NCBI GenBank assembly: GCA_030390025.1 | Contig: CM059453.1 | Location: 7,936,001 to 8,000,000 of the forward strand | DNA from: Squalus acanthias | Lineage: Eukaryota | Direction: 5' to 3' | DNA length: 64,000 bases | Shown here: positions 1 to 64,000 of the stretch, piece by piece | Position numbering within the stretch: the stretch's first letter is position 1 | How the letters are laid out: every line of letters starts with the position of its first letter | Program-made: the position numbers and the translations under genes | Notes under the pieces: model-generated | Databases searched by the model: none | Told to the model about the DNA's origin: nothing | Seen by the model: the letters and a program-made list of their open reading frames with translations, nothing else

Positions 1-507
1 TAAACCTGTAGGTGCAGAGAAGATTTACAAGGATGATACCAGAAATGCAAGGGTATACCTATCAGGAAAGGATGAACAGGCTGGGTCTCTTTTCTCTTGA
101 GAAAAGAAGGCTGAGGGTGACCTAATAGAGGACTTTAAAATGATGAAAGGTTTTGAGGAAGTGGATACAGAGAGAATGTTTCCACTTGTGGGAAAGAGCA
201 TAACTAGAGGCCATCAATATAAGATAGTCACCAAGAAATCCAATAGGGAATTCAGAAGAAACGTCTTTAACTAAAGCGTGGTGAGAATGTGGAACTCGCT
301 ACTACAGGGAGTGGTTGAAGCGAATAGTATGGATGCATTTAATGGGAGGCTAGACAAGCATATGAGGGAGAAGGGAACAGAGGGTTTTGCTGACAGATTT
401 AGGTGAGCAAAGATGGGAGGAGGCTGGAGTGGAATATAAACGCCGGCAGGGTCTGGTTGGGCCGAATGGCCTGTTTCTGTGCCGTATATCCTATGTGATC
501 CTATGTA
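1..507 (+). mobile_element. CR1-clade LINE 3' fragment
   Basis: Degenerate ORF2 C-terminus (GLFSLEKRRLR, RVVRMWNSL) followed by the GGGCCGAATGGCCTGTTTCTGTG 3' UTR and (TCCTATG)-type tail. Confidence 0.85.
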
Positions 508-753
508 ATCATCAGTAAATCTGAACATGTTCACAGACATATTCGAATTGTCCGAGAGTGACAACAGATATGTTCACTAACAGTGAAGGAGTTTCACAAC
601 CTATGTGAGGTAACACGGTTGCCAATGATTGGTGGATTTCCAACAGTTGATATCCCGATGCTCTTATACAATAGATGACCGGCGAGCTGAATCCAGCACC
701 GTGATTAGTCTTAGACTGAGAATGTTGTTATACATCGTGAACTCTCTGCAGTG

Positions 754-790
754 ATGAAGTTTATTTCACTCCTCCTGATATTTTCCGAAT
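754..790 (+). pseudogene. Orphan, diverged Siglec-like leader exon (MKFISLLLIFSE)
   Basis: ATG...GAA T|GTAAAA phase-1 donor. Peptide and ~170 bp upstream (incl. CCAATGATTGG) align with the leaders at 10723, 29488 and 55536. No V exon follows before the LTR element. Confidence 0.6.
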
Positions 791-1498
791 GTAAAATGAG
801 TTCTCCTGGAGGCAATTTCCATCGAGTGGGAAAATACCCAAGTAACTAGTAATAGATCCAGGATTGTACCCATACTGATCGGTTTGGCAGGACCTGTTGT
901 TTAAATCACTTTCAGCTGTGTATTTTCTCGACAAAAACTACAGGTCCAATTCACACGTACCAGACAACAGACCGAAATTTGCAAAAATAAACACTGCAAC
1001 AGATAAGGGGGGGGGGGGATCTGTGTTAAGTTGTGCAAAATTAGAGAGCTTGAGTGTGAAATTCCAAAATTAAATCAATTGGAAACCAAGCTGTTTACCA
1101 CAGCGTCAAACGGTTTACTGTCAAACAGCTCCTATCTGTGACGTCACAGATGCATGTTGGAGAGCTCATTAACGAAGGTGACGAAACCACACGTCTACAG
1201 ACTGCAGCAAGCTAACAAACTGTAGTGACACCTCTCCAACATTCAGCTCGTATTAGCTGCCAGAAAGCGGAATATGTGTGAAATGTGAGTCAGAGGCGTC
1301 TGCAAGCGTGGGCGGTGCCATTCTGAAGCAAACTCCAATTATTAATATCATAAACAACAGTACATTTGTGTGTTTGTTTGTGAGAGAGAGATGTTATTTC
1401 TGTATTAAGCATTCTGTAGAAACTGAAAAAATACCATAACATCATATTCACTAACAGTCGGTCACACGCAGCCCATGTACATTTATTTAGTATTATAC

Positions 1499-2404
1499 TG
1501 TACGAAAGACTGATATTTAAAGATATTTAGTAGACGAGAGTCATATATGTATAACTTCAAGTGTAGCCATTGACCAAATAATATTACCCATAATTACTCC
1601 TGATTAACAAAGAAAACTAAGACTTGTTCAAAATGCAGCTGCGAGGACAGTCAATAGCAGTTTTGACTAAGCTTTGATAACAAACAGTCACAGGCTGCTA
1701 GTGAAGGTTAAATCATTAAATAACATATTATGATGCTAAGTAGAAATTAGAATTCGCTTAACAAAACAAATTGCAACGATATTTAAAAAATAATTAGTAT
1801 AAGGACATAAAATGAGAGAGATCATGGAGATAAGGTATTTATCTGGTAGATTAAAGTGAGATATTCTGGATACCGCATGACTAGTGAAACAGCGCTGGTA
1901 TGGGCCCTTGGTATAAAGCCCTTGTACTGCTTGAAGATAGAAATGAAAGAGATGAAGTAAATTCCAATGGGGTGAAAACTATAAACAAGATAACACTGAA
2001 AATGGTAAAGTTGGTGGAAAAATACTGGAAAGGTGGGATGCTATCTTAGTCTGAGTGACAATGGTATTTTGACAATTAAAACCAATTAAAAAAGGTGATT
2101 TGTTAAAGACCATATATGGACACTGTCCAAACTAACTGTTGATAGGAAAAGTGTTAAAACCTAGATACTCAAAGAACAACTTCACACAGATGTACTGCGA
2201 GGAAAAACGTACAGACTTAAGAGGACATCATCTGTGTCCGAGAGGTTCCAGAGACCTAAGGCTGCGAGCTATGCGTTAAAACAATCGCCTAATATTAAGT
2301 ATATTACACTGTATGCTTAATAAATCTTGATCTATTGCTTAAACATACTGGCTGCTGCCTATTGGTGTCTTGTCCAAGAACACACAGATCGTTAAGATCT
2401 TACA
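1499..2404 (+). repeat. 5' LTR (906 bp)
   Basis: TGTACGAAAG...AGATCTTACA, direct repeat of 6139-6883 plus ~160 bp extra; AATAAA near 2318. Confidence 0.9.
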
Positions 2405-2407
2405 AAT

Positions 2408-2425
2408 TGGCACCCCAGATGGGAT
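2408..2425 (+). promoter_or_regulatory. Primer-binding site, complementary to tRNA-Arg(CCU) 3' end
   Basis: TGGCACCCCAGATGGGAT 3 nt after the LTR. The duplicate reads GTCCCATCTGGGGTGCCA at 63401-63418, matching the vertebrate tRNA-Arg-CCT 3' end plus CCA (from recalled sequence). Confidence 0.75.
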
Positions 2426-2587
2426 AAGACAAAGCGGCTAGTATTGTGTAATAGATCGGACCTGGAAAGTAGCTTCCTGATCAGCTGCTGCACTTGAGGA
2501 GGGATAAACCCCGAGGGGAGTGGGGAGTGCGCGATAATTGCGCGCCAATAGTTATTGATGTTAGAGGTCTGTTAAGAAAATCACCAA

Positions 2588-3189
2588 ATGGTTAGTAAAA
2601 GTTGTGTTAATGCATGTAAGAGTAAGTTGGACAGAGGCGCTTGTGCGGAGAAAGTGCAGATATTATTGACGGAATGTTTAATCAAAGGAGACCGAGTCCC
2701 CTTTGAAAAAGTGATAAACTTTATTCCGGAAAGTCTCTCTCAGAAAAAACACCACGGGTTAAGAGAGAAACATTGCCAGGTAGTTAAGCATAAAGGGCAG
2801 GAGAGAGAGGGAGAGATAAAGAAGGAAAAATATCTAATTTGCAGGCAAACCAAACTGAAAACTCAGCAAAGGAAGGAAAAAAACAAGAATTTGGAAAGCC
2901 AGGAAAAGCTGCTGAAACGCCGATGTAAAAAGAGAAAAAAAAAAGAGAAACTTAAAGTTTTTCCGACATGGAAGTTATTGACATTTGTGCCGAGACAAAT
3001 AAAACACAAGATTTGCTGAGTGAAAGGAAGCTTAAAAAAATGCTGGAATTTCAGTTTGAGCGAAAGTGCGAAAGTTATCCTGACTCTGAATGCTTAAGAC
3101 GTTTCAGTATTCCTTTCTCTGAAAGTCAGTCTATAAAACAAAAAGTGTTTGTTATGTGTGTTTTAGCTGCACCCACTTCTCTGTGTTAA
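2588..3189 (+). pseudogene. Degenerate first internal ORF of the LTR element (gag position, Lys/Glu-rich)
   Basis: Broken ORFs 2588-3019 and 2968-3189 just after the PBS, mirrored at 62805-63238 (-). No recognisable capsid motif. Confidence 0.4.
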
Positions 3190-5109
3190 AAGCGTTTAAC
3201 ACTTTTGTCTTGTCTTGGATTTTGGAAGTTTTAAGAATGTGCGAATAAGATTGTGCCCCACGAATTGGGGAAAAAAAACTTTGAACTACAATTTAAGTTA
3301 AGCTGGTTTGTAAAAACTGAGAAGAACAACAAAAAATGTGTTTAACAAAATATTAAGTTTCGGTCTAAGATTTAACCTTGGAGTCGCTGTTGCTATGGTG
3401 AAATCTTCAAAAGTAGTTTGATTTGATTTGTTTAAATATAAAAAACTATTTTTTCTCCAGTTATATTCAATGTTTTTACAGTATTTTGGAAAGGCATCTG
3501 AAGAAAGGACAATAAGAAATATGACGTAATTTATGGTTTTCTATAAGCATGTACTAGTTTGTTTTTTATCTGTTCTGTTCGTGCTAAGTTAAAGTGTGAA
3601 AACACAACTGTCTTTTACGATCGGGAAAGTTTTTTTTTTAATTTACGTGAAGTGACGCAATTGCGTGCACTTGACAATGTTTTGCTCCACCTTCTTAAAA
3701 ACCTGCAAAGTAGTTAACCCTTTCCACTGACTGCTGTTTAAGTTCACCAAGCAGCAACTTTAGCATGACATTTAAAGATATTGGACATTATTAAATTTAA
3801 GTTTCTTAATTTTAAGTTAATATTTCCATAGAATGAGAGAAGCAAAATTATGATTTGATAAATAGACTCTAAGCAGAGCCACAATGGATTCTCTTCTTGC
3901 TTTTGTTATATGGAAGTTACCTTGTAAACTGATTGCAGCACTTCTGTCTCTAATGTTAAAACACTGTGTAAGCCACCTAGCTTGAGAATCATTTGTTTCT
4001 GAAATTGGAAATGGAAGATAAATTGATAGAAATGAAATTGAACATTGACAAAACCTTTCAGTTCAACAATACTGCTGTTTGGAATTTGGGATAATTTTGT
4101 AACAAGAAAATGGACTCGGGCACTATATATTTGGTTACTTTTGGGAAAATAAAAGATTCTATAAAATAATGATAAATAAAAAAGTGTTAATAACTTGGAC
4201 CATGTTAGAATGTTTGACCTATGTTTTCAATCTTAAATATTGTACTGGACAGTAAAGTTCCTCCAGGGCTCATGAATGCGATATGAATAGTAATTAATAG
4301 GCTGTGTAAAATGAAGAGAGGAAGTGGTTGAGGGTGTGAGATAGAAACAGGCGAATTACACCACCAATTGAGAATTTTCCAAATTTACTAGTGAAAGTCA
4401 GGAAAGTGTAGATAAGAATAGTAAATTAATAGCTTTCTCTTGGAGACATTTGTGTCCCTGCCTATAATGAACTTTTTAAGAAAACTGAATTTGATAGCCT
4501 GGCCACTACCCAAGATATCGGGACCATGCGATGGAGATAAACAAGGACCTCCAGACAATCTTTTGATAAGATCACCTGAAAGCCCGCGAAAGACTTATAT
4601 CGGATGGCACGTGTGGCATAATATGGGGATACCGATATGAGTGTGCGAATGTGATTTGTTACGTATGAAGCAATTACCATCCGCAAATGAATGTTGATTG
4701 TGCACTGAAGAACGGGTCTCAGTCTGCTCAGTTACTTGACAACAGCAAAACAAGAAATGATTAATGTGGTTCAGGAGAGCGAGACATCCTTTAAAGCATT
4801 GACACATACTCCATCGAGAAACTGTCTAATTAATGAAACAATCAGAATAGATTTAAATAAAATGGTACCTGTTAGAGGGATTGAAATTTAAGTTGAAGTG
4901 GAGAGTTACATGTGATCTGGATTGGGACAATTGAGGGCTAAGGAGAAATCATGTTTAGTTAGAATAATCCACAAGATGGATATGAGTAAAAGAGAGATCT
5001 GGAGAATCTTTTAAGTCCATGATTTGTTGATTAGATGTTAAACTGTAATGTCGCTTGAAATGATTGTAAGACTGAATTTAACTGTGACTGTAATAATTGT
5101 GTTTTGTAG

Positions 5110-5620
5110 GTAACAGAGCGTGGGAAAAACCAGTACCAATCCAGTGTGAGGTGGTATTGGTGGTGCCTCCTGTGTCACTACTACCCAACTACCATGCTTT
5201 ACGGGTCTAACAGGACCTGTCCCATCAAAGAACACGTTTTAATCAATATCAAAACCTATGCTCAAGTGAAACGGACAGTAAATGTGATACTTAAGTATGA
5301 GCTGCACAGTTAAATGGCACAATTCGGATACGACATTCCCCTGCTGTCTGAGGGATTCAGTGAGCTCTTGATGCAACTGAACCCCTCCCGAAAGCATTTT
5401 TATGTTTTGGAGAAAGACAACTCGAGAATGGATGTTGAAATTGACAGCATAGAGGACAACTCACACTGGTGGGATATTGGGCTTGATATATCAGCACGCC
5501 CTTAGGTTTGTATTATTTCACATGCTCTGGTAGTTCTCCAACTTGTAATGATAGTGTCTTTGATATATGTAACCTGTGTAGTAAGACTTTGATACATAAG
5601 CCAATTGTATACTCATGAGT
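5110..5620 (+). pseudogene. env-like (fusion glycoprotein C-terminal/TM) remnant
   Basis: Reads GGASCVTTT...NRTCP...heptad-like...SHWWDIG...(stop)VCIISHALVVLQLVMIVSLIYV; preceded by a TTTTGTAG acceptor; more intact at 60315-60626 (-). Confidence 0.5.
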
Positions 5621-6138
5621 ATGATTAACCAGCACCAACAAATTAATTGAGCAGACCGAAAGAGAATATCCGAAGCAACGTAGAGGAGAACCCAGGCAGG
5701 GTAACATCAGGAAAGATAGAAGAAACAGAGGATGTCCCAGGCGGGGCAGAATTGGAACACCGGAAACGGGAAGTGAATTTAAGTAAGGGATCAGATCAGG
5801 GCCGTTTCTGCCAGATCCTATGATGCAGCAATAGGAGCAGCAGGCGGAGGAGAAAGGATAGACTGGGGCGCACTAGAAGGCAAGACTTATCAGCACGGCC
5901 GACATGATGGTTGGGGAGATCCCGGGGTGTCCTCCATCAATCACGATAGGCGGTCGGTCCCTGTGAGTGCTATAGTTAGCACTCAGGCCTATAATGAAAA
6001 GGGGGATAAAGCCTCATTTGAGAAGCGCTCCTTTCCCCACAATTAGAGGACTCCAATTTGCAGCAACGCCATGCAGAGAATAGATTGAAGTAGTCGAGGA
6101 ATGAATGTTTAAAACATTTCACCCTCGAGGTGGGGACT

Positions 6139-6883
6139 TGTACGAAAGGCTGATATTTAAAGATATTTAATAGACGAGAATCATATATGTATAACTTCAA
6201 GTGTAGCCATTGACCAAATAATATTACCCATAATTACTCCTGAGTAACTAAGAAAGGCAAGACTTTTTCAAAATGCAGCTGCGAGGAGAGTCAAAAGCAG
6301 TTTTGACTAAGCTTTGATAACAAACAGTCACAGGCTGTTAGTGAAGGTTAAATCATTAAATAACATATTATGATGCTAAGTAGAAATTAGAATTCGCTTA
6401 GCAAAACTAATTGCAAAGATATTTAAAAAATAATTAGTATAAGGACATAAAATGAGAGAAATCATGGAGATAAAGTATTTATCTGTTAGATTAAACTTGA
6501 GATAGTCTGGATTCCTCAAAACTAGTGAAACAGCGCTGATATGGGCTCTTGGTATAGAAAGGACTTGTACTGCTTGAAGCTAGAAATGAAAGAGATAAAG
6601 TAAATTCCAACGGGGTGAAAAACTATAAACAAGATAACACTGAAAATGGTAAAGTTGGTGGAAAAATACTGGAAAGGCGAGGACAAAGGAACAGTCTGAA
6701 AACAACATCAACTGTGTCTGCGAGTTTCCAGAGACCTAGGGCTGCGAGCTAAGGCTAAAACTGTCGCCTAATATTAAGTATATTACGCTGTATCCTTAAA
6801 AAATCTTGATCTATTGCTCAAACATAATGGCTGCTGCCTATTGGTGTCTTGCCCAAGAACTTAGTGATCGTTAAGATCTTACA
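6139..6883 (+). repeat. 3' LTR (745 bp)
   Basis: Preceded by GAGGTGGGGA-CT; TGTACGAAAG...AGATCTTACA. Confidence 0.9.
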
Positions 6884-8214
6884 ACACAGCACATTTAATA
6901 ACATTTCCATTCATAGTTATTGAGAAATCCATTGAATGTTGATTATAGATATATTTTGATCAATATTTAATGTATATTTGAAGAGTTTTTATTAGGCATT
7001 CACTGGCTTTTTAGTGGATATGTATTTGGCTTTTGCAGGGCTGTGGAGAAACAGCAAGGGAGTGGGACCAATTGGATAGCTCTTTCAAAGAGCCGGCACA
7101 GGCATGATAGGGTAAATAATTACCTTCTGTGTTGTATTATTCTATGATTCTACTGATAAACATCAGAACAGGAATGTTGGAGAGGCGGGTCAGTACGGTT
7201 TCCTGAAAATCAGTGCAAAAACCACCAATAAACTATCTGCCATCACAGTCTAACAGATTGCAATGTCCCAATTCAATTTAAAAACCACGTTGATTTCCAT
7301 AAAGTAACTGTATGTTCCAAGCATCAAACAGAATGATTTGAATGAAATGTCGCATCGAGTACCCTTTGGTAAAAGACCAGCCTTCACTATAATTCAACCT
7401 AATACAGCCAGACTGTGTATACCAGTAAGAGCAGAGTTGGGACCTGGGTCTGAACAAACATCTAGTCAGTAAAGCCAAGCTGAGACCTGGGTCTGAACAC
7501 ACATCCCTCAACTAGCCTGTAAATCCAGATTATGACATGGATCTTAGCACGCATTCCCTGTCGCCCTCTTTCTCTGTCATACTCTCTCTCACACACTTTC
7601 TCTCTGTCTCTCTCTCTGCTCCAGAAAACAACAAGACTGAGCAGTGAATTCACAAATATCTTGAACCTTTGATCTTAAGAATCCAAGTTTCATACAGTAA
7701 ATATTGGGCTAATATTTACTGTAAATGTTTAATAACTCTATTTAATAGTTACAGCAACAGGTGGCACTAGGAAGTGACCAGTTGCAGCAAGAACTGTGAG
7801 AGTAACTAAGTAGGAAATAATTTGATATAGTCAGTGGCATCAAGGGATTGAAGGGAACTGCTTAACTAAACAACAGGATCGTGCTTAAGAAAACCAGCTA
7901 AAAGCACATAGAATACCTTCAAGGAGATAATAAATACATGACAAGAAATAGGTAATGTAGACTATTAATACAGTGTGAAGGAAATCAGTGCAATATGGAA
8001 TATCACAGGTCGTGGTAGAGGTAGGTTGGGGCGGAGGGGTTGGGGTGGAGATTATTCCCGAGACACCAGTAGGAACATTGCGGCAGAGGTGGGAGTATGT
8101 AGTTGGAGGAGGAGGGAGGTGCGAGGAATTTCTTTGAGACACCATGTATAGCTCTGAGGAAGGGAAACAATTCGCTGAATGCGATGAGTTAATTACATCG
8201 AATTTGCAGCTTAG

Positions 8215-8700
8215 AAACAGTCCATTAGGCCCAACTGGTCTGAACCTTCTCCCAGCCCTCTTCATCTAACTCTGTCAACATAACCTTCCATTGCTTTCCC
8301 ACTCATATACTTATCTAGCAGCTCCTTAAATGCATCTATGATATTCGCCTCAACTATGCCTTGTGTTAGCAAGTTCCACCTTCTAATCACTCGCTCGGTA
8401 AAACAGTTTCTCCTGAATTCCTTCTTGTATTTCTCAGTGACTAACTTATATCGAGGAACTCGAGTTTTGATCTCCCTACGAATGGAAACATCTTCTCTAC
8501 GTCAACCCTATAGAACCCCTTCATAATATTGAAGGCTTATATTAGGACACCTGTCAGCCTTCTCTTTTCTAAAGCAAAGCGCCCCAGACCGTTCAATCTT
8601 TCCTCCTGTTTATAAACTCTAATTTCTGGTATAATACTTGAAAATCTGTTTTGTACCTTCGCCAGTGCATCTATATCCTTTTCTGTAATATGTAGACCAG
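8215..8700 (-). mobile_element. CR1-clade LINE 3' fragment (duplicate at ~57125-57605, +)
   Basis: ALAKVQNRFSSIIPEI...LEKRRL and CR1 3' UTR. Confidence 0.8.
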
Positions 8701-10776
8701 AACTGTGTATTGATTTACTTATTAACCTGCCGGTGCACAATCCTTTCGTCTGCACACCCCAAATACAGCAACCGTTCTACATACCCCACAATTAGTGTCA
8801 GGACCGATTTTAACGAGAATTGGACGGTTGAATGACTATTGGTCGCGTGGATGCTGCAAAGTGACCATGTGTAATTCACTCTCACTGACACTTATTCACT
8901 TCTTTAATATCCTTGAGGAAGTGGAATAACCGGGAGGGACTCTCGAGAAGGCACTGTTCCCTTTCCTGAATTGCCGAACCCAGAGATAGTCCAGAGAAAC
9001 TGGCATTGCACCGGGACTGCATGTTCAATTTAGTGCTTATATATCCTAGAATGTTAAAAACAGTCACATTCAGAAAGACACATGGTGTGTTCCTGCTGGA
9101 CAATTATCATTCTCTGTACCGATTGCACATTCCTCAGTTCTTATAGTGTATTTCCATTCACTGCCCGATGATATTTTATGTATTGCAACAGCCTTGTACT
9201 AAACTGGTTTGTAAGCCAGTGATCCCCATCCTGTAATGTGGGCCACTGCTGTCTCGTCAGGGCTTCTTCTTTCTCGCTTTACACAACTGTTTAATAATCT
9301 TTGGTTTTCAATTCTGCTGTATTCTTCTCCGAAAATGTCCACTGCTATCTTCACCCCACAGACAGCAACTGACCTGTTTTGCCTTTTCAACAGTTCCGGG
9401 TCTTCTACAAGGCTTTGTGTGCCCGGGATGTTCAGAGTCCTAATTTATCTGTCGCGGCTGCCGAGCGCCTCTTCTTGTGTGCGTCGGAAAAACCCGGAGT
9501 ATTAAATATCTTTCCTATCTGGAGAAGACCAATTAGTAGGAATAGAACGCTCATCATATTGTAATGGGAGAGCGACAGTAAAATAAGCAATTTCCTCAGG
9601 AAAGTGTTACGGATTTCAGATTTTAAATTGTGAAAATGGAAAAGAGGGAGTTGTTCAAACTGCAAGATGCTCATCCGAGGTGCTTTACTGAGATATATAA
9701 GGTAAGGTAGCGATTGATCACTTACCCCTTCATGGTAGCAGTGATACGGTCCTCTTATCTTCCAACTAATATGGACTGATTCAGCTTCTTAATCAGGTGC
9801 GAAATGCACCCAGTTTGAAGCTGAACTGTGTTCGAATGAGGTGCCCGTTTGGATCCAGGATTTGATCCCACTGATCAATTTGCAGGCATTTCTTCCTGTA
9901 GATAACAAAATCCACCTTGTTTCCAGCAGCATTGACCCTCCAATCTAAACGCTCAATCACACCTCACAGTTCTAGCACTAAAGTCAGAAACTTCATAAAC
10001 CCGTCATTGTAGCAACTCGGATCTCAATGAGTTAATTTCAGCAGATTTCATCTCGCTGCAGTGTCAGTATAAACAGCTCCAGTCACTTCTAAAAATGGCA
10101 CTTTACCCACTTGAAACTGTTTACTGATAAACTCCTTTGTATCTTTTAACATTTCAGATACGTGTTGTGCCCCCGAGCTACTGAAGGTGATCAACCCACA
10201 CGTCTGCAGACAACGGATACAGGACTAACCACAGCTTCACACTTCAAACACTCACAGTTCAAGGGCTGATAAATAACTCAGTGTGTGGGAGTTGTGTGTC
10301 GGGGCTTCTAAAGCTGGTGGAGAGGCCAGTTTAGATATTGCAATCTCAATTGCCACCGCTGTCCTGTAACTGTACAGATGATGAGGGGGCTTGGTTCATC
10401 TCTGCTCAGGGTTAATCAGCATTGGCTGTGCCTCATCATATCGTGTAACTGAGGGCCTATCACTGATGCACTCTGTCATATTCGAAGTGGCCCCAGATTT
10501 CCAGCAGGTTTCATCATCAACATTTGAGGAGTGGCGAAAGCTGTGTGAGCTATCGCAGCTCCCAATGATTGGTGGGTGGCGAACAGCTGACCTCCTAATA
10601 CTTTGATTCGATTCGCTATGAACTCCAGTCTATTACCGGCGAACAGAATCTAGAAACTTGATTACTGATATCTGAGATAAAAACAATTTCCGTCATTTTG
10701 ACATCGTCAACCGCCTCCAGTCATGAAGAGTATTAGATTGATCTCCTTTCTGATATTTAGCGAAGGTAAAATATTC

Positions 10777-11215
10777 TATGCCTCGGCTAATAAAGGAAAG
10801 TATCCCGTATGCCTTCTTAACCAACTAATCTACCTGTCCTGCTCCCTTCAGGGATCTGTGGACATGCACGCCAAGGTCCGTCTGATCCTCTGCACTTCTC
10901 AATGTCCTACCATTTATAGTGTATTCCTTTGCCTGTTAGCCCTCCCTAAATGCATTACCTCAAACTTCTCCAGAATGAATTCCATTTGCCACTGTTCTGC
11001 CCACCTGACCAGTCCATTGATATCTTCCTGCAGTCCACCGCTTTCTTCTTCATTCTCAACCACACGGAAAATTTTTGTATCATCTGCAAACTTCTTAGTC
11101 ATACTTCCTACATACAATTCCAAATCATTGATATATACCTCAAAAAGCAAAGGACCCAGGACTGAGCCTTGCGGATTCCCACTGGAAACAGCCTTCCAGC
11201 CACAAAAACACTGAA
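10777..11215 (-). mobile_element. CR1 ORF2 RT fragment
   Basis: LFEVYINDLE...KFADDTK...WAEQWQMEF. Confidence 0.9.
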
Positions 11216-11364
11216 GTGCAGGAACATTTTATTCCAACACAAAGGTAGATAAAGACGAAAACTGATAAGAAGTTATTGAAATGTTTAGCAGAAATTACAT
11301 GTTGGAGTATTTAGCCAGGTTTGTTTACAAGGTTGTAACTCGGAAATCCTCACAACATAACAGC

Positions 11365-12035
11365 ATTAGAACATAAGGATTAGGAGCAGGAGTAGGCCAT
11401 TCCGCTCCTCGAGACTGCTCCGCCATTCATTCAGGTCATGGCTGACCTTTGACATCAACTCCACTTCCCGCCCGATCCCCATATCCCTTTCTCTCCCTAG
11501 AATCCAAAAATCTATCTATCGCAACCTTGAATTTAGTCAACGACTCAGCATCCACAGCGCTTTGGGGTGGAAAATTCCATATATTCGCAACCCTCTGAGT
11601 GAAGAGATTCTTCCTCATCTCAGTCATAAGCAGATAAGAACATAAGAAATAGGAGTAGGAGTAGGTTATACAGCCCCTCGAGCCTGCACCGCCATTCAAT
11701 AAATCATGGCTGATCATCGACATCAACTCCACTTTCCCGCCCGATCTCCATATCCCTTGACTCCCCTAGAGTCCAAAAATCTACCTGTCTCTGCCTTTTA
11801 TACATACTCAAAGACTCAGCATTCACAGCCCTCTAGGGCAGGGAATTCCAAAGATTCACAACCCTCTGAGTGAAGAAATATCTCCTCATCTCAGTCGTAA
11901 ATCGCCTACCCCTTATCCTGAGACTGTGACCCCCGGTTCTAGACACACCAGCCTGGGCGAAACATCCTCTCAGCACCTGCCCTTCTTTCCCCTTCAGAAT
12001 CTTCTATATTTCAATGAGATCACCTGTCTTTTTCT
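11365..12035 (-). mobile_element. Two tandem CR1 3' end fragments
   Basis: Repeated AGAACATAAG...GGAGCAGGAGTAGG tail and FTQRV..W motif on the - strand. Confidence 0.8.
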
Positions 12036-13720
12036 AAACGCCTTTCTCCACCCATACAGTTTCTATTTCATGATCTTCCGAGCCGAGATCATTTTCCTCT
12101 AATGTCCTTATGTCATCCTTTATTATCAGGGCTACTCCCCCTCCTTTTCCATTCCGCCAGTCTTTTTGAAACTTCAAGTAGCCTGGAACATTTAGTTCCC
12201 AACCTTGGTCACCTTGCAACCACGTCTTTGTAATGGCTATTAGATCAAAAACATTTTATTCTATTTGTGCCATTAGTTCGTCTATCTTATTACGAATGCT
12301 TTGTGCTTTCAGATAAAGAGCCTAAATTTTTTTCACCATTATTCCCTGCTTTGACCTTATTCTCTGCTGCACTGCTCCCGTTAAACACTCTTGTCCCTTC
12401 CTGTCACACTCTGCTTATATTTACCCATTTCACTACACTGCTCTATTGCCTTGACCTTTCTGTTTAGATTTCTAAAATTCCCCGCACCTGACCCCCTCCC
12501 CCTTTTGTAGTGTAAAGCCCAATCTACAGCCCTAGTCAAGACGCTTGTCCCAGCCCGGTTTAGGTGGAGCCCTTCCCGAGGGAACAGCTCCCTCTTTCTC
12601 CAGTACTGATGCCAGTGCCCCATGAATTGAAATCCCTTCTTCCCACACCACATTCTGAGCCAAGCATTTAGGTATCCGATCTGCTTGACCCTATGCCAAT
12701 TTTAACGTGGCTCAGGTAGTAAACCAGAGATTTTACACTTGAGGTTGTGTTTAATAACTTAGACCCAAGCACTTCGAACTCCCTCAGCAGAAATAATTCT
12801 TTGTTCTACCTATGTCGCTGGGTCCTACATGGACCACGACAACTGGATCCTCCCCTTCCCACTCCAAATTCTTCTCCAGCCGCGTGGAGATATCCTTAAC
12901 CCTGGTATCGGGCAGGCAACACAGCCTTCGGGACTCTCTTTTACAGCTGCAGAGAACAGTATCTATCCCCCTGACTATACTGTCCCCTGCTACTACCACA
13001 TTCCTTCCTTCCCCACCCACTTGGATGGGCCCCTGTACCAAAGTGCCGTGGTCAGTTTGCCCATCCTCCTTGCAGTCCTTTTCCTCATCCTTACAGGTAG
13101 AAAGTACCTCGTACCTATTGGACAAGGCCCAGGGCTGAGGTTCATCCACCACTACATGCTGGGTCCCCATACCTTCCTGACTCGCAGTCATACCTTCATT
13201 TCCCTGACCACTGACGAACTCTAAAGTAGTACTGAACCGAAATGGTGTTGCTGCCATCTGGAACAAAGTGTCCAGGTAATTCTCCCCCTCCCTGATGCAT
13301 CGCAATGTCTGCAGCTCGTACTCCAGCTCAACAATTCTGAGCCGAAGTTCCTCGAGTTGCAGACACTTACCGCAGATGTGGTTGGTCAGAATCGCGATGC
13401 ACTCCAGAGAAGCCCACATGCTGCAGTTGCGACACACCAGCTGCCCTGTCATCTCTAACCTTGTTTTATTTATGAATTCATTAGTGAAAGCTTTTATTCA
13501 ATCGATATTTCAGTTTTATTGTTTCATTATTTTATCTAGGCTAAGTTTACAATTTAATAAGTATTGGAAGTTAGAATTTATCAGCTCTTAATTTAATGCC
13601 TTCCCTAACTTAGAGAGCAAAAAAGAGCTGAAATATTCAACAACCAATCGCCTACCTGCTCTCCTGTGACGTCACTCTGATTTTTTTGTAGTTTTTGATT
13701 CGGATCCTGGCCGCTGCCGC
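12036..13720 (-). mobile_element. CR1 LINE 5' portion: 5' UTR, ORF1 (zinc finger/leucine zipper + SGNH esterase), start of ORF2 endonuclease
   Basis: ORF 12784-13452 has CRNC..CGKC, coiled coil, GDSIVRG and VVVHVG; downstream GLHLN; then PGY...KGGGVALII endonuclease motif. Confidence 0.9.
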
Positions 13721-14837
13721 TTTTCTAAATGGCCGATCCCTCATCCTGAGACTATTCCCCCTAGTTCTAGATTCCCCCACGAGGGAAAACAGCCTCTCAG
13801 CATCTACCCTGTCAATCCCCCGCAGAATCTTATATGTTTCAATGAAATCACCTCTCATTCTTCTAAACTCCAGAGAGTATAGGCCCAATCTACTCCATCT
13901 CTTCTCATAGGACAACCGTCTCATCACACATATTGCTCCAGGAAATATATGGATTAATTGACTCCTCATTGGCTCGATGCAATTCCATACTGAGTTATTG
14001 CCTTGCTAGAAATTAGGGGAAAGTAAATTCTGATGAAGCTTTAAATGAATTGATTGTTCTAATCAAACTCGTTATGTGCAGTGTGTGCAGCTACTATCGT
14101 TTTGTGCAGTGATCTCTCTGCTTAATCTAAACGAAGAAATTGGTTCTATTTAGACACTGCAAACTGCTGTATGGAAACTATCTCAAGCTGGTTTCACTTT
14201 TTTTTTGATAAACCCACAATAGTATCAGGCCCGACCTGCACCAGCTCTGAGGGTGGGGTTCATTGTACCTGCAGTATCAGAGCCAATCCCCCAGCAAACA
14301 TCACCTGTGGCAACAATGGGAGAAACATCACTGCGAACAGTTCAGAAATCAATATCCTCTCCTTGGAGTTGAATAGTCACCTGGTGCAGAGCTCCCTGAA
14401 ACTGACTCACCCAACTGGAACTGGACACCTGATCTCATGTTTTGGAGTAAACGAGCATGGTGTTACTGTCAGAAAACATCAGCTCCAATCTGGAGGTATA
14501 TATTACATTTTCCTGTAATTTAATTACTGCGGATGGTTCTGTCCATCACCTGTAAGTGACTAACTGAACGGTGTTAGTGTCAGCATGTACCAGTTCCACT
14601 GAGCTGAAGTACCCTTCGTATCTGCAAAGTCGTACTGAATTCAATTGTATTTTCAGTATTGTTTGGGACTGGTTCCTAACTGAGCGCTACCTCGCTGATT
14701 GCTACGATGGGAATAATTCATGTAAAGTTTAGAATCTGGTATCTGAATTTGATTATTGTGGCCTTGTTTTTGTGAAGATAGGAGGGGTAATATAAAACAC
14801 TAGAAGCAGCGTGCGGTCTTTAATAAAATAGACCCTT

Positions 14838-15680
14838 TGTAAGAGGTATCTTAAGTGAGCGGTTCGAATCGACCAACACCCATCCGGTTCCTAGACTTTG
14901 GGCTTATTTAGGGGTTGTGAACAAAATTGCAGTAAACAGGTTCTGATGAAAGGAATTTACTTTATTAAAACAAAAAGGTAACAAACTTGAAACACACTTA
15001 TTACTTAAACAGAGTATCGGGGAACACACGGTACAAGCGAGGGAAATGACAATATATCAAACAAAACCTTATCCCTCCCAAATATCCCACTATCTGGCTA
15101 GGTTTTTGGTTTCAGGAGATCAGGGATAATGCTCACCAACGAGTCCTTGACAGGATATTAGAGTCTTTTTGTTTAAAAGGACTCCGGAAGGCCCTTATGG
15201 TTTCTTCTTGCGTGCTGGTCTTCTTCGTTGTGGCTTGTGGTAAGTTTTGCTGGAGCAGGGAGAGAGCTATGTCCGCGTCGACAGTCAGTCCAAAGAGAGA
15301 GATTATGGCACAGGCTTTCAAATTATACTGTTTCTTTTTCGCGCTCAAAAACCCCTTCCTAAAACGAATTCCTTTTTGAATGTAAATGACCCTTGCTTCG
15401 CCCAATTGTCTAGTATTTAGCGTGCCTGCCAGTTCTGATGGTTTTTGGTTAGTGTTAATCGCTTTCCGATTTAAACACCGCCTTATCTACGCGCCAAATC
15501 TTCACTCTATTGTCCTTCTGTTGGCGGGCTTTTAAATCGGTTCTCTGGATACCTGGTTGAATGTTTTTTGGATGGGATAATGGTTATGAAACTGTGCGAT
15601 CGATGTTATATTGTAATAAGTTATCGGCTCTTGTGATGATTGTGAATTTGCTGCAACAATTCAAAAAGAAACTGGACCAA
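14838..15680 (-). mobile_element. Probable LTR-like insertion (one end seen)
   Basis: Starts TGTAAG exactly where homology to copy B (~35235) stops; TTTATT polyA signal on the - strand ~14960; other end obscured by a CR1 fragment. Confidence 0.4.
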
Positions 15681-16125
15681 CATAAGAACATAAGAAACAG
15701 GAGCAGGAATAGGCCAATTGGCCCCTCGAGCCTTCTCTGCCATTCAATAAGATCATGGCTGATCTTGGGCTCAAAGCCACTTCCCTGCCCGCTCCCCATA
15801 ACCCTTCACTCCCTTATCTTGCAAAAATCTGTCTATCTCCACCTTAAATGTATTTATTGATCCAGCGTCCACAGCTCTCTGGGGCAGAGAATTCCACAGA
15901 TTTACGACCCTCTGAGAGAAGAAATTCCTCCTCATCTCAGTTCTAAAAGGGCGACCCTTTATTCTGAAACGATGCCCCCGAGTTCTAGACTTCCCCACCA
16001 CGGGAAACATCCTCTCTGCATCTACCTTGTCGAGCCCCCCGGCATCTTATATGTTTCAATAAGGTCATCTCATTCTTCTAAATTCCAATGAGTATCGGCC
16101 CAACCTGCTCAACCTTTCTTCATAA
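15681..16125 (-). mobile_element. CR1 3' fragment
   Basis: ORF 15771-16010 RTRGH...FFSQRVVNLWNSLPQ and 8-mer tail. Confidence 0.9.
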
Positions 16126-17351
16126 GTCATAAGGACGAATTCCTGAATTGGGCTAATATCAGTGTATACAAATCGTAGGTGAGATGTTGGGTGATCTACC
16201 TCATGGACACTGTTATCCACTTGGAACTCGTTTTGTTCATCTTCGGGGTCGGAGAAGAATTTTGCAGATTACTGAATTGGTCGAGTGCTGTTTACATATG
16301 TTTGCCTCCCGCGAGAGGTTGCAATGTGGTGAGAGGGAATACTGTCGTCATGGTGCATTGTTGCGTCTTGACTGTTTTGGATAGGCTCATTGACCAGTCG
16401 ATTATTTCCTGTTCGTCTTTTCAGACGACTGTATGTTCCAAAGCTCAGAATGAGTCCCTCCCTGAGTGAGAACAATGAAAAATGATCAGAGAAGCGAGAA
16501 AGAGGGTTATTCTGATCGAGGAAGCGCCCTCATACCCGTATCTCTTGCTCCCTCTCTTATCCACTCCTTTCTGTTACAGAGCCAAGACCAGTATCGAAAT
16601 ATTGCTATCAGATGATCTACATCCAGCAATCATCGCAGAGTGTAGAGGTTCTGCACGCAATCGGTGAATATTTGAAGTCTTCACAAACATGAAGGATATC
16701 TCCAGAATGAGGAGTCCAGTGTATTGACCGCGATTAAGCTTAAATCAAATCCAGCGGGATTTAATCCTTTTGGACTGTTGGAGCTCATCAATATCTCAAC
16801 ACAACCGGTTCATGAGATAGAAAAAAACCTCACATTCCAGGGATTGCTGTGAAAATGAGCATATTTCGCAGATTAATTGTTAGCATTTTTCAATTCTGCT
16901 TGTTGCTTTTTAAATTTACAATCCCGCACATGTTTTCATTCAAACCACATGTCTGAAATGCTTTGGGCTTTAAAGGTCAGAGTAACTTTGAAACAGTTTT
17001 TGATGTGCTTTAATAGAATAGCAGTCTTCCTAAGTAATGTTAACAGTGTTTTCATTGCAGAGCTCCCTCTGTTACATTCATAGACAACCCTGGCGATCAA
17101 CGATGAACCTCTCTATCGTCAGCTGGATTAATTTGTCAGCCTCTGCCAGCCCAGTATAATAAACCTTCACATCTCACTGCCAGTTCCCATCAGTTTCTTT
17201 TACAACAGCTGGACTTTTATCAACATTTGAATTCTATAAGAGACATTCAGAATCAGTTTACAGTGTAAGCAAAACATTATAAATAATGGATCTGGGTATT
17301 TTATCAAGTATTGCTGCACGCATTAGATTCCGCTCGTTATCAAACTGTACA

Positions 17352-17720
17352 GAACATAAGATCATAAGAAATAGGAGCAGGAGTAGGCCATTCGGCCCCT
17401 CGAGCCTGCTCCGCCATTCAATAAGATCATGGTTGATCTGATCTTGGTCTCAAATTCACTTTCCTGTCCGCTCTCCATCACCCTTGACTCCCCGATAGTT
17501 CAACAAACGGTCTATCTACACCTTTACTATATTCAATTACTCAGCCTCCATAGTTCTCTGGGGAAGAGAATTTCAAGATTCACGACCCTCTAAGAGAAGA
17601 AATTCCTCATCATCTCCGTTTTAAATGGGAGACATATTATTCTGAAACTATGACCCCTAGATCTAGATTCCTCCTCGAGGGGAAACACCCTCTCTGCTTC
17701 TACCCTGACAAGCCCCCTCA
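17352..17720 (-). mobile_element. CR1 3' fragment
   Basis: Same tail and ORF2 C-terminus as the other copies. Confidence 0.8.
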
Positions 17721-19089
17721 GAAAATTGATTCTTGTTCAAAAATGGCGAGGCCAGTGTTAGAAGAGGATCACGATGTAACACATAATTTGTCATTGTTTA
17801 GTGTATCCAATGCTTTATTAAAAAGTCATAAATTATTTCCCTTGTTATCTGTTACTTGAGCTCAGTGGAGCTGAGAGTGGAACACTTGACATACATTTAA
17901 AATAATCATCCAACTTTCCCCGGTCAGGCTCAGTGCAGTCAACTGAAGGAATAGTCTCCTGTTAAGGCTTCTGTACAACTACTGCAAATCATCCCCTTTT
18001 ATCTGTTTGTGGTCCTGACAGTGTGAATATTTCTGGGGGATTATATTTAGTTAGTGACATTGCAAATGCACATCGTGAACACTTCCCTCTTCAGTATCTC
18101 CACTGAAATCGCAAACGTTCCCTGGGTGTTATGATTGCAATAGAAATAAACCTTACCATGAGGGTCACACTGTGACTAAAACACAGCCACCGGAGGAATA
18201 TTCCGACAATCTGCTTCATATGACTCTCTGCTTCAGGTCAAGAGAGGCCAACCGAACAACTAAGATTATAAAATATGTTATAATAATAGGACTCTGGTTA
18301 TTTCTACCTCTTTGTCAGTGGTGCAATATCAGCTCACTTTTCACTATTGTCTGTCAGGTCAGTGGTATTTAGCATATATATTAGATTATGTATTTCCTCT
18401 GTTGTAAATTAGCACAACAATTCCGCTGGATTTCGGAGCATGGATATATGAGCGTGTCCCAAACCAGCATCCCCAGCTCCCAGTGCGAGATACAATGAAC
18501 AATCTTCATCTCCCCACCGTTATCAATTAGCCAACCATAATGTGAGATTCAATGGATGAGCCACTGGGCATCAGGGATAATCAATAACTGCTCCCACTGT
18601 ACGACACAATAGGTACATTACACATCGCCACAGGTAGTCGATTCAGACCACCCACTCTGAGATACAATGCGTGGTTCAGGTGCCCTCAGGAAAGTTCATT
18701 TGAAAGCACCGTCTGCAATATTCAATGGGAAATCTACATGTGTCCATTGGCAATCCACTAACTCCCGCCAATGTGAGATATATTGGGTGATGTACAACCT
18801 CTTATGAAAATCAAATTCAACATAGTGCCTTGAAGTATAAAACGTCCTGAAGCGCTTTCAGATTTTATAGCAAGAGAAGTACATTCCAAGACAGTGGAGA
18901 AAGTTTAAGAGATTTAGAGAGAGAGTAAATTGCAGGCTTGGACCAAAATATGACGTTGAAGGATGATAGAGAAATACAGAGGGGAAGTGGATATAATGGG
19001 GGGTTCCACAAGGCCTAGGCAACAGTAATTCCAGGGAACAAATGGTGGGATGCATGGAAAGGAGATATGCACATGACGCCACAATTATT

Positions 19090-19510
19090 TTTTATTCATT
19101 CATGTGATGTGGGCGTCGCTGACAAGGCCAGCATTGATTGCCCATACCTAATTGCCCTTGAGAAGGTGGCGTTGAGCCGCCTTCTTAATGGATGCAGTCT
19201 GTGTGGTGAAGTTACTCCCCTAGTGCTGTTAGGGATGGAGTTCCAGGATTTTGACCCAGCGACGATGAAGGAACGGCGATATAATTCCAAGTCAGGGTGT
19301 TGTGTGACTTGGAGGGGAACTTGGAGGTGGTTTTTCTCCATTGCGCCTGCTGCCCTACTCCTTCTAGGTGGAAGGGGCCTCTGGTTTGGGAGTTGCTGCC
19401 AAAAGAAGCCTTGGCGAGTTGCTGCAGTGCATCTTGTAGATGGTACACACTGCAGCCACGATACGCCGGTGGTGGAGGGAGTGAATATTTAAGGTGGTGT
19501 ATGGGGTGAC
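19090..19510 (-). mobile_element. LINE 3' fragment of a second family (also ~20875-21130 -, ~30530-31230 +, ~46570-47050)
   Basis: SFIVAGSKSWNS(I/L)P motif and shared 3' UTR; the 30.6-31.2 kb copy has VLEYSPLDW. Confidence 0.75.
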
Positions 19511-21284
19511 GATCAAACATGCAGAACACTGAAAGGTGATGGAATGTAAATTTTGGAAAAAAATTGCAGAGTATAAACGGAGAATTGTTATGACATGGAA
19601 TGCACTGCCTGAAGCTGTGATAGTATCAATTTCAATAGTATCTTTCTAAAGTGAACTGGAGTTATACTTTAAAAGGAATAATTTGCAGGGTCATGGAGAA
19701 AGAACAGGCGCGTGGGACTGACTGGATATCTCTTTCAAAGAGACGGCACAGGCACGATGGGGTGAATAATTACCTTCTGTACTGTAGTATTCTATGTTTC
19801 TACCAATAAACATCAGAACAGGAATGTTGGAGAGGCGGGCTAGTCGGGTTTCCTGAAACTCAGTGCAAAAATCAACAATAACTTATTTGCCATCACAGTC
19901 TAACAGATTGCAATGTTCCAATTCAATTTGAAAATCACCTTGATTTCCATAAAATCACACTGTGTTCCAAGCATCAAACAGAAGAATTTGCATGAAATGT
20001 CGCAACGAGTCACCTAAGCAAAACTCCACACTTTACTATAATTCAACTTAATACACCCAGACTCTGTATGCCAGTAAGAGCAGAGTGTCTTAACAAGAGG
20101 AATATAGCAAGCTTCAAAACTTGTTCTGCATGCGTTTAGCTTGGATAACAGAAGATTCATGGGCCTGGTCTCCAAAGTGATTGAAATGGCAGTTGGTGCT
20201 CTTCCTTCTATTGAGAGGATGTGTGGAAATCGACCAGATCACAATACGTGTCACATCTGTTGGTCAATGGTGGAAAGTGCATTGCATCAGGAAGAAGATA
20301 TTATCCAGCCATAGCTGCTTCGTTCTGCACACGCTGTAACAACTTTCGATAGTCTATGTTGGGAGGGTGAGGTTGACTCGGAGTTTATCTTGGCATGATA
20401 CAGGATGTCTGCCTCAGTTGGGCTCGTATGTGTCTGATGATACAGTGACAAATAGCCCATGTAATATCGGCGGTCGGCCACTGTGTGGCGCTGTTGGATT
20501 TAGACTCTTCTCTCAATCACACTGAGCATAAGGAACAAACATGACTTCAGGCTGCAGAAGGAATCAGAGAAATTGCAACAAATAGCAATTCAAAATGCAA
20601 TTGCAGATTTTCCAGCACTCTGAAAATCCAAGGAACAATTCAGCCATTAGTATTTCGCCATCCAGGCTAACCTGGGCCAGGCACTTAAAGATCAGTCAGG
20701 GCCCTCTCTCCGGTCTAACATCCCACATACACTCTTTATTAGGCTTGCAAGTTAAAAATGGGCAATTGTTTGAGGTACTGGTGGGAATGTATTTTAATAA
20801 TGGGCAACAATTTCACAACTGGGGCAGAATTGCAACATGGGAGGAAAATGGAAAAATAAAGGGGCATATTTTTAATTCATTCTTGGTATGTGGGCGTCAC
20901 TTGCAGGTCTTCGTTTATTGCCCATCCCTAGTTGCTCTTCAGAAGGTGGTGGTGAGCCTTTTTCTTGAACCGCTGCAGTCCGTGTGGCGAAGGTGCTCCC
21001 ACAGTGCTATGAGGGAGAGAGTTCCAGGATTTTGACCCAGCAATGTAGAAGGGACGGTTGTATATTTCCAAGTCAGGGTGGGTTGTGACTTGGATGGGAA
21101 CTTGGAGTTGATGGACCTCCAATGCACCTATTGTCCTGATATAGAGGGAGTGACATCTTCCTTGTATCTTACTTTCTGATGATAGGGATAAATGTACAAT
21201 CCCATTCTCCAAGCAGTGGGCCGAACATGCAGCGATGGTTGGTCAGAGAATCGCGCTCAGTGTTGCGGCATATCTCCGACCCGT

Positions 21285-22465
21285 CCTTTCAAAAGGCTTT
21301 CGATAAGGTCCTGAGTAAGAGATTAGCGTGTAAAGTTAAGGCACATGGGATTGAGGGCAAGGTATTGACTTAGATAGAGAACTGGTTGGCAGACAGAAAG
21401 CAAAGAGTTGGAATAAGCGGGTCTTTTTCCGAGTGGCAGGCAGTGATTTTGGGGTAACCCAGGGATCGGTCGTTGGACCCCAGCTATTCACAATATATAT
21501 TAATGATGTAGACAAGGGAACTCGATGTAATAACTCCAAGTTTGCAGACGACACAAAGCTGGCTGGGCGTGTGTGCTGTGAGGAGGATGCCGAGAAACTC
21601 CAGGATGATTTGGACAGGTTGGTGACTGGTCAGAAGCATGGCAGATGCAATATAAATGCGAGGTTATCCACTTTGGTGGCAAAAACAGGAAGGCAGATTA
21701 TTATCTGAATGGCAATAGATTGGGAGAAGGGGAAGTGCAATGAGACCTGGGTGTCCTTGTGCACTAGTTGCTGAAGGTAAGCATGCAGGTGCAGCAGGCG
21801 GTTAAGAAGGCAAATGGTATGTTGGCCTTCGTAGCGAGCGGGTTTGAGTACAGAAACAAGGATGTCTTGCTGCAGTTTTACAGGGCCTTGGTGAGACCCC
21901 ATCTTGAGTATTGTGAGCAGTTTTGGTCGCCTTATCTGAGGAAGGAGGTTCTTGCCATGGAAGGAGTTCAGCGAAGATTCACCAGGCTGATACTTGGGAT
22001 GGCAGGAATGACGTATGAGGAGAGATTGGGTCGATTGGGCTTGTATTCGCTTGAGTTTAGAGGAATGAGAGGGGATCTCATTGAAACTTATACAATTCTG
22101 ACAGGACTGGACAGATTAGATGCAGGAAGAATGTTCCCAATGATAGGAGAATCCAGAACCAGGGGTCACAGTCTAAGGATAAGGGGTAAGCCATTTAGGA
22201 CAGAAATGAGGAGGAATTTCTGCACCCAGAGAGTAGTCAACCTGTGGAATTCTCTAACACAGAAGGCAGTAGAGGCCAATTCATTAAATATATTCAAGAA
22301 GGAGTTGAATATATTTCTTAAGGCAAAAGGGATCAAGGGATATGGGGAGAAAGCAGGGACAGGGTTCTGAATTTGGATGATCAGCCATGAGCGCATTGAA
22401 TGGCAGAGCAGGCTAGAGCGGCCGAATGGCCTACTCCTGCTCCTATCTTCTATGATTCTATGTTT
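21285..22465 (+). mobile_element. CR1 ORF2 3' part
   Basis: FQKAFDKV, GVTQGSVVGPQLF, KFADDTKL, ORF 21768-22370 with LVRPHLEYC. Confidence 0.95.
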
Positions 22466-23230
22466 CCTGTAATTCATCTGTCAAATCTGAGCTCTCACTT
22501 TGCAGTACAGTTTAAACACAGAGCTGCAAACACAACAAGTCATTTCAAGATGCAGCATAGTGTATAAGCGGATGGTGCCTCACCACATATAAACTCATTC
22601 TGGTTCCATTGTCCAGAATGATTCACACCCAAGAACGTCACAGATAGCAGCAGCCTGACGGCTGTTGTAACCACAGCTACAGGGGCTCTAAATAGAACCC
22701 AGCACTGCACACCTCTGCGCTGGTGCTATACCGGCACACGGTGTAAGTAAATCCACCTCGGTGCAGCCACACTGAATGAGACACTGAGCAGACACCAAGG
22801 AACATTCTGTGTTAACCATGAACTTTGTCCCGAAGTTGACCACACATCACATCACCTGACGTTCTCAAAGCCAACTGGGTCTTGTTTGGGGCATAATTGA
22901 GCAGAGTGCATTGCACAAACCTCCACTCTGGGATTGACCAGACATTCGGCATCATCTGTGGTTAATACAAAACTGGGCCCTGGAGCTGAACACATATCCC
23001 TAATTGAGTCCGTAAAACCCAACTGGGCCCTGGATCTGCACAGACATTTCTCATCCAGACAGTCAAAACCAAGCGGTGGCCTGGATTGAACACACATTCA
23101 ATAAACTAGTCAAGAAACAACCAAAAGAAAAAGCAATAAAAAAACAAATTCAGTCCTCAATCTGAACACACATCCCTAAATGTGTCCATAAAACCTAAAG
23201 GGTCTCTGGGCCTGAACATATATTTTTATA

Positions 23231-23440
23231 CTGGTCACTAAAGCCAAGCTGAGACCTGGGTCTGAACACACATCCCTAAACTAGTCAGTAAACCAAGCTG
23301 AGATCTGGGTCTGAACACACATCCCTAAACTATTCAGTAAAGCCAAGCTGAGACCTGGGTCTGAACACACATCCCCAAACTAGTCAGTAAAGCCAAGCTG
23401 AGACCTGGGTCTGAACACACATCCCTAAACTAGTCAGTCA
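23231..23440 (+). repeat. 50-bp minisatellite (about 4 clean units, degenerate units out to ~22960-23620)
   Basis: CTAGTCAGTAAAGCCAAGCTGAGACCTGGGTCTGAACACACATCCCTAAA repeated; about 1.5-2 units at ~7440-7515 and ~58300-58380. Confidence 0.9.
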
Positions 23441-24157
23441 AACCAAACTTGGCCCGCAAAGTGAATAGAAAAACAAACAAACTGGGCCCTGGATCTGTAC
23501 CCAAGCCCAACAACACACACACACATAAAGCAACGGGTGTCCCCACTTATGCTATTATTATTTTATTTGTTTAACAAGAAAAACTGGGCCCTGGAACTGA
23601 ACACACATCCATAAACTAACCTGTAAATCCAGTCTGTGATATGGATCTTAGCACGCATTCCCTGTCTCCATCTTTCTCTGTCATATTCTCTCTCACAGGC
23701 TTTCTCTCTCTCACTCTTTATTCTGTAGAAAACCTAATAGATACCATGAACATTTGAACTTCAGAAGCTAAGATTCTTAAAGTAAATAGTGGCCTAATAT
23801 TTATGTTATTAAATAGAGTGTAAAAATGCTATTTAATAGTTACAGCAACAGGTAGTAATAGGAATTTACCAGGTGCAGCAAGAACTGTGAGAGTAGTTAA
23901 GTGGGGTAGAATTTGATATTGTCAGTGGCATAAAGAAATTAAGGGAACTGCTTAAATCAACAACAGGATCGTGCTTAAGAAATCCAGCAAAAAGCAAATA
24001 GAATACCTACAATGAGATAATAAATACATGACAAGAAATAGAAAATGAAGACTATTAATACAGTGTGAAGGAAATCAGTGCAATTTGGAATATCATAGGT
24101 GGTGGAAGTAGGTTGTGGCGGAGGGGTGGGCGTGGAGATTATTCCCGAGACACCAGA

Positions 24158-27100
24158 AAAAATAAGTAATTTGCTCACGAAATTGTAATCGATTTCAGAT
24201 TTAGAATTGTGAAAATGGAAAAGAGTGAGTTGTTCAAACTGCACGAGGCTCATCCGAGGTGCTTTACTGAGATCTATAAGGTAAGGTATCGATTGATCAC
24301 TAACCCCTTCATGGTAGCAGTGATACGGTCCTCTTATCTTCCAACTAATCTGTACTAATTCTGCTTCTCAATCTGATTCCAAATGCGCCCAGTTTGAAGC
24401 TGGACTGTGTTCGAATGAGGTTCCCGTTTGTATCCAGGATTTGATCCCACTGATCAATTTGCAGGCATTTCACCCATAGATAAAAATATCGACGTTGTTT
24501 CCAGCAGCATTAACACACTAATCTGAAAGCTCACGACACACGTCACAGTTCTAGCACTAAAGTCAGAATCTTCATAAACACGTCATTGTAGCAACTCGGA
24601 TCTCAATGAGTTAATTTCAGCAGATTTCATCTCGCTGGACTGTTAATTTAAGCAGCTGAAGTCACTTCTAAAAATGGCACTTTAAAAACTTGAAACTGTT
24701 TACTGATAAACTCTTTCGTATCTTTTGACATTTCAGATACGTGTTGTGTCCCCGAACTTCTGAAGGTGATCAACCCACACGTCTGCAGACAACGGTTACA
24801 GGACTAACCACAGCTTCACACTTCAAACACTCGCAGTTCAAGGGCTGATAAATAGCTTAGTGTTTGGGAGTTGTTTGTCGGGGCTTCTAAAGCTGGTGGA
24901 GAGTCCAGTTTAGATATTGCCATCTGAAGTAACATATACCCTACAATTAGTGTCAGCACCGATTGTAAGAAAATTAGCTGAGCGGGTGAATGATTATTGG
25001 TCGCGTGGACGCTGCAACTTGCCCGTGTGCATTTCACTCTTACTGACTCTCATTCACTTATTTAACATCATTGAGGGAGTGGAAAAACCACGAGGCACTC
25101 CCGAGAAGGCACTGTTTGCTTTCCGGAATTCCCAAACCCAGAGAGAATCCAGAGAAATTGGCATTGCACCGGGACTGCATGTTCAATTTAGTGCGTATAT
25201 ATCCTAGAATGTTAAAAACAGTCACATTCAGAAAGTCACATGGTGTATTCCTGCTGGACAATTATCATCCTCTGTACCGATTGAACATTCCTCAGTTCTT
25301 ATATTGTGTTTCCATTCACTGCCCGATGATATTTTATATGTTGTAACAGCCTTGTACTAACTGGTTTGTAAGCCAGTGATCCTCATCCTGTAATGTGGGC
25401 CTCTGTTGTCTCGTCAGGGCTTCTTCTTTCTCGCTTTACTAAACAGTTTGATTACCTTCCGTTTTCAATTCTGATTAATTCTTTACAAAAAATGTTCACT
25501 GATATCTTCATCCAACAGATAGCGACTGACCTGTTTTGCCTTGTCAACGGTTCCTGGTGCTCTACAAGGCTTTGGTTGCACGGGATGTTCAGGAGCCCTG
25601 ATCTATCTGTCGCGGCTGCCGAGCCCCTCTTCTGGTAAGCTTCAGAAACAGCCGGAGTATTAAATATATTTCCTGTGTGGAGAAGTCCAATTAGTATTAA
25701 TAGAACGCTCAACATATTGTAATGGGAGAGCGCCAGAAAAATAAGCAATTTCCTCAAGAAAGTGTTACGGATTTCAGATTTAGAATTGTGAAAATGGGAA
25801 AGAGTGAGTTGTTCAAACTGCACGAGGCTCATCCGAGGTGCTTTACTGTGATCTATAAGGTAAGGTAGCGATTGATCACTTACCCCTTCATGGTAGCAGT
25901 GATACGGTCCTCTTATCTTTCAAAAAATCTGAACTGATTCTGCTTCATAATCTGATTCCAAATGCGCCCAGTTTGAATCTGGACTGTGTGCGAATGAGGT
26001 TCCCGTTTGGATCCAGGATTTGAGCCCACTGATCAATTTGCAGGCATTTATTCCTGTAGATAAAAATATCCACATTGTTTCCAGCAGCATTGACAGTCCA
26101 ATCTAAATGCTTAATCACACCTCACAGTTCTAGCACTAAAGTCAGAATCTTCATAAACCCGTCATTGTAGCAACTCGGATCTCAATGAGTTAATTTCAGC
26201 AGATTTCATCTCGCTGCAGTATCAGTATAAACTGCTGAAGTCACTTCTAAAAATGGCACTTTACCCACTTGAAACTGTTTACTGATAAATTCCTTTGTAT
26301 CTTTTGACATTTCAGATACGTGTTGTGTCCCCGAACTACAGAAGGTGATCAACCCACACGTCTGCAGACAACGGCTACAGGACTAACCACAGCTTCACAC
26401 TTCAAACACTCACAGTGCAAGGGCTGATAAATAGCTCAGTGTGTGGGAGTTGTGTGTCGGGGCTTCTAAAGCTGGTGGAGAGACGATTTTAGATATTGCA
26501 ATCTAAAGTACCATATACCCTACAATTAGTGTCAGCACCGATTGTAAGACAATTAGTTGAGCGGGTGAATGACTATTGGTCGCGTGGACGCTGCAACTTG
26601 CCCGTAGCATTTCACTCTCACTGACTCTCATTCAATAATTTAATATCATTGAGGGAGTGGAATAACCACGGGGCACTCCTGAGAAGGCACTGTTTGCTTT
26701 CCGGAATTCCCAAACCCAGAGATAGTCCAGAGAAATTGGCATTGCACCGGGACTGCATGTTCAATTTAGTGCGTATATATCCTAGAATGTTAAAATCAGT
26801 CACATTCAAAAAGTCACATGTTGTGTTCCTGCTGGACAATTATCATCCTCTGTACCGATTGAACATTCCTCAGTTCTTATAGTGTATTTCCATTCACTGC
26901 CCGTTGATATTTTATATGTTGTAACAGCCTTGTACTAACTGGTTTGTAAGCCAGTGATCCTCATACTGTATAATGGGCCTCTGTTGTCTCGTCAGGGCTT
27001 CTTCTTTCTCGCTTTACAAAACAATTTGATAATCTTTGGTTTTCAATTCTGCTGTATTCTTCTCCCAAAATATTCACTGATATCTTCACCCCACAGACAG

Positions 27101-29120
27101 CAACTAACCTGTTTTGCCTTTTCAACAGTTCCGGGTGTTCTACTAGGCTTTGTGTGCCCGGGATGTTCAGGAGCCCATATTTATCTGTCGCGGCTGCCGA
27201 GCCCCTCCCATTGTGTGCGTTGGAAAAACCCAGATAATTAAATATCTTTCCTGTGTGGAGAAGTCCAATTAGTATGAATAGAACGCTCAACATATTGTAA
27301 TGGGGGAGCGGCAGAAAAATAAGCAATTTCCTCAGGAAAATATAACGGATTTCAGATTTAGAATTGTGAAAATGGGAAAGAGTGAGTTGTTCAAAGTGCA
27401 CGAGGCTCATCCGAGGTGCTTTACTGAGATCTATAAGGTAAGGTAGCGATTGATCACTAACCCCTTCATGGTAGCAGTGATACGGTCCTCTTATCTTCCA
27501 ACTAATCTGGACTGATTCTGCTTCTTAATCTGATTCCAATTGCGCCCAGTTGGTATTCAGATGATACTAAGATGGGAGGGAAAGTAGTGAGTGAGGAGGA
27601 CATAAAAAACCTGCAAGGGGACATAGACAGGCTAAGTAAGTGGGCAGAGATTTGGCAGATGGAATACAACACTGGAAAGTGTGAGGTGATGCACTTTGGC
27701 AGGAAAAATCCTAGAGCAATTTATTATCTTAATGGCAAGAAACTGGAGAGTACTGAAGTGCAAAGGGATCTGGGGGTCCTGGTGCACGAAACTCAAAAGG
27801 TTAGTATGCAGGTGCAGCAAGTGATTAAGAAGGCAAATGGAATGTTGGCTTTCATTGCTTGGGGGATAGAATATAAAAATAGGGAGGTATTGCTTCAGTT
27901 GTACAAGGTATTGGTGAGACCGCACCTGGAATACTGCATACAGTTTTGGTGTCCTTACTTAAGGAAAGACATCCTTGCTCTCGAGGCAGTGCAAAAAAGG
28001 TTCACTCGGTTAATCCCGGGGATGAGGGGGTGGTCATATGAGGAGAGGTTGGGTAGATTGGGACTCTACTCATTGGAGTTCAGAAGAATGAGAGGCGATC
28101 TTATTGAAACATATAAGATTGTGAAGGGGTTGGATCGGGTGGATGCGGGGAGGATGTTCCCGATGACGGGTGAGACGAGAACTAGGGGACATAGTCTTAG
28201 AATAAGGGGCTGCTCTTTCAAAACTGAGATGAGGAGGAACTACTTCACTCAGAGGGTGGTAGGTCCATGGAATATGCTGCCACAAAAAGCTGTAGAAGCT
28301 ACAACATTAATTAAATTTAAAACAGAAATAGACAGTTTCCTAGAAGTAAAGGGCATTAAGGGTTACGGGGAGCGGGCAGGAATTTGGACATGAGTCTAGG
28401 TTCGGATCGGTCATGGCCCTGTGGGTAGTGGAGCGGGCCCAGGGACTGTGTAGCCTGATTCTGCTCCTATTTTGTGTGTGCAATTCTGTTAGATGCAGGA
28501 GATGGTTCTGTGATAGATAGTAGATTGGCGGTTAGGATCAGATCAGCCGTGATCTTATTGAATGGCGGAGCAGGCTCGAGGGGCCGATTGGCCTACTCCT
28601 GCTCCTATTTCTTATGTTCTTATGTTCTTATGTTCTTATTTCATTCCATTGATCAATCCGCAGAGATTTGTTCCCGTAGATAAAAAAAATATCCACGTTG
28701 TTTCCAGCAGCATTGGCACTTCAATCTAAAAGATCAAGACACACCTCTCAGTTCCAGCACTAAAGTCAGAAATTTTATAATCTCGGATCTCAATGAGTTA
28801 ATTTCAGCAGATTTCATCTCGCTGCAGTGTCAGTATAAACAATTGAAGTGACTTCTAAAAATGGCACTTTACCCACTTGAAACTCTTGAAAGATAAACTC
28901 TTTTGTGTCTTTTGACATTTCAGATACGTGTTGTGCCCCCGAACTACTGAAGGTGATCAACCCACACGTCTGCAGACAACGGCTGCAGAGCTAACCACAG
29001 CTTCACACTTCAAAGACTCGCAGTTCAAGGGCTGTTAAATAGCTCCGTGTGTGGGAGTTGGGAGTCGGGGCGTCGAAAGCTGGTGGAGAGGCTATTTTAG
29101 ATATTGCAATCTAAAGTGCC
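24158..29120 (+). repeat. Tandem triplication of a ~1.58 kb block upstream of Siglec copy B
   Basis: Landmark GATCTATAAGGTAAGG recurs near 24280, 25860 and 27437; block is single-copy at ~8780-10340 and ~55910-57050. Confidence 0.9.
27553..28638 (+). mobile_element. Young 5'-truncated CR1 insertion
   Basis: Uninterrupted 273-aa ORF2 C-terminus (27572-28393), (TTCTTATG)n tail; present only in the third tandem unit. Confidence 0.95.
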
Positions 29121-29326
29121 ACTGCCTGTCCTGTAACTGTACAGATGAATAGGGGGCTGGGTTCATCTCTGCTCAGGGTTAATCAGCAGTAACCGGCCTC
29201 ATTATATCCTGTAACTGAGGGCAAATCACTGATGCACACTGTCATACTCGAAGTGGCTCAGATTTCCAGCAGTTTTAATCGCCAACATTTGAGAAGTGGC
29301 GCAAGCTGTCTGAGCTACCACGGTTC

Positions 29327-29337
29327 CCAATGATTGG
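29327..29337. promoter_or_regulatory. Palindromic double CCAAT box upstream of the Siglec-like leader
   Basis: CCAATGATTGG conserved at 622-632, 10562-10572, 29327-29337 and 55687-55697 (-), 120-155 bp before each ATG. Confidence 0.55.
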
Positions 29338-29487
29338 TGGGTGGCGAACTGCTGACCTCCTAATACTCTGATTCGATTCGCTATGAACTGCAGTCTATTA
29401 CCGACGAATGGAATCTAGAAACCTGATTAATTATATCTGTGATAAAAACAATTTCCGACATTCTGACATCGTCAACCGCCTCCAGTC

Positions 29488-32400
29488 ATGAAGAGTATTA
29501 GATTGATCTCCCTTCTGATATTTAGCGAAGGTATAATATTCATTTTAATAATTAATATAGAAGCGATTTCCATTGTGTGGCAAATCAACACGTTCATTGT
29601 TTGTGGAGATAGTACATGTTTAGTTGGAAATTTACAAATGACTGATTTGCCCATTTAATGTATATTTCATTCGAAAAACTATCTTATATTTTATAAGATT
29701 GATCTAATATTTACTCTATGGTTTATCGACTTTCAATGGAATACTTAATGGAATCTAAAGAGTTTTAATGAAACTTTCACGAGTTTTAATGGATGTACTA
29801 ATGAATTTGTTTGTGGATGTTTATTAAAGGTTAAATTAACAGTATTTAACTTGACGATCAGGGTATGTTTAAATTGCGATATTATTGCGGATTTCATTGG
29901 GTTTTTAATTTCTGTTTTTTCTCCAGTTGTCCATAGTTCACGATGGTCTCTGAAGGTGCCGTGGAAGGTCTCGGCGGTAAACGGGTCATGTGCAGAAATC
30001 CCGTGTACATTTGATTATCCCGCCTATGGCCGCAGTCCACAGGGTATGTGGTTAAAGGGGGGGTCCTAAACCTAGTACCTCAGGGGTGTCGATTATCTGT
30101 GATTCCCGGAATTCAGACAACGTGCCCTTGAACTACAGAGGGCGAGCTCAGTTCACCGGCGAATTTGAAAAGAAACAATGTTCCTTACAGTTAAAGGACA
30201 TCAGGAAGATCGATGAAGGTGTTTATTATTTCAAATTGGAGATCATCAATGCCCAGAATAAGAGAGAAGGATATTCTACCGAATCTAAGGTCACTCTTTC
30301 TATTTTAGGTAGGTTTTTTGATTTGTTCCTTATGTAGTTTATATTCCATCGCGCCAGTGCCATTTAATTTTAGCATAAAATGGGAAGATTTCGTGTTACT
30401 CTTGCCCCATGTCACAGGCTACACCGGCAGGACTGGTCCATTGTGTAATACCCAGGTGTGTGTTATATTTTGACTTGAACTGAAATGGGGCGCTGGCCTT
30501 CATAGTAACTTACAGAAGCACCCTCTGTTGATCAGTCAGTAAGTGCAATACTAGATGGCATTACCATCATTGGTGTCACCATTGACCAGAAACTTAACTG
30601 AACCAGCCACGTAAATACTGTGGCAAAAAGACCAGGTCAGAGGCTGGGTATTCGGTAGCGAGTGTCTCACCTCCTGACTCGCAAAGCCTTTCCACCATCA
30701 ACAAGGCACAAGTCAGGAGTGTGCTGGAATACTCTCCACTTGACTGGATGAGTGTAGCTCCAACAACAATCAAGATGCTCGACGCCATGCAGGACAAAGC
30801 AGCCCGCCTGATTGGCACCCCATCCACCACCTTAGACATTCACTTCTCCACCACCGGCGTACCGTGGCTGCAGTGTGTACCATCTACAAGATGCACTGCA
30901 GCAACTCGCCAAGGCTTCTTCGGCAGCACCTCCCAAACAGGCGACCTCTTCCACCTCGAAGGACAAGGGCAGCAGGCGCATGGGAACACCACCATCTCCA
31001 AGTTCCCCTCCAAGTTACACACCATTCTGACTTGGAAATATATCGCCGAACTTTCATCGTCGCTGGGTCAAATCCATGGAACTGCCTCCCTAACAGCACT
31101 GTGGGAGTACATTCAGCACACGGACTGCAGCGGTTGAAGAAGGTGGCTGACCTCCTCCTTCTCAAGGGCAATTAGGGATGGGTAATAAATGCTGGCCTTG
31201 TCAGCGACGCTCACATTCCATGAATCAATAAAAGTAAAGACCGGTTTGTCAAAATTCAATCCCTCAAGGATGTGGTTAATTAAATCAAGATTTGTACTTC
31301 TAATGGACAGGTCAGAGGACATGGTCAATACTTAGGAGGGATTGCTTCAATCTGATCATTTACAGGCCCCCATATCATAGGGTCGTGTTTCAAATTCTTT
31401 CGGCTAAATCAACTTTCACACCCTTGGCCATTATTTAAATTAAAATCTACTGTAACGCGAATGTCCTTCTCTCCTTACAGATAAACCATGGATATCAGTC
31501 TCTGGGGAATTGATTGCAGGAACGCCAGCAAACCTGACCTGCTCAGTCACCCACAGTTGCCCGTCCGCCAACCTTGAATTGATGTGGACCCATGACAATG
31601 TTGTACCTCCATTTCTGCCAGAGATTAAAACTTCAAAAGGACATGATAACAGTTTCGACGATTCCCAGAAGGTTTCATCCACTTTCAACTTCAGACCATC
31701 ACTGGACCATCATGCGAAGCAGCTGGGATGTAAACTTATAGTCGACGGTGTCACAGCTACTGATGAAGAAACTCTTACACTGGATGTTAAAAGTAAGTGC
31801 CTGCTCTACGCTTCATTCAACCAACTTATTGATGAACCGGTTCAATAGATATCTGTATGCTAAATATAGTGATAGCTCGCCTGGACAATTGAAGTTCTTG
31901 TAAGTCACATTATTTCACATTTGCCCCAGAACCATGGAGTAATATTGGTCACTCCAGGGATGTGGTTTATATGAAAAATAATTGCAAATGCTTCCAACAC
32001 CTGATTTTTGTTCAGCCACAGAGTAACTGGAACATACAGGCCAAGGAGAGTCAATTCATGGTCTGAGCTAACTCACATATATACATAGGTCATACGGCAG
32101 AGAAACAGGTCATTGGGCCCAACCAGTCCATGCCGGCGTTTATGCTCCACTCGAGCCTCCTCCCGTCTTTCCTCATCTAAATCTATCAGCCTAACCCGCT
32201 ATTCCCTTCTCCCTCATATGCTTGTCCACCCTCCCCTTAAATGCATCTATACTATTCGCTTCAACCACTCCCTGTGGTAGCGAGTTCCACATTCTCACCA
32301 CTCTCTGGGTAAAGAAGTTTCTTCTGAATTCCCTATTGGATTTCTTGCTGACTATCTTATATTGATGGCCTCTAGTTATCTTCTTCTCCACAAGTGGAAA

Positions 32401-35400
32401 CATTCTCTCTGTATCCGCTCTATGAATGCCTTTCATAATTTTAAAGACCACTATTAGGTCACCCCTCAGCCGTCTTTTTTCAAGACAAAAAAGACTCAGC
32501 CTGTGCATCCTTCCCTGATATGTATACACTCGCATTTCTGGCATCATCCTTGCAATTCTTCTCTACCCCCTCTCCAGTGCCTCTATATCATTTTTATAAT
32601 ATAGCGGCCAGAATTGCATGCAGTACTCTAAATGTGGTCTAACCGAGGTTCGATATAGATTTAGCATAACTTTCCTACTTTTTAATTTTATCCGTCTCGG
32701 AATAAACCCTAGTGCTTGGTTTGCTTTTTTCTGGTCTTGCTAACCTGTGGCGCAATTTAACTGGGGCGGTGTTCGGGATTCTACAATTAGCCTCACCACC
32801 ACTGTGTAAGAGATGGGAAAGTCCGCCCTACTTATTCTGGGAGGAATGGCCTCTTGGTTGATGTACCGGAGGAATAGAACCTTATGCGGGAAAACATATA
32901 ACTCTTCAAATCCTTGAAGATAAGAAGGAAAAGAAGGCTTAGTTTTGAAATAAGCTTATCATCTAGGGCGTAAAAGTCATGTGCTGCATTTTTAATTCAT
33001 AGTTTACAAGAAAACCAACATATCTAAGTTTAATATTCTTCTTTAGTTGTCACATATATTGTTTTATTTTCCTCATCCGCACTGATAACCGCATTTAGAA
33101 ACAATGGCATTATCTCTTCCAGATGGCCCACAAAAACCAGGCATCAATTCCTCTATAGCGGCAGTGGAAGGGAGCTCTTTATTATTATACTGCACGGCCA
33201 GAGGGACCATACCGAGCAACTTAACCTTGGTCCGAAATGGTGAGGAGATCAGCAAGTCTTCCACTGGTGAACTGAAGCACATATTCCACAACATTAGTTT
33301 TGAATATAACGGTGAATATTGGTGCGTGGCTGATAATAACTTGGGCAAAGCGAACAGCTCCTCACAGATTTCTGTACAATGTAAGTGCTGTGTCAACCTA
33401 TCAAATGTATATTGGGACATCAATCCTTCTTACAGTGATTAGGCCTCGGTGTTTTCCCCCCAGTGTTCACACAACTTTCTCAAAATCCGTAGTAATATTG
33501 CCTGAAATGTCAGTAAAAGGAGAGTTGAACCAAATTCATTGAGTAAAAGACACTTTAAAAAAAAAACTGGACACCCCGATACACAACTCCAGGTAAAATG
33601 TATCTCTGATTGGTTAAAACCAACTGAATGAATATGTGGGATCTCCATATCCCTTGATTCCCCTAGAGTCCAAAAATCTGTCTATCTCAGCCTTGAATAT
33701 ACTCAATGACTCAGCATCCACAACACTTTGGGGAAGAGAATTCCAAAGATTTACTACCCTCTGAGTGAAGAAATTCCTCCTGATCTCAGTCTAAAATGGC
33801 CGTCCCCTTATCCTGAAACTATGCCCCCTAGTTTTCAGCTCTCCGGACAGGGGAAACAATCTTTCAGCATCTACCCTGACAATCCCCCTCAGAATATCAT
33901 GTTTCAATGAGGTCATCTCTCATTCTTCTAAACGCCAGCGAGTATAGGCCCAAACTACTCAATCTCTACTCAAAGGACAACCGACAGATCCCACATGATT
34001 TTCCAGGAAATATATGGATCAATTGACTGCTTGATGCAATTTTATATCTTATTAATTGCCTTGCTAGAAATAGGGGAAAGGAAAGTCTGATGAAGCATGA
34101 AATGAAAGTAACATTGAATGGTTGTAATTAAACTCGTTATGTGCAGTGACCTCTCTTCTTAATCTAATCGCCGAAATTGGTTCTATTTAGACACTGCAAA
34201 CCGCTGCATGGAAACAATTTCACTATGACTTCACTTTTTTTTAGATAAACCGACAGTAGTATCAGGCCCGACCTGCACCAGCTCTGAGAGTGGGGTTCAT
34301 TGTACCTGCAGTGTCAGAGCAAACCCCCCAACAAACATCACCTGGGGCATCAATGGGAGAAACATCACTGTGAACAGTTCAGATATCAATATCCTATCCT
34401 CGGATTTGAATAGTTACCTGGAGCAGAGCTCCCTGACACTGACTCACCCAACTGGAACTGGACACCTGATCTCATGTTTTGGAGTAAATGAGCATGGCGT
34501 TACTGTCGGAAAATACCAGCTCAAAACTGAAGGTATATATTACATTTTACTGTAAAATAAATACGGCGGACGGTTTGGTCCATCACCTGTCAGTGACTAA
34601 CTGAACGGTGTTAATGTCAGCAAATAACAGTTCCATTCGATAGCTGCATGCCAAATCCATTGGTAATTTAAGTCTGAATCCATGGATTTTTGGAGTAGTT
34701 TATGGTCTGGCCAACATCTCGTTGAAAGTTGCGATGGGAATAATGAATGCATTTAAAATCTGTCTCTCATTTCCGGGTCTGTTTATATACTAATTAGGAG
34801 CAGGAGTAGGCCACTCGGCCCCTCGAGTCTGTTCCACCTTTCAATAAGATCATGGCTGATCTGATTACTCCACATTCCCTGCTAACCCCGATAACCTTTC
34901 ACCCCCCTTGCTAATCAAGAATATATCTACCACTGCCTTAAAAATATTCAAAGACTCTGCTTCCACCGCCCTCTGAGGAAGAGAGTTCCAAAGACTCACG
35001 ACCCTCTCTGAGAAAAACATTCTCCTCATCTCTGTCTTAAATGGGCGACCCCTTATTTTTAAACAGTGACACCTAGTTCTGGATTCTCCCACAAGAGGGA
35101 ACATCCTCTCCACATCCACCCTGTCAAGAATCCTCAGGATCTTATATGTTTCTTGTCGCCTTGTTTTTGTCTCGAATGGAAAGGATTAATATAAAGCAAT
35201 AGAAGCGGCCCGCAATCGTTAATAAAACAGAAACTTCTGAATTAATTAAACTCTTTAAGAAGTCAGGTTTCCTCTCAGTCTAACGATAGCCGGCAGCAGT
35301 CTATCATTTAATTGAACTTGTACAGTTTTCGTCTCGTTTTCTGAGGAAGGATATACTTGGAGGCGGTGCGACAAAGATTCAGTAAATTGATACCTGGAAT

Positions 35401-38400
35401 GAGAGAGTTGACCTATGATGTGAGATTGAGCAGACTAGGCCTATACTCTCTGGAGTTTAGAAGAATGAGAGGTGATCTCAGTGAAATATATAAGCTTCTG
35501 AGGCGATTGACAGGGTAAGAACATAAGAAGTAGGAGCAGGAGTCGGCCATACGGCCCCTCGAGCCTGCTCCGCCATTCAATATGTTCATGACTGATCATC
35601 GACCTCAACTCCACTTTACTGCCCGATCTCCAAATAGATGCGGAGCGGTTGTTTCCCCTGGTAGATGTGGAGAGGCTATTTAACCTGGTTTGAGTGCCCA
35701 GAACTAGGGGGCATATTCTCAGGATAAGGCGTGGGCCATTAAAGACTGAGATGAGGAGGCATTTCTTCAGTCAGAGGATTGTGAAGTTTTGGAATTCTCT
35801 ACCCCAGAGGGTTGTGGAGGCTGAGATCGATAGATTTTTGGACTGCAGGAGAATTAAGGGATATGGGGATCGGGCGGGAAAGTGGAGTTGTGGCCCAAGA
35901 TCAGCCATGATCTTATTGAATGGCGGAGCAGGTTGGAGTGGCCGTAGCACCGACTCCTGCTCCTAATTCTTAAGTTATTTTGTTCTTATGAACTTGGTAG
36001 TTTTGAACATTTAGTTCAACTTTTTCACCTCGCTCAATAAAACACTTTTTAGAGCTATTTCAGATAGCCCCTGGATAGTTGTCATGGAGATATTATGAGA
36101 AGATAACATGAGATAATCCTGAAAATTGAGCGAAATATTTGGGATAATTGAAAGAGCAGAAACTAGATTGATTTGAAGTATTGGATAGCAGCCGAACAGA
36201 TCCGAGTGTGCAGCGAGGATATCGGTAGGCTGTCGGGGTTATACCTTGAATCATATATTTAGTCTGATCATTAATCACATGTTTTCAAGGTGGATGGTCC
36301 CATGCAATTCAAACATCGTATCGTTTGAAGAGGAGTCGCGAGTTCTTTAAGGCCCAATTTTGCAAAACATCTCAGTTAGAATCATAGAAATTTACGGCAC
36401 AGAAGCAGACCATTCGGCTATTCGTGTGTGTGGCGGCCGAAAAAGAACTATCCAGCCCAATCCCACTTTCCAGTTCTTGGTCCGTAGCTTTGCAGGGTAC
36501 GGTGCATCAAGTGCATATCCAAGTACTTTTGAAATGCAATGAGGGTGTCTGCATCTATCATTCTTTCAGGCAGTGAGTTCAATTCGCCCAGAACCCTCTG
36601 GGTGAAATAGGTTCCACTCAAATCAACTCTAATCCTTCCACCAATTACTTTAAATCTATGCCCCCTTGTTTTTGACATCTCACCTAAGGGAAATAGATCC
36701 TTCCTATCCACTCTTTCTAGGATCCACATAATTTTATACACGAACAATTTGCATTAAATGAATCAACATGCCTTACCAATGCTGAGATGTGGACCGGGTA
36801 TTGTTTATTTACATTTTCTTATTTTGTTTTCTTTTGAATTTAACATAGGGGAGGTACCAGAGGACTGGAGGTCAGCTAACGTAGTATCATTATTCAAGAA
36901 GGGTAGTTGGGATAAACCAGGGAATTTACAGGCCAGTGAGCCTAACATCAGTGGTAGGGAAATTATTGGAAACAATTCTGAGGGACAGATTTATTCTCCA
37001 ATTGGAGAGCCAAGGATTAATCAAGGATAATCAGCATGGCTTTGTCAGGGGGTGATCATGTCTAACCAATTTGATTGAATTTTTCCGGGGGATGACTTGG
37101 TGTGTGTTTGAGGGTAGTGCAGTTGATGTAATCTACATGGACTTCAGTAAGGCTATGGACAAAGTCCAGCATGGGAGACTGGTCAAGAAGGTAAGAGCCC
37201 ATGGGATCCAGGGCAATTTGGCACATTGGATCCAAAAATTGTCTTATTGGCAGGAGGCAGAGGGTTATGGCTGAAGGTTGTTTTTGTGACTGGAAGCCTG
37301 TGTCCAATGGTGTACCGCAGGGATCGGTGCTGGGTCCCTTGCTGTTTGTAGTGTACATTCATGAATTAGATATGAAATTATGAGGTATGATCAGTAAGTT
37401 CGCAGATGACACGAAAATTGGTGGTGTGGTAAATAGCGAGGTGTGAAGCCTCAGGCTACAGGACGATATAGACGGTTGGTCAGATGGGCAGAACATTGGC
37501 AAATTTAATTTAACCCTGAAAAGTGTGAGGTGATGTATTTTTGGAGGACTAAAAAGGCAAGGGAATAAACAATGAATGGTAGGACCCTATGAAGGACAGA
37601 GTATCAGTGGCACCTTGATGTGCTTGTTCATAGATCCCTGAAGGCAGCAGGACAGTTGGATAAGGTGGTTAAGAAGGCATATGGGATACTTGCCTTCATG
37701 TGCCGAGATATAGAATATTAGAGAGGGTGCAGAGGAGATTCACCAGGATGTTACCTGGGCTGGAGCGTTTCAGCTATGGAGAGACTGGACAGGCTGGGGT
37801 TGTTTTCCTTGGAGCAGAGAAGGCTGATTGAGGTGTCCAAATTATGAGGGGCATAGATAGCCTCGATAGAAAGTAACTTTTCCCCTTAGTAGAGGGATCA
37901 CTAACCAGGGGGCATAATTTCAAGGTAAGGGGCAGGAGGTTTAGAGGAGATTTGAGGAAAAACTTTTTAACCTAGAGGCTGATTGGAACCTGGAACTCAC
38001 TGCCTGAAAGGGTGGTAGAGGCGGGAACCCTCACAACATTGAAGAAGCATTTAGATGAGCACTTGAAACGCCATAGCATACAAGGCTACGGACCAAGTGC
38101 TGGAAAATGGGTTTATAATAGACAGGGCTTGATGGCCGGTGCGGTCACGATGTGCCGAAGGGCCTCTTTCTGTGCTGTATAACTCGATGACTCTATGATT
38201 ATGACTCTATATGGGACAGCAATCTTAAGACAATTATTTCAAATTTACACAGGGGACAAATCCATTGCTGAAATTCAGTGTTAGTCTTTGGAAAGAGAAA
38301 TCAGTTCAAATGATGCTCTCTCTGTGTTGAGGGAACACTGACCAATAAATGAATAAAATATAATAAGGATTTGTAGGGAGATTAGATTTGGGGTCATTTC

Positions 38401-41400
38401 CAAGTCCTCCATCTTCTGATAGTCGGGTCAGTGTCCTGTCTTTTTAGGAATGGATAGAAATACTGAACTCTTACTTTTAAGATGAGAATTTCGAGGAAAC
38501 TTGCCTACACAAGCTGACAAAAGTTATCCTAAAACCATGATGTAATCTTAGAGCAATGATAAACAGCAAAGTCTTTTTGAATATTTTAGGAACATTTCCC
38601 TGGGAAATTGTCATCTCAGTCCTAGCAGCCGCGGCAGTTATTCTGTTGATCCTGATCGTGGTGATGGTGCACAGGTATGTGTGATTCATAATTTCTTAAA
38701 CTATTGTGTAAATCACAGATTTGATAGGGGCCATGACATCAGGATATCTGCCTGTGAGAAACTATTGTTTCAAATAATTAACCCATGAGAGCATTGACCC
38801 TGAACCTCAGCTAAGATTTGTAAAGAGGAGGATTAAAGAGGTCAAGTGCTTCTGTGGTGCAAGTAGGGAAGTGTTAAAGGCTCACCTGCCCCTGGTCCCT
38901 CTATGGCCAGTCTATCGCTGGTCTATCGCCGGCCTATCGCTTTTCCCAGCTCCAATAATACCAGAATAGTGGTTCTCTAGCCTTTGCCCCAGTAGCTTTC
39001 GCTTCCATGTCCAAATCTTTTGGGTTCAAGCATTAAACCAAAACATGAGAACCACTTCTGGTCTGACATTGTGGTGGAGAGCGGCATTGTTGGAGATGCC
39101 GTCTTTCATACCAGACATTTAATCAGAAACACCATTTGCCTGCTCAAGTGGATATTAAAGATCCCATGACAATATTAGTGGAAGAGCAGTGAAGTTCTCC
39201 CTGTGTCACGGCAAACATATATTCCCCAATCACTCCAGGAAAGCAGATTAACTCTTCATTTGTCTTATTGTTGTTTGTGGGATATTGCTGTGCTCAAAAT
39301 GACTTCCATGTTTGTCTATAAAACTAGTTTCAAATCATAATTCATTGGCTGCGGAATGCCTTGTGAAGATCCTAAGGTAAAGGCACTATATAATTGCAAG
39401 TTTATTCTTCTGGATTTGGCCTTCCACAGCTAACCAACAACTTGCATTCCTATAGCATCTTGTAAGAACAGTTGCAAAGGCTTCACAAGGGAACATAACT
39501 CGGACACCAATTCAAAGAAGCTGATGTAATGATCAGTGATTTAAATCTTGGTCAATGATGGGGTGTTTAAGTAGGGTCTGAATGGAGAAGAGGGAAGTGG
39601 AGCCGCGGTGGATTCCAAGGAGATAATTCCAGAGTGTGTGGGCTGAGTGATGGAAGGCACGGCCGCCAATGGAGGGTGATCGAAAGAGGGAACAAGAGGC
39701 TGGGATCAGAACATCGGAGATTTGGAACCGGTGCCGATTGTTGTAGGAACAGAGGCCGTTACAGAGGCATGTGTGGGGGCCACGGATGGTTTTATAGAAA
39801 TATTAATCTCTCCAATATTAAGAAAGTAAAGAAAGAGTTGCATTTATACATCGCCTTTCACTGACTCAGGACGTCTGAAAGCGCTTTACAGCCAATTAAA
39901 TCCTTTTGAAGTGTAGTCAATGATGTAATGCAGGAAACGCGGCAGGCAAATTGCGCTCATTGAAACATAGAAGATTCGAGCAGGAGTAGGCCATTCAGGC
40001 CCCTCGAGCCTGCTCCGCCATTCGATGAGATCATGTCTGATCATCCAAACTCATTACCCTGTACCTGCCTTCTCCCCATATCCCTTGATACCTTTAGCTT
40101 TAAGAAATATATCTAACTCATTCTTGAATATATTTAATGACTTGGCCTCAACTACCTTCTGTCTTAGAGAATTCAACAGGTCACCACAGCAAGCTCCCAC
40201 AAACAGCAATCTGACAATGACCAGATAATCTGCTTTAGTGATGTTGATTGAGGGATAAATATTGGCCCAGGACACTGGGGATAACGCCCCTGCTCTTCTT
40301 CGAAATGGTGCCATGGGATCTTTCACGTCCACCTGAGAGAGCAGACGGGGCCTCGGTTTAACGTCTCTTCCGAAAGACGGCACTTCCGACAGTGCAGCGC
40401 TCCCTCAGTACTGCAGTGGAGTGTCAGCCATGATTTTGGTGCTCAAGTCCCTGGAGTGAGACTTGAACAGACAACCTTCTGACTCAGTGGCGAGGGTGCT
40501 GTACACTGAGACACGGCTGACAAGCTAACAGCCGAAAGCTGGTAGCAAGTTCTCAGAGTATATTTTTAGATTAGTTATTTGGGTGTAATAGAAAAACAGC
40601 GGAATTTGGAGAAACGTGTTATTCTTATCTGTCACTCTTTCTTCTGAAGCTGTTTAGTTTCACTATGTATCTTCCAAGGGTATTGCCAGAATTTCTCAAT
40701 TGAAAAAAGGTAGGTTGTGAAATGCCATCATCAAAGTAACTGGAAGCAAGTGACTTTAAATAAATCGACAATTCAAAAGAAGCAGTTAATTTAAATATAT
40801 TTTAAATTATCACAGAAGAAGTCCGTGTTTGAAACGAAAGGCTCGGCTCTTTCCTCAGGCCCATGCCTGACAACAACCATAGACTGTGCAGCAAGTGTAT
40901 CTCCATGAGCTCCAATATTCCTGTTTGAGTGAAGCTGCTTGTTATCTACAATTTAACATGAGAGTATCAGAACAAAAACAATAACTAACTAAGATTAAAT
41001 ACACAATCATTCGTTTTAGTCACAGAATCAAGAACACAGAATCCAAGCTTTCAAACTAAATCAAAAAGGAAATTCCTTTCTCCATCATTTCACGACTCCA
41101 ATAGACTAGAATTAAGCTGTATAATATCAGGAATTAACGTGTTACCGCAACTACATGGCAGTCCCGTCTGCAATTATCAAATGTCATTCGGATTTTGCAT
41201 TAAACTCTTCCGTCTGCTCTTCAGATAGCGTGTTAAGCCAATGTGTGCAAATCGTGTCTATTTAACAAGGTGTGAACACATTGTATGAAACACTTGTCTG
41301 CTTAATAGGGTGTTAAGACAATGTGTGAAACTCATGCCTGCCGTTCAAACACAGTCTTAATAAACAGCAACATTCCCCTGTCAGATACTTACTCGGTGTG

Positions 41401-43298
41401 CACGCACTTTACAAAACTCCTCTATTTGCTGTTTAAATAGTGTTACCTTAGTGTGCGGAATTCATGTGGCGTTATTTGAATAGGTGCGAACAAACTCTCT
41501 ACAATTGTGATGAACCATTGTACAGGCTGAACATTCCTCTCAGTGCGGACTGCACCAAGTCATTAACCAATTCCTTGAGATAGTGACGGCTGGAAATATG
41601 CAATGACCTGAATGTCCGAACGGATTTATTAGAGATAATTTGAATCAATTATGTGATGTGACTTAATTGCATTTTTTTTGAATCAGGAAGAAGACAAGAG
41701 CTACCACTGCTGTTCCCCTTACCAACAACGATTCGGTGAGTTAATTTGTGGCGTAGACCCCGTTTAAAACCGAGGTAAGTGAGGGCATGGCAACGGCCCA
41801 GCATCCGATGGAGTTACCCCTGCCTGATATTGGCACTGTTTGTAACCAGAGTGAGACACATTAACCGTGCAGTTCAACGGTTCAACACGTATTCTGGACA
41901 CCTGTTTGACGGAGTTTATAAGGGATACAATGAGCACCTCACACGACTAACAGAAAAGGTCATGTCCTGATAAATGCATCATGCATTTTCTCTGTAGTGG
42001 ATTTCTATTGAATTCAAAGTGGGTCTGAGAAAACCGATTGACCGTGTCACTACATGTATTAAACAGAATAATGTTTACGCTCCCCTCTAACATCACATTA
42101 CCACCGGTGGTTTAAATAATCAACAAGATCACGTAGTATGAGGGGTTTGAGAGGGTCAAATAGCATGGTATTTTGCTGGGATTATTAACATTGTCCTCCC
42201 TGGATTTTATGGCTCTATTTTACCGCGAGGCGGCAACATTCCGTGCGCGGGGCGTGGTTGAACAATAGGCTCACATAACCAAGCCCGGACAGATTTTAAA
42301 TCCGGGGTCTTAATTCAATATCCAGCCCCGACTCCCACACGAACCAGACTGAAATCATTGGCTATAATAAAAACTGAAAATGCTGGAAATAGTCAGCAGT
42401 TCAGGCAGCGTCTGTGGAGAGAGAAACAGAGTTAACGTTTCAGGTCGATGACTTTTCGTCAGAACTGGAAACGATTCGAGAAGTAACAGATTTTAAGCAA
42501 GTGCAGATGCAGGGAAAGGAGGATAGGACAAAAGGGAAGTTCTGTGATAGGGTGGAAGGCAGGAGATATTAAATGACAAAAGGGATGATGGTGCGAGGCA
42601 AAAGGAGATGGTATTGGGCAAGTAAAGCAACATAAATTGGGTCTAGAGGAGGTGTAAATGGCAACGGCAGAACCATTACCAACAACTACCGTCCGAAACA
42701 ATGGGGCAGTGGTGACGATCGGAAATTGATGAACTCAATGTAGAGCCTGCAAGACTGATAAATGCCTAATCGGAAGAGGGGGTGCCGTTCCTCGAGTTTC
42801 CGTTGAGTTTCATTGGAACAGTGTAAGAGGCCGAGGTCAGAGAGGTCAGAGTGGGAGTGGAGCGGAGAACTAAAATCAAGCTGGCCCAGGGGGACACAGC
42901 GGGAACTCACCCCCCAGCAGTCGGGTAAGTGTTGAGGAGGGGGGAATACTATCGGCGCGGCGGTACTCGGGGCCAGGGGAAGCCCACGGTTTCCTTTTCG
43001 AGGCAGAAGGAGTTGAATAGGACAATTAGAATGGTGGCAGTGATGGAATAAAGCGGGTTATTCTGGTACAGTAAACTCACTCTCACCCGGTTCAGGAGCT
43101 CCACATCTAAAGCACTGCTTTCTTTTACAGAGACAAGACAAGTATGGAAAAACTGGTGTGAGAGGGACTCCATCAAACCAGTCAGCTCAAAGTGAAGAGG
43201 TCCTGTATGCAGCAGTCAGTGTTTCAAAGGTTCGAAAGCAGGAGCGATATCTCCAGAACGAGGAGTCCTGTGAATACGCCGCAATTAAATGCAATTGA
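29488..43298 (+). CDS. Siglec-like inhibitory receptor copy B (leader-V-C2-C2-C2-TM-cytoplasmic ITIM), ~527 aa if a 1-nt homopolymer frameshift is corrected
   Basis: Exons 29488-29530, 29927-30308, 31481-31792, 33123-33380, 34245-34532, 38590-38674, 41687-41735, 43131-43298, all AG/GT and phase compatible (1,1,1,1,1,2,0). Siglec Cys pattern: GSCAEIPC, KQCSL, CSVTHSCP, CT..HCTCSVRANP. Confidence 0.85.
29927..30308 (+). CDS. Copy B V-set exon (frameshift at G7, 30057-30063)
   Basis: VVHSSRWSLKVP...GSCAEIPCTFDYP...GMWLKG / YRGRAQFTGEFEKKQCSLQLKDIRKIDEGVYYFKLE. Confidence 0.9.
31481..31792 (+). CDS. Copy B Ig domain 2 (C2-set)
   Basis: DKPWISV...GTPANLTCSVTHSCP...W...LGCKL...TLTLDVK, open frame. 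Confidence 0.9.
32085..32750 (-). mobile_element. CR1 3' fragment (intronic)
   Basis: ORF 32191-32547 FFTQRVVRMWNSLPQ. Confidence 0.9.
33123..33380 (+). CDS. Copy B Ig domain 3
   Basis: GPQKP...EGSSLLLYC...NGEYWCVADNNLG...ISVQ. Confidence 0.9.
34245..34532 (+). CDS. Copy B Ig domain 4 (membrane proximal)
   Basis: YKPTVVSGPTCTSSESGVHCTCSVRANPPTNITW...ISCFGVNEHG. Confidence 0.9.
34795..36740. mobile_element. Cluster of CR1 3' fragments (~34795-35150 -, ~35340-35990 +, ~36377-36740 -)
   Basis: ORF2 C-terminal motifs in ORFs 34865-35119, 35694-35966 and 36448-36747. Confidence 0.85.
36843..38205 (+). mobile_element. CR1 ORF2 RT region to 3' end, degenerate
   Basis: GEVPEDWRSANVV, YMDFSKA, GVPQGSVLGPLLF, KFADDTKI. 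Confidence 0.95.
38590..38674 (+). CDS. Copy B transmembrane exon
   Basis: GTFPWEIVISVLAAAAVILLILIVVMVHR; no charged residue in the hydrophobic core. Confidence 0.9.
39000..39410 (+). mobile_element. Old DeuSINE-like (SacSINE1-like) copy
   Basis: GGAGATGCCGTCTTTC...AAAGATCCCATG...GAAGAGCAG central domain. Confidence 0.6.
39832..40521 (-). mobile_element. DeuSINE-like tRNA-derived SINE with nested CR1 tail (~39962-40180)
   Basis: tRNA-like head TGTCAGCCGTG.CTCAGTG...GTTCAAGTC on the - strand; Deu-type core. Confidence 0.8.
41687..41735 (+). CDS. Copy B cytoplasmic exon
   Basis: tttgaatcag|G AAG AAG ACA...TCG|gtgag gives (R)KKTRATTAVPLTNNDS and bridges phase 2 to 0. Confidence 0.7.
42365..42870 (-). 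mobile_element. Penelope-like element 3' end/pLTR (second copy ~45045-45590, +)
   Basis: GIY-YIG C-terminus (GLLHC...RKLEERH.LFRLG) and minimal hammerhead CTGACGA...GAAAC. Confidence 0.75.
43131..43298 (+). CDS. Copy B terminal exon with ITIM (VLYAAV) and ITIM-like motif (CEYAAI)
   Basis: RQDKYGKTGVRGTPSNQSAQSEEVLYAAVSVSKVRKQERYLQNEESCEYAAIKCN*. Confidence 0.9.
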   Translation, partial: RQDKYGKTGVRGTPSNQSAQSEEVLYAAVSVSKVRKQERYLQNEESCEYAAIKCN

Positions 43299-43579
43299 AA
43301 ATCAGCGGCATTCACCCTATTCTGACAGATGGAACTGTTCCAGGAAGTGCTGTGATAATGGAGATCTCTCAGCAAGAGACTGCTAACATTTTAATATCTC
43401 TTCCTGAGACAGTTTGATTTACAATCCCAAAGATTGTCCACTACAAGAATACTTCCGAAACGGTGCAGGAAGGGGGCGGGAATGGTCAACGTAATTTTAA
43501 ACTTTTTTATCTGCTTTAATAATAAAATTACTATTTCCCTAATTCGAAATTTGCTTTTATTTCCGAGCAAAAAGAACAG

Positions 43580-44525
43580 AAAGGCTTGCATTTCTATAGC
43601 GCCTTTCAGGACATCCCAAAGTTCTTTACAGCCAACTAAGTACTTTTGAAGTGTGGTCACTGTTGTAATGTAGGAAATGTGGCAGCCAATATGCGCACAG
43701 CAAGCTCCCAAAAACCCCAATGTGATAATGACCATATCGTCTGTTTCTGTTATGTTGACTGAGGGATAAATATTGGGCCCAGGACACCGGGGAGAACTCC
43801 CCCTGCTCATCTTCGAAATAGTGGCCATGGGATCGTTTACGTCCACCTGAGAGAGCAGACGGTTTAACGGCTCCTCTGAAACACGGTACCTCCAACAGTG
43901 CGACGCTCCCTCAGCACTGCCCCTAAGACCGTGCAGCGCTCCCTCAGTACTGCCCCTCCGACAGTGCAGTGCTCCCTCAGTACTACCCCTCCGACAGTGC
44001 GGCGCTCCCTCAGTACAACCCCTCAGACATTGCAGCACTCCCTCATTATTGCCCCTCCGACAGAGTAGTGCTTCCCCAGCACTGCCCCTCTGACAATGCA
44101 GCCCTTCCTCAGTACTGCCCCTCCGACAGTGCAGCAATCCCTCAGAACTGCCCCCCCGAAAGTGCAGCGCTCCCTCATTACTGCCCCTCCGACAGTGCGG
44201 CACCTACTCAGTACAACCCCTCCGACAGTGCAGCACTCCCTCAGAACTGCCCGTCCAAAAGTGCAGTTCTCCCTCAGTACTGCCATTCCGACAGTGCAGC
44301 GCTCCCTCTGTACTGCCCCTCCGACAGTGCAGCGCTCCCTCAGTACTGCCCCTCCGACAGTGCAGCGCTCCCTCAGTACTGCCCCTCCGACAGTGCAGCG
44401 CTCCCTCAGTACTGCCCCTCCGACAGTGCGGCGCTCCCTCAGTACTGCCCCTCCGACAGTGCAGTGCTCCCTCAGTACTGCACTGGAGTGTCAGCCTAGA
44501 TTTTTGTGCTCAAGTCTCTGGAGGG
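43580..44525 (-). mobile_element. DeuSINE-like SINE with an internal 33-bp tandem expansion
   Basis: Flanks match the SINE at 39832-40521. Confidence 0.85.
43893..44480 (+). repeat. 33-bp minisatellite, ~17 units
   Basis: CAGTACTGCCCCTCCGACAGTGCAGCGCTCCCT repeated. Confidence 0.95.
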
Positions 44526-47412
44526 GACCCCTCCCTATTATGTTGTTAAATAGCCCTGCCGGATACCGTTGTCTCTCTCTGTCGGTTGTGGAGTTAGATG
44601 TGCAAACTATCGCAGCCCAGTGTATTAAATCTTCACCTTTCTGTCAACTTCCACCAGTTTCCTTCATTACAGCAGCTAAAATTTCAGAAATAGTTATTCT
44701 GATTCCATCGTTATCCTTCTGAAACGATGGAATTATAAAGAGGCGTGTCTGCGATTAATTCAACTTGAGCTTCATGCTTAGAATATTTTTCGACACGCTA
44801 CCTAGACATACCATGTCAAATAATGTATTTCATGCTGATTCGAAACTGCGCTGAGCTTGATTCGACTGAGTGGCATTCACCAGCTACAAGGTCACTCTCT
44901 GAGATTCCAGCTTATTTACGTGCAGATTTGTAAAACCTGCATTCACATTCTCAAACTGTCATGTTTGGATTTGAACTCTTGTTCTCTCGATTACTCTCAC
45001 TGCATTCCCCACCGGTTTGTACAGTAAGAAGCTAACTTTAATTCAGCTCCCCATTCCCACTCTGACCTCACTTTCCTCCGCCTCCTACAATGTTCCAATG
45101 AAGCTCAATGGAAGCTCGAGGAACAGAACCTCATCTTTCGATTTGGCACTTTACAGTCCTCCAGACTCAACATTGAGTTCCACTTTTCAATTCATTACTT
45201 CTGCCCGCATTTTTTCGTAAGGAAGCTGTTGCTGGTGATTCTGCTATTCCCATTTACACCTCCTCTAAATCCATCTTCTGTTTATTTACTTGCTCCATTA
45301 CCACCTCCTTTCGCCTCGCACCATCATGCTTTTTGTAATAAAATCTCACCTGCCTTCCACCCTTTCACAGATCTTCCCTTTTGTTCTTTCCTCCCCTCGC
45401 CCTTTCCCTGCATCTGCACTTGCTTATACCTGTTACATCTCAAAAGTTTTCCAGATCTGACGAAAGCTCATCGACCTGAAACGTTAACTCTGTTTCTCGC
45501 TCCACGGATGCTGCCTGAGCTGCTGAGTATTTGCAGCATTTTTTGTTTTAATTTCAGATTTCCAGCCTCCACAATAATTTGCTTTTGTAATTTTTTTTAC
45601 ATTAATTTATTTGCCGTCACAGTATAACAGATTCCAATGTCCCAGTGACATTTAAAAAGCAGGTTGATTGCCAGAAAATGACTCTGTGTTCAAACTGCAA
45701 CCAGATAGTATGCATGAAGTGAAGCAAACAGTCACCTTGGTAAATCGCCAAACTTAGCCTTAATTCAACATAATACACCCAGGAGGTATTGCTGAACGGA
45801 ACAGGCATTCCGACAGGACCTTTACAAGATTTAGTGCGTTTCCTGGTTAAGATTCCCTTCAGCTAACTGAAGCTTCCTGTGCTTGCTCTGCAAAATGGTT
45901 CAAATGGACTTTTGCGCTTCGACAGGTTGTGCACAAAGCGACCAGATCACAGCGCACGCCATCTAACGGACAAAGGAAGCAAGTGCATCGCATCAAGCAG
46001 AGCACATTCTCCAGCCGCATCTGCTTCGGTCAACGCACCTGTACATACTTAAACAGTCTATGTTGGGTTGGGTGAGGTAAACTAGCAGTTTGTCTGCGCA
46101 AGATGCGGGATTTCTGCCCCTGTTGGACTCAGATGTGTCTGATGATACAGTGACAGATCGCCTATGTAATGCTGTCGGCCTGCCACTGTGTGGCGCTATT
46201 GGATTGCGAAGCCTTCATTCACACAGAACATGGAACAAGCAAAACCTCGGGCTGCAGGAGGAACCAGAGAAATTATAATAAACTGCAATTTAAATTGCAA
46301 TTGTAGATTGTCCAACATTCTGAAAAACCAAGAACCAATACAGCAATTAGTCTGTCCGCTGTCTAGCTCAACTGGGCTAGGCACTTAAAGGTCAGTCAGG
46401 GCTCCCGCTCCTGTTAAAAATCCCGCCGACACTCGCTTTGAGGCTTGCAAGCTAAGATCTGATCATTTGAGAGCTGCCGGCGGGAATCACATTTCAACAA
46501 GAAACAAGATGTTCAGAAGGGGGCATAATTGGAAAATTGGCCGTGGAAAAATGCAGGGACATTTTTTAAATAACTCTCGGCTGTGGGCGTCGCTGGCAAA
46601 GCCGGCATTTATTGCCCATCCCTAGTTTCCCTTGAGAAGGTGGTGTTTAGCCGCCTTCTTGAACAGATGCAATATATTGTTTTTATTCATTCACGGGATG
46701 TGGGCGTCGCTGTCAAGGCCAGCATTTATTGCCTATCCCTAATTGCCCAATCACTGAGTGACTTGCTCCGCCATTTCAGAGTGCAGTTAAGAGTTTAACA
46801 CATTGCTGTGGTTCTGGTGTCACATGTCGGCCAGACCGGGTAAGGACGTCAGATTTCTTTCCCTAAAAAACATTAGTGAACCAGTTGGGTTTTTACGACA
46901 ATCCTGTACTTTCCTGGTCAGCATTACTGATACTAACTTTTTATTCCAGGTTCATTTGTTTAACTCAATTTAAATTCCCCCAGCATCCGTGGTGGGAGTT
47001 GAAAACATGTCTCTGGATCATTAATCCAGGCCTCTGGTTTACTACACCAGTAACATAACAATAATATGGCCCTGCAAATTGCTAAACAAATATTTACTAA
47101 CCAACCTTACAGTGAAAGCGCTTTAATAATCCGGTTGGCTCTCCTGTTTAATAGTCTATTAATACATTGCATAATATGTTTGAAAGCAGCTGAGAGTGAT
47201 TCAATAACAGGCAATAGTCAACACAAAGAAAGTAGCTTGAATTTTATTGTGTTCACAGGCCGGAACATGGGTCTGCACTGCACCGATTGGTCCAAGCCTT
47301 CAATCAGTGTACAGCTTGTTTAACATGTCTAATCAGATGAGAAGACTTTGAAGTGTCCGTCAGATTTCCTTTACACTCTATCTATCGGTGGGACAATCGG
47401 AAATGTAGCATT

Positions 47413-47782
47413 ATGGAGATCAGAGTGCACGGTTTCCCGTTCCTCCCCATTCCTTCGTCCGCGGACGCTTCCTCCTTAGGTAATAAATCCGCTTTATGTT
47501 CCCCGGGGGGTGGCAATGCGTTGCATCACACAATCGCTCACAATGGCTTTTACCGATGCACTTGAGCAATGCAGCTCCGAAAGTCATCAATTCGCACATT
47601 GATCAATCCTGGCTGAAGGAATCCAAATGCACGCGGAGCCCCGGATTGGAGAGGGGCAATTCATCCATAGTCTTTATCGCTGTTCGGTGAACCCTGATGC
47701 AAGTAGCCTTTTCGATATCCAATGAGGACAGGAGCAGACACCGGGGTATTGGGCCTCGGGACAAACCTCATGGTGAAGGGAG
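47413..47782 (+). pseudogene. Possible decayed V-set exon with germline-joined J-like motif
   Basis: Fragments ITQSL.., SWLKE, GNSSIVF.AVR, GLGTNLMVKG followed by a phase-1 G|GT donor; several frameshifts. Confidence 0.35.
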
Positions 47783-48265
47783 GTATCTGCAAAAATAGCA
47801 GCTTAAGCGAGAGATTGGAGAAATCGAACTCCAGCAAGCGTTCAATTTGGAAGTGGAGAATATTGGGGCAAATACTGCAAGCAAGAACAACGAGTTTTTC
47901 AAATGTCTTGATTGTAAAAACGTGTCGTATCTCTTCGTTGTTATAATTGGTTCATTTGGAAAAAGAAACATTAGAGATTCAGAGAAGCGTCCTCTCTAAG
48001 TTCTGGTCCTTTTCAGGCAAATTTAATAGCTGCATATTCGCTCATCTCCTTGCTATTTACATAACCGTGCCCTTCAGGAATATTTGAAAAGTGCACAGTG
48101 GTGTAAGTAATTTCTTCCTTCTGCTAAGTTGAGTTGGATATCACTTCCCAGCCGTCACTGTCTGGATGATCCCTCTGCAACAGAAACAACACGTGCAGCG
48201 TATAAAAGACTACACGTGGTACAGATACAGAAATAAAACGGGGTACAGGTAGACAAAGAAAACTT

Positions 48266-48986
48266 GGCACAGAATTACCGAGAACACGTACGCACTGTGT
48301 ACTGTGTACTCACCCGCAAGGCCTCCTGAAGTGCCGGTTTCCTGCATGCACTGCGCATGCGTGGGAAACCGGCACTTCCGGTATGGCGAAGGGGGCGTTT
48401 CCTAGGTGAACCGCGTGCGCACTAAAGGCTGCGCGCACGCAGCACATTTAGGTTTTTTTTCAGGTTTCAATGCGAGGGTAAGTATGGAAGATTCAACACG
48501 AGTAAAAAGGAGGCGTAAGACCCCTTTTGAACAAGGTAAGTAGTTAATTAAGTATAATTTTAAAGAAAGGTAAGTTTATTATTATAACTTTTAAAAAGAA
48601 TTCAAATGTTTTCAAAAATTTAAATTTTTGTTTAAAGTGCTTAATTTATTTAACTATAGTTATTTTATTAATGTGATGGATTTTTAAAAATTTATTTGAG
48701 GTTTAGCTGTTCTTTTGGGGCCGATTTCAATTCACAGATTTGACATCCTGTCAAATCTATGAATTAAAGATGGTCTGCTGCCATTGGCTCTCCATGGCCC
48801 ACGTGATCCCAGGGATCGCATCGCACTAACTGCGCCCCTGGGACACGCAAGCACTGCGCGCCGGCACTAGGGAAAGGCCCAGGACCCGAAGTTCCTGTGG
48901 GCCCGAAACACAACGGCAGGCGTGGTAGGTAAGAGCGCGCGTGATCCTTACCCCCGCGGCAAGCCGGCCACCCGAATTTCTAGGCC
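48266..48986 (-). mobile_element. Non-autonomous TIR DNA transposon (MITE-like, probably PIF/Harbinger), copy E1
   Basis: Ends GGCACAGAATT...AATTTCTAGGCC; reverse complement of E2 and E6. Confidence 0.75.
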
Positions 48987-48996
48987 ATTGTTTTGG

Positions 48997-49660
48997 GCAG
49001 TTTATATGTAGAATAACGGATACCCGGGAGTCAGATACAGGCTGTAATCTAATCGAGGATTTCGGGTGAAGGCGGGGTTATATAAAGAATAACAGAAAAC
49101 TGGGAGTGAGTTACAGGTCTGAATATAATCGAGGGGTTTCAGTGTGGTTTGTATATAGAATAACAGCTACCCGGGAGTGAGTTACAGGCTGGAATCGAAT
49201 CGAGGGGTTTGGGGGAGGGTTTATACATAGAATAACAGTTACCCGGGAGTGCTTTACAGGATGAAATCTAATCGAGGAGTTCGGGAGTGGGTCGGCGTTA
49301 TATAAATAATTACAGATAACTGGGAGTGAGTTACAAGCTGGAATCTAATCGAGGGGATTCAGTTTGGTCTGTATATAGAATAACAGATACCCAGGAGCGA
49401 GTTACAGGCTGGAATCTAATCGAGGGGTTCGGGGGAGGGTTTATATATTGAATAACCGACAGTGGGGAATTAGTTCAAAATTGGAATCTAATCGAGGGTT
49501 TCGTGTGTTTTACATACAGAATAACAGAAACCCGGGAGTGAGTTACAGGCTGGAATCTAATCGAGGGGTTCGGGTGGTTTATATATTGAATAATGGATAC
49601 TCGGGGAGTGTGTTACAGGCAGGAATCTAATCGAGGGGTCCGGGCGGTTTATATATAGAA
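48997..49660 (+). repeat. ~70-bp minisatellite, ~9 units
   Basis: GGGAGTGAGTTACAGGCTGGAATCTAATCGAGGGGTTCGG...TTTATATAGAATAACAGATACCC. Confidence 0.9.
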
Positions 49661-49990
49661 AGTGCTACGCAACCAATTGATTAATTATGTTCTAATTCCC
49701 TCGCTCGTTTATATCCGAGCTAACAAATGCGTTTCTGAGGGTGAAGTCTGCGCCAGGTGTAAGCTGGTCCCATGCTTCAATCGCAGGTCTCTGCAAGGCT
49801 GGCAGCTGCCACATTATGAATGACATCGACGCTAAATGGAATGAAACAGCCAGTGATCCAATTCCTGATCACTGCTGAGTGAGCCGTTCGCAACGCGTCA
49901 CTGGGCCTGAATCTTAACTGGGTCAGCCCAGGGCCAGGCACAACTGTGTGCACGGAGCCCACTGGCAGTCAGTGCGCTTGAGTTAACAAT

Positions 49991-50752
49991 GGCCTAGAAA
50001 TTCGCGTGACCGGCTTGCCGCGGGGGTAAGGATCGAGCGCGCTCTTACCCACCGCGCCTGCCGTTGTGTTTTGGGCCCACAGGAACTTCGGGTCCCGGGC
50101 CTCTCCCAAGAGCCAGCGCGCAGTGCTTGCGTGTTCCAGGGGTGCAGTTAGTGCGATGCGACCCCTGGGATCACGTGGGCCATGGAGAGCCAATGGCAGC
50201 AGACGATCTTTCATTCATAGATTTGACAGGAGAGCTGTCAAATCTGTGAATTGAAATCGGCCCCAAAAGAACAGCTAAACTTCAAATAAATTAAAAAAAA
50301 ACATCACATTTATAAAATAACTATATTTAAATAAATTAAACACTTTAAACAAAAATTTTAATTTTTGAAAAAGTTAAAATACTTTTTTAAAGTTATAAAA
50401 ATAAACTTACCTTTCATTAAAGTATCTAAAAAAGATAAACCTGTTGAAAAAAAATTAAAATTATCCTTAATTAACTACTTGCCTTGTACAAAAGAGGTCT
50501 TACGCCTCCTTTTTACTAGCGTAGAATCTTCAATACTTACCCTCGCATTGAAAGCTGAAAAAAAATCTAAGTGTGCTGCGTGCGCGCAGCCTCTAGCGCG
50601 CACGCTGTTCACCTAGGAACCGCCCCCTTCACGCGACCGGATGTTCCGGTTTCCCGCGCATGCGCAGTGCATGCAGGAAACCGGCACTTCGGGAATGAAT
50701 ACGGGTGAGTACGGACTGTGTACTCACCCGGGAACGGACGAATTTTTGTGGC
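49991..50752 (+). mobile_element. Same TIR element, complete copy E2
   Basis: GGCCTAGAAATT...AATTTTTGTGGC; flanks AAT/AAC. Confidence 0.8.
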
Positions 50753-50848
50753 AACTGGATCCAAGAGAACAATTGAACCGTGCGCTAGCCAGAGGAGAAA
50801 TTATTCGCAGGCGCTAGCCGAAAACTGGCGTTATCGCATCGCAGGGAA

Positions 50849-53268
50849 TTAAATAGTAAGATGGGCATAGAACAGGCGGCCGTTCCGTTTTGCGCTTCCG
50901 TCCAATACAAATCCCACTCCAACGGTTCTGAAACGGAAGGATACATTGGGAACTGACAAGAACAGACAGTTAGTGAGAAGAAGCATTAGATCTCCCGTGT
51001 ACTGACAGTGTGTCATGGGATTAAATACAGTGGCTACACCGCGCCATCTACTGGCCGTAGCCAGAAACTGCACAATCATCCGAATTCGCCATAATAACTG
51101 GGGGGCAGAAATTCGTCAGTTGTCGGGTGAGTCCGCACTGTGCACTCACCCCTGGACTGAACGAAAGTGCCGGTTTCTTTCATGCACTGCGCATGCGCGG
51201 GAAACCGGCACTTCCGTTCCCCTGAGCAAAGGGGTTTAGAGGTCGAACGGCCACGCCGGAGGGCCAGCGCGTTCGCCTCGCATTTCGGGGTTTTTTTGCA
51301 GGTTCCTCCGTGAAGGTAAGCACGGAGAAGATACACATTGGCCTAGAAATTCGGGTGGCCGGTTTGCCGCGGGGGTAAGGATCGCGCGCGCTCTTACCTA
51401 CCGCGCCTGCCGTTGTGTTTCGGGCCCACAGTAACTTCGGGTCCTGGGCCTTTCCCTAGTGCCGGCGCGCAGTGCTTGCGTGTCCCAGGGGCGCAGTTAG
51501 TGCGATGCGATCCCTGGGATCACGTGGGCCATGGAGAGCCAATGGCAGCAGACCATCTTTCATTCATAGATTTGACAGGATGTCAAATCTGTGAATTGCA
51601 ATCGGCCCCAAAAGAACAGCTAAACCTGAAATAAATTTTAAAAAATCCATCACATTAATAAAATAACTATAGTTAATTAAATTAATCACTTTAAACAAAA
51701 ATTTTAATTTTTGAAAACATTTAAATTCTTTTTAAAAGTGATATGGCCCAAAAATTCGGCCGAATACGGGAGAGTACCCGCTGCGTGCTCAATCGTATTC
51801 GTTCCCGAAGTGCCGGTTTCCTGCATGCACTGCTCATGCACAGGAAACCGGCACTTCCGGTATGGTGTGTGGGGCGGTTCCTAGGTGAACCGCGTGCGCA
51901 CTAAAGGCTACGCGCACGCAGCACACATAAGTTTGTTTTCAGGTTTCAATGCGAGGGTAAGTATGGAAGATTCTACACAAGTAAAAAGGAGGCATAAGAC
52001 CCCTTTTGAACAAGGTAAGTAGTTAATTAAGTATAATTTAAAATTTTTTAACAGAATTATCTTTTTTAGAGATTTTAAAGAAAGGTAAGTTTATGGCCCA
52101 GAAATTGAAGTTCGATGGTTGCCGCGGGGGTAAGGATCCCCCGCGATATCGCACTCCGCGCCTGCCTTTATAGTTTTGGCCCACACGAACTTCAGTTCCT
52201 GGGCCTCTCCCTGGTGCCGGCGCGCAGTGTGTGCGTGTCCCAGAGGCGCAGTTACTGCGATGCGACCTCTGGGATCACGTGGGCCAGTTAGAGCCAATGG
52301 CAGCACACCATCTTTCATTCATAGTTTTGACAGGAAGAGCTGTCAAAATTATGAATACAACAAGCCCCCAAAAGAACAGCTAAACCTCAGTTAAACTTTA
52401 AAAAAGCCATCACATTAATAAAATAACTATAGTTAAATAAATTAACCACTTTAAACAAAAATTTAAATTTTTGAAAAAATTTAAATACTTTTTAAAAGTT
52501 ATAAAAATAAACTTACCTTTCTTTAAAGTCTCTAAAAAAGATAAACCTGTTGAAAAAAATTTAAAATAATACTTAATTAAATACTTACCTTGTTAAAAGG
52601 GGGTTTTACGACTGCTTTCTTCATGTGTAAAATCTTCAACACTTACCTGCGCGTTCAAACCTGAAAAAAAAACGAAGTGTGCTGCGTGCGCGCAACCTAT
52701 AGCGCGCACACGGTTCACTGAGGAACCGCCCCCTTCGCAATATACGAAGTGCCGGTTTCCCGCGCATGCGCAGTGCATGCAGGAAACCGCCACTTCGGGA
52801 CCTAATACGCGAGAGTACACAGTGCGTAATCTCCCGTATTAGGTCTAATTTTTGTGCCTATGTGTTTAGAATTTTAACCGCAAGAGATAATATAGTCGGG
52901 GAGTATTCATTAGTCTGGTTAATGTGTATAATGACATTGGGAAGCTTTTATTTAGAACGACTCATTTCAAAATAAGTCCAGACCAGAGAAAATGTTCATG
53001 ATGCCATTTACCCGATCATTGCACACAATGGCCACTGCAACATTTCCCTGTTCCTGAGGTGAGGAGGCCATTCCACCCTTTAAGAACACCGTCAAACCAG
53101 TTCCTATTACATCTGTTTAACTTTGGATGTGCCTGTAATGTGATCCCAGACAATGATCTAAACATTCCATCTCCTCACTTACCTTAGTTCAGTGGGTTGT
53201 GCAACACACAGTTAATCACTGCACCCTTGTCTGTAGGAGAGACCCCAACAGGGACATTTACCTTCTTC
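50849..53268 (-). pseudogene. Cytoplasmic exons of an older Siglec-like paralog (53183-53268 and 50849-50952)
   Basis: tttcag|G AAG AAG...|gtaagt gives (R)KKVNVPVGVSPTDKGAVINCVLHNPLN*; the next exon has a CTAAC branch point and in-phase ITIM LFYAHL; ~53870-54030 is homologous to the post-TM intron of copy B (~38715-38880). Confidence 0.55.
51102..52858. mobile_element. Nest of four abutting TIR elements: E3 51102-51339 (-, partial, related subfamily), E4 51340-51744 (+, left half), E5 51745-52094 (-, right half), E6 52095-52858 (+, complete)
   Basis: Each junction starts with a GG(C/G)(C/G)(C/T)A(G/A)AAATT terminus; E6 is flanked TAT/TAT. Confidence 0.85.
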
Positions 53269-54037
53269 CTGAAACAGAAAATACAAATGATTCACGACTC
53301 CTAATTACAGATAATTCGCTTCAGTACACCGCCCAGTGTCCCTTTGTTGAACAACAGGGGGCGCACTATACTAAATCGTTCTTGTTACTGTTTCCTGATT
53401 GGCTGCGACCAGATTAAATTCCCGTTTCTTTTCTATCTCTACACTTTCCTAATTCCAAAGCAAGCATTCTCTCTATCTGATGAAGCTGGTTATATCTATC
53501 TTGACCTGTTTGACAAATTCAGTGTTCACTAAACATTTTATGGATGGTAAGCGAGCGGCGTCTACTGGTGCAGAATAACCATAGCAATTTCCGCCAAGTC
53601 TTAAAAATGCACCGGAATTTGCCCTTTCGTGTCCAGCAATGGTTCTGTGGAGCATTTTATGACCTCCTGAGTCATGAGGTCTTCCGCCAATATGGCCACG
53701 GGAGCTTTGAGCTGCCAAACCGTGTTCAGCTTAAATTGTCTGGTATGAAATACGGCGCCTCCGCTCAAGTGACAGGCTAGATTCTCCACCCAAGTTCTGC
53801 ACTGGCCCTTGATCTACAATCTTTGAACTAGGAAGTGAAAGACCAGACATGGGACGCTGAACTTCTGACATTCCCCTACTTTCCCCTCACAAGACACTTG
53901 AACTCCAGCAAGCATTCCCTTGTCAACTATTAGCTGAGATTCAGGGTCAATGATATCTGGGGTTAATTACATTAAGCAATATTTGCTCATGGGCGGAAAT
54001 CCTAAAGTCACGTCCTTTTGAAATCTGTCTTATTAAA

Positions 54038-54575
54038 GCACGAGTAAGCGTTCTCCAAGGAGAACTTAGGAACACACGACAACGCAAAATCATCGAGCAG
54101 AAACTGATAGCCAAGTTCCGCAGTCATGAAGACGGTCTCAACCGGGATCTTGGGTTTATGTCACGATACATGACGTGATCCGGACTCGAGTCATCGTTGG
54201 ATTGTTCACAGATGTGATTCCCAGTAAAAAAGTCAAAATTTTAAAGATTATCGTTTTACATACAGACGGCAGCTTTTGGCACGTTAGACCCCCTGCGACT
54301 CCACCTCATTGTCTCAGTTGTATCTTGCTATGTCTTTGATGTGGGACCTTCCTGGCTGACCTGATTAACTTTATCACACCTCGGCAGATAAACAGTCAGG
54401 ATGATTTAATTTAGTTGTCTGCAATTGTAAAGTACACATGCATTGTTCTCTATCTATATATGCATTGGCGATTCTGCATCTCTTTACTTCACCCGACGAA
54501 GGAGTAGTAAGCTCCGAAAGCTTGTGATTTCAAATAAAACTGTTGGACTATAACCTGGTGTTGTGCGACCTCTCA
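54038..54575 (+). mobile_element. Penelope-like element fragment (different family)
   Basis: QRKIIEQKLIAKFRSHEDGLNRDLGFMS GIY-YIG end; CCGACGA-AGGAG..CTCC-GAAA hammerhead-like motif then AATAAA. Confidence 0.75.
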
Positions 54576-54718
54576 ATATTATTCAATGGACCAGTCCTGC
54601 CGCTGTAGCCTGTGACATGGGCCAAGAGTAACACGATAACTGTCCATTTTAGGCTAAAATTAAATGGCACTGGCGAGATGGAATATAAACTGCAAAAGGA
54701 ACAAATCAAAAAACTTAC

Positions 54719-55536
54719 CTAAAATAGAAAGAGTGACCTTAGATTCGGTAGAATATCCTTCTATCTTATTCTGGGCATTGCTGATGTTCAATTTGAAATA
54801 ATAAACACCTTCATCGATATTCCTGATGTCCTTTAATCGTAAGGAACATTGTTTCTTTTCAAAGTCGCCGGTGAACTGAGCTCGCCCTCTATAGTTCAAG
54901 GCCACATTGTCTGAATTCCGGGAATCATAGATAATCGACACCCCTGAGGTTCCAGGATCAGGTCCCCCCTTTAACCACATACCCTGTGGACTGCGGCCAT
55001 AGGCGGGATAATCAAATGTACACGGGATCTCTGCACATGACCCGCTCACCGCCGACACATTCCACGGCACCTTCACAGACCATCGTGAACTATGGACAAC
55101 TGGTGAAAAAATAGAAATTAAAAACTCATTGAAATCCGCAATAATATCGCAATTAAAACATACCTTGACCGTCAAGTTAAATACTATTCATTTAACCTTT
55201 AAACATCCACTAACATATTCATTATTACATCCATTAAAACTGGTGAAAGTTTCATTAAAACTTTTCAGATGCCATTAGTTATTCAATTGAAAGTCTATAA
55301 ATCATAGAGTAAATATTAAATCAATCTTATAAAATACAAGATAAAGTTTCCAATGAAATATACATTAAATGGGCAAATCGGGAATTTGTAAATTACAAAC
55401 TAAACATGTACCATCTCCCCAAACAATGAACGTGTTAATTTCCCACACGATGGAAATCGCTTCTGACATTAATTATTAAAATGAATATTTTACCTTCGCT
55501 AAATATCAGAATGGACATCAATCTAATACTCTTCAT
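54719..55536 (-). pseudogene. Siglec-like copy C: intact leader (55494-55536) and intact V exon (54719-55099), truncated downstream
   Basis: MKSIRLMSILIFSE|VVHSSRW...DEGVYYFKLN...TLSIL, open frame and canonical splice sites; homology to copy B stops at ~54585. Confidence 0.85.
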
Positions 55537-58500
55537 GACTGGAGGCGGTTGACGATGTCAAAATGACGGAAATTATTTTTATCTCAGATATAATTAATCA
55601 AGTTTCTAGATTCCGTTCGCCGGTAATAGACTGGAGTTCATAGCGCATCGAATCAGAGTATTAGGAGGTCAGCTGTTCGCCACCCACCAATCATTGGGAG
55701 CCGCGGTTGCTCAGACAGCTTGCGCCACTCCTCAAATGTTGGCGAGGAAAACTGCTGGAAATATGGGCCACTTCGAGTATGACAGTGTGCATCAGTGATT
55801 GACCCTCAGTTACAGGATATGATGAGGCCTAGCTACTTCTGATTAACTCTGAGCAGAGATGAACCCAGCCCCCTCATCATCTGCACTGTTACAGGACAGG
55901 CGGTGACACTTTATATTGCAATATCTAAAATCGCCTCTCCACCAGCTTTTGAAGCCCCGACTCACAACTCCCACACACTGAGCTATTTATCAGCCCTTGA
56001 ACTGTGAGTGCTGAAGTGTGAAGCTGTGATTAGTCCTGTAGCCGTTGTCTGCAGACGTGTGGGTTGATCACCTTCAGTAGTTCGGGGACACAACACCTAA
56101 CTGAAATGTCAAAAGACACACAGGAGTTTATCAGTAAATAGTTTCAAGTGGCTAAAGTGCCATTTATAGAAGTGACGTCAATTGTTTATACTGACACTGC
56201 AGCGAGATGAAATCTGCTGAAATTAACTCATTGAGATCCGAGTTGCTACAATGACGGGTTTATGAAGTTTCTGACTTCAGTGCTAGAACTGTGAGGTGTG
56301 ACGTGAGCTTTCAGATAGGAGTGTCAATGTTGCTGGAATTAACGCGGATATTTTTATCTACGGGAATAAATGCCTGCAAATTGATCAGTGGGATCAAATC
56401 CTGGATCTAAACGGGAGCCTCATTCGAACACAGTCCAGCTTCAAACTGGGCGCATTTGGAATCAGATTATGAAGCAGAATTACTTCAGATTAGTTGCAAG
56501 ATAAGAGGACCGTATCACTGCTGCCATGCAGGGGTTAGTGATCAATCACTACCTTACCTTATAGATCGCAGTAAAGCACCTCAGATGAGCCTCGTGCAGT
56601 TTGTTCAACTCACTCTTTCCCATTTTCACAATTCTAAATCTGAAATCCGTTATATTTTCTGAGCAAATTGCTTATTTTTCTGCAGCTCTCCCATTACAAT
56701 GTGTTGAGCGTTCTATTCCTACTAATTGGACGTCTCCACACAGGAAAGATATTTAATTCTCCTGGTTTTTCCAACGCACACAATGAGAGGGGCTCTGCAG
56801 CCGCGACAGATAAATCAGGGCTCCTGAACATCCCGGGCAACCAAAGCCTTGTAGAAAACCCGGAACTGTTGAAACAGTGCCTTCTCGGGAGCGCCTCGTG
56901 GTTATTCCACTCCCTCAAGGATATTAAATAAGTGAATACGTGTCAGTGAGAGTGAATTGCACATGGTCACTTTGCAGCATCCACGCGACCAATAGTCATT
57001 CACCCGTCCAATTCTCCTTAAAATCGGTCCTGACACTAATTGTGGGGTATGTAGAACGGTTGCTGTATTTGGGGTGTGCAGACGAAAGGATTGTGCATCG
57101 GCAGGTTAATAATTAAATCAATACACAGAAAAGGATATAGATTCACTGGCAAAGCTACAAAACAGATTTTCAAGTATTATACCAGAAATAAGAGTTTATA
57201 AACAGGAGGAAAGATTGAACGGTCTGGGGCGCTTTGCTCTAGAAAAGAGAAGGCTGACAGGTGTCCTAATAGAGGCCTTTAAAATTATGAAGGTGTTCGA
57301 TAGGGTTGACGTAGAGGAGATGTTTCCATTCGTAGGGAGATCAAAACTCGAGTTCCTCGATATAAGTTAGTCACTGAGAAATACAAGAAGGAATTCAGGA
57401 AAAACTGTTTTACCGAGCGAGTGATTGGAAGGTGGAACTTGCTAGCACAAGGAATAGTTCAGGCGAATATCATAGATGCATTTACTGGTCTGCTAGATAA
57501 GTATATGAGTGGGAAAGCAATGGAAAGTTATGTTGATAGAGTTAGATGAAGAGGGGTGGGAGAAGGCTCAGACCAGTTGGGCCTAATGGACTGTTTCTAA
57601 GCTGCAAATTCGATGTAATTAACTCATCGCATTCAGCGAATTGTTTCCCTTCCTCAGAGCTATACATGGTGTCTCAAAGAAATTCCTCGCACCTCCCTCC
57701 TCCTCCAACTACATACCCCCTCCTCTGCCGCAATGTTCCTACTGGTGTCTCGGGAATAATCTCCCACCCCCCAGCCCTCCGCCCAACCTACCTCAAACAC
57801 CACCTGTGATATTCCATATTGCCACTGATTTCCTTCACACTGTATTAATAATCTGCATTACCTATTTCTTGTCATGTATTTATTATCTCCTTGAAGGTAT
57901 TCTATGTGCTTTTAGCTGGTTTTCTTAAGCACGATCCTGTTGTTGAGTTAAGCAGTTCCCTTCAATCCCTTGATGCCACTGACTATATCAAATTATTTCC
58001 TACTTAGTTACTCTCACAGTTCTTGCTGCAACTGGTCACTTCCTCGTACCACCTGTTGTTGTAACTATTAAATAGAGTTATTACACATTTACAGTAAATA
58101 TTCGGCCACTATTTACTGTGTGAATCTCGGATTCTTAAGATCAAAGGTTCAAGATATATGTGAAGTCCCTGCTCAGTCTTCTTGTTTTCTAGAGCAGAGA
58201 GAGACAGAGAGAAAGTGTGTGAGAGAGAATATGACAGAGAAAAAGGGGAATAGGGAATGCGTGGTAAGATCCATGTCATAATCTGGATTTACAGGCTAGT
58301 TGACGGATGTGTGTTCAGACCCAGGTCTCAGCTTGGCTTTACAGACTTGTTTAGGGATGTGTGTTCAGACCCAGGTCCCAACTCTGCTCTTACTGATATA
58401 CACAGCCTGGGTGTATTAGGTTGAATTATAGTAAAGGCTGGGGTTTTACCAAAGGGGTCTCGATGCGACATTTCATTCAAATCATTCTGTTTGATGCTTG

Positions 58501-61500
58501 GAACACACAGTTACTTTATGGAAATCAACGTGCTTTTTAAATTGAATTGGGACATGGCAATCTGTTAGACTGTGATGGCAAATAGTTTATTGGTGGTTTT
58601 TGCACTGAATTTCAGGAAACCGTACTGACCCGCCTCTCCAACATTCCTGTTCTGAGGTTTATCAGTAGAATCATAGAATAATACAACACAGAAGGTAATT
58701 ATTTACCCTATCGTGCCTGTGCCGGCTCTTTTAAAGAGCTATCCAATTGGTCCCACTGCCATGCTGTTTCTCCACAGCCCTGCAAAAGCCAAATAAATAT
58801 ACACTAAAAAGCAAGTGAATGCCTAATAAAAACTCTTCAAATATACATTAAAATATTTATCAAAATATATCTATAATAAACATTCAATGGATTTCTCAAT
58901 AACTATGAATTAAAATGTTATTAAATGTGCTGTATTGTAAGATTTTAACGATCACCGAGTTCTTGGACAAGACACCAATAGGCAGCAGCCAGTATGTTTG
59001 AGCAATAGATCAAGATTTTTTAAGTATACAGCGTAATATACTTAATATTAGGCGATAGTTTTAGCGAGTCGCTCGCAGCCCTAGGTCTCTGGAACCTCTC
59101 GGACACAGATGATGTCGTCTTAAGACTGTTCCTTTGTCCTCGCCTTTCCAGTATTTTTCCACCAACTTTACCATTTTCAGTGTTATATTGTTTATAGTTT
59201 TTCACCCCATTGGAATTTACTTTATCTCTTTGATTTCTAGCTTCAAGCCGTACAAGGCCTTTCTATACCAAGAGCCCATATCAGCGCTGTTTCACTAGTT
59301 TTGAGGAATCCAGACTATCTCAAGTTTAATCTAACAGATAAATACTTTATCTCCATGATTTCTCTCATATTATGTCCTTATACTAATTATTTTTTAAATA
59401 TCGTTGCAATTAGTTTTGCTAAGCGAATTCTAATTTCTACTTAGCATCATAATATGTGAGTTAATGATTTACCCTTCACTAACAGCCTGTGACTGTTTGT
59501 TATCAAAGCTTAGTCAAAACTGCTTTTGACTGTCCTCGCAGCTGCATTTTGAACAAGTCTTAGCTTTCTTAGTTACTCAGGAATAATTATGGGTAATATT
59601 ATTTCGTCAATGGCTACACTTGAAGTTATACATATATGATTCTCGTCTATTAAATATCTTTAAATATCAGCCTTTCGTACAAGTCCCCACCTCGAGGATG
59701 AAATGTTTTAAACATTGATTCCTCGAATACTTCAATCTATTCTCTGCATGGCGTTGCTGCAAATTGGAGTCCTCTAATTGTGGGGAAAGGAGCGCTTCTC
59801 AAATGAGGCTTTATCCCCCTTTTCATTATAGGCCTGAGTGCTAACTATAGCACTCACAGGGACCGACCGCCTATCGTCATGGATGGAGGACACCCCGGGA
59901 TCTCCCCAACCATCATGTCGGCCGTGCTGATATGTCTTGCCTTCTAGTGCGTCCCAGTCTATCCTTTCTCCTCCGCCTGCTGCTCCTGTTGCTGCATCAT
60001 AGGATCTGGCAGTAACGGCCCTGATCTGATCCCTTACTTAAATTCACTTCCCGTTTCCGGTGTTCCAATTCTGCCCCGCCTGGGGTATCCTCTGGTTCTT
60101 CTATCTTTCTTGATGTTACCCTGCCTGGGTTATCCTCTACGTTGCTTCGGATCTTCTCTTTCGGTGTGCTCAATTAATTTGTTGGTGCTGGTTAATCATA
60201 GGCATGAGTATACAATTGGCTTATGTATCAAAGTCTTACTACACAGGTTACATATATCAAAGACACTATCATTTCAAGTTGGAGAACTACCAGAGCATGT
60301 GAAATAATACAAACCTAAGGGCGTGCTGATATATCAAGCCCAATATCCCACCAGTGTGAGTTGTCCTCTATGCTGTCAATTTCAATATCCATTCTCGAGT
60401 TGTCTTTCTCCAAAACATAAAAATGCTTTAGGGAGGAGTTCAGTTGCATCATGAGCTCACTGAATCCCTCAGACAGCAGGGGAATGTCGTATCCGAATTG
60501 TGCCACATAATTGTGCAGCTCATACTTAAGTATCACATTTACTGTCAGTTTCACTTGAGCATAGGTTTTGATATTGATTAAAACGTGTTGATTGATGGGA
60601 CAGGTCCTGTTAGACCCGTAAAGCATGGTAGTTGCGGTAGTAGTGACACAGGAGGCACCAGCAAAACCACCTCACACTGGATTCGTACTGGTTTTTCCCA
60701 AGCTCTGTTACCTACAAAACACAATTATTACAGTCACAGTTAAATTCAGTCTTACAATCATTTCAAGCGACATTACAGTTTAACAGCTAATCAACAAATT
60801 ATGGACTTAAAAGATTCTCCAGATTTCTCTTTTACTCATATCCATCTTGTGGATTATTCTAACTAAACATGATTTCTCCTTAGCCCTCAATTGTCCCAAT
60901 CCAGATTCCATGTAACTGTCCACTTCAACTTCAATTTCAATCCCTCGAACAGGTACCAGTGTATTTAACTGTATTCTGATTGTTTCATTAATTAGACAGT
61001 TTCTCGATGGAGTATGTGTCAATGCTTTAAAGGTTGTCTCGCTCTCCTGAACCACATTAACCATTTCATGTTTTGCTGTTGTCAAGTAACTGAGCAGACT
61101 GAGACCCGTTCTTCAGTGCACAATCAACATACATTCCCGGATGGTAATTGCTTCATACGTAACAAATCACATTCGCACACTCATATCGGTATCCCCATAT
61201 TATGCCACACGTGCCATCCGATACAAGCCTTTCTCGGACTTTCAGGTGATCTTATCAAAAGATTGTCTGGAGGTCTTTGTTCATCTTCCATCGCATGGTC
61301 CCGGTGTCTTATGTAGTGGCCAGGCTATCAAATTCAGTTTTCTTAAAAAGTTCATTATAGGCAGGGACACAAATGTCTCCAAGAGAAAGCTATCAAATTA
61401 CTATTCTTAACTACACTTTCCTGACTTTCACTAGAAAGTTTGGAAAATTCTCAATTGGTGGTGTAATTCTCCTGTTTCTATCTCACACCCTCAATCACTT

Positions 61501-64000
61501 CCTCTCTTCATTTTACACAGCCTATTAATTACTATTCATATCTCATTCATGAGCCCTGGAGGAACTTTACTGTCCAGTACAATATTTAAGATTGAAAACA
61601 TAGATCAAACATTCTCACTTGGTCCAAGTTATTAACATTTTTTTATTTATCATTATTTTAGAGGATCTTTTATTTTCCCAAAAGTAACCCAATATATAGT
61701 GCCCGAGTCCATTTTCTTATTACAAAATTATCCCAAATTTCAAACAGCAGTATTGTTGAACTGAAAGGTTTTGTTAATGTTCAATTTCATTTCTATCAAT
61801 TTATCTTCCATTTCCAATTTCAGAAACAAGTGATTCTCAGGCTAGGTGGCTTACACAGAGTTTTAACATTAGAGACAGAAGTGCTGCAATTAGTTTACAA
61901 GGTAACTTCCATATAACAAAAGAAAGAAGATAATCCATTGTGGCTCTCCTCGGAGCCCAATGTGTTAATTTATCAAATCATAATTTTCCTTCTGTCACTC
62001 TGGGGAAATATTAACTTAAAATTAAGAAACTTAAATTTAATAATGTCCAATATCTTTAAATGTCATACTAAAGTTGTTGCTTGGTGAACCTAAACAGCTG
62101 TCAGTGGAAAGGGTGAACTCCTTTGCAGGTTTTTAAGAAGGTGGAGTGAAACATTGTCAAGTGCACGCAATTGCGTCACTTCACGTGAATTAAAAAAAAA
62201 CTTTCCCGATCGAAAAAGACAGTTAGTTTTCACACTTTAACTAAACACGAACAGAACCGATAAAAAACAAACTAGTACATGCTTGTAGAAAACCATAAAT
62301 TACGTCATATTTCTTATTGTCCTTTCTTCAGATGCCTTTCCAAAATACTGTAAAAACATTGAATATATCTGGAGAAAAAATAGTTTTTCACATTTAAACA
62401 AATCAAATCAAACTGCTTTGGAAGATTTCACCATAGCAACCGCGACTCCAAGGTTAAATCTTAGACCGAAACTTAATCTTTTGTTAAACACATTTTTTGT
62501 TGTTCTTCTCAGTTTTTACACACCAGCTTAACTTAAATTGTAGTTCAAAGTTTTTTTTTCCAATTCTTGGGGCACAATCTTATTCGCACATTCTTAAAAC
62601 TTCCAAAATCCAAGACAATACAAAAGTGTTAAACGCTTTTAACACAGAGAAGTGGGTGGAGCTAAAACACACATAACCAACACTTTTTGTTTTATAGACT
62701 GACTTTCAGAGAAAGGAATATTATAACGTCTTAAGCCTTCACAGTCGGGGAAAATTGCACACTTTCACACAAACTGAAATTCCTGCATTTTTTTAAGTTT
62801 CCTTTCACTCAGCAAATCTTTTTTTTATTTGTCTCGGCACAAATGTTAATAACTTCCATGTCCGTAAATCTTTAAGTTTCACTTTTTTTTTTCTCTTTTT
62901 GCATCGTCGTTTCAGCAGCTTTTCCTGGCTTTCCAAATCCCTGTTTTTTCCTTCCTTTGCTAAGTTTTCAGATTGGTTAGCCTGCAAATTAGATTTTTTT
63001 CCTTCTTTATCTCTCCCTCTCTCTCCTGCACTTTATGCTTAACCACCTGGCTATATTTCTCTCTGAACCCGTTGTGTTTTTTCTGAGACAGACTTTCTGC
63101 AATAAAGTCTATCACTTTTTCAAAGGGGACTCGGTCTCCTTTGATTAAACATTTCATCAATAATACCTGCACTTTTTCCGCACAGGCTCCTCTGTCTAAG
63201 TTACACTTATATGCTTTAACACAACTTTTATGAGCCATTTGGTGATTTTCTTAACAGACCTCTAACATCAATAACTATCGGCGCGCAATTCATAGGCACT
63301 CTCCACTCCCCACGGGATTTATCCCTCCTCAAGTGCTGCAGCTGATCAGGAAGCTACTTTCCAGGTCCGATCTATTACACAATACTAGCCGCTTTGTCTT
63401 GTCCCATCTGGGGTGCCAATTTGTAAGATCTTAACGATCTGTGCGTTCTTGGACAAAACACAAATAGGCAGCAGCCAGTATGTTTGAGCTATAGATCAAT
63501 ATTTATTAAGCATACAGCGTAATATACTTAATATTAGGCGATAGTTTTAGCTAGTAGCTCACAGCCCTAGGTCTCTGGAACCACTCGGACACAGATAATG
63601 CCCTCTTAATTCTGTTCCTTTCTCCTCGCAATACATCTGTGTGAAGTTGTTCTTTGAATGTCGAGGTTTTAACCCTTGTCTCATCAACAGTTCGTTTGGA
63701 AAGTGTCCATATAAGGTCTTTAACAAAATCACCTTTTTTAATTGGTTTTAATGGTCAAAATACCATTGTCCCTCAGACTAAGGTAGCATCCCACCTTTCC
63801 ATTATTTTTCCACCAACTTTGCCATGTTCAGTGTTATCTTGTTTATAGTTTTTCACCCCATTGGAATTTATTTTTATCTCTTTCATTTCTAGCTTCCCTC
63901 GTACAAGGCCTTTATACCAAGGCCCCATTTCATCGCTGTTTCACTAGTCTTCAGGGATCCAGACTATCTCACTTTAATCTACCAGATAAATACTTTATCT
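55483..64000. repeat. Right arm of the inverted segmental duplication (runs off the window)
   Basis: Reverse complement of 1829-10776 with a ~430 bp deletion near 56872. Confidence 0.95.
58936..64000 (-). mobile_element. Duplicated LTR element: 3' LTR 58936-59681, PBS 63401-63418, 5' LTR from 63422
   Basis: Same element and same 3' flank as 1499-6883; TSD ATAC at 58932-58935 (-). Confidence 0.9.

What the first reader, a model, noticed from the sequence alone, without database searches (positions are those of the whole stretch)
29488..43298. Four-Ig-domain, dual-tyrosine inhibitory Siglec with CD33-related-like architecture in a probable cartilaginous fish
Seen: eight phase-compatible exons encoding V-C2-C2-C2, an uncharged TM core, and a last exon with proximal ITIM (VLYAAV) plus distal xEYxxI. 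Known: this layout, including the CxxxxxxxxCxC membrane-proximal domain, resembles mammalian CD33-related Siglecs such as Siglec-5 more than the conserved MAG (5 Ig), CD22 (7 Ig), Siglec-1 or Siglec-15 layouts. Inference: this is a rapidly turning-over Siglec cluster in an elasmobranch, either the ancient root of the CD33r radiation or a convergent one.
Basis: partly seen in the sequence, partly recalled or inferred. Interest (0 to 1): 0.75.

Follow-up and report, generated by a model that had tools for sequence, protein, structure and literature searches.

The report
Damaged shark Siglec-like inhibitory receptor gene
This is one copy from a large shark-and-ray family of Siglec-like immune receptor genes, likely built as a brake on immune cells, but the copy as assembled is frameshifted, has lysine where Siglecs use arginine to grip sialic acid, and owes its likeness to mammalian CD33-type receptors to features that fish MAG has too.

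Summary
The eight exons are real: signal, V, three C2-type domains, uncharged TM and a two-tyrosine tail. They are not phase-compatible. The V exon is 382 nt, with one G more than its 381-nt paralog in the window, so the spliced frame stops at codon 62. A near-identical contig from another sample lacks that G, so this is likely a null allele or an assembly slip. The essential sialic-acid arginine is Lys. A third tyrosine motif seen in relatives has decayed into two stop codons behind an upstream splice donor.

The supposed CD33r hallmarks are not diagnostic: the CxxxxxxxxCxC domain is in 14 of 14 MAGs tested, and fish MAG also has the ITIM plus xEYxxI-type tail. Trees put the gene in a clade whose members are all sharks and rays (100/99, 100/98), outside MAG and tetrapod CD33r. 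Its deep position is unresolved (AU p: 0.07 with tetrapod CD33r, 0.31 with MAG, 0.50 with CD33r plus teleost). NCBI already auto-annotates relatives as MAG-like or Siglec-5/13/14-like. Transcript junctions were not tested. The scan has noted this cluster before, elsewhere in the same genome.

The parts
29488..29530 (+). Exon 1, signal peptide (43 nt, phase 1)
   Evidence: matches the N-terminus of Heptranchias P0002
29927..30308 (+). Exon 2, Siglec-type V-set domain, 382 nt: frameshifted as assembled. Carries the two B-strand cysteines and the E-strand cysteine, no F-strand cysteine, and one extra Cys where relatives have Tyr
30057..30063 (+). 7-G run, site of the +1 frameshift (6 G in the paralog; one base left out at 30057 in contigs of 4 of 4 DNA runs laid)
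30233..30235 (+). AAA (Lys) codon at the position of the essential sialic-acid-binding Arg (MAG R118)
   Evidence: a contig of run X2 covers 30210-30350 with 0 differences
31481..31792 (+). Exon 3, Siglec second domain (C2), with the extra Cys predicted to link to the V domain
   Evidence: best PDB hits MAG, then Siglec-5, CD22
33123..33380 (+). Exon 4, C2/I-type Ig domain
34245..34532 (+). Exon 5, membrane-proximal CxxxxxxxxCxC Ig domain, shared by MAG and CD33r-type Siglecs
38590..38674 (+). Exon 6, uncharged transmembrane segment
41687..41735 (+). Exon 7, short form ending at the upstream donor (TCG/GTGAGT), in frame with exon 8
41736..41774 (+). Decayed 39-nt extension of exon 7 up to the homologous donor (GAG/GTAAGT): two in-frame stops where relatives encode the juxtamembrane VxYAxV motif
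43131..43298 (+). Exon 8: ITIM VLYAAV, terminal ITIM-like CEYAAI, stop
10723..16750 (+). Broken paralog: signal exon (10723-10765), D4-like exon without acceptor AG and with Trp to Cys (14208-14495), degenerate last exon (about 16580-16750); no V, D2 or D3 exon found
48013..55536 (-). Broken paralog on the minus strand: signal exon (55536-55494), open V exon with the same Lys (55099-54719), no C2 or TM exon found, exon-7-like piece with a stop (53268-53183), last exon with an in-frame stop (48174-48013) most like another subfamily (P0018)
55483..64000 (-). Inverted duplicate (90-94%) of window 1828-10776, the upstream region of the Siglec-like copies

Best explanation
This is one copy of a tandemly expanded shark-and-ray family of Siglec-derived receptor genes, likely an inhibitory leukocyte receptor by design, whose assembled V exon carries a one-base frameshift and a Lys at the essential sialic-acid Arg. 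SHOWN: exon structure, domain identities, frameshift, Lys, decayed third tyrosine motif, placement in a shark-and-ray clade, and broken neighbours. INFERRED working of an intact allele: a roughly 527-residue type I membrane protein is displayed on immune cells. Ligand engagement through the V domain would lead to phosphorylation of the VLYAAV tyrosine and of the terminal xEYxxI tyrosine by Src-family kinases, then recruitment of SHP-1/SHP-2 to damp activation (established for ITIM Siglecs, recalled; untested in sharks). With Lys for Arg, sialic-acid binding is likely weak or lost, so the ligand may have shifted. The tail was likely cut from three tyrosine motifs to two by use of an upstream donor in exon 7. 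The frameshift is likely a null allele or a homopolymer assembly slip, not fixed in the species. The cluster behaves like the mammalian CD33r cluster (birth and death, Arg loss, null copies) but most likely radiated on its own from an ancestral MAG/CD33r-type gene.
For: Exons and frame. Siglec V fold: best PDB sequence hits Siglec-1 (E 2e-15), Siglec-10 and MAG; the model of the open paralog V exon (pLDDT 90) matches sialoadhesin and MAG first (TM 0.83-0.86). Family: 25 of 27 hits are sharks and rays; seven Heptranchias protein clusters share one contig length. Clade support 100/99 (58 rows, V+D2) and 100/98 (39 rows, V+D2+proximal domain). Arg is kept in only 12 of 28 family V domains. Three tyrosine motifs occur in 9 of 35 family proteins, many of them partial models; the homologous stretch here is stop-disrupted. 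Frameshift not fixed: contigs in 4 of 4 runs lack one base at 30057, including X5 record 20 (30044-30188, 2 other letters, 1 gap), from a second sample. Null alleles and Arg loss are normal in CD33r clusters (PMC7379906, passages).
Against: No transcript evidence, so use of the short exon-7 donor is assumed; the homologous downstream donor fits the consensus better (8/9 vs 6/9) and would give a tail-less product. The V exon carries the derived residue at 10 of 13 sites where it differs from the minus-strand copy (1 the other way, 2 ties). In D4 it departs from the family about as often as the broken 14-kb copy (7 vs 8 of 18 sites). Both fit decay of the whole gene. The piece table was cut, so a contig with 7 G is not excluded, and record 20 could be a very close paralog. 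Independent radiation is not proven: a tree joining the family to CD33r plus teleost rows is as likely as the free tree.
Confidence: 0.55

Rival explanations
1. On gene status: this copy is a decaying pseudogene in the whole species, like its two neighbours, and makes no working receptor even where the extra G is absent.
For: Frameshift; two stops in the homologous exon 7; Arg to Lys; an extra Cys in V; derived residues at conserved sites of V (10 vs 1) and D4 (7 vs 8 against a broken exon); both neighbours broken.
Against: Six of seven other exons are open as they stand and exon 7 is open in its short form; all splice sites are canonical; the structural cysteines are kept; a near-identical contig of a second sample lacks the extra G. 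Rapid V-domain change is also expected under positive selection (established for CD33r, recalled).
Confidence: 0.3
2. On origin: the shark family is the sister lineage of the bony-vertebrate CD33r radiation, so a fast-evolving ITIM Siglec cluster already existed in the jawed-vertebrate ancestor.
For: The constrained tree family + CD33r-type + teleost rows has the same likelihood as the free tree (delta lnL 0.00, p-AU 0.496). ITIM-to-terminal tyrosine spacing is 23, as in amphibian, turtle and lizard CD33r-type tails (22-23), against 25 in the two fish MAGs measured; non-mammalian CD33r-type tails also have three tyrosine motifs.
Against: Neither free tree joins them. In the V+D2 tree other shark Siglec families (P0086, P0063 and kin) lie nearer CD33r (93/90, not starred). 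Family + tetrapod CD33r alone costs 14.4 lnL (p 0.065). The shared motifs are also in MAG.
Confidence: 0.25
3. On origin: the family is a shark expansion co-orthologous to MAG, that is, descendants of an ITIM-bearing ancestral MAG that lost one Ig domain and multiplied.
For: D2 and D4 hit MAG first in the PDB. Family + MAG is not rejected (delta lnL 2.7, p 0.305). No protein named as cartilaginous fish is among the best 120 of 188 MAG relatives (4 of the 120 unnamed). Fish MAG has an ITIM and is expressed in blood cells (PMC7226832).
Against: MAG forms its own 100/98 and 100/100 clade without the family. Identity to MAG is only 25-30%. Of the five MAG sialic-acid contacts named in PMC7226832, only Y127 aligns to the same residue in the paralog V exon. 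The search is word-limited and 68 hits were not listed, so the missing shark MAG is weak evidence.
Confidence: 0.2
4. It is a plain MAG or CD22 ortholog whose other exons were missed.
For: NCBI names many relatives 'myelin-associated glycoprotein-like'.
Against: No further Ig exon in the span. Whole-protein relatives have the same four-domain layout (P0004, P0009, P0014, P0015). The gene is 33-59% identical to the shark family but 25-30% to MAG and 23% to shark CD22-like. Shark CD22-like rows form a separate clade.
Confidence: 0.03

Closest known systems
NCBI-predicted shark and ray 'MAG-like / Siglec-5, -13, -14-like / Schwann cell myelin protein-like' proteins (e.g. XP_078093182.1 Mustelus asterias, XP_067831352.1 Heptranchias perlo)
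   Same: Same family: 49-59% identity over V+D2 to the four nearest; same V-C2-C2-proximal domain-TM layout and VLYAA[VL] / xEYxxI tail; clustered.
   Different: These are automatic annotations; I found no paper on them. The nearest relatives mostly keep the Arg and a third, juxtamembrane tyrosine motif; this copy has Lys, two motifs and a frameshift.
Mammalian CD33-related Siglecs (Siglec-5 type)
   Same: Four Ig domains ending in a CxxxxxxxxCxC domain, ITIM plus terminal ITIM-like motif, and a cluster with null alleles and Arg loss (PMC7379906, passages).
   Different: Separate, strongly supported clade; 23-28% identity; essential Arg replaced; sister relation neither shown nor rejected.
Myelin-associated glycoprotein (Siglec-4), especially ITIM-bearing fish MAG
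   Same: Best PDB match for D2 and D4; same proximal-domain motif; ITIM and terminal tyrosine motif in fish.
   Different: MAG has five Ig domains and is conserved, with R118 and neighbouring contacts kept from fish to mammals (PMC7226832, section 3.3.3). This gene has four domains, is multicopy and lacks R118.
Arg-less primate Siglecs (human Siglec-12; ape Siglec-5/14 with Arg to His or Tyr)
   Same: Siglec body with the essential Arg changed; polymorphic frameshift alleles in SIGLEC12 (PMC7379906).
   Different: Here the change is the conservative Lys, and Arg loss runs through 16 of 28 family V domains sampled.

Membership tests
Siglec (sialic-acid-binding Ig-like lectin) | N-terminal V-set domain of Siglec type: B- and E-strand cysteines, no F-strand cysteine, extra Cys for the V-to-C2 link | tested here: met
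   C37, C42, C100 and W22 of MAG align to C, C, C, W; top hits are Siglecs by sequence and fold. Tested on the open paralog V exon, 93% identical in DNA; the focal exon has the same cysteines.
Siglec (sialic-acid-binding Ig-like lectin) | Essential F-strand arginine | tested here: not met
   Lys in both window V exons; codon confirmed by an independent contig. Filed therefore as Siglec-like by descent, not as a canonical Siglec.
Siglec (sialic-acid-binding Ig-like lectin) | V domain followed by C2-set domains and one TM segment in an open reading frame | tested here: inconclusive
   Domains present, but the frame is broken in the assembly and open at that site in contigs of other samples.
Siglec (sialic-acid-binding Ig-like lectin) | Binds sialylated glycans | not testable with these tools
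   Needs a glycan array or cell binding assay.
CD33-related Siglecs | Groups with CD33r Siglecs in phylogeny | tested here: inconclusive
   Not grouped in the free trees; AU p 0.065 with tetrapod CD33r and 0.496 with CD33r + teleost rows.
CD33-related Siglecs | Proximal ITIM plus distal ITIM-like motif | tested here: met
   VLYAAV and CEYAAI, 23 apart; not diagnostic, since fish MAG has the like.
CD33-related Siglecs | Tandem, rapidly turning-over cluster | tested here: met
   Three copies, two broken, and an inverted duplication in 64 kb; several genes per contig in other sharks.
CD33-related Siglecs | Synteny with the tetrapod CD33r locus | not testable with these tools
   No genome held; no other gene family found in the window (2 of 60 long ORFs hit Pfam, both reverse transcriptase).
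CD33-related Siglecs | Leukocyte expression and SHP-1/2 recruitment | not tested
   No RNA run was laid; bench assay needed.
MAG (Siglec-4) | Five Ig domains | tested here: not met
   Four Ig exons only.
MAG (Siglec-4) | Falls inside the MAG clade; conserved R118, Y65, N125, Y127, T128 | tested here: not met
   Outside the MAG clade; 1 of 5 contacts matches. Sister relation to MAG not rejected.
CD22 / Siglec-1 / Siglec-15 | Seven, seventeen or two Ig domains (counts recalled); charged TM in Siglec-15 | tested here: not met
   Four domains and uncharged TM; Siglec-1 and shark CD22-like rows lack the proximal CxxxxxxxxCxC domain and form other clades. No named mammalian CD22 or Siglec-15 row was in the trees.

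The most novel reading that the evidence does not exclude
Sharks and rays carry the sister lineage of the CD33-related Siglec radiation: a large, fast-evolving cluster of ITIM receptors dating to the jawed-vertebrate ancestor, in which copies such as this one retune themselves by dropping the sialic-acid arginine and by trimming a three-tyrosine tail to two through a new splice donor.
Probability: 0.22. Interest if true: 0.65.

Novelty: new variant of a known kind. Interest (0 to 1): 0.38.

Why it matters
The paper on fish Siglecs that I could read states that fish genomes lack inhibitory CD33-related Siglecs and that MAG and CD22 may stand in for them (PMC7226832, about teleosts). A multi-gene cluster of ITIM-bearing Siglec-like receptors in sharks and rays shows that CD33r-style turnover (duplication, null copies, Arg loss, tail remodelling) is not confined to tetrapods. 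It makes the age of that strategy testable by synteny and denser trees. This one copy is a weak representative: broken as assembled, with a Lys at the binding site and no transcript evidence. Intact relatives such as the Mustelus or Heptranchias proteins are better study objects.

Tried and rejected
Whole genome: none held, so synteny could not be tested; the window's other long ORFs gave only reverse-transcriptase hits (2 of 60).

Depth was not used as copy number.

Candidate extra exon: 40679-40709 was tried and dropped; it has no match in the relatives.

Trees: the tree of the proximal domain alone (33 rows, 96 columns) was unresolved at depth. My local C2 profile missed some domains, including the focal D3 in one filter, so the domain strings are lower bounds. 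Dropped before the trees: redundant MAG orthologs and isoforms (14 MAGs kept for the domain scan, 8 in the trees) and proteins without an adjacent V+D2 pair.

Papers: ten searches found no paper describing this shark cluster and none on Arg-to-Lys Siglec mutants. Cao et al. 2009 and de Bellard 2016 were not held; Bornhofft et al. 2018 was seen only as a citation. Any of these may already cover shark Siglecs.

Earlier scan notes: look-ups by sequence and by near place gave nothing. No complex prediction was sent, since no binding claim is made.


Full report
1. Observation. They encode a signal peptide, a V-set domain, three further Ig domains, an uncharged TM core and a tail with VLYAAV and CEYAAI. 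Six-frame profile scans find no other Ig exon in the span. The exons are not phase-compatible. The V exon is 382 nt, and a 7-G run at 30057-30063 has one base more than the 93%-identical V exon on the minus strand, which is 381 nt and open. Spliced as it stands, the frame stops at codon 62.

2. Is the frameshift real? Contigs of four public DNA runs (at most three samples, one of another species label) were laid on 29400-31900. All four runs hold contigs that leave out one base at 30057. One of them, X5 record 20 (30044-30188), differs from the window by only 2 letters and that gap. Flanking contigs match the window at 0-2 differences over 118-251 bases, so the locus exists in these samples. 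The extra G is therefore probably a null allele of the assembled animal or a homopolymer slip. The piece table was cut, so a 7-G contig is not excluded, and record 20 could be a very close paralog. No RNA run was laid, so no junction is confirmed.

3. The binding site. The V domain is of Siglec type. The open paralog exon hits sialoadhesin (E 2e-15), Siglec-10 and MAG first among PDB sequences. Its predicted structure (pLDDT 90) matches sialoadhesin and MAG first by fold. But the F-strand residue that aligns with MAG R118 is Lys in both window copies, and a contig with no differences over 30210-30350 confirms the codon. Siglec binding depends on the guanidinium of this arginine (PMC10122656, passages, which also reports Siglec-6 as an exception with a second pocket). 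That Arg-to-Lys mutants of sialoadhesin and CD22 lose most binding is recalled; my search for it found nothing relevant. In the family, 12 of 28 V domains keep Arg; the rest have Ile (7), Thr (5), Ser (2), Ala (1) or Lys (1). The count includes one isoform pair.

4. The tail. Nine of 35 family proteins, many of them partial models, show three tyrosine motifs; the first lies near the membrane. In the focal gene the homologous stretch is 41736-41774. It still aligns (58% over 31 residues including the exon's first half) and ends at a good donor, but it holds two in-frame stops. An upstream donor at 41736 keeps the frame and skips it. The two-tyrosine tail is thus a derived state of this copy, and it depends on a donor whose use is inferred. 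The downstream donor matches the consensus at 8 of 9 positions against 6 of 9, and its use would end the protein before any tyrosine motif.

5. The family and the cluster. A search with the paralog V exon returned 5 proteins, all from sharks. A search with the Mustelus relative returned 27, of which 25 come from 12 shark and ray species; NCBI names them MAG-like, Siglec-5/8/13/14-like, Schwann cell myelin protein-like, sialoadhesin-like or hemicentin-like. Seven Heptranchias protein clusters share one contig length, which points to a tandem cluster. Layouts vary in the number of middle and proximal domains. The window holds two broken paralogs and an inverted duplication of 1828-10776 at 55483-64000. 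Earlier notes of this scan describe related copies up to about 1.9 Mb upstream in the same genome, some without the Arg and some with an activating-type TM. These are unchecked AI notes; I tested only the Arg loss, on my own set.

6. CD33r or MAG? The CxxxxxxxxCxC domain's best PDB hit is MAG Ig5, which carries the motif (E 1.7e-7). A profile finds the domain in 14 of 14 MAGs, in 5 of 6 CD33r-type proteins, and in neither named Siglec-1 nor the shark CD22-like protein. Fish and coelacanth MAG have an ITIM, which the authors call ancestral (PMC7226832, passages and section 3.3.3), and fish MAG tails end in a DYxEI motif. Identity of the focal domains is 25-30% to MAG and 23-27% to CD33r-type rows over V+D2, and 23-32% against 26-28% in the proximal domain. 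One point favours CD33r: the two tyrosines are 23 apart, as in three non-mammalian CD33r-type tails (22-23), against 25 in two fish MAGs.

7. Trees. With V+D2 (58 rows, 224 columns) the gene lies in a 12-row shark-and-ray clade (100/99). MAG (100/98) and tetrapod CD33r-type rows (100/98) are separate clades. Other shark Siglec families group nearer CD33r (93/90, not starred). With V+D2+proximal domain (39 rows, 318 columns) the same three clades hold (100/98, 100/100, 99/97) on an open backbone. AU tests reject none of three placements: with tetrapod CD33r, delta lnL 14.4, p 0.065; with MAG, 2.7, p 0.305; with CD33r plus teleost rows, 0.00, p 0.496. Limits: the CD33r label rests on NCBI names for the Sorex and Pleurodeles proteins and on my reading of motifs for the rest; no human CD33r, named mammalian CD22, Siglec-15 or chimaera row was available; 15 rows of the first tree are unnamed. 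No named cartilaginous-fish protein was among the best 120 of 188 MAG relatives, which is weak evidence only.

8. Working or decaying? Against decay: the other exons are open, splice sites are canonical and the structural cysteines are kept. For decay: at the 13 residues where the focal and minus-strand V exons differ, the focal copy departs from the family at 10 and the other copy at 1, including a conserved Tyr changed to an extra Cys. In D4 the focal copy departs at 7 of 18 sites and the broken 14-kb exon at 8. Positive selection could explain the V pattern; the D4 pattern is harder to explain that way. I put a species-wide pseudogene at about 0.3.

9. Mechanism. Shown: the anatomy above. 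Inferred from established ITIM Siglec biology (recalled): an intact allele would be a leukocyte surface receptor whose tail tyrosines are phosphorylated on ligand binding and recruit SHP-1/2. With Lys at the binding site the ligand is likely not a canonical sialoside, or binding is weak. It works like an inhibitory CD33r Siglec; membership of CD33r is not shown, and it fails the essential-Arg test for a canonical Siglec.

10. Novelty and verdict. Relatives are already in NCBI as automatic annotations. Ten searches of the held library found no description of the shark cluster, but the key comparative papers were not readable (Bornhofft 2018 seen only as a citation). Also seen as passages, with little bearing: PMC8455134, PMC3338513, PMC13324653, PMC9630641. 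No supplements were read; the Siglec tree in the supplement of PMC13324653 may include shark rows. Null alleles and Arg loss are known from primate CD33r genes (PMC7379906, passages). Verdict: a real gene copy of an under-described shark and ray Siglec-like expansion, damaged as assembled, with an unresolved deep origin. New variant of a known kind; interest 0.38.

Noticed in passing
window 55536-48013 (minus strand): The minus-strand copy joins a signal and V exon 93% identical to the focal gene to tail exons most like a different subfamily (P0018 type), with no C2 or TM exon between: possibly a chimera left by the inverted duplication.
   Followed up: partly
window 8781-10355, 24153-27551, 28638-29541, 55483-56874: The region upstream of the signal exon is repeated several times at 83-92% identity, including tandem copies at 24-27.5 kb that have no signal exon after them.
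   Followed up: no
window 48301-52856: Four related 400-760 base elements in alternating orientation (80-97% alike) and a short-period tandem array at about 48990-49660, inside the minus-strand paralog's last intron; not identified.
   Followed up: no
window 43889-44481: Tandem repeat of about 33 bases just downstream of the focal gene, giving long open frames on both strands.
   Followed up: no
proteins P0086, P0044, P0070, P0063, P0154, P0050: Other shark and ray Siglec families (Stegostoma, Heptranchias and Pristis named; three unnamed), mostly Arg-bearing, group nearer the CD33r + teleost rows in the V+D2 tree (93/90 for five of them) but not in the three-domain tree; they may be better candidates for shark CD33r relatives.
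   Followed up: partly
No named cartilaginous-fish protein among the best 120 of 188 MAG relatives, although sharks are myelinated; whether sharks have a one-to-one MAG is worth checking.
   Followed up: no
window 21355-22367, 27506-28390 and others: Many LINE-type reverse-transcriptase fragments fill the introns and intergenic DNA.
   Followed up: no

Follow-up and report, generated by a model that had tools for sequence, protein, structure and literature searches.

A probably split, half-inverted PHIS-like transposable element in an intron of a shark Siglec-like gene, and a possible origin in cleavage of facing transposon ends

The window analysed here, a stretch of 64,000 nucleotides from the shark Squalus acanthias (assembly GCA_030390025.1, contig CM059453.1, positions 7,936,001 to 8,000,000 of the forward strand), carries part of a cluster of Siglec-like receptor genes. 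Gene A, on the plus strand at ~29.9-43.3 kb, has V, three further Ig, transmembrane and tyrosine-motif exons. Gene B lies on the minus strand, and its V-set exon is Siglec/CD22-like in Pfam, ESM Atlas and PDB searches; all five of its protein matches come from sharks, with identities of 52-67% and a query coverage of 93-100% in four. Between this exon and the last exon of gene B, which has an in-frame stop, tblastn found no match for Ig or transmembrane exons, and gene B is probably a broken gene. The exon limits around the transposable elements described below were set from splice motifs and paralogy, and on these limits the whole element cluster would sit in the last intron of gene B, upstream of its last exon. 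Gene B (48010-56399) also seems to be chimeric, with a 5' part (54577-56399) ~90% identical to gene A and a 3' part (54028-48010) with merely 61-75% identity, in patches. Near the junction of the two parts, at 54011-54175, there is an open stub of 55 aa with no Pfam match; in its nearest named Atlas cluster 15% of members have GIY-YIG (score 0.87), so that, as a lead only, it is possibly the 3' end of a Penelope-like element. In gene A the V-set exon has, at ~30057, one G more in a G-run than gene B, which breaks the frame and may be a true frameshift or a homopolymer error.

The elements belong to one TIR family of ~760 bp, of which self-BLAST, an end-motif scan, alignment and nhmmer identified six copies, E1 to E6, all in 48266-52858 (Table 1). 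No copy was found by nhmmer elsewhere in the window, all 25 rows at E up to 10 falling inside this interval. Every copy is at least 3% different from all others. The family has TIRs of 12 nt, with ends GG(C/G)..A(G/A)AATT; a degenerate motif of these ends is matched exactly by eight of the nine termini and with one mismatch by the ninth, and has no further exact match in the window. The last 62 alignment columns differ by 23-55% among all copies, with E1 as the outlier, and are unusable for comparison.

Table 1. Coordinates of the features in and around the element cluster. Element A denotes E4 and E5 taken together.
Feature	Position	Strand	Remarks
Gene B, last exon	48010..48174	-	tyrosine motifs ITYTTV and SEYAAI, in-frame stop before both; limits inferred
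E1	48266..48987 (or 48986)	-	complete, 38-nt internal deletion; control for the TSD rule, AA/AA
71-bp tandem repeat	49000..49660		9.2 copies, between E1 and E2
E2	49990..50752 (or 49991)	+	complete; control for the TSD rule, AA/AA
E3	51102..51338 (or 51339)	-	diverged right-end fragment, left part absent from window
Probable left TSD of element A	51337..51338	+	AT, at cut end of E3; rule (1,0,2)
E4	51339..51743 (or 51340..51744)	+	putative left half of element A, columns 1-409
Junction J1	51743..51744	-	AT beside right end of A, equals left TSD of A
E5	51745..52094	-	putative right half of element A, columns 413-766, inverted
Junction J2	52092..52094	+	TAT
E6	52094..52858 (or 52095)	+	complete, more distant subfamily, matching flanks on both sides
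Host DNA right of E6	52859..53306	-	right TSD (TA), then intron and exon
Gene B, V-set exon	54720..55145	-	Siglec/CD22-like; Pfam, ESM Atlas, PDB, protein matches

No coding function was recognised in the family. The ORFs of the elements gave no match to Pfam or to homologues, one element ORF searched alone gave no homologue, and a profile of four element ORFs had no match among 1.84 billion proteins. In the window as a whole, Pfam gave no transposase, Myb or DDE match in 145 of the 167 ORFs of at least 75 aa; the other 22 span the left end of E1, fall in tandem repeats or lie beyond 58 kb, where the 1.8-9 kb block is duplicated. An Rfam search had no matches. Prokaryotic genome contigs were scanned twice for relatives or an autonomous partner; one scan gave no match, and five contig matches that end at 18-31 nt were dismissed as chance. 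We also set aside a Myb-like start in the right end (MEDS..KRRRKTPF), which presumably resembles Harbinger Myb proteins; it is 17 residues long and its ATG is missing in E2 and E6.

The PHIS superfamily comprises the PIF/Harbinger, ISL2EU and Pangu groups (PMC4482050). Like the non-autonomous PHIS elements described in the accessible text of that paper, the family has short TIRs from GG, AT-rich flanks of 2-3 nt and no coding capacity. As in PIF/Harbinger (Tourist-like) elements the first base is A or G, unless a T is counted as part of the left end, which would then begin with T. The 3-nt TWA duplication of that group is lacking, neither TTA nor TAA being present in any of nine flanks. For the 2-nt AT duplication of ISL2EU, in an A-AT-T target, the length fits, but AT is present in only one of four pairs. 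In a comparison with the 3-nt ANT of Pangu, the left flanks are AAT in E1 and E2 and ATT in E4, with TAT in E6, and the right flanks of E1 and E2 deviate at the third base. The best TSD of the family, unlike those of the groups as that text gives them, is 2 nt long and variable (AA, AA, AT, TA), next to a constant T at the left end, and fits none of TWA, ANT, AT, CWG and TNA cleanly (PMC4482050). Since neither TWA nor AT agrees with the flanks and no transposase turned up in the ORFs covered, the family can be called PHIS-like from its sequence, without placement in a PHIS group. According to the accessible parts of the reports, Harbinger-type elements occur in sharks (PMC12498223, PMC8455134) and the Harbinger/Tourist types are the commonest DNA transposons in one shark genome (PMC12498223); they were undetected in the elephant shark (PMC9179366).

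Several features of the copies were recorded alongside. Five apparently independent insertions (E1, E2, E3, A and E6) are crowded in 48266-52858 around ~1.35 kb of non-element DNA, which may reflect an insertion hot spot or local hopping. The insertion cluster is CpG-rich, with an observed/expected ratio of 0.8-1.3 against 0.58 for the window. The subterminal 50 nt of the right end differ strongly among copies and yet form hairpins (regions 51745-51830, 52773-52858, 50667-50752 and 51102-51187; z -4.5 in E6, -3.5 in E2, -2.3 in E3, -1.1 in E5 and -0.3 in E1); conserved pairing or recurrent template switching may lie behind this. At 51800-52090 and its equivalents, going inward from the right end, there is a palindrome with motifs that we take to be NRF1-like and ETS-like, followed by three GGTAAGT splice-donor matches; inward from the left end are what we assume to be an E-box and a CCAAT box, and these may be promoter remnants of an autonomous parent. 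Two motifs, which we take to be CTCF-like, lie at 51043-51056, in the spacer between E2 and E3, and at 53356-53364, to the right of E6. In the last intron of gene A, 42886-42923 is weakly similar to the end of E3 (z 4.2 among 30 comparisons) and is possibly an old element remnant.

The first-pass annotation of this DNA had read E4 as the left half of an element and E5 as its right half in flipped orientation, and the alignment bears this geometry out. Projected on E6, the last aligned base of E4 is 52503 and the first of flipped E5 is 52507; in alignment columns, E4 ends at 409, followed by one extra T, and flipped E5 begins at 413. The halves therefore do not overlap and the gap between them is just 3 nt. 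The junctions also lie at element ends as had been described, the right end of A being at 51745 and the left end of E6 at 52095, all within 0-3 nt of termini, and E3 is cut at the left end of E4. Two independent breaks would fall within 5 columns by chance in 1.4% of cases if uniform, in 3.2% if weighted to A/T triplets and in 7.0% if weighted to TAT/ATA sites. The left end of E4 probably starts with the T at 51339. J1 shares at most 1 nt with the end of E4, while at J2 the TAT can be read either as internal sequence of E5 or as the left TSD and first base of E6, a microhomology of 3 nt; the sequence lost amounts to 3-7 nt. J1 is the only junction of its kind in the window.

To the right of E6 the DNA aligns to the paralogous intron of gene A right up to the terminus of E6, so that no remnant of E3, E4 or E5 is left on that side; the rest of E3 is absent from the window, both by nhmmer and by alignment of this flank. 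The paralogous intron aligns again, weakly, at the last exon, and as an empty site it gave no alignment across the cluster or to its internal spacers. The host intron after E6 rules out insertion of an E4-E5-E6 block into an otherwise intact E3, and the TSD of E1 in its own palindromic target rules out a macro-transposon running from E1 to E6. E4 stops at the edge of a 58-bp imperfect AT-rich palindrome (51686-51742), and its bases at columns 352 and 406 improve the outer-stem pairing relative to the other copies. A cruciform at this place was rejected as a cause of the break, the fold being no better than shuffled sequences (z -0.62, 52 of 200 as good).

Whether the halves come from one element or two bears on any interpretation, and here their divergence is uneven. 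E1 is the nearest copy to both, with a difference of 3.2% on the left (13/404, 96.8% identity to E4) and 7.1% on the right-internal part (18/252; Fisher p 0.024). Private substitutions number 12/252 in E5 vs 5/403 in E4 (Fisher p 0.0095, or 0.03 if counted as events), and no such left-right difference is present in E1, E2 or E6 (p 0.49-0.79). CpG decay is likewise greater in E5 (5/16 vs 0/22, p 0.009), with two of the five decayed sites common to E1 or E2. The branch of E5 is longer than that of E4 (0.053 vs 0.017) with a likelihood p of 0.03 for a branch picked after seeing the data; p rises to 0.10 if the first 100 columns are left out, and a test of the whole tree gives 0.17. The test for one subfamily, which had been proposed in the first reading, is thus borderline: the whole-tree value rejects nothing, and E5 is more diverged than E4. 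Such an excess of change in E5 speaks against a single element but is not decisive. The imbalance might stem from gene conversion involving E4 and E1, which lies inverted at a distance of 2.35 kb; inverted Ds copies 1.1 kb apart recombine at up to 11% in regenerated rice, according to the available text (PMC3239180). Taking together the breaks 3 nt apart, the common 2-nt TSD described below and the shared nearest copy, it is most likely, as judged from the sequence, that E4 and flipped E5 are one element. The earlier reading is supported in this and in the facing ends as the bounds of the breaks.

The annotation had attributed the structure to reversed-ends transposition (RET). The inversions that RET produces in maize have a new target duplication at both junctions, which in the accessible text is used to prove a single transposition event (PMC8225341, PMC3744419). 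At this locus RET would predict a 2-3 nt overlap of the two halves, and identical bases leading into the left end of E6 and away from the right end of E5. Instead of an overlap we observed the 3-nt gap. We scanned 27 definitions of end position and TSD length with the intact copies E1 and E2 as controls, and only one of the 27 gives perfect TSDs on both (AA/AA in each). This rule, (1,0,2), places the left end one base earlier, with the T, and the right end at GCC or GGC, with a 2-nt duplication; it rests on two controls, was found after viewing all ends and implies ends one base apart. Under it E6 (TA/TA) and the outer pair of E4 and E5 (AT/AT) match, while the pair expected from RET is mismatched (TA/AT). 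Under a plain 3-nt rule E6 matches at 3/3 bases, E1, E2 and the E4-E5 pair at 2/3, and the RET pair at 0/3 (TAT/ATA). The RET pair matches under four of the 27 rules, none of which fits E1 or E2. The chance of both TSD matches is ~0.005 from the composition of the centre (AT 0.095 x TAT 0.056), or 1 in 16 (~0.06) if only A/T dinucleotides count, and in AT-rich DNA little weight can be placed on TSDs as short as 2-3 nt.

The flanks of the control copies, at 48264-48265, 48987-48989, 49988-49990 and 50753-50754, show ends that fit best as asymmetric, with a variable 2-nt TSD, and under the fitting rule E1 lies in a target with perfect 5-bp palindromic arms. AC directly precedes the last three bases in four of the seven non-junction flanks, and with a 1-nt offset in the right flank of E1, but at neither J1 nor J2.

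The suggested check for a target duplication common to E4 and E5 thus returned AT/AT, which favours a single original insertion into E3, and both this element and E6 appear, from their flanks, still to carry their original TSDs. The other features expected of RET are present in part. Two linked elements in direct orientation (E4 and E6, both on the plus strand in a reconstructed ancestral layout) have facing ends at the breaks, and the inverted segment has complementary breakpoints at columns 409 and 413; a new matching TSD at both junctions is lacking. A completed RET insertion is disfavoured because it would have replaced the old TSD bases that are still on both facing ends: there is no new TSD, the old ones are apparently kept, and 3 nt are lost. 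The structure acts like the first half of RET, yet fails its defining TSD test. Homologous recombination, for which long inverted homology at both breaks would be expected, is excluded, the breakpoints having microhomology of at most 3 nt.

We suggest, with about even confidence, that transposase cleaved the right end of A and the left end of E6, which face each other, and that the right half of A became inverted as host repair, rather than a clean re-insertion, put the pieces together again. The strength given to this and to the other readings is a judgement and not a computed posterior. In the order of events that we envisage, E3 would have inserted first, element A would then have inserted into E3, duplicating AT, and E6 would have inserted to the right of A in the same orientation. 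Transposase would have paired the right end of A with the left end of E6 and cut at the TSDs, which is how RET begins, with loss of the spacer and of the rest of E3. The cut ends would have retained TSD bases, as the cleavage model for mPing would permit. Their attachment to the AT-rich centre of A may then have come about through end joining, through fold-back synthesis from the resected right end, or through uncoupled strand transfer, which give the same product and are indistinguishable by sequence; rejoining would have left the right half of A inverted, with 0-3 nt of microhomology and 3-7 nt lost. Cleavage of mPing is proposed to be staggered within the TSD, with 5' overhangs and repair mostly by end joining, and 45 of 46 mPing re-insertions from a donor with altered TSDs were still at TTA/TAA, as far as the accessible text goes (PMC4561436). 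From this model we infer that retained old TSD bases would be a mark of repair rather than of strand transfer. The otherwise surplus T at J1 is also explained by this model. The earlier proposal that E3 records a separate adjacent deletion becomes unnecessary, nested insertion of A into E3 followed by spacer loss being sufficient with no extra event. Against this mechanism, no transposase was found in the 145 window ORFs covered, and the centre hairpin beside J1 offers no evident cause for the break (z -0.62).

The uneven divergence could be taken more literally, E4 and E5 being distinct copies whose complementarity is coincidence. Each would have lost part of its length, from near the AT-rich centre, to a one-ended deletion running from the end of the next element, or, in a variant, nested insertion would have been followed by one deletion. 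This would account for the higher divergence and CpG decay of E5 relative to E4, for the intact TSD of E6, and for the likeness of all three junctions, at each of which a terminus directly adjoins internal sequence of the copy to its left; for mPing termini, the available text documents one-ended deletions in 4/9 cases (PMC7584900). However, two coincidences are needed, the breaks within 5 columns (1.4-7%) and the AT/AT flank match (~0.1-0.25), while a single element is compatible with the whole-tree test (p 0.17) and the nested version demands that E4 be older than E5, opposite to the divergence. We consider two copies unlikely. Slightly less probable in our view is strict RET, in which both ends entered one site in the centre of A and the new TSD has since been blurred by slippage in the A-run or the ATA repeat. 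The geometry is exactly that of an RET inversion with loss of the segment between the transposons, in the accessible account of such events (PMC8225341); a symmetric 2-nt rule brings J1 and J2 into agreement (AT/AT or TA/TA) and then requires just one 4-nt contraction, in a run of five A, to close the gap, and the centre is variable among copies, with three ATA units in E1. But symmetric 2-nt rules fail on both controls, the rules that fit the controls best leave the junction flanks different at every position, the matching old TSDs of E6 and A would be left to chance, and the junctions have a net loss of sequence, not a gain.

The retained TSDs and the lack of a new one would also be expected if a transposase-independent template switch or break repair had inverted the right half by way of 1-3 nt of microhomology at a time when A and E6 already lay end to end or nearly so, and the TAT microhomology at J2 and the AT-rich, partly palindromic centre agree with this. 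Such an event does not account for both breaks being so near the termini (3 nt or less), except with a tiny spacer, and a separate event would then be needed for the truncation of E3; moreover, the fold of the centre is not significant; we think it a rather improbable origin. Misorientation of a 350-bp piece among similar repeats during assembly would be conceivable in a repeat-rich region with large inverted duplications. We regard it as very improbable, given that the window contains no N, that the copies are at least 3% different from each other, and that the junctions obey element termini and TSD logic to the base, which is unexpected of assembly errors.

It is already known that the ends of linked DNA transposons, those of mPing included, can bound rearrangements (PMC7584900), and alternative or aberrant transposition is well studied in maize and rice. 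Several traits are shared with the RET inversions known from Ac/fAc of maize: the elements involved are a nearby pair with the same orientation, their facing ends set both breakpoints, the segment from end to target is inverted and the DNA between the elements has, in our case probably, been lost (PMC8225341, PMC3744419). Unlike those inversions, as the accessible portions of these papers describe them, the structure has no new TSD, apparently keeps its old TSDs and has lost 3-7 nt, and its second break is inside one of the two elements; it involves no hAT element, measures 350 bp as opposed to kilobases, and is an inferred fossil and not an observed event. The structural variants of rice mPing, ascribed to aberrant transposition, involve linked copies with breaks at termini in 9/16 (PMC7584900), and the six copies within 4.6 kb found here are also tightly linked MITEs with breaks at termini. 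The mPing end, by a primer given in the available text, also begins with GGCC (PMC4561436). One mPing case leaves 'a rearranged mPing', which may be the same kind of product. The present case differs from that work, so far as its accessible text goes, in the vertebrate host, in flanks that are not TWA, and in being an inversion, which was unscorable in that short-read study (PMC7584900). Inversions by homologous recombination between inverted elements likewise have no new TSD, but, by the accessible accounts, they flip the DNA between inverted copies and need long homology at both breaks, whereas here half an element is flipped with microhomology of at most 3 nt (PMC3239180, PMC8225341).

In the accessible open-access literature we found no described alternative or aberrant transposition of Harbinger-type elements in a vertebrate, and in the accessible literature more broadly, most of it open-access and with Repbase outside its scope, no report of this family, its TSD type or such an event in a shark. 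A natural fossil of this kind in a shark genome would extend alternative transposition beyond maize and rice, and the kept old TSDs would inform on how the transposase of the family cuts. A bolder proposal, which we make tentatively and think unlikely to hold, is that in this shark PHIS-like MITE, with ends one base apart and a 2-nt TSD, paired cleavage of reversed ends that keeps the old TSDs, together with repair-driven self-inversion, makes a distinct class of footprint. If so, alternative transposition in vertebrates would have a signature that can be searched for and that is overlooked by screens for new TSDs, and fast-evolving receptor clusters might hold more than their share of such scars. 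The biological weight of the present case is small for now, because it is a single intronic event of 350 bp in a probably broken gene, with junction evidence of 2-3 nt and no link to the duplications of the cluster.

This last point concerns the proposal, also made in the first reading, that transposase provided a mechanism for rearranging the immune cluster, which our results do not support. The event is intronic and no duplication breakpoint is near an element end: among 16 segmental-duplication breakpoints the nearest is 1719 nt from any element end, and 12 are more than 17 kb away. The E4/E5 event is a local scar, 350 bp and an intronic deletion, and the evidence of the window does not tie the elements to the larger rearrangements of the Siglec-like cluster. 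The large duplications include those of 1828-8958, inverted at 56873-64000 (94%), and of 28638-30450, inverted at 54577-56399 (90%). A third Siglec-like copy, on the plus strand, has a further Ig exon at 14210-14497 and a remnant of the last exon at 16671-16748. A unit of ~1.58 kb is repeated in tandem at 24153-27551, with further occurrences at 8.8-10.4 kb and, in inverted orientation, at 55.9-57.1 kb; these units are positioned upstream of V exons.
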